A stretch of DNA of 63,976 nucleotides, filler included, from Sphacelaria rigidula (lineage: Eukaryota): assembly GCA_964200075.2 (NCBI GenBank). It is 10 parts of 10 records of this genome, joined end to end, with 100 filler letters (N's around TTAATTAATTAA, not from the genome) between each part and the next. Parts side by side here need not be neighbours in the genome. Positions count along the whole stretch, not along the records: positions 25,634 to 31,941 come from CAXNAA020020880.1; 9 more parts are not named here. The stretch is one strand, 5' to 3'. Positions 1-63,976 of the stretch are shown here, piece by piece (positions within the stretch are counted from its first letter, which is position 1; every line of letters starts with the position of its first letter). The position numbers and the translations under genes are program-made. The notes beneath the pieces are model-generated. The model saw only the letters and a list, made by a program, of their open reading frames with translations, was not told the origin of the DNA and searched no databases.

Positions 1-24816: not shown

Positions 24817-25821
24817 TTAACGAAGGGGATTGTCCTCTTTTCCACTATCCCTTTTTGACAGGGAATTGACCCCATAACGACCAGTCCCGAGTCCTATCGT
24901 GAAGCAATTTTGGACAGATTGAACCCCAGATCTGCACGCAGGTTCATAGATGCGGTGGATCTGGACGTGGTCGTTAATCCAAGGTCTGTGTAATAATGCT
25001 GCAGACAAGACCCAACAAGCCAACACAACACATACACACCCAGCGCCGAAAAAACACGCACAGACTCCCACCACTCGCGTGCATTAGTTTCGCTGCTAGC
25101 CCTTGGTTATCTACACACGGCAGTCTTTGGTTGACGAAAATCCGTTCTGCATCGGACGAATGACGGCCGCGTGCGTGTCAAAAACAACCGACAACGTGTC
25201 GTTGCTGGCCGTTTTGTAAGCGTGTGCTGTGCGCGCGTCTCCCACAACTCATCATTTCTCAATGAAAGTCTGAACATATTTGATCAATGTCACGCACAAC
25301 GTGCACAGCTGATAATCAGCTACGGCTCGAGCTGTGTGCTTTTGGTTTGCGGGGCCATCAAGTTCCTTAGGTTCAGCTCTGATTGCGTTGAGTTTTTCGG
25401 TGTGCCTTTGCATGTGCCCCTGTCAACGGGGCATGCATGATCCCCTTCGAGGTGCAAAGAAATCCCCTTTTCAAAAAACAGCCGATCATCTATGTTGAGG
25501 ATGGTGCTTTTGATTGAGGATGAGAACCCGGAGNNNNNNNNNNNNNNNNNNNNNNNNNNNNNNNNNNNNNNNNNNNNTTAATTAATTAANNNNNNNNNNN
25601 NNNNNNNNNNNNNNNNNNNNNNNNNNNNNNNNNCCCGGCGTGCCCCGCCCCGGCTTTGTGGGGAGGCGAGGTCAATGGTCTTATGACTATGGCAAGCATG
25701 ATCATGAGTACCCCCCCCCCCCCCACCAGCGTAATGAGTACGCCCCCCCACCAGTTGAAGTAGCAGCACGGATCGTAGAAGGTACTGAGTAGAGATGGGA
25801 GAGGCTATTCAACGCGGCGAT

Positions 25822-25858
<37 letters not shown>

Positions 25859-25861
25859 ACA
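25822..25861. repeat. (AGCAAC)n hexanucleotide microsatellite. Other SSRs: (CAT/CAC)n 26489-26533, (GGCA)n/(AGCA)n 28677-28719, (ACAG)n 61177-61201
   Basis: Direct tandem units. Confidence 0.9.
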
Positions 25862-25942
25862 CGCGCGCTGGCGACCTTCTTGTTTGTGTCGATCATCGAC
25901 ATGAAAAGCCGTTCTCAGGACGGGGGGTGGGAGGAGGGTCGT

Positions 25943-26342
25943 GTACTCATTTGTTGCTCGCCTCAGTCGTTTGACCACTGACCACGCATCCCTTCCAAGA
26001 CGGAGCACCGTTCCTACTCCTATTAGAGACACCTCCAACATTCCGTCGCTCATTATGTTTCTTCCACACATTACACAAAAACCGTTTACGTATCTTATCC
26101 CCGTCCTGGTTCGCCTTCTGTGGCCACCATCTATCTCCTAGTATAGCCATCGTTTTTTCGCTACTGTCTAGCGGATCAAACGATTTCATGCCACCTTCGT
26201 TCACGTAACACATCTGCCCCAGTGGCACATCCCGTTCCTCCTTGTAAAATTCACATTCTGCCACTATATGACTTCTGCTCTTGCTATTACCACAGATGCA
26301 GTTCTGTCCATCTACTTCCTCCTTCTCTTGCCTACTGGTATA
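25943..26342 (-). mobile_element. 5'-truncated non-LTR retrotransposon (LINE, family B): ORF2 C-terminus with CCHC zinc knuckle and 3' end
   Basis: Open frame ...QNCICGNSKSRSHIVAECEFYKEERD...AILGDRWWPQ...NVWKKHNE...GCVVSGQTTEASNK* contains C-x-C-x7-H-x4-C-x2-Y-x3-R. It is flanked by a duplicated target TCTCAGGA(C/T)GG(G/A)GGG at 25913 and 26343. Confidence 0.85.
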
Positions 26343-27597
26343 TCTCAGGATGGAGGGGGGGGGGGATTGGGGCGCGAAGACGCCAAGTCTTGCGAAACAT
26401 GAGGGCCATTGATGCTTCGGTTTTCCGCTTCAGCCACCACAGATAACAAAACGAAATGGGTTAACCAACCAAACAAAAGAATCCGAAATCATCATCGTCA
26501 TTACCATCACCATCACCATCATCATTCATCATCAGCAGCATTAGCATTAGCGCTCTCACTCACCACCATCGCTCATGAACATTCAACACCACTACTGTCT
26601 TGCCTGCGTATCCACCATCGGTATGAAGTCATGCTCCGGGATAACGCTGACGCTCATCTGGTGCAACAGGGCGCGATCCAAAGCCTTAGCACCCACCGAA
26701 AATTTGCGGTAGCTCTGAGCGATGCCGGGGGGCGAGAAGCAGATGGATGTCGCCCTTGCATGAGGAGAAAAGAGCGAACGAAACACACGAGGAGGTCGAG
26801 CGTGGATCCACAAACCGTGGGCACTTCCATAGAGCTACGAAAGGGTGACCCTCATCAACTCTTGCAAACTCTAGACAAAAGATTCAATTATGAAAATTTG
26901 TACAGCGTACAGTATCGACTATTGCGTCTATTGCACAGACAATAGATTCCATACTGAACACAGTACTTTTTTTACAATGGAATTTGTTGTCATTTTCCAG
27001 GGTGCAAGCTCTTGGCATAAAAAAATGGTGAAAATAATACCGTAGCGGCCCGTTCATGAGAAACTGAATATCAGGTCTAGCCTAATTTTCTCATTTGATG
27101 CAAAGGCCTGTTCTATTCGACGTAGTGTGCGGATTGTCGCAGGAGAGAAACATTTTCCTCTATTCTTCTCCGGAAATCTCCGCCTGATTTTGTTTTTTAA
27201 ACCTGGTTCTTATTGAGCGGGCCACTGTTGTACGCAGGAGAGACTCATGAAAATGATGAGCAAAATTACGTGCAGGGGGATCAAGATAGGAATGCCTGAC
27301 TATCGTATAAACTAGCCCCAAATAAATAACCCGATCACCCTTCGGACCACGGTGACTTAGCATATTCAAGACAGAATTCAAGTTCCCCCCAAATGCAGTC
27401 ATTTTCCAGCAAAATCACACAATACCGTGGCCTCGTTTGGCACGCATGGGAACCGCTGGAAAATGATCGCACTTTAGCGGTCGGAATGATAAAAAAAATG
27501 AGAGATATCACGAGGAAGTTTGAAACGAACAGAGCACACCACCCTTATCACGGTATTCATGTTTCCGCAATGCGTGAAAACAGCGGGGGTGGGGGGC

Positions 27598-27992
27598 GTA
27601 CTCACTTGTTTCTTGCCTAGTTTATTTGACTTGCCTTGTTTATTTGACCATTGACCACGCATCGCTTTCGAAACGGAGCACCGTGCCTACTTCTACGAAA
27701 AACACCTCCTACGTTTCGGCGCCCATTCTCTTTTTTTTCCTCCATACATTACACGACAACCATTCACATATCTCATCCCCTTCCTGTCTCGCTGTCTGAA
27801 GCCACCATCTATCTCCTAGTATAGCGATCGTTTTCTCGCTATTAATATAGTGTCGAAGGACATGAAGGATTTCATGCCACATTCGTTATTTTTTCCCCAC
27901 ATTCACCCCTCTAACACCCGTTCCTCCTTGTATAGTTCACATTCTCCCACTAGATGAGTTTTACTCTCCATTTGCTTTGCCACAGAGGAGCA
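27598..27992 (-). mobile_element. Second, diverged 5'-truncated LINE family B copy (zinc knuckle to 3' end)
   Basis: Colinear with 25943-26342 and encodes ESKTHLVGECELYKEER. Both flanks are G-rich (CAGCGGGGGTGGGG / CGGCGGGTGGGG). Confidence 0.8.
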
Positions 27993-30900
27993 CCGGCGGC
28001 GGGTGGGGAGGGGGTCGCTTGTACCCTAAGAAGGTCCGGCATGCCGGGTTCGTTCCTTTCCCCGCACATATCAAGTGAAGAGGCGGGTATTAATGCCGCA
28101 AGAGAGCAACAAGATGTATATAGTCCGTACAACAGATATATTGATACGTGCATATGACGCCGTGCCCCGATGGTTCAAGGGGGTATGTTTGAAGCCGGTC
28201 AGGTCTGAAGGGTCCAGGAGACAAAAAACTGATGGAAGATGCAGTATTTTCCCACCAGAGCCTGAACACTATCGTTGAAAGCGTGAGCACGCGAATAGTG
28301 AAATAAATGTCGACGAGCATCGGCGGGGGTGCGGGAGTGCCGGTCCAGTCCTCGATATACCAAAACGACCGGCAGGTATCGAAGGAGGGACAAGGGTGGA
28401 TCGATCGCCTGAGAGACAGTACGGACTCGTCCCCAGATAGGAAACCTCGCGATAATACAGCGAACCTCGTCCGCCTCGTTTGAAGAGTCTAGGCGTGATT
28501 GTGGGGAAGAGTCCTGACCCCAAGCTTTAACGGGGTTTTAAGTTTTCCAGGCGCAGGTTGCTGCTGGTCATGACACGACGAACTCCACCCCTGTCACACA
28601 CTCCCCGGACAAATGAAAAAATAAACTGAATCCGGTTTAGATGCAAATCGTACATGTGATTCATCCCACAGACATAAGCAGGCAGGCAGGCAGGCAGGCA
28701 GGCAAGCAAGCAAGCAAGCATGACACACAAATAACAAAAATCAATGCAACAAAAAATGGCATATACACATATATCCGGCGCTAGACTCTCACTTCTCCAG
28801 GGCTCCAACAATACGCGCGAGCCCTCCCCCCAGACTGTGTCCCGTTAGGACGACGTTTCTATCCTTGATCGCTCGGACGTACTCCACCAAAGGTCGGTAG
28901 TACTGTGCCTGCATATTTTCGAGGCAAAAAGACAAGATAAAGCAAAACAAAACACGATCCGGTTTCGAGTTTTCATTCCCTCATGTTGAGCAAAAATTAG
29001 ATGGAAACAAAAGAAACAAATGAACATAAAACAGACACCACCATTAGCAAGCACTCTTCTTCAGCCGAAAATATTTTCCAAGAAAAAACAACATTACTTC
29101 GTATTTACATCACACCTCATTAAGTCGGCTAGTCAGTAAACTACGGTCATAACAAGCTTTTTATAAACGTTTTTTTTCTTCTCATACGAAAGATAACCGA
29201 AGAGATAAGTGGTCTTAAAAGTCGGAGGGGGTTACTCATGATCTTGCATGTGGTAATCATAAGACCATTGACCTCGCATCCCTACAAAGCCGGGGCGGAG
29301 CATGCCGGGTTTTGGCCGGACCAGGGGGGCTGGGAGCGCACATGGTATGAAGCCCATTACGATGAGGCTACTTGTGTGAGTGTTGATGCGTGTGTGGGAG
29401 AGCGGGCATACGAGGATGGGATTGAATCATGACTATCAGCGCTACAGCACCCCCGTCGGCTCTCGTCGCCTTTTTCTTTCGCTACTGACGCTTCAGAAAC
29501 CGGATTCCGCGAAAAAAAAGACCGCATCTTCAGTATCGGGGTTCGAGCCCGGAAACTTCGGATCCAACTGGCCATATGTGTACCTGTTGTTCCCACCGGG
29601 ACGCGATTGGATCATGACTTCTGGAACCTTCGAGAAAAAGACTCTGATCAAAAAGAAAAACCCGCATTTCATTTTGCCGCCTGACATCATTAGGCCGGAC
29701 AAAACGCGGGTCCGGTTCCCTCCAGAGGCTTTTTCTCACGAGTATCTGGCTTCCGTCGTGGGACGAAAAAAAAGAAGAGAAAACCTGATAGGATTCTGAG
29801 TTTGTTAGACGACAATCCACGAGGTGCGGGAGCGATGTTCCAATCTGAGACACCGATATTAGGGGCGAGAGATATGGGTTGATCCCTTGAGACCATTAGA
29901 CCACGGACGCGTCCTGAGAAAGGGTAAGCGTTAGGAGTGAGAACAAAAAGTAAATGGAAATAAACAAATCAGTATCGGGCAGTGCCAAATGAAAAACTCG
30001 ATGGGTAACTAACCGTTTAGGCACCAGATCTCAGAAACCCCTGAAAAGGATCGCTCTCCTGAAAATCGGGCTATCCTGCATCCCGCTAAGATTGTTCGGC
30101 CCGAAGCGTACTGAGTACCTTGCAGTTGGATGCAGTAGGCCTAGAGTTTTTATCGTATATCTCTGGTTGACAACATAACTGCTTGATTTTAGACTCGAGA
30201 AACTTCTGAGAAAATTTATGGTTTACGGCAGGTGAGCAGTGGACCCAGCTCGTCCAGAACGCGTTCTTGTCGAAATCGGCGCCTGCGGCGTCGATTTCAG
30301 GTCCACCAACGCACACTTTGCCAAGGAGAACCTATGAACCCCCCTTGCCCGAGGATGCGGTCAATGGTCATACGACTAAGGGAAGCAACAAATGAGTGCG
30401 CTCCCCCCCCCCCCCCCCCCCCTTGCCCAGGGGCCCCTATCCCCTGGGCGGGGGGGTGGGGGCGGGGGGGGGGTGTTCGTTAGTCGTTTAAAAAAAANNN
30501 NNNNNNNGGTGGGGTCCAAGGTTCAACCAACAAGGGAAGAAAAAAATGGGGGCCCCCCCCCCCCCCCCCCCCCCTCGTGCCCGAGGGTCTCCTACGCCTT
30601 GGGTCGGGGTTAGGGTCAGGGTGGGCGTTATTGCTAGTATGTTCGAAAAAACCAACCATAGATATACGACCAAAACTTGAGGTTGCCTCGTTGGATGACC
30701 GTCTACAATGAGTTGCGTCATTTGCTGGTATCGACACTTCCAGAGACGGTCACGAATTTTACTGCCTCATGGGCATCTCGCCATTTCAATACTACATAGT
30801 ACGATCACCCCCCCTGCGCGGAGTTGAGGTTCTCCACCCCGCACGACATGATGTGACTCGGCCGCGATCATGGCTACCGCAAAAGAACGTAAGCGGCAAA

Positions 30901-32041
30901 AAGAACGGTAAATTGTTTGCCTAGCTTACGCAGTGAGTAACGGCGCGTTTTACAGCATCGCTGTGGACCGACGCCAACCCTTAACCCTTTGATCCAATCG
31001 GTATCAATATTCACTTGAAAATTTATGCATGATAGAGATGGACTACCCGCACCGCGGTCTACGGGCAAAGGGGGATGAGACATGATGGGGGGTGAGTGAA
31101 AGTAGGGCCCCCACGGGAGACAAAAAAACGGTTTCGTGCGTTCTTTGACTAGCATTTTTTCCTGACCACACTTCTAACCCTATCCCTTTTCTCGAAACGA
31201 GTCCGCTCGTCGTCCCAAGGGACCAGTCCACATCTCTCCTGGTACATGCGTTGCATGAGAACGGGGGTTCGATTCCCGATGCGCTGGGTTTTTTCTTCGT
31301 CATGTCTGATTTCCCCCGTGGAAAGCGTGAGAACGTGAGTTAACAACGTAGTCGACTGAGTTTGTTTGACGTGAGTTGACGCAGTGCGGGAGTGCTGACC
31401 CAATCCGCGAGACCAAAGTGCAAGGCGTGCACCGGGGGAGATATGGGATGATACCTTGAGACCACAGGCTCATCCTTAGGAGGGGGGGAAGGGGTACGAA
31501 GTGCGACAAAAAAGAAAGAATTTGGAATCAAGGATTGGATCATGACCACCAGCACTCTCGCACCGCGTCGGCTCTCGCCGAATAAAAGTTACCTCGCATC
31601 TTCAATAGGCGGGAAATGGGTCTTCAACACTGGAAAAAAAACAAGTTAGCCATTACGGCAAGCGAAGTCACGTTTTTCCTTACTTCTCCGATTCGAACAC
31701 CGGGGCGCGATTCACCTGGGTGACTGGTAAGATCGCCAAATGTTGAACTATACATATATGTATTGGCGGTGTCCTCATTTGCTGCTTCGTCTTAGCCATT
31801 TCACCATTGAACCCACACTCCAAGACAAAGGTTGAAAAAATATTTATGAAATATATGGGGGGGGGGGGGGGGGGGGGGCGCTGACAGACGAAGCCAGACC
31901 ACACGACGGAAAGTACACACGGGAGACAAAAAAAAAAAAAANNNNNNNNNNNNNNNNNNNNNNNNNNNNNNNNNNNNNNNNNNNNTTAATTAATTAANNN
32001 NNNNNNNNNNNNNNNNNNNNNNNNNNNNNNNNNNNNNNNNN

Positions 32042-32252
32042 CTTGCATTTTGATCTCGCGGATTGGGTCAGCACTCCCGCACCGCGTCAACTCACGTCAA
32101 ACAAATTCAGTCGACTACCTTGTTTACTCACATTCTCACGCTTTCCATGGTGGAAATCAGATACTACGAAGGAAGAACCAAACCCATCGGGAATCGAACC
32201 CTCGTTATCTCCACCCTAATGGCGACAGTCGGACCAATACACCACCGGGGCG
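32042..32252 (-). mobile_element. tRNA-derived SINE family 2. Other copies: 31255-31510(+), 17405-17725(+), 58605-58922(-), 60158-60290(+)
   Basis: Head GCCCCGGTGGTGTATTGG (A-box) ... GGGTTCGATTCCCG (B-box), then a shared body (GAAAGCGTGAGAA...GTCGACTGA...GCGGGAGTGCTGA...CAAAGTGCAAG). The more complete copies end near AAGTGCGACAA. Confidence 0.75.
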
Positions 32253-32426
32253 AGGCGGCATAACGCATGCAACCCATAGAATCGGGTAGGCAGCATCGAC
32301 AGATTTGAAACGGTAGTGTTCATCATATCAAAACGAACATTGGATGGGGGGGGCACAGGAAAGACAAACGGTTGCACCTATCTATTACCACGAGGTCATA
32401 GGTAACTTAATCAAGTTCATCGTCAC

Positions 32427-35400
32427 CTTTCCATCTCTCCCGCCGGACGCCACAACCCCCCCGCGAGCCTCTCCTGCGGACAATGTCTCCACGGGACCAG
32501 AATGCGCATTAGCAACGGCTTTGCAGCAGTTTCGACCTGGGGCGTTAAGCAATATGTATGGTGAGCCGCGGAATATTTCTTACCATCTAACCGCGGGTTA
32601 TTTCGAACAACCGTTTTCGAGCTGTTCAAAGATGGGGAGGAAGTTGGGGAGAAAGTTGGGGAGGGGCACGAGGATTCGCAAATTCCCGGGTTCTGGAATA
32701 ATTGTTTTGTTTCCCCCTCCCTCATAAATATTTTTTCTTCCCGTGTTGTTGGGCTACTGACTCGTCCGACCATACGGCGGGGTGGAGGGGATATTAGCTT
32801 CAATAGTTCCCCAGAAAGTGATCGCAAAGCCGGTTCCTCGCCCCCTCCAGTAAACTGCTACGTAGGTATCATTCCTTACCCATGCCGTTGTATCATGGAT
32901 TCGTTGAACGATATACAATAGGGGGGAAGGGCGGCTAGGGAAAATTTGATTTCCAACTTTCCCCGGATTCTGAACTTCCAGGTTATTCTCTCGTGCACTC
33001 AGGGACGTCACGGGTATTGTCATCCCTTCCATGTTGCAGCACCACTCCGAAGCATATCATCTAGTTAGAAGGGGCGAGCCGCTAGAGCAAAGGGCTAGAG
33101 AGGACAGATCGCCTTCTCCTGGTGAGACATTGCCAGCATCTGCAAACGATATGGCCGCTGTCTATACCCCACCTATGATTGAACGGATCACCTCGCCACA
33201 GGCACAGACTGCCTTGTAGAGTTCCGGATATCATGCAAAAAGGAGTTGAGGACAGCTTCGACGCCTTGGCTCCTGTCGGCGCAGCGCAGATACAGAGTTG
33301 GACTTCTGATGATGGAGCAATTTTTCCGACTCCAGCAATTCCCCTTGGTTTCAGCGAAGTCGCCAAGACATGTCGGACAAAGCGCACAGAACGTACCGAC
33401 ACAATGTATTTTTGTTTGTCACAACTTGTTGTGCACCCAGACAACCATGGACGAAGGTCAGCGGAACAGGGTGTAGTAAACAGTTATTGACCAACACGAT
33501 TTCTCGACTGATTGGTTGTAAGCATTGATTGATTGATCGTCGCACATAAGCTGATCCACCGAGGACCCTAGCAGAGGTCATTTTCCATGAGATGGGCGTG
33601 ATCACGGTAAACAAAACGGAAACAATTGCTGAAGAAACGTGAAGAAAGAAGAAAGATAGAACACACAGAGCGTACCAGAAGAAAAAAAAAAGAGACAAAG
33701 AGTAATGAAAATGGTCGGCCTCTGCGACATTGTTTCAGGTGGAAAAGGTCTTGCGTAAGAATGCATGCACTCATACCCAAACAAAGGCAGGGAAATCGTG
33801 GGAAAAGGGATTGCAGCATCTGTGCCGCCTTTGTACTTTTACACAGCAGCATTCGTGGACGACGCACATCTTGTACCTTTCAGTCGGCAAAGCGTAATGT
33901 TCTTGTTCTCGACGACAGAAACTCTGCCTGTTTAGAACGGGAACGTTCCTTCGGTCTCTTGAAGACAAACCACGTACCTCTTCTTGACGAAAAAGCCCGT
34001 TGACGCTTCCTTGACCCAGAACACTAAAGGAGGGCTGCCCTTGTGCATCTGACCACACGTGACCAAGCACTTGCCATCCGCTGTCCATGCCATGCCCAAA
34101 GGCCGAGTTCGACCCGTTCTGGGTTTTTTTCATGATTTGACGGTAAGAACAGATAAACACTCCGCCTCAAAATGTAGGGAGATTCGGGATCCTTGTACTC
34201 TAATCGTCCCATATTCGACGTATATGGATGTGGTGCTGTAGGCATGTTTTGTTTACAAGTGTTGGGCACGGGGACGCGGCCCGTGATGTTGAACGTCAAA
34301 ACATCTGGGTGCTACGTGCGGATCTTTTCAGTGACCAACAGGATTTTGCCGAGGTTTGAAATCTAGTGTGATGTTCGAGGTAGAAAACACAACAAGACGA
34401 AACCAATTCGCCATGCTCGGCGTGTGGCTGTCATGTGCTGAAAACAATGCATCACTAAAAAAGACAACCATTTCCTCCACCCGTGTTTGGAGTACAACAG
34501 TGCCACGATTGGTTGTTCACCAAGTTGTCCCGCGCTGCACATGTCATCCACCAACCATCGCGTGAACCAACAGTAGCTTGAGTTGAAAGCGTCGATTCCA
34601 ATTGAAGGGTCTCATAATCTTGGCTATCTATGCGCCCTCTGCTCATCAAATGAATGCAGAGCCCAACAGTGCTTGACGAGCGTATTAACGTCAGACAAGA
34701 CTTGACTATGTGCTGTCCCCCGCTGATGGGTGGGTCCAATAGCGGCCACCTCACGAGTAACGCGTCGATTGCATCAGCTCCGACAGAGGTGGTCGATGAG
34801 CCTCAGCAAGGACACTAGTCCAAACTCGCTACGCCCACGTTACGGAACCATTCTACAACGGTATCGGTGCGTCAATACAAACACACAGCAGATCTTTTGC
34901 GGCAGGGATAATCAGGAAACGGGGTGTATCCGCTCGTCATAGTACCTCGTGCTGAAAATGTGTTCACCAGTGGCCACCTTTACCACCAGCAAGGAGTGGG
35001 ATGCGTCGGCTCCAACTGAGGCCAACAGACCGCCGCACGGAGACCAGGCTAAGCTGGCGACGCCCACGGTGTGGAAGCCCGCAATAGTGTTTTTAATTGT
35101 CTTGTTGCTGATATTCCACACAACCACCTGGGCACAAACAAGTGTGTTTGAGTGTGTGTGGCGTGTGGGTCTTGCTTCATGGGGTGATATTTTTCCAATA
35201 CTATTCTGCTGAAGGACGATTGATTGTGACTGGAAATGGATCCCAAGTTGCCAGCTAGTGCTGAACTGGTCGTTCCACGCAGTCGCCGACACTGTAGAAG
35301 TGCAGCAGCAATATTTAGGCGTGGCACTATCGGTAAAGTATGAAATAAGACTGCTGGAAGTCGTTGATTATACTATGAATGCAGGCCATATCGAAACAAT

Positions 35401-36938
35401 TTCACAGGCTTTCTTTATTATTTTTTCCAATCCAGTGATAGCTCCCTATAGTGTTTCCGATCTTTTTCCTGCTGGATATTCAATACGGACGCATATAGGT
35501 AATAAATTGACCGTATGGTTCTCCATCGAAACATTTCATTTTTCTCCTGTAGGTTCTAGTGATTTTCGTATATTTGATGTTATTAAGAGCTCCCAAGAGT
35601 CAGTCCTGGGAAGCGCTTTGGTCATTCAAGGACGGCTTGGAACCCCGACCGGATGCCACACTGTTTCCCGTGTGTTCGTGATAAGATAACTGTAAAAGGA
35701 GACGTAGTGAAGCGAGACGAAAAATACTGATATCGTTTTACTATATTTTACATCGGTACATCGGTTCAGCGGGGTCCCCAACATTCGTCCCCCGACAATA
35801 GGAACGTGACTAATGCACACCGATGACGCAGACGGTACACGCCGTCTGGTTGATGAAGACGGACTAGAAATACAACACCTCCTCGTGCACTTCGAGACAC
35901 GGCGACTCTGCCACGGCGGTGCCCCCCAAAAGACGTTGTCAACGAATTGTGCATGTACCATTCGCTATGCCATGATTTTCTTCCTGTGTGGTGAATTTAT
36001 CCGTATCCATCCCCTCTTTCGGCCATTGCTCGATCCCTCGGGAGTGAGTTAATGTGTTAATGTGTCAATGTGTCAATGTGTCAACGTGACAACGTGTCAA
36101 CGCGTCAACGTGTCAATGAGTGATGCCACGGAAGGCATGCACAAATAGTTTCTGAGGTTAGAATTGTTAGGAGCCCTATATCTCATGCAAAACACGACCA
36201 ATGAAAATATGTGAAAGTACGCCAGAATTACTACTCCAAGGTGCTGGGGACATCCCGAATGAACTTGCAAACGGGGATGCCCTGACCCATATTTTCGTGC
36301 ATCTAGAATTGTTAGGGGCCCATGAACTAGACATAATTTCGCGAAAAAAAATCACCCCTGCCGTAGCATTGCTCCGATGTGTCAACGTATCAATGTGTCA
36401 ATGTGTTAATGTGTTAATGTGTGGCAGTGAACCAATCAGTCGATGAATGTTAATGAACGTTTCTTCGCTCGCTGGGCAAAGAAGTCAGTTCGCGCTTTCA
36501 AGCTTCCCCTTCTATCAACGACCGACAGCGTTGATCAACAAAGTACAGCATCGTCAGGGGGCACTTTCCTATCAAAAACAACAGCCTGCACTCCACCGTG
36601 GAACTGAGGAATCATCACTAACCTCCCCCGAATCCCGACCAAACTGTCTCCTGAAGGACGCGCGGGATTGGTCGTCTCACGCTACGACACAGAAACGATG
36701 ACTACAGCCTTCCTCTAGTGTGTGCATACGGTCGTGGATGAATGTCGAACAATGAGACCAAGAGTCAACTCCTTCTCAATGATCTAAAGATTAGAAATGC
36801 TTCTGACCATGGTCATCCTCCATCGCACCTTAGGGTTAGCGCCTGCTTCACCGGTAGCGACCCAGTTTCCACAGGGACTGACTGCCAGGGCTGTGATGTC
36901 ATCGGTGTGTTCCTGCATGAAGCTTTGCACGCGGTCGC
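32427..36938 (-). CDS. Partial multi-exon gene for an EML/EMAP-type (echinoderm microtubule-associated protein-like) WD40 beta-propeller protein. Exons 36938-36829, 35127-34946, 34118-33978, 33343-33192 and 32536-32427
   Basis: All five exons have AG/GT boundaries and splice in compatible phases into one stop-free frame: DRVQSFMQEHTDDITALAVSPCGNWVATGEAGANPK|VVVWNISNKTIKNTIAGFHTVGVASLAWSPCGGLLASVGADASHSLLVVKVATGEHIFSTR|TGRTRPLGMAWTADGKCLVTCGQMHKGSPPLVFWVKEASTGFFVKKR|GIAGVGK...MISGTLQGSLCLWRG|RNCCKAVANAHSGPVETLSAGEARGGVVASGGRDGK. The motifs HTDDI..LA, VATG..G..P, LASVG.D..HS and AH.GPV...SGGRDGK are typical of EML-family WD40 repeats. Both gene ends lie outside the identified exons. Confidence 0.88.
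36048..36425. repeat. Two arrays of an 8-bp minisatellite (AATGTGTC) at 36048-36120 and 36377-36423, inside an intron of the WD40 gene
   Basis: Tandem AATGTGT(C/T) / AACGTGTC units. Confidence 0.8.
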
Positions 36939-37727
36939 CTGCTCACGAGACAGTGGAAAGAACGGAACCAGCGCGGTTTGAGTCAATACAGTACGAAAAT
37001 AGAAGAAGGTTTGAAGCGCCAATTTTCACGAAAAACATATTGCTGAGTATGCGGAGGTTCTTCGGTAAATATGGTGTTATTGTGGTTTGATTACACGAGT
37101 CGATATAGCAAATAAAATATGACGAAGCGCCAGGGTAGCTATCATCTGCCCCGTGTGCAAGGATTACGAACGCTGGGCATGTACAAGCTTTCGTATCTGA
37201 CTATGCTTCGATTGATGCTACGAGTGTGAATTATGTTTCTACTGCTCTGCAGACACAAGACGTGAATCCCCTGCCGCATTCCACTGAAACGGCATTGCCT
37301 TGTGCCATGAGAGGAATTCGGGTTGGATGCTTGAAGTCCACTCCTGCCCGACCTCTTCTTGGGTACAAATGTTTTGGGACAACCATCCTGATTTTTGTTT
37401 TCATCGTGTATCATCGCTGGCCGTCGCCTCGGTTGCGAGGTACCTTCTAGAGATATGCAATGCATTCTTATCTTAAAGGCAACACCTACGCGAGTAAGGG
37501 ACGTATTGCATCGAATAATGAGCACTGCCAAAAACAAATGTGACCGCCTGAACTGCGGTTATTTTCTTACGGAAATAGTTGATATTTCACGTCACCGTTG
37601 TCCACTGAACGCTCACTAAAAATGGGTATACATCACGCCATGAAAATACGTGGTAGTTTTGAAACCACGATAAAACGAGGGGATCTTGGATCTACGATGA
37701 AATGCAAACGTTAGTGCAGATCCGCCG

Positions 37728-37762
<35 letters not shown>

Positions 37763-39429
37763 CGGGGCTGGGGAACAACCTCCTCTGCGGGTAGGCCGGA
37801 ACCGAACACACCGAGGAGNNNNNNNNNNCTCTTTTCCCCACCGCCCCCCTTCCCTTCTGGGGGTTTTTGATCTACGAGGAAATGGAAACGTTGGTGCAAA
37901 TCCCCCCCCCCCCCCCCCCCCCCCGTGATGTGACTGCGCGGAGACGATCGTACTACGTAGTGCTTACATGGTGAGACACCCATGAGGCAGTGTGGAACCC
38001 GTTGCTGTATCTGGAAGTGGTAACACCAGAAAATAAAGCAACTCATTCGAGGCTGTCATCTGAATGCGAGATAATCAGTACGCGTTTGGCCGAACAATCT
38101 GAGCAGGATGCATCTCACCCTTCATGCGACTCGCCGAACACACCAAAGCGCTTCGTGCGTGGTGATTGATTACGAGCCTGGTCCGGAAACAACCCGGCAT
38201 GCTCGTCCCGACTTTGTAGGGATGCGAGGTCAATGGTCATATGATTATGGCATGTAAGATCATCATGAGTACATTCTGGTGTCTCTATTAGGAGTAGGAA
38301 CGGTGCTCCGTCTCGAAAGGGATGCGTGGTCAATGGTCAAATGACTAANNNNNNNNNNNNNNNNNNNNNNNNNNNNNNNNNNNNNNNNNNNNTTAATTAA
38401 TTAANNNNNNNNNNNNNNNNNNNNNNNNNNNNNNNNNNNNNNNNNNNNGGGAAAGCACTGTTTTAGGCTTGAGCCTCATCTCAAAGGTAAACCTCAATTC
38501 GCACAATTTGTTGTTGTTTAGTGTTTTCTGCGTGTCCTCCCGAAAGCAATCACGTTCAGCGCCGATTCCCTCATGGGGATGCGACACACCCAAGACAAGA
38601 ATGTAGGTGAAACAATGGAAGAAGTAATAGAGGGCACGGTTAGTATGCGTTGAAAGTCTTGGAGTCCGTGAAAATATGGCTCGGTTTTATACCACGTGAC
38701 GCAGATCGAAATGTCGTGTGCCGGGCGGTAAATTCGGCGTTTCGGCCTTGCGAACCAGATATATGAAACAATTACAAGCGGAATCCTGCTCAAGCATGAT
38801 GAGTACAGGCAGCGCAACAAACAATGTCGTGCAGATAGCCTACACCCCGCACGGTCAAAAGAAAAAACATGACGATCGCCACACACAAAACAAAATGACC
38901 AAAACATGAAATGAAAAATCGTGCAGCTCTACAGAGCAAGACGACGGCGGCGTGAAATTATGAAACACACAATAATATCAGGTGGCTCAAAAAAAGTTAT
39001 GGTAGACACGACACCCGGAGATGCAGAAAATGTTGGAATGCATGATGAAAGAAAATCAATCAAGACCGAAAAAATTGGAAGTTTTACCTTACGTGCATTT
39101 CACAAATCCCCATGGCCACGATAAAAAGGCCAAATACATACCGATCATGGTGGGTTGATTGTCCCAATTCAACATGCAACAAAAATACCGAAATCATATG
39201 GAGAATGCCTGGAACAGGATCATTGCTGGTTAGGTACAGCGGTGATATTATGGATAAACAAGTGTAGGTCAGGCGAATGTGATACATTGCAGGCGACAAT
39301 GACAAAACAAAAACTCTGCGATCAGATCGAAACAAGGTTAAAAAAGAACATGAGGGCGGAAAATACGCGTGCACATGACAACATGTGATGCGATAGCAAG
39401 CGAGAAACGTATAGTCGACAGTAGGCGGT

Positions 39430-39850
39430 AGAGGCAAAAACAGCACAACAAGCGGGACAACAACAGCAAACCAGGGTAGCAGAAAGCACGGTGGAAACAG
39501 TAGCAGCAGCAGCAGCACAGCAGCAGCAGCTGCAACACAGCAGCAGCAGCAACAACAGACAACCACAACCACAACAACAGCAACAGACAACCACAACAAC
39601 AACAACAGCAACAGTCATAGTAGACAACAACGACAACAGACAACAAACAACAACAGCAACGGCACACAGCAGCGACAACCAACAACACACAGCAGCGGCG
39701 CGGCAGCGACGAAAAACAGCACAGAAAAACGGCACAGCCGTGCGGCGAGTAGCAGCAACACACAGCGACGGCACGGCAGCGACAAACAGCAGCACAGCAC
39801 AACAGCGAAAACCACAACAACAGACAACAACAACGCGGCTGCACAGCTTC
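39430..39850. repeat. Compound CAG/CAA/CAC cryptic microsatellite
   Basis: About 420 bp with almost no T on the + strand, made of degenerate CAG/CAA triplets; low-complexity ORFs occur in several frames on both strands. Confidence 0.9.
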
Positions 39851-41849
39851 CGCAGCTGTCTGGAGCCGTATGTCCCGAAACGCCCCGAAGTAATTGTAGG
39901 CCCTCTGGTTCGTTGAACACGTCAAATTCTCGTTCGACCGTATTGCCTTTCATTAAATTATATCGGCTAGGTCATTTCGCTTTGAACGTCTGGTTACCCC
40001 CGTCATATAGTAGGGCGCGACACTGTTGAGAAACTGGTTCTGATCACCCGATGATCTGTTTGTGCATGAGTACGGTATAATTGTGCAGCGGGCGGAGAGA
40101 CGAAGCCCAGGGCACCCACGGGGCAAAACCAGGGAGGAACAAAGGGTACCATGGGATAAGAACAAACTACATAGCCCATGCTCAACTTCTTATGCTCAAC
40201 GTATGGTAAGTAGACGACAGAGCGAAAGAGTGCAAAGAGCCGAAGCAGCGTACCCTCAGAGTACGCTCACTGTACATGCTCTTCAAACATCCCAGTGACA
40301 CCGAGTCGTGAACTACAAAAGCTCTGTCTACTACATGTTAAATGATGTTGCAGGTAAGATACGCTGTGGCAACTACAATTTGTGAACAGGCACAATATTT
40401 ACTCTATATAAACAAGTAACATTTCACCTGATCCGACCCACACGCCAGAAAAACCTCCCCTCCGGAAGTTTGTGTTCGGAGCATGCCAATGTTGACTTTA
40501 CACAAGCACGGGCTGGACACCATGTCATGGGTCGATACTCACCGCCTAGCTGGGAATGGTGCCAGTTCGGTGGGCACCTGGGCTAGCGGGCTCAAACACA
40601 ATCATGAATATCGAATCCATTGAGCTCGACGTTACCGAGTGCAGAGCCAGTCACCTTCGCCGCGTCGGGCTGCATGCCATACCCGATGAGCCGCTCGGAC
40701 GCCAGAACAACAAACCTTGGATGAAGGATAGGCTTAAATTTTGAAAAGACCAGAGACCCCTCTGATACCACAGTCCGTGATGGCGTAGACGCTCTTGTAT
40801 TATTGGCGTACAGGCTAATTTGTGATTTGCTAGTTGAGATGCGTAGCCCAGAACGCTGTGACAGATGGGGGCAGCCGGCTCGATCCAACCACAATGTAGT
40901 ATGACCCATCAGGTACCAAGCACGACAACGTATGACACATGGGAACCTAATCGACTGGGCAATGACCAATATATCTGTAACACTCCCACGTGAAGATGTT
41001 CACCTTTCTCTGGCAGGCGCGTGATCACCCTCGCGCAGAGTTCTCTCTTGGTTCCAGAACAGGACAGAGTGCGAGTTGCAATGTNNNNNNNNCGGATACA
41101 TATCGTGCAATAAACGCTTTCTACGTTTGTAGTGATAGGCATCCTTTTCCATCCGGCTGTCAAACGCGCGGAATGTGGTCTGTTGCGCCAGGTATCCGTG
41201 CTGATGTGGAGACCTCTCTTCCGAGGATGTCCGACCCCTTTAGTCTCACCATATTTTACGCCTTGGAGTATGATCGTCTCCGATTGACGCCGCGGATAAT
41301 AAATTATAATCTCAGCACATTGCCTCCATAATATTGAAAAGGAACAACACTGCTTAGACTGATGAGGAAGCATTGACTTATGGGCGGGCAATATGGACCA
41401 GCGATTTCAGGCATGGTGGCTATCACGCGCAAGGTGCGTGGGCGTTGTAGCACGATTTAAACGCGGATCGTCTCTCCCATGAGGAAAAACGGCAGCAGCA
41501 GCGACAACAGCAGCAGCAGCAGTGTCGGCACTGACTGATTCAGACCCACCCACAGCCGCGTACATCTACCGGCAGTAAAGATGCTGCTGATACTGCTGCT
41601 GTTGCTCCTTCTCCTTCTCTTGCGGGAGGCGGTCCGCGTTGCGACCTGCGATAATACCCAAACCCATTGCACGTGGTTGCTGCCCTCCTTGAAGTCGCTG
41701 GTCTGTTCGCGTGCTGTTTTACCGTATTTGTTTCACTTGTTTCCCACCCTAGCATACTCGATTAGAACTGCGCGTGATTTCTAGTGACAATGAAGTTGTG
41801 AACCGTCACTTCAATATCACCATCACGAGATGAATATCGTCGAATTAAA

Positions 41850-42060
41850 TTACACACGCGGAGAGTGTTATTTTCGAGCAGCATGCGCGCTAGCGTTTTC
41901 CGTGTTGTCGACATCGTGCCAGCGCGCTTGTGCACCAAAGCGCCGTACTCCCCTGTGGCAGCTCGTCACGGCAGTGCTCCTCATATTCATCACGCATAAT
42001 TCGAAAACACCCGAAAGAGATGCCGGCGAGTCCATCGTTGTTGCACTTGGATTGTGGTGA
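41850..42060 (+). repeat. Diverged direct repeat of about 210 bp; second copy at 44417-44632
   Basis: Colinear TTATTTTCGAGCAGCA.GCGCGCTAGCGTTT...GTGCCAGCGCGCTTGTGCAC...TCCATCGTTGTTGCACTTGGA. Confidence 0.8.
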
Positions 42061-42769
42061 ATCAGTGGTTTTGCGATAGAACCCCTGCATGCTGCGTGTT
42101 GAGTACCAAATAGTATATACCGTACCAGTTCAAAAACGGATACTGTATGCATTATATATATGACACCGACATGCTCTGGTTATCATGGACTGTGTACGAG
42201 GCGCGGGCAGCGTAGTTTTTGTCAAGGAATGCAAGGACGCAACCGTACTGTAGTACAGACAGTATGAAACACGTGATTCGAACGAGACACAAGATGAAGG
42301 ATTTACACTATGATAAATACCTGGGCGTTTTGGCACTGAAACGAGTCAGCCAGTCCCTCCACTACCTACCGTACGAAGATAGCAAGGATTGGACGAATCA
42401 ATGATGCGTCCGGAAATCATTCGATGTTTAGTGTAATTGACTCGTACCGTACGAATCAATCCTTAGGCTTTGTTTTCAGCGTTGCAACCCAGGTACGCGT
42501 AGTCCAGGCACGTGAAACTGCACAAAAGGTGCGTGGAGACCTGTTTGACCAGCGGTCGACCTTTTTAACTCTTTCGGGTAATCAGGCCTGAGGAATCGTG
42601 GATTTGGTTATTCGAATCGGCGATGATTCGTCCAAGCCGTAGAAGATATATACCACGTGTAAATTACACAACAAGTTACGGGCAGACCTTTTCACTTTAG
42701 AGTATAAGGGCCCAGCCGAGACCATTTCGGTTTCACCGCCGAAATCCGGGACCGCAACGTCATATCACA

Positions 42770-43018
42770 GACACTTTCTACGATAGCCCCCCCACAAGAA
42801 GTGCATGGTTTTGGGAGGCAAAATCTTCACGTACATCGAGATTGGAAAAGTCGAGCACAACGAGAAGCTAGGAATTCCCACACTTGGGTTCGTTCGAGCC
42901 AATGTCGCCAATATGCTGCGCTTCATGCAGCCTGAACCCGAACATCAGGCGCTGTATGGCCATTTTTTTCGTGACACTTTTAGCTGGTTCCGGGGGGGGG
43001 GCTATCGTAGAAAGTGTC
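42770..43018. mobile_element. 249-bp MITE with 24-bp TIRs and a 4-bp TSD (second, truncated copy at 44663-44755 in opposite orientation)
   Basis: TIR GACACTTTCTACGATAGCCCCCCC at both ends; CACA duplicated at 42766-42769 and 43019-43022. Confidence 0.85.
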
Positions 43019-43301
43019 CACAATCACCGAAATAAATCGAAATTGGAAGCGCCCTGGACACAGGGCAATCTATATCTTTACAATCTGTGGGGCACGTTGC
43101 TTTTGTATAAAAAAGTGCCTTTCGAGCGGGGAGTGACCCTAATTTTGGTGTCCTCAGAGGTTATGACAAAAGAGCATAGCATGTGTACTTGGTCATGTTT
43201 CGAGTGTCCTGTACAATTTTTTATATTACAATTTCACGAAGTGAAGTTGGTTTCTGCTGCGGGTAAAAGGAGTGTTTTTTTGTGACTTTGTTTTTGCGTC
43301 A

Positions 43302-43385
43302 GGATTCTTGGGACCTGGTTCTTGCGATCGGATTCTTGCGGTACTTTTATTGCGACCTGATTCTTGCGAGCGGATTCTTGCGATA
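43302..43385. repeat. Degenerate 13-14 bp minisatellite (GGATTCTTGCGA core)
   Basis: About six recurrences of TTCTTGCG(A/G)-like units. Confidence 0.7.
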
Positions 43386-45108
43386 GTTTTTTTGCTAGAT
43401 GTTTGCACTCTAAAACCCTATCGATTTCGTCTTTTTTGGGATAACTTCGTCAAACGGACACCAAACGCATCTTGCTCGAAGGGGGACCTGGACAAATAGC
43501 AGTTGCTGCTGCCTACCTAGTATTATCCTTCGAATCGAAGTCTTGAGCAAGAACCCCAGCGTTTGGTGCCCATGTACAAGGATGATCCACACCGAGTATC
43601 ATGCTTCGAAACGCACCTGACAAGGGGGCAACACCCCCGTACAGACAGTAGCAATGCTAGCGGGTTCTGCGTCCTGACAGTCTGTGACAGCCTGGAAGCC
43701 GGCAAGGTGGTTATGGTAGTGCCCTTCTAGCGATATTAACTTACTGTGCACTGGAGCAGAGCTTGCAGGTGAATATTTCGGCGATTACCTCACCTGCAAT
43801 TCGCCCAGATGTTGCCCCTGCATTATATATGGAAAATGTACCTCACCGTGGGCAAAACAATTCTACAGACAGTACGAACACGACATAGAAAGTGTACTGC
43901 TCAACGTCAAGTGTGCTGTGTGTGTTGTCGTCCCATAAATTCTGGACGCTGGTCGCCATCTTTCGGTATATGTGGGCGCATCTGCCGCGGCTGTGCATCC
44001 ATACAGCTTTGCCCAAGATACAGGCAGCCATTACAGCGGCGTAGGCGGCCTTTCACTCCTGCGTGTGCCATCTGGGACAAACGCCCGCTGTAGATGTAAC
44101 ACAGACAGCTTTACGAAATGTGACGTAGCAATATAGTAAAAAAGCGCGTGCGAGGAGGTTTATATCCTGCGTACACCTTGACTGCGATACGACGGCTGCA
44201 CTCATGATGTGGCGAACTGCATAGGACAACGCGAAATTAATTCAAGACAGGGATAGGCTAAGGATGCGACGTTCTGCGGTGTGCTTTGTCACCCTGCACC
44301 CTGCCGCTGTGCAGTGAGCAGGTAGTACCGCCGCAGGCGTCACGCCGCGGTTGGTATACAGTATTGGCTCCACACCCACAGAGTAACCTCTGCATTGAAA
44401 TTCAATAAAACGCACTGAATTCAATTACACTGGCGGAGCGCCTTATTTTCGAGCAGCACGCGCGCTAGCGTTTCCGTGTTGCCGACACCGTGCCAGCGCG
44501 CTTGTGCACTACATCGTTTTACTCCCCTGTTGCAGCCCGTCACGGTGTTGCTCCTCACGTTTCATGACGCTTTATTCGAAAGCACGCGGGAGAAATGCCA
44601 GCGAATCCATCGTTGTTGCACTTGGAGGTGGTGTACCAGGTTTTCGACCTAGTACTGCCGCAGACACTTTCTACGATAGTCCCCCCCCAAAAACCAGCTA
44701 AAAGGGCCAAGAAAAAAATGGCCATTCAGCGCCTGATGTTCGGGTTCAGGCTGCANNNNNNNNNNNNNNNNNNNNNNNNNNNNNNNNNNNNNNNNNNNNT
44801 TAATTAATTAANNNNNNNNNNNNNNNNNNNNNNNNNNNNNNNNNNNNNNNNNNNNGGTAGGTGTGTGGGGGTACTCATTTGTTGCTTGCCTTAGTCATTT
44901 GACCATTGACCACGCATCCCTTTCGAGACGGAGCACGGGTAGGGGGGGGAAGGGTTCACAGGTGTTCGTTTTTGTTCTTTTCTCGTGCACCCCCGACACC
45001 CCTTCAACTCACGTACGTATCAGGACGCAAACGGCGGTAAGAGGCGAGAGAAAAGAGGACTACGGGGTCACAGTGTCCTTATCGCCCCACATGCAGCGCT
45101 GTTCTCAC

Positions 45109-46760
45109 CTCCAGCTTGTAGCCGAACGTCTGTGCAGCACCCGTCATGATCTTGTCGGTCGTGTCTCCCGGATCCCGAACCAGCAATCCTGCCGACGTTG
45201 TGTTTGCGGGCAGCGCTGATGGGAGCAGCGTCGGCCCCATGTACACCTCGCCGCTGATATCATACTGCTGGCAAAGGTGACGCATGAACACACGCGAAGT
45301 CGGGATCATTGGTGTGAGCTTCATCTAGCACATCAGATATTAGTCGCGAGTAATAAAATCCGATTCGGTGCCTGCGCATCAGCCAAAGACGCGGAGTAAG
45401 GATCGCGATACCTCGGGCAAGCATTCGGTTTTCGGGGGCTTGCCTTGAACATCTCCGACATGAAGGCCTTTTGGAAGGCCCTCTCCATACGGTCCCCAAC
45501 CTCGGTCGCGAGGCCGCGGTTGTGGAGGAAGAGCTCCGTGGGTCGACCAAGCTCGAGAGCGACTTCCAGTAGCTGCGTGCTCTCCACCCTGATGCCCATC
45601 ACGGCATCTCCTGCCAGGGTGAACCTGTCCGATGACAGTACGATGACCCCGACGTAATGAAAGATTCACCACACCTAATCGCTGTGGGGAGCATTTCGAA
45701 TTTGATGATTCCCGCTCGAAGCTTTCGCTGCGACTTGTTCCAACATGTATTAAATACCACGTGCATGCATGCCTCGGATCTCTCTGGTATTTCGGACCCC
45801 CCTCCGTTCGACCAAAAGCACAACATCCGGAAGTGATGTTGGCCGCAACGCCTACAATGACCTCGACTCATCTCATGTCTTTCACGGCGCGGCCTGTACC
45901 AACGCCACCCGCCCACCGGAAGTGAAGTTTTCACTACGATCGTCGAAAGTGCATACTGTCTCACATGGGAAGGAGGATACGGGGTCAGAAAGTATGTTAT
46001 CACCTGTTGACGAACGTGGTAAGTACCCGCGGCGGGAAGGAATTGACAGGTCCCCCCACAGGCCCGCCCTGTTTGTACGCGAGCTTGTCTTCGGGCCCCC
46101 CGCCCATCTTTTGCCAGCATTCCGGCACTTTGCCGTTGGTCTTCGTGCCTTAGGGATCGGCGAAGGCCACCCTCGGGTTGACCGTGAATGTTTTGTTCTC
46201 TTCGCTCGGTTGCTTGTGTGCCACCATAATGCCCTCCATGCGAGGGTGAAAATGATACCTCTCGTGTTTCTTTCGGGAGCCTCCGTGGCGGCTGGAGTAC
46301 TCTACTAGCATGTAGTCGTCTTCGACCACCATTAAAGGATCGGCTTCGATCGCGCCTGCGTAGGGGTGCGCACCGCGGTGGATCGCAGCGACGGTGGATG
46401 TTCGGGGGGTGCCAGGGGAGCATCAACATCACCACAGGACGCCGTGTCAGAGCAATGAAGGATGTAGGAAAGCGGCGATTCAATGTGACGGACGAAACGA
46501 AGCACACAACTTAGCCTATCCGCGCTCGTGTAGCGGATACCGACTCAGATGTGTTTACCCTCTTTTCAGCAACATCGATGCCGCGGTTGTGCCTGTCACA
46601 AACCGTGCAGACCGTGATACCTTGGATACGATGTCCGTGTCGATACCAGAGCCGCGGGACTGTAAAGGTGATGGTGCCCATCGGATGCAAGACTTCCAGT
46701 ACCTTTTCAACGAACTGCCTGAAGAATCCCTTGTTGTCATCATTTGTCGTGCTCAGCATT
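45109..46760 (-). pseudogene. Spliced gene of unknown function, divergent from the transposase and partly decayed. Exons include 45624-45444 and 45324-45109, with further coding-like blocks at 46335-46005 and 46760-46555
   Basis: Phase-compatible exons read FTLAGDAVMGIRVESTQLLEVALELGRPTELFLHNRGLATEVGDRMERAFQKAFMSEMFK|MKLTPMIPTSRVFMRHLCQQYDISGEVYMGPTLLPSALPANTTSAGLLVRDPGDTTDKIMTGAAQTFGYKLE, with a CAG acceptor, a GC donor at 45443, a TAG acceptor and a GTGAG donor. An upstream block has an in-frame TAA at about 46150. Confidence 0.5.
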
Positions 46761-47778
46761 GTTTTCTCGACTTGATGGAGACTATGATAAGCTTCGGCGG
46801 TCTCTTCACAGGGAGTGGCTCTTGTTGGTCAATAAGAGCGCAGTGGCGGCGGAGTAGACTATCTTCGTGTATGCTCGTGTGATGAGCCCTGTACAATATC
46901 ACGTCGCAAGCACGCAGTAGCATCGTCAGTTTTCCTTTGTTGCGCGCTGGTCGTCCGGACATCGCGGGGTGTAGCGTGTGTTCTCCGATATAGCCCCTCC
47001 CGATAAAGTGGTTGGTTCGGGGGGGGCAACAACCGACACGTAAAAGCGATATGACAAAATATCCTCATATTGAGCAGATTGGAATATTCACACTTCTGTT
47101 TGTTTTCGTCCATGTCGAGTAAACAAGGCCCTCCATGCACTGTGGAATCGAACATCATGAAGGTGAGAACATCGTGAGCTTATTCTGTATGCAGCGTCCC
47201 CACGACAAAAAAATGCCGCGAATGGGCTACGACAGCCCAACCTCCAGAAGTCATGAGGAGACTCTGGCCTCGTACTCTTATTGAGTAACTTGGTGTTGGT
47301 TCAATCGCGAGAAAAACGCGCATCCATGCACTCAACGACAACTAAATTGCGCACTTTTCTGCGCCGGGCGACGCCTCTGGTACGCCGAGTTAGATTTTTC
47401 ACTCCTTAGCTGCAAACCATCTGTCACCATCACCTCCTGTTCATGCATTTTTAGGATGCATCTCGCCACCTTCGGCTTGTTCAGGACTCGACCTTTTGTC
47501 ATCGTACAGTTGCGCTAGTAGGGCGTGGATTTGGACGCCTCGGCCGGTGTGTCACTCCCCTCGCCCAGTACCATTTCATCCTCCTCTGAAGGCACGCTAT
47601 CCTGCGAGTAGAGTGCCTCATTCGAGCCGCGGGCGGCAGACAGGTCCTCACGGGCCTAAGCACGCGTATTTGTTGAGGTGTCGCGATCGGGAAGCGAGTT
47701 TAACCAATCCCACAGAGCCTAGTGCACCACCAGGCGCCCCTGAAAAAGCCGCACGTCGCCATCCCGCCGCTCCGTCAG

Positions 47779-50700
47779 GTGTCGACGGTAGACCGACAGC
47801 GGTTGGCCACCATCAGCTCCGGTGCCATTAGAGCAAAGGCGAACATGGAACCACTCAAGTACGTGTCCATGCAAGCAGACGCAGCAGCCCAATGGCATTC
47901 GCGTTACCGATGTGCTCGCCGTTGACACACGGCACAGACAGGTGAGAGAGCGGTTATCGCAACAGCACGGGTGACGAAGCATCATTCCCCCCCTTCCCCT
48001 TTGTATTTCAATCCGATGCGATGATGTTCCCCTGCATATCTCCAGGTCGTGCACGTGTGTTCTACACCGTTCTGTCATTGCCTGCGCCCCCCCTCGCTTC
48101 AAATTTTCCCTCGCTTTTCTTCGGCCCCTAGAATTGGACGATTCCTTATACCTTCCTTCTCTGCCCCTCATCTTGAAAAATATAAGGGCACCACACAGTA
48201 TCCTGCCCGGAATATGCTGTGTTTTGATGCAAACATCCTGTATGAAGTGTGACGAATGTTCCAATGTGTTTTCTCACGACTGTTTTGCTGCAAAGACGGT
48301 ATTCGGAGCATTGTCTCTTCCGAGACCGCAGGAGGTGTCAAGGCATATATCGAGTTACTTATCGCCCTTCGAGGGTTTCTATCATGAGCCGGGACGCCAT
48401 AACAAGTACGTGAGTAACTGATTCCCTGAATATCCATTCATGTTGCTTCAGTGGTGCATATGATTTCTGCTCGTCGTTGTTGGCGATCACCACGTCTGGC
48501 AGGGGATACGCGGAGCGCCCAAACGTTATGGCAGTACTTGTGGAAGGGCAGTTCGTGGAATTCTTCCTGTCTCCCCTCACAATCGGAGGAGGTGAGTCCC
48601 TGCTCTCCCACGCGATGTGCACGCACTGACGGCATTCGTGACCCAGACACCGCCCGCGATGAGTTGCGCACCGCGGGGGACCTAAGGCACTCGGCTATCT
48701 TGCTTTCTTATCCGAGCAATCTGCTCGGGAGGCCTTTTCGCATCCCGACCGAGAGCAAGAGATGAGTTTTTACGGCATTCCTCGTAGCCAACAACCCCCG
48801 AAAATACTGAAATTCGCGTCCTGACGCCGTCGTTGCTCGCCGCTGTGCAAGGAGCGATCTTATTTGCACTTCAACCCACCTCGCGCTTACCCGATTATTC
48901 GACTTGCATTGCACCGGCGACACACCAGCTTACATCGATGAGCGGTATCTGCAACTCGACAACTGTGTTGGAGAAAATAAGAACTACATCGTGCTGGGAT
49001 ACCTCGGATGTCTTGTGGCCCGTGGGACAATCGGCCGCGTGGAGATTAATTTCATGATGGTGGGACATACCCACATCATGATAGACCAGGTCTTTTTGAG
49101 GTGCGTCGGGATTATCCTGGAAGACAACAGTGACGAGTGGAGGAAATCATGTAGCTTTGTGTCACGGGAAAAATGGTGGTTCCTTATATACAAATCGTAG
49201 TGAACCCAACCAAGACGTTGATTTTATCCAGTACACGAACGGACCCACCAGTCACGAGACCCGGTGATGGTTACATCATCTACCCGCGACCCCGCTGTTC
49301 CTCCCCGTGACCACGTTAAACTATATTGAAATTTATCCGCGAATACGACGCGGAGCAAGGAGACACCATCCCCACCGCACTGGAAGGGATGAACGAAATC
49401 GTTCGCCTTCTACTGTGATACTGCAGGCGTGAAACCGCACCCATCATCACTCAATACTCCCGCCATATTTTGGTATATTTTTTCGTTCATTTTGTCGTAT
49501 TTTTTTCAGGCGAGATCTCTCACTGCACGAGTACCTCTGCTGTTGTTGACACGGGTCGCACAAGTCATGCGTTGCCTCCACAGACGCGGTGGGCAAAACC
49601 CTAAGAGCAGATGAAATACCGCCTCCAGCAGCGATATTCCACGCCGACACGGTGTCCAGATATATGCGATTTCGAAGCACCGTAGGTGGACTGAACGTGG
49701 ATCAACGATGATCCACAGCACACGTACTTACGCTCCTAAATACCATAATAACATGGGTCGAACAAACCGGCCTCATTTCGTACTGGCATATCCAGGGATA
49801 TGTTTTATGCGTACAGCAAGGTGACGATGAGAAGAAACTTATATGTATATAGCACGAACCGACGACAAAAGCATTGGAATTTTTTACCAGGATTTCCATT
49901 CACTGCAAGGGAGTTTGCCTGTTCACGAAAAGGCAGCAGGCGGAAGCTTTTCGCAAGGCATACAAGGCACTGGAGGTGTTCACCATCACTCTTCGCTCCC
50001 TCGGCAACATCAAAGGAGCTGTCGGTAGAGGTGGCCGTGTGCTGCCCATTCGTGGCGTGACTCAGCCCCGTTCATTCGAAATCCGCCCAGCGGGGACGGA
50101 GCCGGTGGCCATCGGCATGAAGAAGCACATGCATGCTACAGTCTTCACGGGAAAGACGGCCGCCGGGATCTACGAGGGAGCCCCTCACCCGCTCTTCCGC
50201 ACGGGTGTCCCAGATCTGGAGTGTGCACCTCCATTCGACCTGAAGGAGGTGGATGCCGCACAGCGAGACAACATACTGGCTCGCTACAACGCCGTCCACA
50301 GTCGGCTAGCTGCCCTCTACCCCCTCGGTGCGTTGCACCCCCAATCACCCCCAAGCACCCCAAGTGGTGACACTGTATCCTGATTGCTGTGCACTCTATT
50401 TATTATGTTTTCGCTGCGGACGGCGGGTCCAAGTTTCTCACCCTTATTTCTCATATCATTTTCCCCACCGCAGGAGCGCATCCGAACCCTGAATGGCTCA
50501 GATGCACTGCCTCCACCCTCCCGTGCGACGCGCAGATTTCGACAAACAGCAGGCCATCAAGGACGACATGGCGACGCCCCACCGATTTCTGACCGCGAAA
50601 GGCTCAGTACCGTGGGACCTTCCGTGTCATTGGTTCAAGCGTAGTGGCGTGCAGTCATCTGGAGGGTCACGGGAAGAGAGAGCGGGGGTAGATTGGGATG

Positions 50701-51162
50701 TTGATGTAGTCGAGGGGTCTGTGGGGGGGCGTAAGCCGCCTGTCGGTGAGGATCCGGGAAAAGGTGATGTCGATAACTTAGTGCTTGGTAGCGGGGGCGA
50801 CGGAGATGGCCATCCAGCAGGGTATGTTCCCTCGTTCGACAAGGGACCTCTTGCTTTCTTTCTCGGTGACAAAGCCCCGTTTTTGGTGGGTAGGGTTACG
50901 GACAAGCGCGAGGGAACCGATGGCGAAGCAGGAGTTCAGGTGTGCTGGTGGTCGCCGGCCACCTCCGCCATTCGAAACAACGCTTCTGCCTATAACATCG
51001 GCGAATACGGCAAAGGAAAAATCACAGCACATTACAAGACGAAGGGTGTACATGGGCAGTAAGAGCAAGAGGCGAAAGTTAGTGCCGGACGTGGAGTGGA
51101 TGCAAGCAGAGCTGGTTGTCGCTTCGTGCGAGAAGCTAAACGTTGGTGACAGGATTCCCAAG
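47779..51162 (+). pseudogene. Decayed intron-containing DDD/E DNA transposase, Sola-like / DUF7869-type. Exons about 47779-47941, 48503-48591, 48851-49100, 49910-50366 and 50474-51162 (cut by contig end)
   Basis: The core motif YLQLDNCVGENKNYIVLGYLGCLVARGTIGRVEINFMMVGHTHIMIDQVF matches the QLDNC..ENKN...VGHTH..IDQ.F signature. Upstream PLKYVSMQADAAAQ resembles the first catalytic-Asp block, and downstream GVTQPRSFEI also fits. Lesions: a frameshift near 47894, an apparent CAG>CAA acceptor at 48848-48850, and a frameshift/stop in the last exon. Confidence 0.75.
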
Positions 51163-54100
51163 NNNNNNNNNNNNNNNNNNNNNNNNNNNNNNNNNNNNNN
51201 NNNNNNTTAATTAATTAANNNNNNNNNNNNNNNNNNNNNNNNNNNNNNNNNNNNNNNNNNNNGCGTACTCATTTGTTGCTTGCCTTAGTCATTTGACCAT
51301 TGACCACGCATCCCTTTCGAGACGGAGCACAGGAAAGCACAGGAAAGCAGCGGGGGGGGGGGAATGAGACAACACTACACTCTACTGTCTGTACCACACA
51401 GCTTTCGTACTCTATTGTACTGCTGTTGCTGTATTCTCTGTTTTTAATTTGTCTTCGTCTGCAGTCGCTCCCAAAGTCGGTATCTGCATCGGAAAAATCT
51501 TTACTTGCAAAATGATACATCACAGTACGCCCATGAGCAATGCACCTGCGGCAGCGTGTATGATCTGCGCAGAAGGCCTTCCAGGGTCCTCTTGGAACCG
51601 ACCAGACGGATCCTTTGTTTCTGACTGGCTAGCTTGATTTGTCCATCAGGAAGAGCCAGGACACTTTGGGGGGAAAATTTCCTACATGTTTTGTGAGCAA
51701 TTCGCACCCCTAACAGTGAATGCACGTCACTCGCAGCTATAGTGCCTGAATGCACGAAAAAGATCGCACCCCGGCAACCTTTGGACCCTATAGCACTCTA
51801 CCGTCCATCTGTGACTTTCGAGAGTGATAGACGTAGCATCCAAGCAATGATGTATGCCGCTTACAAACAGCCATCCTTTATAGCATAATCACTACCAATC
51901 GCAACGGTTGTTTCACGACGGAGCTGCAGGGGTATCATTGCGCAGGCTTGGGGTGAACAACTTTCAAAATTCAAGCCCAGCTGGCGTCGGTAAACGGGGC
52001 GTGCGAAACGGTACAGTGGTTTCACTTCATTTTGAGTTGTAGTACGAACTCACGTATGGCGAGTACAGTGGACAGCAAGCTTGATATGTGAGGCAGCATA
52101 GCGTCGCTCCTTTCAGCTGCATTGCGCAGCAATAATCGGGCTTACGGCAGGTATTGCATCGAAGAATATAGCAAAGCGGTGTAGATAATCATTATATCCC
52201 AGCGTCGACCGTGATGCGGTATATAGAACAAGCATCAAGTTGTCTGTCATATCTCACAGCTCCTTGCAGGATCAAATTTCGGACCCTGATCACATTTCGT
52301 TTTGCAGTACAGTATGTATATTTTCAGCATCGCATGTATCGGTACCCACATTGCACACGAACAGAGCGGCGAGCATTGGTGCGAACTTGTGTGTAATGCG
52401 ATTCGAGTACAACGGTATAGAGCAGTAGTACAACTCAACACAGCACAGCGTCTTCATACTGCACTCACAACGACAGGGCGGGGTACAGACACCTCTGTGC
52501 AGTTTATAGCGGAGGATGGTTTGTGTCATCCACATGATGACGGGGTGTAAATATTCATCGCTTCAACGTTTTCATTGCTGTGTGCGGAAAATCTGACCTG
52601 CGACGGCGTGTAAAACAAGCATAGCATGGTCTTGTACGTGGTCGCAGGTGATACCCCCCCTAGCTTTATGTAACATCATGTTTCCCCGTGTACGCCTTCG
52701 TACGCTTCACTCATATCTGTTTGGCGGTTTGCCTCTCGGTTACAACGTGTCAAGGCAAAAGCAAGGTTGGATAGCAGCAGATCGATGATGCTTGAAACAA
52801 CGCTGGTCGACTGATCCACGTGGCGACTTGGGGCGGGGAATTACACCTCAAGTACCCGCTATCCTGTTGAATGTTTAGATATATGGCACCGCTGTCATGC
52901 AACATGCACCCCAACCATCACACTCAGCCCGTTTATGGTCTCATGCATACCAGTATCAGTTGATCAGCAGGAGAATGATTGATGATATCATGCAGGTTGC
53001 AGAAAGATGGATATCAGCTCGGTTTATGCACTGTGCAAACATTGTGACAACGCTATTTCAGGTGATGGGGGGTGCACACAGCAGATGACCTGCTTTTATA
53101 CCCCTAGTTCAACGGCAACAGACAGTACATGAAAAGTTTGATCCAAACAGTTTAGGCGTAGGATATCTCAGATTTTTGACAGGGCACAGCAAGCTCCAAA
53201 TCTAGCGGGCAGCATTGCAACGGCATCCCTGAACCGTACCCAAGTGTGGTGGAAACCACTACATCGGTCCCGTCGTTTGATTACCCCTGCACTGGCGCAA
53301 AACGTGAGCGCGTCGCTCCCAGCGAACATGATAATAGCTGGTTATTTTTCTGTCAAGTTATGTCCTTGTTAAACAAATCTAGCGTGGTGATGCAAACGAG
53401 GTTGCAAATCTTATTTTCATATGAAGGATCGAATCTCTCAGCCGCTGTTACGAATCTCGTCCTGCATCGTGGTACCTACCCGAAGGTGTGACTACCGCAG
53501 GTGGTATGATACGACCTAATAGTCTCGGTTGTAGCACCATGTTACAAACAGAATAGTGTTGGCCATAGTTGTTGTCGCATTGCGTGTCTCTATTGAGCAA
53601 GCCGAGTACTCGAGCGGAGCAACAATAGCATTTCCGTCATGCAAGTTACGATAATTCGCTAGCTCATGCAAATACGACTTACTTTTACTATATAATTCCA
53701 CATTTTACTATAGATTTGCGCACATCGTTCGCATTACTATTGTGTCGACCTTCATACATCTGCTCAGTGCTTGAATCAAACATCGTTACAGTCTCACCGT
53801 ATTCCTTCAAACAATCGTAAGCTCACAGCACGTGGGAAAGTCCAACGCAGAACGATACACGACGAACGTCACGATATCTCGATCACAGCTTCAGGCCGAT
53901 TCGATTTCTCTTTTCTCCTGGTGGTGGTCACTTGGCATTTCAGAGGAGAAGTAAAACACCAGGGTGCTGGTTGAATCGATCCTAGGAAAGAACCGAATCC
54001 AACCAGATGTAAAGAGGCATGTTTATGTATTCCGTCTCTTGACGGCTTACAAACGCCTTCACCCCTGATTGCGGTACTAGCCAGTTCCCGCAATCAGCCC

Positions 54101-54705
54101 TCCGGGCGTAGTGTCGTTTTGAAACCGATGGCCCATCATCGTATCACCCTTTATCCACCACGCCATGCCGCGATCCGCAACAGGTGATTCATAAATCGGA
54201 AAACTGTAGACAGGTCATGAAAACCCCGTAGTCCGGTGTCCACCAATCGTAGAGTTACTGACTCGTACCTCTCTCAAAGTACAGAAGCCGCGATGTAGTG
54301 TGTTTAGCGTGCAGATTTAAAATACGATTAGGAGACAACGGACTACAGGGTTTGCAAGCCCCATCACTTTAGTGGGTCAGGGAAATCGTCATCAACGGTT
54401 CAGTGTCGTAAATACTGCTGCTGAGACATGCACTTGCAGTCGTGAATGGAATCTCGACAACTGAGGCTGTCGATGATCTCTCACCTGCACAACTAATTTG
54501 ATCGCGAGGCAAGGAGAGTTTTCGACAATCTCTGCAATTTGAGTGCCATACGCTGGCAACAGCATAGTATGTCGGGTTTGGAGAGCATAGGCTGCTGGGA
54601 AGTTCTCGTTTTGCCCAATTTCAGGTAAAATTAGTGGCCAAAACGAGGACTTCCGAGAATCCTTTACTGTACATCTCCCACATGCTAGTGTATGGGATTC
54701 TACAG

Positions 54706-54889
54706 CAGGGTCTGTCCGGGGTTAACCCTCGTTTTCTTCTGTTTGAAATTGAGAGAAAAAACGAATTGGGCAAGACGAGGATGTCAAAAAAAAAAAATAG
54801 ATTCCAATTTTCGCTTTTCCCAATTTGGAATTAAAAAAAAACAGGAATCCAAATTGGGGGAAACGAGGGTTCACCCCGAACAGCCCCCG
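54706..54889. mobile_element. hAT-like MITE with subterminal repeats
   Basis: Imperfect TIRs CAGGGTCTGTCCGGGGTTAACCCTCGTTT / AAACGAGGGTTCACCCCGAACAGCCCCCG and a repeated AATTGGG.AA.ACGAG motif. No TSD found. Confidence 0.55.
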
Positions 54890-57800
54890 CGCTGCACAAT
54901 TTTCGAATATGCTGTAGCAAGAATAGGATTTCAGAAACATGCAATCCACAGAATTTCGATGTTGGCACAATTTATGAGACTCCATCATGATGTTCACTCA
55001 AACAACGTGCTGTGTCAAGCAATAATCCTCTACAACCTCACACATTGTGTGCGTGTATATCTCAGACCTTCTCAGGGTGTTCACCCTCACAAGGTTGCTG
55101 TGTCAAGCAACCCCCTACAACCGTGCACGGTGTTGGAGATCAATTTGAGGCTTTTGAGCCTTCCGAAGGTGTTCACAAGGTCGTCCACAGGGTGTCCACC
55201 TTCGCAAGGTATGCACAAAGTGTAGAAAAACATCCACCTGTGTAATGGTCACATGACCATGACTTTGACATGCAAGATCACGTGTACACCCGCCCCCCCG
55301 CCCCCCTCAACCCGCCCACAAGCTCGATTACCCGTCCATCGTACCCCAACCGTGCTTGGGTTTCAACGAACACGCTGCTGTTCATCGTCCACATAGTAAG
55401 AACGCATCGTGTCAAGGAAAGCGCGACGCCCCACTTCGCCGAACAGCGCTTCCCGCTCCCCTGCGTCCTTGTTTCCCTTTGCCTCAGCCTTATCCCGTAG
55501 TCCATACTCGAGACAACTCTACAGGGAGCGTCCTGATACACACCGGACAAATTACGAAGTCTCCTGCGGGTTTTGCGCTTCGCCTGGCGCAAAGCAAGTT
55601 TCACGGACAAAGCTTCAGGAAATATTAGATGAAACCTGCCGTCGACACTTGACGTGCGTTCGGTCACCCCGCGACGCTGCTCATGCCTACACTGAGTCAC
55701 TTGTGTCACTTGTGAAAAAAAAAAGCGCTGGCGAAAGAGAGGGCGACGCACACTCTCGTCTGTATTGCGTATCTCTCAGAGTATGTGCATGTGCCTCGCA
55801 CTTTGCGTCAACAAATTCGTTGTCGCAAAAACAAGAGAGAAAAAAGGACGCCGCAGTATTTATTATATACGTAAGTGAAGGAGGGAGAGCGTCGTCTGCA
55901 TACACTAATAATAATGTGAAGAAAAAAATGTGTCGTGGTTTTTTTCCTTTCTTCGACTCATAAAAACTGCTCCCCCCCCCCAAAAAAGAGATGCTCTTTT
56001 AGCTGTTTCGACAAAAAACAGTACAGTGGGAGGTCTCACCACACAGTGCGGTCAAAGTTATTCATCTCATGTCCCATCACTATACTTATATAAAAAATTG
56101 ACCAGTCAAGAAACTGCGGGCAACTTTCGTCTACTGTAAACCAGTATAGTGTGCGGGGTCCCAGCATGGTGCAGCCATACCAGGCTGGCGGTCTACCGCA
56201 CTATAGCGGGACCCCCACAGCATTCGCTCACTTGTACGTCCTATCTTAAGTTGAATATTGCTACGTATGTTACTCCACCCCCACCCAGCCCCCCGCTCTT
56301 CTCCCAACTCACATTTCATTTCACAGGTATCCTACAAGTAATTGTCAACAACTCTGCCCGCCACCACCCCTCTCCACCCCGCTTCGCCTCGCAGGCCCTA
56401 TTGCCACAGGATATCATGCCTACGTTGACCTAAACCCAATCCAGCTTCAGGTGCATACTTTACAAGTATTCTGAGCAAGTGTACGCAAATATGTGAAATT
56501 GGCCGTATTTGCGCACACGCCCACCCACCTCTCCTTTTTCCTCAACCAACTGTACCACCTTCAATCATGGGGGTTTCGTTCGTTGAGTTGTACGTCTTTC
56601 TCGCTGTAGAATAACCCCCGTCCCCCCTCGATTTTTTCTTGGGGATTGTTCTCCCCAATTTTCAGAAAAAAAAAAGACACTAATCAAGGCGATAGGCACC
56701 TTGTTGTCCATAATCACATTTGTGAGCCAGAGAAATCAATGATAACCGAGCGAATCGTTACATTGTTCACGAATGGCCAACATGTCCGGTAGTTCGTCAA
56801 GTCGTCACGTGCGTCCTTCAGCCAACAACCTTGTTGCGGCAGCCAAATGAAGATTATCCCTTCCCCACTCACGTACCCCCTTCTGCAAGTACTCCCGATA
56901 TCAACTCCAAACCCTGCCCCCCCCCCCCCTCCCCCGCTTCCCTCGCTGCTTGTACCCCAAGCCCGTTCGAAACACGCCAACTAGGTTTCCAATCCACTTT
57001 GCTCCCAACAAACTCACGTCCCGCGTTCTTTGCGAACCGCAACAAAGGATAACGCAATGGCACAGGAACAGAAGATACACAACATCGATCACGAGACGAA
57101 AAAAAGAAATCGACTGAAATCGACTGAAAGCGTGAGCGTGGGAAAAACAAACTAGCTGTAGATGAGGCGGAGAATGTCGTTGTGAACGTAGTAGGCTCCT
57201 GGTCCAGTGCTCACGAGCTGGAACACCTGCAGGTAGTGCAGTGGATTGTCGTTGTCAATCTGGAATTTCCAGACGCCAGGGAAGGTCCACGAACGATGAA
57301 ACGGGGGACGGGGGGCGCGGGGGAGGGGGGGAGGACGACGAAGACGAGGAGGGGTGGGGTGGTCATGAGATCATTGGCCTCGCATCCCTACGAAGCCTGG
57401 ACGAAGCACGCCCGGTTTTTGCCGGACCAGGAAGACAGGGAGGGGGGGGGGGGAGGGCGGTAGACTTCACCATCTGCGGTGTTATATCCGCATTTGAATA
57501 CAGACTTTCCCTCGTTATCACCATTCGCTCACCGCGCTTCTCTGGGAAAACGGGGGCACTGTTGTACCANNNNNNNNNNNNNNNNNNNNNNNNNNNNNNN
57601 NNNNNNNNNNNNNTTAATTAATTAANNNNNNNNNNNNNNNNNNNNNNNNNNNNNNNNNNNNNNNNNNNNCTGGCCATTTTTCGTACCTTTCTCAGGCAAA
57701 AAACGAGAAGGTATACCTTTTCTAGGCCATTGCCCTTAGTTTTATGTTTCGTTATTCCGTGCCAAGCACTTATCCTGTACGGGGAGAGAGATGCACATTT

Positions 57801-60800
57801 CATAAGCCGAGCTGTGATGATCCCAGTATGCTTTCCCGGAAGACTGGCTGCTTCGGTGAGGGCCATGTCCGTGCTCAGATCGCCCGGCCCCAGCTCGCAG
57901 ATGTACGGTAGTGTGGACGGGACACACATAAGTTGTTTGGATTAGAGATTGATCCTCCCGTGGGAACCCGGTCAGCTAGCAAGCTGCCTGAGAATAGAAG
58001 GAAAAACCCCAGTGGCAGTTGTTCCAAAGGGATCGACATCGCGTGACTTAAGGGACACAAGGAAAAGCGATTTCCGCAATTAAGCTCACTTATGAAAACA
58101 AGAAACGAAAGAAAAAGTATCGTATATATTGTACTTCATTTCAACACTGCTCGAAGTGTGTGGAAATCCTACTTACAGGATTTTATTTTATTTTATTTGC
58201 TTTTCTTAATCTTAGTCTACCCCGTTCGTCTGTTGTACCTTTATGGCTGTTATTTTCACTCTTCTTCAGCGAGTGTACTCCCATTATATTCTATTTTCTC
58301 ATCTCCGGTACGTCTATATCAATTGGATAATGACCATGGATGGCCGTGGGGGATATTATTTAGGTGCGACGATCAAAAGAATGATATGGGTGAGATACAG
58401 TACACGGGTAGAGGAACGTATCAGGGTCATGATCCAAAGCAGTGTCTCGTTTGGGAGGCGCTAGATGGATCCTTCCTGATGTCCCTCAGACACCCTTGCA
58501 CAGAACGCCAGGCCTCCATCTAACTATGCTGCCCACCCCCCCTCCCTCCCTCCCTCCCTTCCCCTACTCACAGGCTTTTTATTAGTTCAAACACACATAT
58601 GACCGCCCCGTCACACTTCTAACCCTTCTCCTTCCTCAGGACAAGTCCATGGTCTCAAGGGCCCAACCAATCAACCCATCTCTACCCCGGTAACGGTACT
58701 ACACGTCTTGCATTTTGGTAACATCATGGATTGGATCATGACCATCAGTACTCCCGCATATGGTCAACTCTTATCAAATACAAACTCAGTCGAACTATTT
58801 TCGTCTACTCGACGTCCTCATGCTCTCAACGCCAGGAATCAGATACCCAAAAAGGAAAAACCCAAACCCGCGTTTCTCTCCGCCCTAATGGCGTAAGGTG
58901 GACCACTGCACTACCGGGGCGCAGCATAAGCCATTGGGTCGGGAAGTAACGGCTTCGTTTCCCGGCAAGTGCAACTCGTTTGATTCTTCCTGGAACGTTC
59001 TCTGATTTCCGCTGTTCGAGAACGTGAGGATGTGAGTAGCAAAAAGGACGTTAGGTGTCTACTTGTGCCAAAATTTCAGCGCCTAAAACGTGAAACAATC
59101 AAGCTCCATGTCACCTGCATCAACCGCAAATAGGATTTCTTGGCTGGCCCGGCTCGTACAGTATCATAATCCATAAAATGAACATTTTCCTGTACACGAC
59201 CTTGAGTTCACGAAGGGAGGAAAATAAAATAAACTTGACGCCACGAATGAATTAATTAAAAAACAACAACGTCACCAATAAACAAGAAACAAATAACGCA
59301 CCTTCACGATCTTGCATGTCTGAAAGATCTCCATGCTCCCGCTGTGGGTTTCGGGGTTTCCATTTTCGTTCGCCTCCGAGTAGCGGAGGAATCTGCACTT
59401 GCGAGCCAAATGGGAAAGTTGCTCTTGCGTCAACATCCACATGCCCTTTTTTCCATCGCATCCACATTCCAAATCGCGATGGGTGGAAGAGGGCAAGGGG
59501 GGCGGGGAGGGAAGGAGAGAGGGGGACGTGTCTTTCTTCCAGTTCGGGGCCGTTATTCATAGTCATGGTTGACAGATTTGTGAAATACTACGCCAACGCT
59601 AGCGCTAACCCGAGGCATAAAAGAGGGTGAGGGGGTGTAGAGGGTGCTTTAGGCCAGTGCGCGTTGGCAGCCCTCAAATCGGCGCCACAGGCGCCAATTT
59701 GGACAAAAAAACGCGTTCTGTGCACACCATAGTGGGAGGCACTGAGGACTGTAAGCCCACTGAAGATCCAAATCTCAGTGTTAACACTCAAAAATCAAGT
59801 ACGAGTTGGCCGGCCTCTGTCGCCACAGGCCACAGGCCACGTACGGCTTACTTTTCCGAGTTTCAAGGGTGAAATTTCAACACCAGAGGAAACAACACTT
59901 CGGTCTACCGCGCGACCGCTATTTTTTCTTTCGTTTTTTCTTGCTATTTCCCCCTAACTCTTAATAACTGCGGGCGATTCAATTATTTGAGCTATTTTCA
60001 AATCCCTTAAAACTAAGCGAGAAAAAAAACAAAATAGAATTAGACAGCGGTGACAGGGTAGGCCTGAGACCGGTTTCTCCGGTGTCGGATATTTCACCCC
60101 AATATTCGAGGAATTGAGTCGCGCAACACCGTTTGACTGTTTCCGTATGAAAAAAGTGCCCCGGTATTCTAATGGTCAGACTGTAACTCTCAGGGTGCAG
60201 AGAGTGTGGGTTCGATTCCCGCCAGGTGCATTTTTTTTCCCTTCGGAATATATGATTTCCACCGTCGGAAACGTGAGAACGTGAGGAAGGAAAGATGGAT
60301 TCATCTCCTGAGACCGCGTTTCAGTTTCGCTTTTCTTGGGTTCGTCTCTATCGTGAGACCATGGCTGGACCCCTGGGAGGTCAGTCAAAGTGCGACAATC
60401 AATCAATCAATCAAGACCGCGGATTCGTCTCGTAAGAGGGGAAAATGCTTAGGGTGTAGAAGAAAAACAAATTAATGTACCGATAACATACTAGGTTGAG
60501 TAAACCACGTGCCCAAATATTCACCAAAGAGGAATGTTGCCGGGGATTCTGCCACGTATGAAAGCCATGATGGGACTGTGGAATATCTTGACGTCTACGG
60601 AGCGTGAGGTTATCCGCTGGGTCGGCGGTATCCGCATGCGCGAGTTCCACATCGTCCCCCCCCCCAACGTAATAAGCGCCGAAATGTTGGAGGTGTCTTT
60701 ATCAGGAGTAGGAACGGTGCTCCGTCTAGAAAGGGATGCGTGGTCAATGGTCAAACGACAAAGGCAAGCAACAAGTGAGTACGTCCCCCCACCAGGTGTA

Positions 60801-61424
60801 TTGTGCTATTTGCGCCGCACGGACAACCGGGGGGGGGGGGGGGGGGGGGCACAGATGGGTTGATCCCTTGAGAACACGGACCCGTCCCGAGGAAGGGAGG
60901 GCGTTCAAAGTGCGACAAATAAATAAAATAAATAAATAAACCAAAATAAAATAGTATCACTCTCTTGGCTGTCACGCCTCCTTTCGGAACAGTATTATTG
61001 CGGGACTTCTCTGGTGCCGAGCCCGGTCAAAAATTGTCACGTGAGATGCAAACAGAAACGGCACACTGCACAGGGTGGCGCGGGCGATTTTTGCACGTAC
61101 TACGATATTTACGAGGAGCAACGGCATTTATTTTTCCGTGATGATCTTGAGAAAAAAAAAAAACAGCGGTTGATAACAGACAGACAGACAGACAGACAGA
61201 CACCCGAGCTTTCATCGGTTTTTGTTTTTCTCGTAAAATTGCGGCGGCCAAATCACTGACGGTTTATTCGTTGGGTCGTTACAAAAATTCTCCGTGAAGA
61301 TGTTTCATGTCAAGCCGGGAAGGATATATATAGCAGTGCCTGGACCTCGACTCACGGATAAGATTCGACGCTCGGACGTTCTTACCGTTTCGGGCAGTAT
61401 ACGCTTGAAGGTAGAATGGCAATA

Positions 61425-62095
61425 CTTTTCAAAGTATAATTCTGTTGTCGCGGATCACACCCAAATTTCAAGATTGGCGTCAGGCTACTTCTTATGTATG
61501 AAAAAAAATATATTGTTGAGAAGTACAGTTTTGATCCTTCTCCGTCGTTTTTCGTCCGAAAATAGGGCCAGGCGGATGCTGACACCTTGGAATGACTTGC
61601 TGTGCTCGTTGAGACCGTTCCAGAGCACCTTTGCGTTTCTCGCAAGTCGCAGTTTTGCTCTTGACCAAACTTGCATTTTCAATAACAAACGGTCAAGTTA
61701 TCAGAAAAATGGCAGTTTTTACCCTGTTTTTGATGAGTTGACCGTTTGTTGTTGAAAATGCAAGTTTGGTCACAAACAAAACTGTGCCCTACGGAAAACT
61801 CAATGATACTCTGGAACGGTCTCAACGAGCGCAGAAAGTCATTCCAAGGTGTCAACATCCGCCTGGCCCTCTTTGCGGGCGAAAAACGATTGAGAAGGGT
61901 CAAGCATGTACTTTTCAACAAGATTCATTTTTTCATACATAAGAAGTAGCCCCACTGTGGACAATCACAACACTTTTGAAGGTAAATTTTTGTTGTTGCG
62001 GATCACTCCCACATTTCAAGATTGGCCCTACAAGATTGGCCCTACTGTGGACAATGACAATGCTTTCGACGGTAGAATTTTGTTGTTGCGGACCA
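61425..62095 (+). repeat. Tandem repeat of about 75-90 bp (about 3 units), interrupted by the foldback element
   Basis: AATT(C/T)TGTTGT(C/T)GCGGA recurs at about 61438, 61986 and 62076; CAAGATTGGC..CTGTGGACAAT also recurs. Confidence 0.6.
61483..61951. mobile_element. Foldback element: an almost entirely palindromic sequence of about 470 bp. Diverged copy at about 21560-22045; isolated end at 19321-19395
   Basis: Termini GGCTACTTCTTATGTATGAAAAAA / TTTTTTCATACATAAGAAGTAGCC. The arms pair over about 225 bp to a short central loop near 61715. Confidence 0.85.
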
Positions 62096-63439
62096 AGCCC
62101 TTCATCCAAAACCCTGTTCCACCTCTTGAACATGTGTTCACCTGATTATTTCCCCCGCGACGAAGCACGCGCGATGCGTCAAGGCCCATGTACGTACCCG
62201 CGCCCGTGATCTTCATCCCTTTGAATCTTTTGCGCATGAGATAGATTAGAGAGCGAGCCGGAGAGAACACGGAGGCACGTTGCCGAAAACACACCGTGCG
62301 CGCACGCGCGCGTGTGTGTGTTGATTTTACGAGGTAGTTGTAGGAATACAAGTCAACCGCCGCACGGGAAAGGAAACACACAAAAAACGGGGGAGTGAAG
62401 GGGGTTGGGTTGGGGGGATGAACATTTGGTTTGGTTTCAGAAGGGGAGGAGAATATGATGCTTGACAAAAAAAATGGGAAAAGAGGAAGAAGAAAAAGAG
62501 GAAGTATGTGGAGGGCACGTTTCCGACGCTCCCGACGCTCCCGACGCTTCGTTATTCCGGTTCTCTAGTCGATATTCACACAGGTTATTTTTCGCGGCAA
62601 ACAGCCTGCTTGCTACCGTGAGAGAATTAATATTTATGGCACTATCAGCTTGCGTGCGTGCGTGCGTGTGTGCATACGTTTGTGTGTGTGTGCTTTCTGG
62701 TCCTCGCGTGTAGAGGATGACTGCCTGCTGCTGCAAACCTTGGCAGCAACGGGGCAGTAGTCAGGAAAAGGTAGGTATACCTCGCGATCAATTGCCACCT
62801 TAAGGTACAGTACTCAGCGAAGTTTCACATGTGAAAATAAACCCAAACGGATATATATATATAAAATATATGTACCTTTTCTCGTCTCTTCTTGTTCATT
62901 GCGGACACGAAAAGACAAAACCGGTGCACAGTAAAAAAAAAGTGGCAAAAAGTGTCGAGGTAATCGGCAAATTGTGGACAAAGTGAGAACAAATCCCCGA
63001 GGGAAAGTAGAGACGTTAGAAGTGAAATCCAAGCTGTGCGAAGAAGGGGCACATTAGGGTAGGGATAGAGAAATAGAAAGGGTAAACTTACCATAGGAAT
63101 CTGCGGAGGATTCATTTTGCCGTCGATCATTGGCGACACCAAGCTCTTCCCCTGAAAATTGATGCCGTACGTGTGTCGTAAAAAAAAGAAGAGGGTCTAA
63201 TTTTTCGGCACAACAGTAGATTACAGAGACAAGAACCCACCACACACACACTGTATGGTGGTTGCGAGCCTGGTCTGACGAAAACCCGAGGTGCTCTGCC
63301 CCGGCTTTTTATGGATGCGAGGTCAATGGTCTTTTAACTACGGCATGCAAGAAAATGAGTGCACTCACGTACGGGGTACAGGATACTAGGTACGAGAGTG
63401 GTACAAGAAATCACGGTTTGAATCACATTATCGTGGAGG

Positions 63440-63955
63440 TGTACTCGCGATCTTGCATGCCGTAGTCATAATGAGACCATTGACTTCGCATCCCTAAAAA
63501 GTCGGGACAGAGTACGCCAAGTTTTCACCAGACCAGGCACGCACTCAATCACCAAGCGCGAAGCGCCGTGGTGTGTTCGGCGAGTTGCATGAAGGGTGAA
63601 CTGCATCCTGCTGAGATTGTTCGGCCCGAAGCCTACTGTACTGGTTATCTTGCATTTGGATGAGAGCCACCAATGAGTTGCTTTATTTTGTGGTATCGCC
63701 ACTTCCAGAGACAGCCACGGGTTACACTGCCTCATGGGTGTCTGTCTCACCGTGCAAACACTACGGAGTACGTTAACCCCCTTTGCGCGGAGTTCGGGTT
63801 CTCCACCCCGCACACTATGATCTAGCTCGACCACCATCACGTCATCATGGTCACCGCAAAAGCACACGACCGCGGAATAAAACAGCAACGTGGTTATCTA
63901 GCTTACGCAGTGAGTAGCGTGTTTCATAGCGTCATTGCCAACCGACCTCAACCCT
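63440..63955 (-). mobile_element. Longest copy (>=520 bp) of retroposon family A, a probably non-autonomous partner of LINE family B. Other long pieces: 14398-14775(-), 37925-38272(+), 30705-30980(-), 13895-14040(+), 12900-12980(+)
   Basis: The listed copies align with each other. The 3' end GGATGCGAGGTCAATGGTCTTATGACTATGGCATGCATGATCATGAGTAC is homologous to the family B end, but the upstream body is unrelated and has no conserved ORF. Confidence 0.8.
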
Positions 63956-63976
63956 CCAAGGGGGGAAGGGGGGGGG

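Follow-up and report, generated by a model that had tools for sequence, protein, structure and literature searches.

Oligo-C 3′ ends and C-rich target-site duplications in a LINE family of Sphacelaria rigidula and its non-coding partner

INTRODUCTION

L1 targets a T-run (5′-TTTT/AA). A copy of a LINE-like repeat in Sphacelaria rigidula, lying at 25942-26340 of the DNA analysed here, is bounded by C-rich sequence on both sides, and raises the question of whether a LINE family can do without poly(A) and insert at oligo-C/G tracts, as a G/C mirror image of L1. A sequence-only reading of this DNA had proposed such a family. We examined the 3′ ends of this repeat (family B) and of a second one with a similar end (family A), their flanks and target-site duplications (TSDs), their relatives in other samples, and the published record.

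RESULTS

The locus and the sample of 3′ ends

The window is the whole stretch of DNA analysed, 63,976 nucleotides made of 10 pieces of about 6308 bases with spacers N44-TTAATTAATTAA-N44 between them. The copy that raised the question is organised as follows:

25942-26340, minus strand: family B copy, 5′-truncated, with the last ~131 codons, a CxCx8Hx4C motif and a TGA at 25947-25949, ending ...AAATGAGTACA
26343-26366, minus strand: 5′ TSD copy of this element, C11-12 TCCATCCTGAGA
25913-25935, minus strand: 3′ TSD copy of this element, TCCTCCCACCCCCCGTCCTGAGA
25936-25941: six C-rich bases, CGACCC, between the 3′ TSD copy and the element end

Including diverged copies, 23 family A and B 3′ ends were located, of which 22 were informative; the end at 51264 was left out since a spacer follows after 1 base of flank. 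At least seven pieces begin or break off within an A or B 3′ end, or no more than about 15 nt away from one. Such ends are therefore over-represented in the window, which is not a random sample of them.

Family B is a 5′-truncated APE-type LINE

The 130-aa ORF remnant of family B matched P0002, a protein of 1360 aa (E 1.3e-44), and aa 1228-1360 of P0002 aligned with 26345-25950 at 66% identity (tblastn, E 1.4e-45). P0002 is a single ORF carrying an endonuclease (EN; Exo_endo_phos, 170-392, E 3.4e-12; Exo_endo_phos_2, E 3.3e-07), a reverse transcriptase (RT; RVT_1, 740-989, E 9.8e-31) and the C-terminal CxCx8Hx4C motif. The other members of its 90% cluster measure 1360-1377 aa and bear no informative names, the Atlas yielded generic EN/RT clusters without a clade, RVT_1 is also present in P0001 and P0003, and a HMMER search of the whole library returned 846 proteins at E<=0.001.

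In the window, P0002 matched 8 loci by tblastn, each covering aa 1228-1360 or less, which indicates 5′ truncation in all eight. No full-length element lies in the window, where a Pfam scan of 31 of the 32 ORFs of at least 150 aa found no RT or EN, and EN and RT are thus known only from the relative P0002. With these domains in P0002, and truncation and TSDs in the window, family B is a 5′-truncated APE-type LINE. The abundance of the A and B repeats is illustrated by run X3, in which word depth over the copies reached 1e5-1e6, against about 40 on unique sequence.

The sequence-only reading had placed the stop codon inside the terminal motif, leaving essentially no 3′ UTR. This holds for family B: the TGA is part of ...AAATGAGTAC, with 4-5 nt left to the element end, and the terminus ...AAC AAA TGA GTAC reads N, K, stop, a C-terminus (...KASNK) found again in P0002, P0001 and P0003. 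As so little sequence follows the ORF, the conserved, putative 3′ recognition region of family B lies within coding sequence.

The 3′ ends run into oligo-C and carry no poly(A)

The remaining copies in the window are listed below:

1-42, plus strand: family A 3′ end that opens piece 1, then C8
64-100, plus strand: family A copy of 37 bases inside the flank of the end at 1-42; perfect 16-bp TSD CCCTCCGCACACGAAA, 48-63 and 101-116
2789-2828, plus strand: family A copy; 3′ flank CACACG, not C-rich, with a C-rich tract just 5′ (CCCTCCCCACA)
5230-5330, plus strand: family A copy, then C7
9585-9646, minus strand: family B copy; TSD CCCCCCCCCTC (5′) and CCCTCCCCCTC (3′)
12818-12879, plus strand: family A 3′ end that opens piece 3, with CCTCCC as flank
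14398-14776, minus strand: non-coding family A copy, about 380 bases long; flank CCCTCCCCC
19226-19286, plus strand: family B 3′ end that opens piece 4, then C11
22926-22971, plus strand: family A copy; perfect 11-bp TSD ATCCTAGTATG, 22915-22925 and 22980-22990
25634-25712, plus strand: family A 3′ end that opens piece 5, then C14 (25711-25724)
25730-25742, plus strand: 13-base mini-insertion, CGTA followed by ATGAGTACG; perfect 12-bp TSD CCCCCCCACCAG, 25718-25729 and 25743-25754
27597-27991, minus strand: family B copy in an intron of a minus-strand gene, from tblastn and flanks; TSD CCCCACCC(G)CCGC
29231-29325, minus strand: family A copy; 3′ flank CCCCTCC, no TSD callable beyond the C-run
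30355-30399, plus strand: family B copy; TSD C6TTGCCC(G)AGG (5′, 30339-30354) and C20TTGCCCAGG (3′, 30403-30431)
37925-38273, plus strand: family A copy directly behind a C23 run (37902-37924), with a nested B copy at its 3′ junction
38276-38348, plus strand: this family B copy, 2-4 bases after the A end at 38273, cut by the end of piece 6
44870-44938, minus strand: family B copy close to where piece 8 begins; 5′ flank C8, 3′ flank CCCACACACC
51264-51333, minus strand: family B copy that opens piece 9; 3′ flank cut after 1 base, C11 lying 18 bases 5′
55250-55288, plus strand: A-like 3′ end (...CACGTGTACA), then CCCGC7GC6
57360-57431, minus strand: family A copy without its last ~23 bases; TSD C12TCCCTGTCTT (5′) and CCCCACCCCTCCTCGTCTT (3′)
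60666-60783, plus strand: family B copy; TSD TC10 (5′) and TC6 (3′)
63259-63361, plus strand: family A copy; 3′ flank CTCACG, not C-rich
63440-63958, minus strand: longest family A copy, 519 bases, with C9TTC6T in its 5′ flank

Both families terminate in ...ATGAGTAC(A/G) followed by (C)n, the base at the junction before the C-run being A, G or C. The window contains 14 occurrences of ATGAGTAC where 1.26 would be expected, a count reached in 0 of 100 shuffles. As had been claimed from the first reading of the ends, most of them run straight into oligo-C: at least 5 of the first 8 flank bases are C in 19 of the 22 informative ends, against a background of 3.6% over all window positions (binomial p 5e-25), and CCC is found within the first 6 flank bases in 18 of the 22. 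The three ends without C-rich flank are 2828 (CACACGAT), 38273 (TTCTGG), which is immediately followed by the nested B copy, and 63361 (CTCACGTA). An A-run follows the end in none of the 22, so that no L1-type poly(A) was found at these termini.

Could this pattern stem from sequencing or assembly artefacts at G/C homopolymers, or simply from chance? The pieces do tend to begin or end at A/B repeats and runs, and homopolymer lengths are unreliable. The same junction was nevertheless recovered from two unrelated metagenome assemblies, whose independent copies (L001 and L002) end in ...ATGAGTACG and continue with C8 and C10, respectively, and then with unrelated sequence, and from contigs of three further samples; in run X3, 136 contigs give a loose-end consensus which, on the element strand, is ...ATGAGTACACCCC. 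It is also visible in public assemblies at the protein level: 27 of 65 predicted proteins read through the canonical end, and 17 of these 27 have PP within 10 aa beyond it (the chance rate being roughly estimated at about 3%). Together with the binomial probability given above and with TSDs which reach into unique sequence (see below), this leaves practically no room for an artefact. The C-rich 3′ pattern is a true property of the retrotransposon family.

A further repeat ending in GACACTTTCTACGATAG and Cn (42787, 43001 and 44681) was considered as another C-tailed retroposon and rejected: this end is the terminal inverted repeat of a MITE-like element of 249 bp, whose arms (42770-42800 and 42988-43018) are 90% complementary.

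Target-site duplications begin in C-runs

Both flanks were readable for 14 copies. Nine of these have clear TSDs of 7-24 bp in the correct register; the other five show no TSD beyond a short C-run. The median score was 9.0 for true flank pairs and 6.25 for 182 mismatched ones, C-rich as these are too (Mann-Whitney p 0.010). The six TSDs named in the sequence-only reading are all present: those at 48-63/101-116, 22915-22925/22980-22990 and 25718-25729/25743-25754 are perfect (16/16, 11/11 and 12/12, respectively), that at 25913-25935/26343-26366 has 3 mismatches and 1 gap over 24 columns, that at about 57340/57431 has 3 mismatches over 19 columns, and that at 60653/60782 is TCCCCCC.

Eight of the nine clear TSDs duplicate a segment that starts with the C-run, the ninth (22926) being ambiguous, and the duplications go on past the run into unique sequence, for example TCCGCACACGAAA, ACCAG or TTGCCC. 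Since the TSDs begin in the C-run, the first (priming) nick is placed in or at the bottom-strand G-run, and the earlier inference about the target stands. In 5 of these 9 TSDs the run is longer on the 5′ than on the 3′ side, which a nick within the run would produce; at 60666, for instance, the 3′ run is C6 and the 5′ run C10. The opposite is seen at two copies, with C7 at the 3′ junction against C3 in the 5′ TSD copy (22972) and C20 against C6 (30403). In the former, CCCCCCCT (22972-22979) separates the element end from the 3′ TSD copy, and CCC alone precedes the 5′ copy. An excess of C at these two junctions would equally be given by non-templated addition or homopolymer slippage. Run lengths also differ among samples, the G11 run at 26355 being 2 bases shorter in X3 and X4.

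We also considered whether the C-run is a mere element tail like poly(A), added to or carried by the RNA, with targets that are not C-rich and 5′ C-runs that are coincidental. The 3′ excess at 22972 and 30403 would fit such a tail, as would a curated note of a '(C)n 3′' terminus in an Ectocarpus element (PMC12477816; see below). It is hard to reconcile with the duplicated segments, which themselves begin with the C-run and then continue into unique sequence in 8 of 9 cases, and with the 5′ flanks, where a run of C5 or more lies within 30 bases in 13 of 18, against a background of 3.5%. Moreover, the window contains 47 C/G runs of at least 7, and 31 of them adjoin no A or B copy, indicating that such tracts exist independently as targets; genome-wide, long C/G homopolymers are in roughly nine-fold excess. 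Taken together, these observations make a tail without C-rich targets very improbable.

No empty sites were seen: contigs of X3 and X4 bridge the junctions of the insertions at 27597-27991 and 29231-29325, and none of the 15 joints listed, of 929, removes an insertion. Joints between C-runs (for example 25711 to 30548) were set aside as cross-matches of other copies. The B copy at 27597-27991 was placed in an intron by a spliced RNA contig of X6 joining 28792-28911 to 26603-26753. X6 is a run guessed to be RNA, and its contigs cross element copies into the flanks, which makes them uninformative on the 3′ end of the element transcript.

Family A is a non-coding partner with a common 3′ end

Family A has no ORF, even over the 519 bases of its longest copy, and therefore lacks the CCHC ORF. 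Families A and B have only their last 60-75 nt in common, with 45 identities in 61 aligned columns over the final 60 nt and unrelated sequence upstream. Tandem 3′ ends are seen at 1-100 and 25634-25742. Family A probably borrows the machinery of B through the 3′ end common to both families, and would be mobilised by B. We considered whether family A might instead represent a 3′ UTR belonging to a second LINE, and rejected this given the lack of any ORF over 519 bases; a published non-autonomous element, RTEX-N1 (see below), fits better.

A tRNA-, 5S- or 7SL-type head, as in a SINE, was looked for in family A with Rfam at gathering thresholds over the whole window, where the 5′ end of A is perhaps incomplete, and gave 0 matches. 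RNAalifold on 13 sequences predicted a 3′ hairpin (UGGUC/GACUA, with a variable loop), compensatory change being seen in 0 of its 14 pairs.

DISCUSSION

Probable insertion at oligo(C).oligo(G) tracts

The 3′ ends and duplications described above make it likely that LINE B, most likely of the RTE-X kind, and its partner A use oligo(C).oligo(G) tracts as sites of integration by target-primed reverse transcription. In this model, the endonuclease would nick the bottom strand within or at the edge of the G-run, and the resulting G-ending primer would allow cDNA synthesis to start at the 3′ end of the element. A second nick 7-24 bp downstream would then generate a TSD beginning with the C-run. The template RNA may carry a short C tail, acquired by read-through of the C-run behind the source copy, and this tail could pair with the G-run primer in the way in which the poly(A) of L1 pairs with its T-run primer. 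Annealing of a C-rich RNA end to the nicked G-run, as the sequence-only reading had suggested, would fit the C excess at 22972 and 30403.

R2 begins reverse transcription precisely at the 3′ end of its RNA, without base-pairing. By analogy, specificity could lie in the endonuclease alone: it would nick at G-runs, and the RT would start at the exact RNA 3′ end (...GUACR) with neither pairing nor a C tail, any extra 3′ C being due to G residues added to the primer without a template, or to homopolymer slippage at a later time. Several observations suit such an initiation. Most TSD pairs show no C excess at the 3′ junction (5 of 9 are longer on the 5′ side), homopolymer length varies between samples, and the conserved 60-75 nt 3′ region of A and B fits recognition of a specific end over recognition of a tail. 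Against it, the C-run at the 3′ junction clearly exceeds that of the 5′ TSD copy in two elements, the junction base is variable (A, G or C), as expected if priming can start within the C tract, and the Ectocarpus curators treat (C)n as the consensus 3′ terminus (PMC12477816, annotation table). On balance, we regard endonuclease specificity without any pairing as rather unlikely.

The fuller version of the pairing model, a G/C mirror of the L1 cycle, supposes that the oligo(C) RNA end from the source flank anneals to the nicked G-run and that the fresh C-run of each insertion becomes the next target. We propose this cycle tentatively, with a little less than even confidence. If true, it would account for the tandem and nested 3′ ends and contribute to the excess of long C/G homopolymers.

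Relation to known elements

The sequence-only reading knew of no described element of this kind. This does not hold: a table of Ectocarpus transposable elements already records (C)n 3′ ends and C-rich TSDs (PMC12477816, supplementary MOESM3, Ectocarpus, 2025). In its entries, RTEX-1a_Ec32 is annotated 'single EN-RT ORF; (C)n 3′' and RTEX-2_Ec32 '(C)n termini/TSD', and the TSD of RTEX-1, RTEX-2, RTEX-N1 and RTEX-N2 is given as 'C-rich'. RTEX-N1, a non-autonomous element of 607 bp, carries the note '60 bp 3′ end 83% RTEX-1/RTEX-2; can be present in tandem', and the origin of its head was not found by the curators. The C-tail and C-target pattern is thus on record for brown-algal RTE-X elements, in a source that offers annotation notes without site logo or nick position and whose main text describes no mechanism (PMC12477816). 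Literature searches added little. No paper was found on poly C non-LTR retrotransposons with target site duplication; papers on poly-C tail retrotransposons were irrelevant by title or abstract, matches for RTE-X with C-rich concerned a ciliate, and for poly G, homopolymer and related terms none looked relevant by title or abstract among the matches listed.

As compared through these annotation notes, family B most likely belongs to the RTE-X kind found in Ectocarpus. Like RTEX-1 and RTEX-2_Ec32, it has a single EN-RT ORF (in P0002), a (C)n 3′ terminus, a C-rich TSD and very high abundance, and family A, like RTEX-N1 and RTEX-N2_Ec32, is an abundant non-coding partner (at least 519 bp against ~600 bp) which shares its last ~60 bp with the LINE and occurs in tandem. 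The identity between partner and LINE over the last 60 nt differs, being 45/61 here against the 83% noted there (PMC12477816).

With L1, these elements have in common an APE endonuclease and RT, target-primed reverse transcription, heavy 5′ truncation, variable TSDs and non-coding partners, in the present case presumably mobilised by the LINE, as well as a 3′ homopolymer complementary to the nicked primer and a TSD beginning with the same homopolymer. Unlike the L1 tail, which is poly(A) made by polyadenylation, the homopolymer here is C/G, with poly(A) in 0 of 22 ends, and L1 has two ORFs and a 3′ UTR. Waldo, Mino, Kibi, Koshi and Dong, animal elements of other clades, belong to the R1, Tx1 and R4 groups. 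They resemble the present family in being APE-type LINEs inserted into simple repeats, (ACAY), (AC), (TC), (TTC) and (TAA), respectively, with a specificity thought to be set by the endonuclease; their targets, unlike those described here, are di- to tetranucleotide repeats, and the consulted part of the review names no C/G homopolymer target (PMC3812793).

L1 recognition has been described as 'relaxed', with no 3′ sequence common to L1 and its SINEs (PMC3747384, in the section consulted), whereas 60-75 nt are common to A and B. The pair has features in common with LINE/SINE pairs of the stringent type that end in short repeats, for example UnaL2/UnaSINE1 with (TGTAA)n and the I element with (TAA)n: these also lack poly(A), LINE and non-autonomous partner have a conserved 3′ end in common, and their short repeated terminus is thought to allow slippage or annealing at initiation (same source). 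It differs from stringent-type pairs in that the repeat unit is a single C, that B has no 3′ UTR and the shared region is coding in B, and that the 3′ hairpin is a prediction with 0 covarying pairs.

Implications

For genome annotation, these elements and their C-runs matter in that they break assemblies, lie in introns and send gene predictors into proline-rich tails (27 of 65 predicted proteins). A LINE with a C/G homopolymer as both tail and target also offers a natural test of L1-style tail-primer annealing against endonuclease specificity alone at the start of reverse transcription. Should the G/C mirror cycle prove true, these elements would provide the first demonstration in a LINE of homopolymer C:G pairing between tail and primer.

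Most family A and B ends run into oligo-C

The motif ATGAGTAC occurred 14 times in the window against 1.26 expected, a number reached in none of 100 shuffles. Counting diverged copies, we located 23 3′ ends of family B (5′-truncated copies of an APE-type LINE) and family A (a related non-coding repeat sharing the 3′ end of B), one of them cut by a spacer. At least 5 C were present in the first 8 flank bases of 19 of the 22 informative ends, compared with a background of 3.6% over all window positions on both strands (binomial p 5e-25), and CCC lay inside the first 6 flank bases of 18 of the 22. No A-run followed the 3′ end in any of these 22. The sequence-only reading, in which the elements run into oligo-C and not poly(A), is thus borne out. 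The exceptions are ends 2828, 38273, where a nested copy follows directly, and 63361, with the flank CTCACGTA, which is not C-rich. Beyond the C-run, flanks of window ends and independent copies are mutually unrelated, showing that no hidden 3′ UTR continues the elements; the conserved 3′ UTR with poly(A) that had been named as contrary evidence is absent.

The window (63976 bases) is made up of ten pieces, each about 6308 bases long, with N44-TTAATTAATTAA-N44 spacers between them.

Spacers of the window
6310-6409
12718-12817
19126-19225
25534-25633
31942-32041
38349-38448
44756-44855
51163-51262
57570-57669

At least seven pieces (1, 3, 4, 5, 6, 8 and 9) begin or stop within an A/B repeat or at most about 15 nt from its end, and the source contigs probably break at this high-copy repeat. 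The sample of 3′ ends in the window is therefore enriched.

Family B is the end of a LINE and family A its putative non-coding partner

The family B copy of the locus under study is the following:

25942-26340, minus strand, ORF remnant with a CxCx8Hx4C motif

Simple repeats of trinucleotide type, resembling (CAACAG)n and (CATCAC/CATCAT)n, flank it at 25812-25860 and 26478-26560.

A search for longer proteins retrieved P0002, a full-length relative of 1360 aa with 66% identity over the entire 130-aa query, in which Pfam identified Exo_endo_phos (170-392) and RVT_1 (740-989). No RT or endonuclease domain was found in the 31 window ORFs of at least 150 aa that were scanned, so the domain evidence rests on this relative. 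All eight window loci matching P0002 are limited to aa 1228-1360 or less and are thus truncated 5′, as LINE copies are expected to be. P0002 and the related proteins P0001 and P0003 have the C-terminus ...KASNK in common, and the DNA behind it reads AAC AAA TGA GTAC. The stop codon does therefore lie within the terminal motif, as had been proposed, with just 4-5 bases between stop and C-run. In public assemblies the family has many members: a HMMER search of the whole library gave 846 related proteins at E<=0.001. When contigs of three other samples were compared, word depth in the sequencing run X3 was 1e5-1e6 over the copies versus about 40 on unique sequence.

Family A carries no ORF in any frame across 519 bases and can be aligned with B solely over the last 60-75 nt (for the final 60, identity is 45 of 61 columns). 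No small-RNA-derived head was found by Rfam. On sequence grounds, this gives the picture of a putative non-autonomous partner sharing the 3′ end of its LINE. RNAalifold predicted a hairpin in the shared region, with a UGGUC/GACUA stem and a loop differing between A and B; none of its 14 pairs displayed compensatory changes.

Most clear target-site duplications open with a C-run

The six target-site duplications (TSDs) named previously are all present in the window. Both flanks were readable in 14 copies; when their 5′ and 3′ flanks of 30 bases were aligned with each other, matches in the right register were obtained for nine. Four were perfect (16/16, 11/11, 12/12 and 12/12), the 11/11 match extending to 14 columns with one mismatch when CCC is included, and the others covered 10, 11, 24, 13 and 19 columns. 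For the remaining five (2789, 5230, 14398, 29231 and 44870), alignment gave a short C-run and no further TSD; at 14398 the flank resemblance, judged by eye, was weak and C-rich. The median score of true pairs was 9.0 versus 6.25 for 182 mismatched pairs (Mann-Whitney p 0.010), a harsh control since mismatched pairs also share C-runs.

In eight of the nine clear TSDs, the duplicated segment opens with a C-run followed by unique sequence (TCCGCACACGAAA, ACCAG, TTGCCC, TCCTGAGA or TGTCTT, for example). At 22926, CC or CCC alone precedes the perfect 11 bp and membership of the C-run in the duplication is ambiguous. A run of at least five C was found within 30 bases 5′ of the element in 13 of 18 flanks (background 3.5%). 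Together with the C-rich TSD starts, these runs support the proposed oligo-C/G target.

Under target-primed reverse transcription, the element 3′ end abuts the first TSD base, which places the priming nick in, or at the edge of, the bottom-strand G-run. The 5′ run was longer than the 3′ run in five TSD pairs (8 vs 3, 13 vs 7, 10 vs 6, 11 vs an interrupted 9 and 12 vs an interrupted 9), which is the result of a nick within the run. Two other pairs instead have an excess of C at the 3′ junction (at 22972, C7T against CCC in the 5′ copy; at 30403, C20 against C6). These extra bases would fit a template C tail, non-templated addition or slippage alike. Homopolymer length also varies among samples, the G11 run at 26355 being shorter by 2 bases in the runs X3 and X4. 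Pairing of a putative C tail of the RNA with the G-run primer is plausible.

C/G runs are abundant away from the elements

C or G runs of at least 6 bases numbered 83 (about 21 expected from composition) and those of at least 7 numbered 47 (about 5 expected by our own composition estimate). Of these 47, 8 directly adjoin the 3′ end of an A/B copy and another 8 are located in 5′ flanks. The other 31 have no A/B copy next to them, showing that C/G tracts exist as free targets; old element tails may have seeded some of these tracts. The longest runs all belong to these 31.

Long G/C homopolymers without a recognisable A/B neighbour
11353-11404, 52 bases
37729-37760, 32 bases
30553-30574, 22 bases
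31857-31878, 22 bases
11219-11239, 21 bases
60829-60849, 21 bases

Two copies of a sequence of about 35 nt, GATCTACGAKGAAATGSAAACGTTRGTGCARAT (37690-37760 and 37868-37924), each run into a long C tract (C32 and C23), and may mark where another short retroposon with a C tail ends. An A copy at 37925 is inserted directly behind the C23. The C-run at 42770-43018 was considered as a retroposon tail and rejected, as it lies within the inverted repeats of a 249-bp MITE-like element. The 31-nt terminal inverted repeats of this element are 90% complementary and include a run of C7-C10 (GACACTTTCTACGATAG + Cn). The terminus occurs a third time:

44664-44688 (region 44664-44720), terminus of the MITE-like element

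Independent copies carry the same end

When the shared 3′ pattern was used to scan metagenome contigs in public data, two loci were recovered. They belong to family B and end ...AACAAATGAGTACG, followed by C8 or C10 and then unrelated sequence. Among 207 related proteins fetched, 65 carry the C-terminal GCVVNG-type motif; 38 of them terminate at the canonical end and the other 27 extend beyond it. PP occurs at most 10 residues past this end in 17 of the 27 (chance about 3% by a rough estimate) and corresponds to the translated C-run. Read-through of the element stop by gene predictors in public assemblies thus creates spurious proline-rich C-termini (27/65, including P0004, P0006 and P0007).

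A total of 136 X3 contigs leave the window copy at 29257, and their loose-end consensus, given on the element strand, is ...ATGAGTACACCCC. X3 and X4 contigs, about 1-2% different from the window on unique sequence, bridge the insertion junctions of 27597-27991 and 29231-29325. No empty allele of A/B insertions was seen among the 15 of 929 joints listed. A spliced RNA contig of 5319 bases from the run X6 joins exons 28792-28911 and 26603-26753 on the minus strand, indicating a minus-strand gene with an intron at 26754-28791, inside which lies the B copy 27597-27991. Elsewhere, the minus-strand ORF 34912-35367 weakly matches WD40/beta-propeller families, the best of them being Beta-prop_EML with an E of 3e-06 that falls short of the curated cut-off; this ORF is probably a host-gene exon.

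Relation to known elements

APE-type LINEs targeting microsatellites include Waldo (ACAY), Mino (AC), Kibi (TC), Koshi (TTC) and Dong (TAA); a C/G homopolymer target is not named among them in the accessible part of PMC3812793. LINE/SINE pairs in which both members have a 3′ end in common and the terminal repeat is other than A (TAA or TGTAA, for example) are described in the portion available of PMC3747384.

The suggestion that no element of this kind had been described does not hold, since (C)n 3′ ends and C-rich TSDs already appear in an Ectocarpus annotation table (PMC12477816, Genome Biology 2025). Its accessible entries give RTEX-1a as ‘single EN-RT ORF; (C)n 3′’ (5867 bp, TSD ‘C-rich’) and RTEX-2 as ‘(C)n termini/TSD’ (TSD ‘C-rich’). 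Two further entries with a ‘C-rich’ TSD are RTEX-N1a (607 bp; ‘60 bp 3′ end 83% RTEX-1/RTEX-2; can be present in tandem’) and RTEX-N2 (188 bp). The main text of that paper does not use the words C-rich, G-rich, oligo or homopolymer and mentions TSDs just for Harbinger and in the methods, so that the property is recorded there but not analysed. For Saccharina, RTEX-1 is reported to be young and probably active in the accessible part of PMC4421812. The probable assignment of the window families to RTE-X is based on similarities of architecture and habits and not on sequence comparison; they are possibly the same as the Ectocarpus RTEX families. The A/B elements are of practical interest for algal genome annotation and of modest interest for retrotransposon biology.
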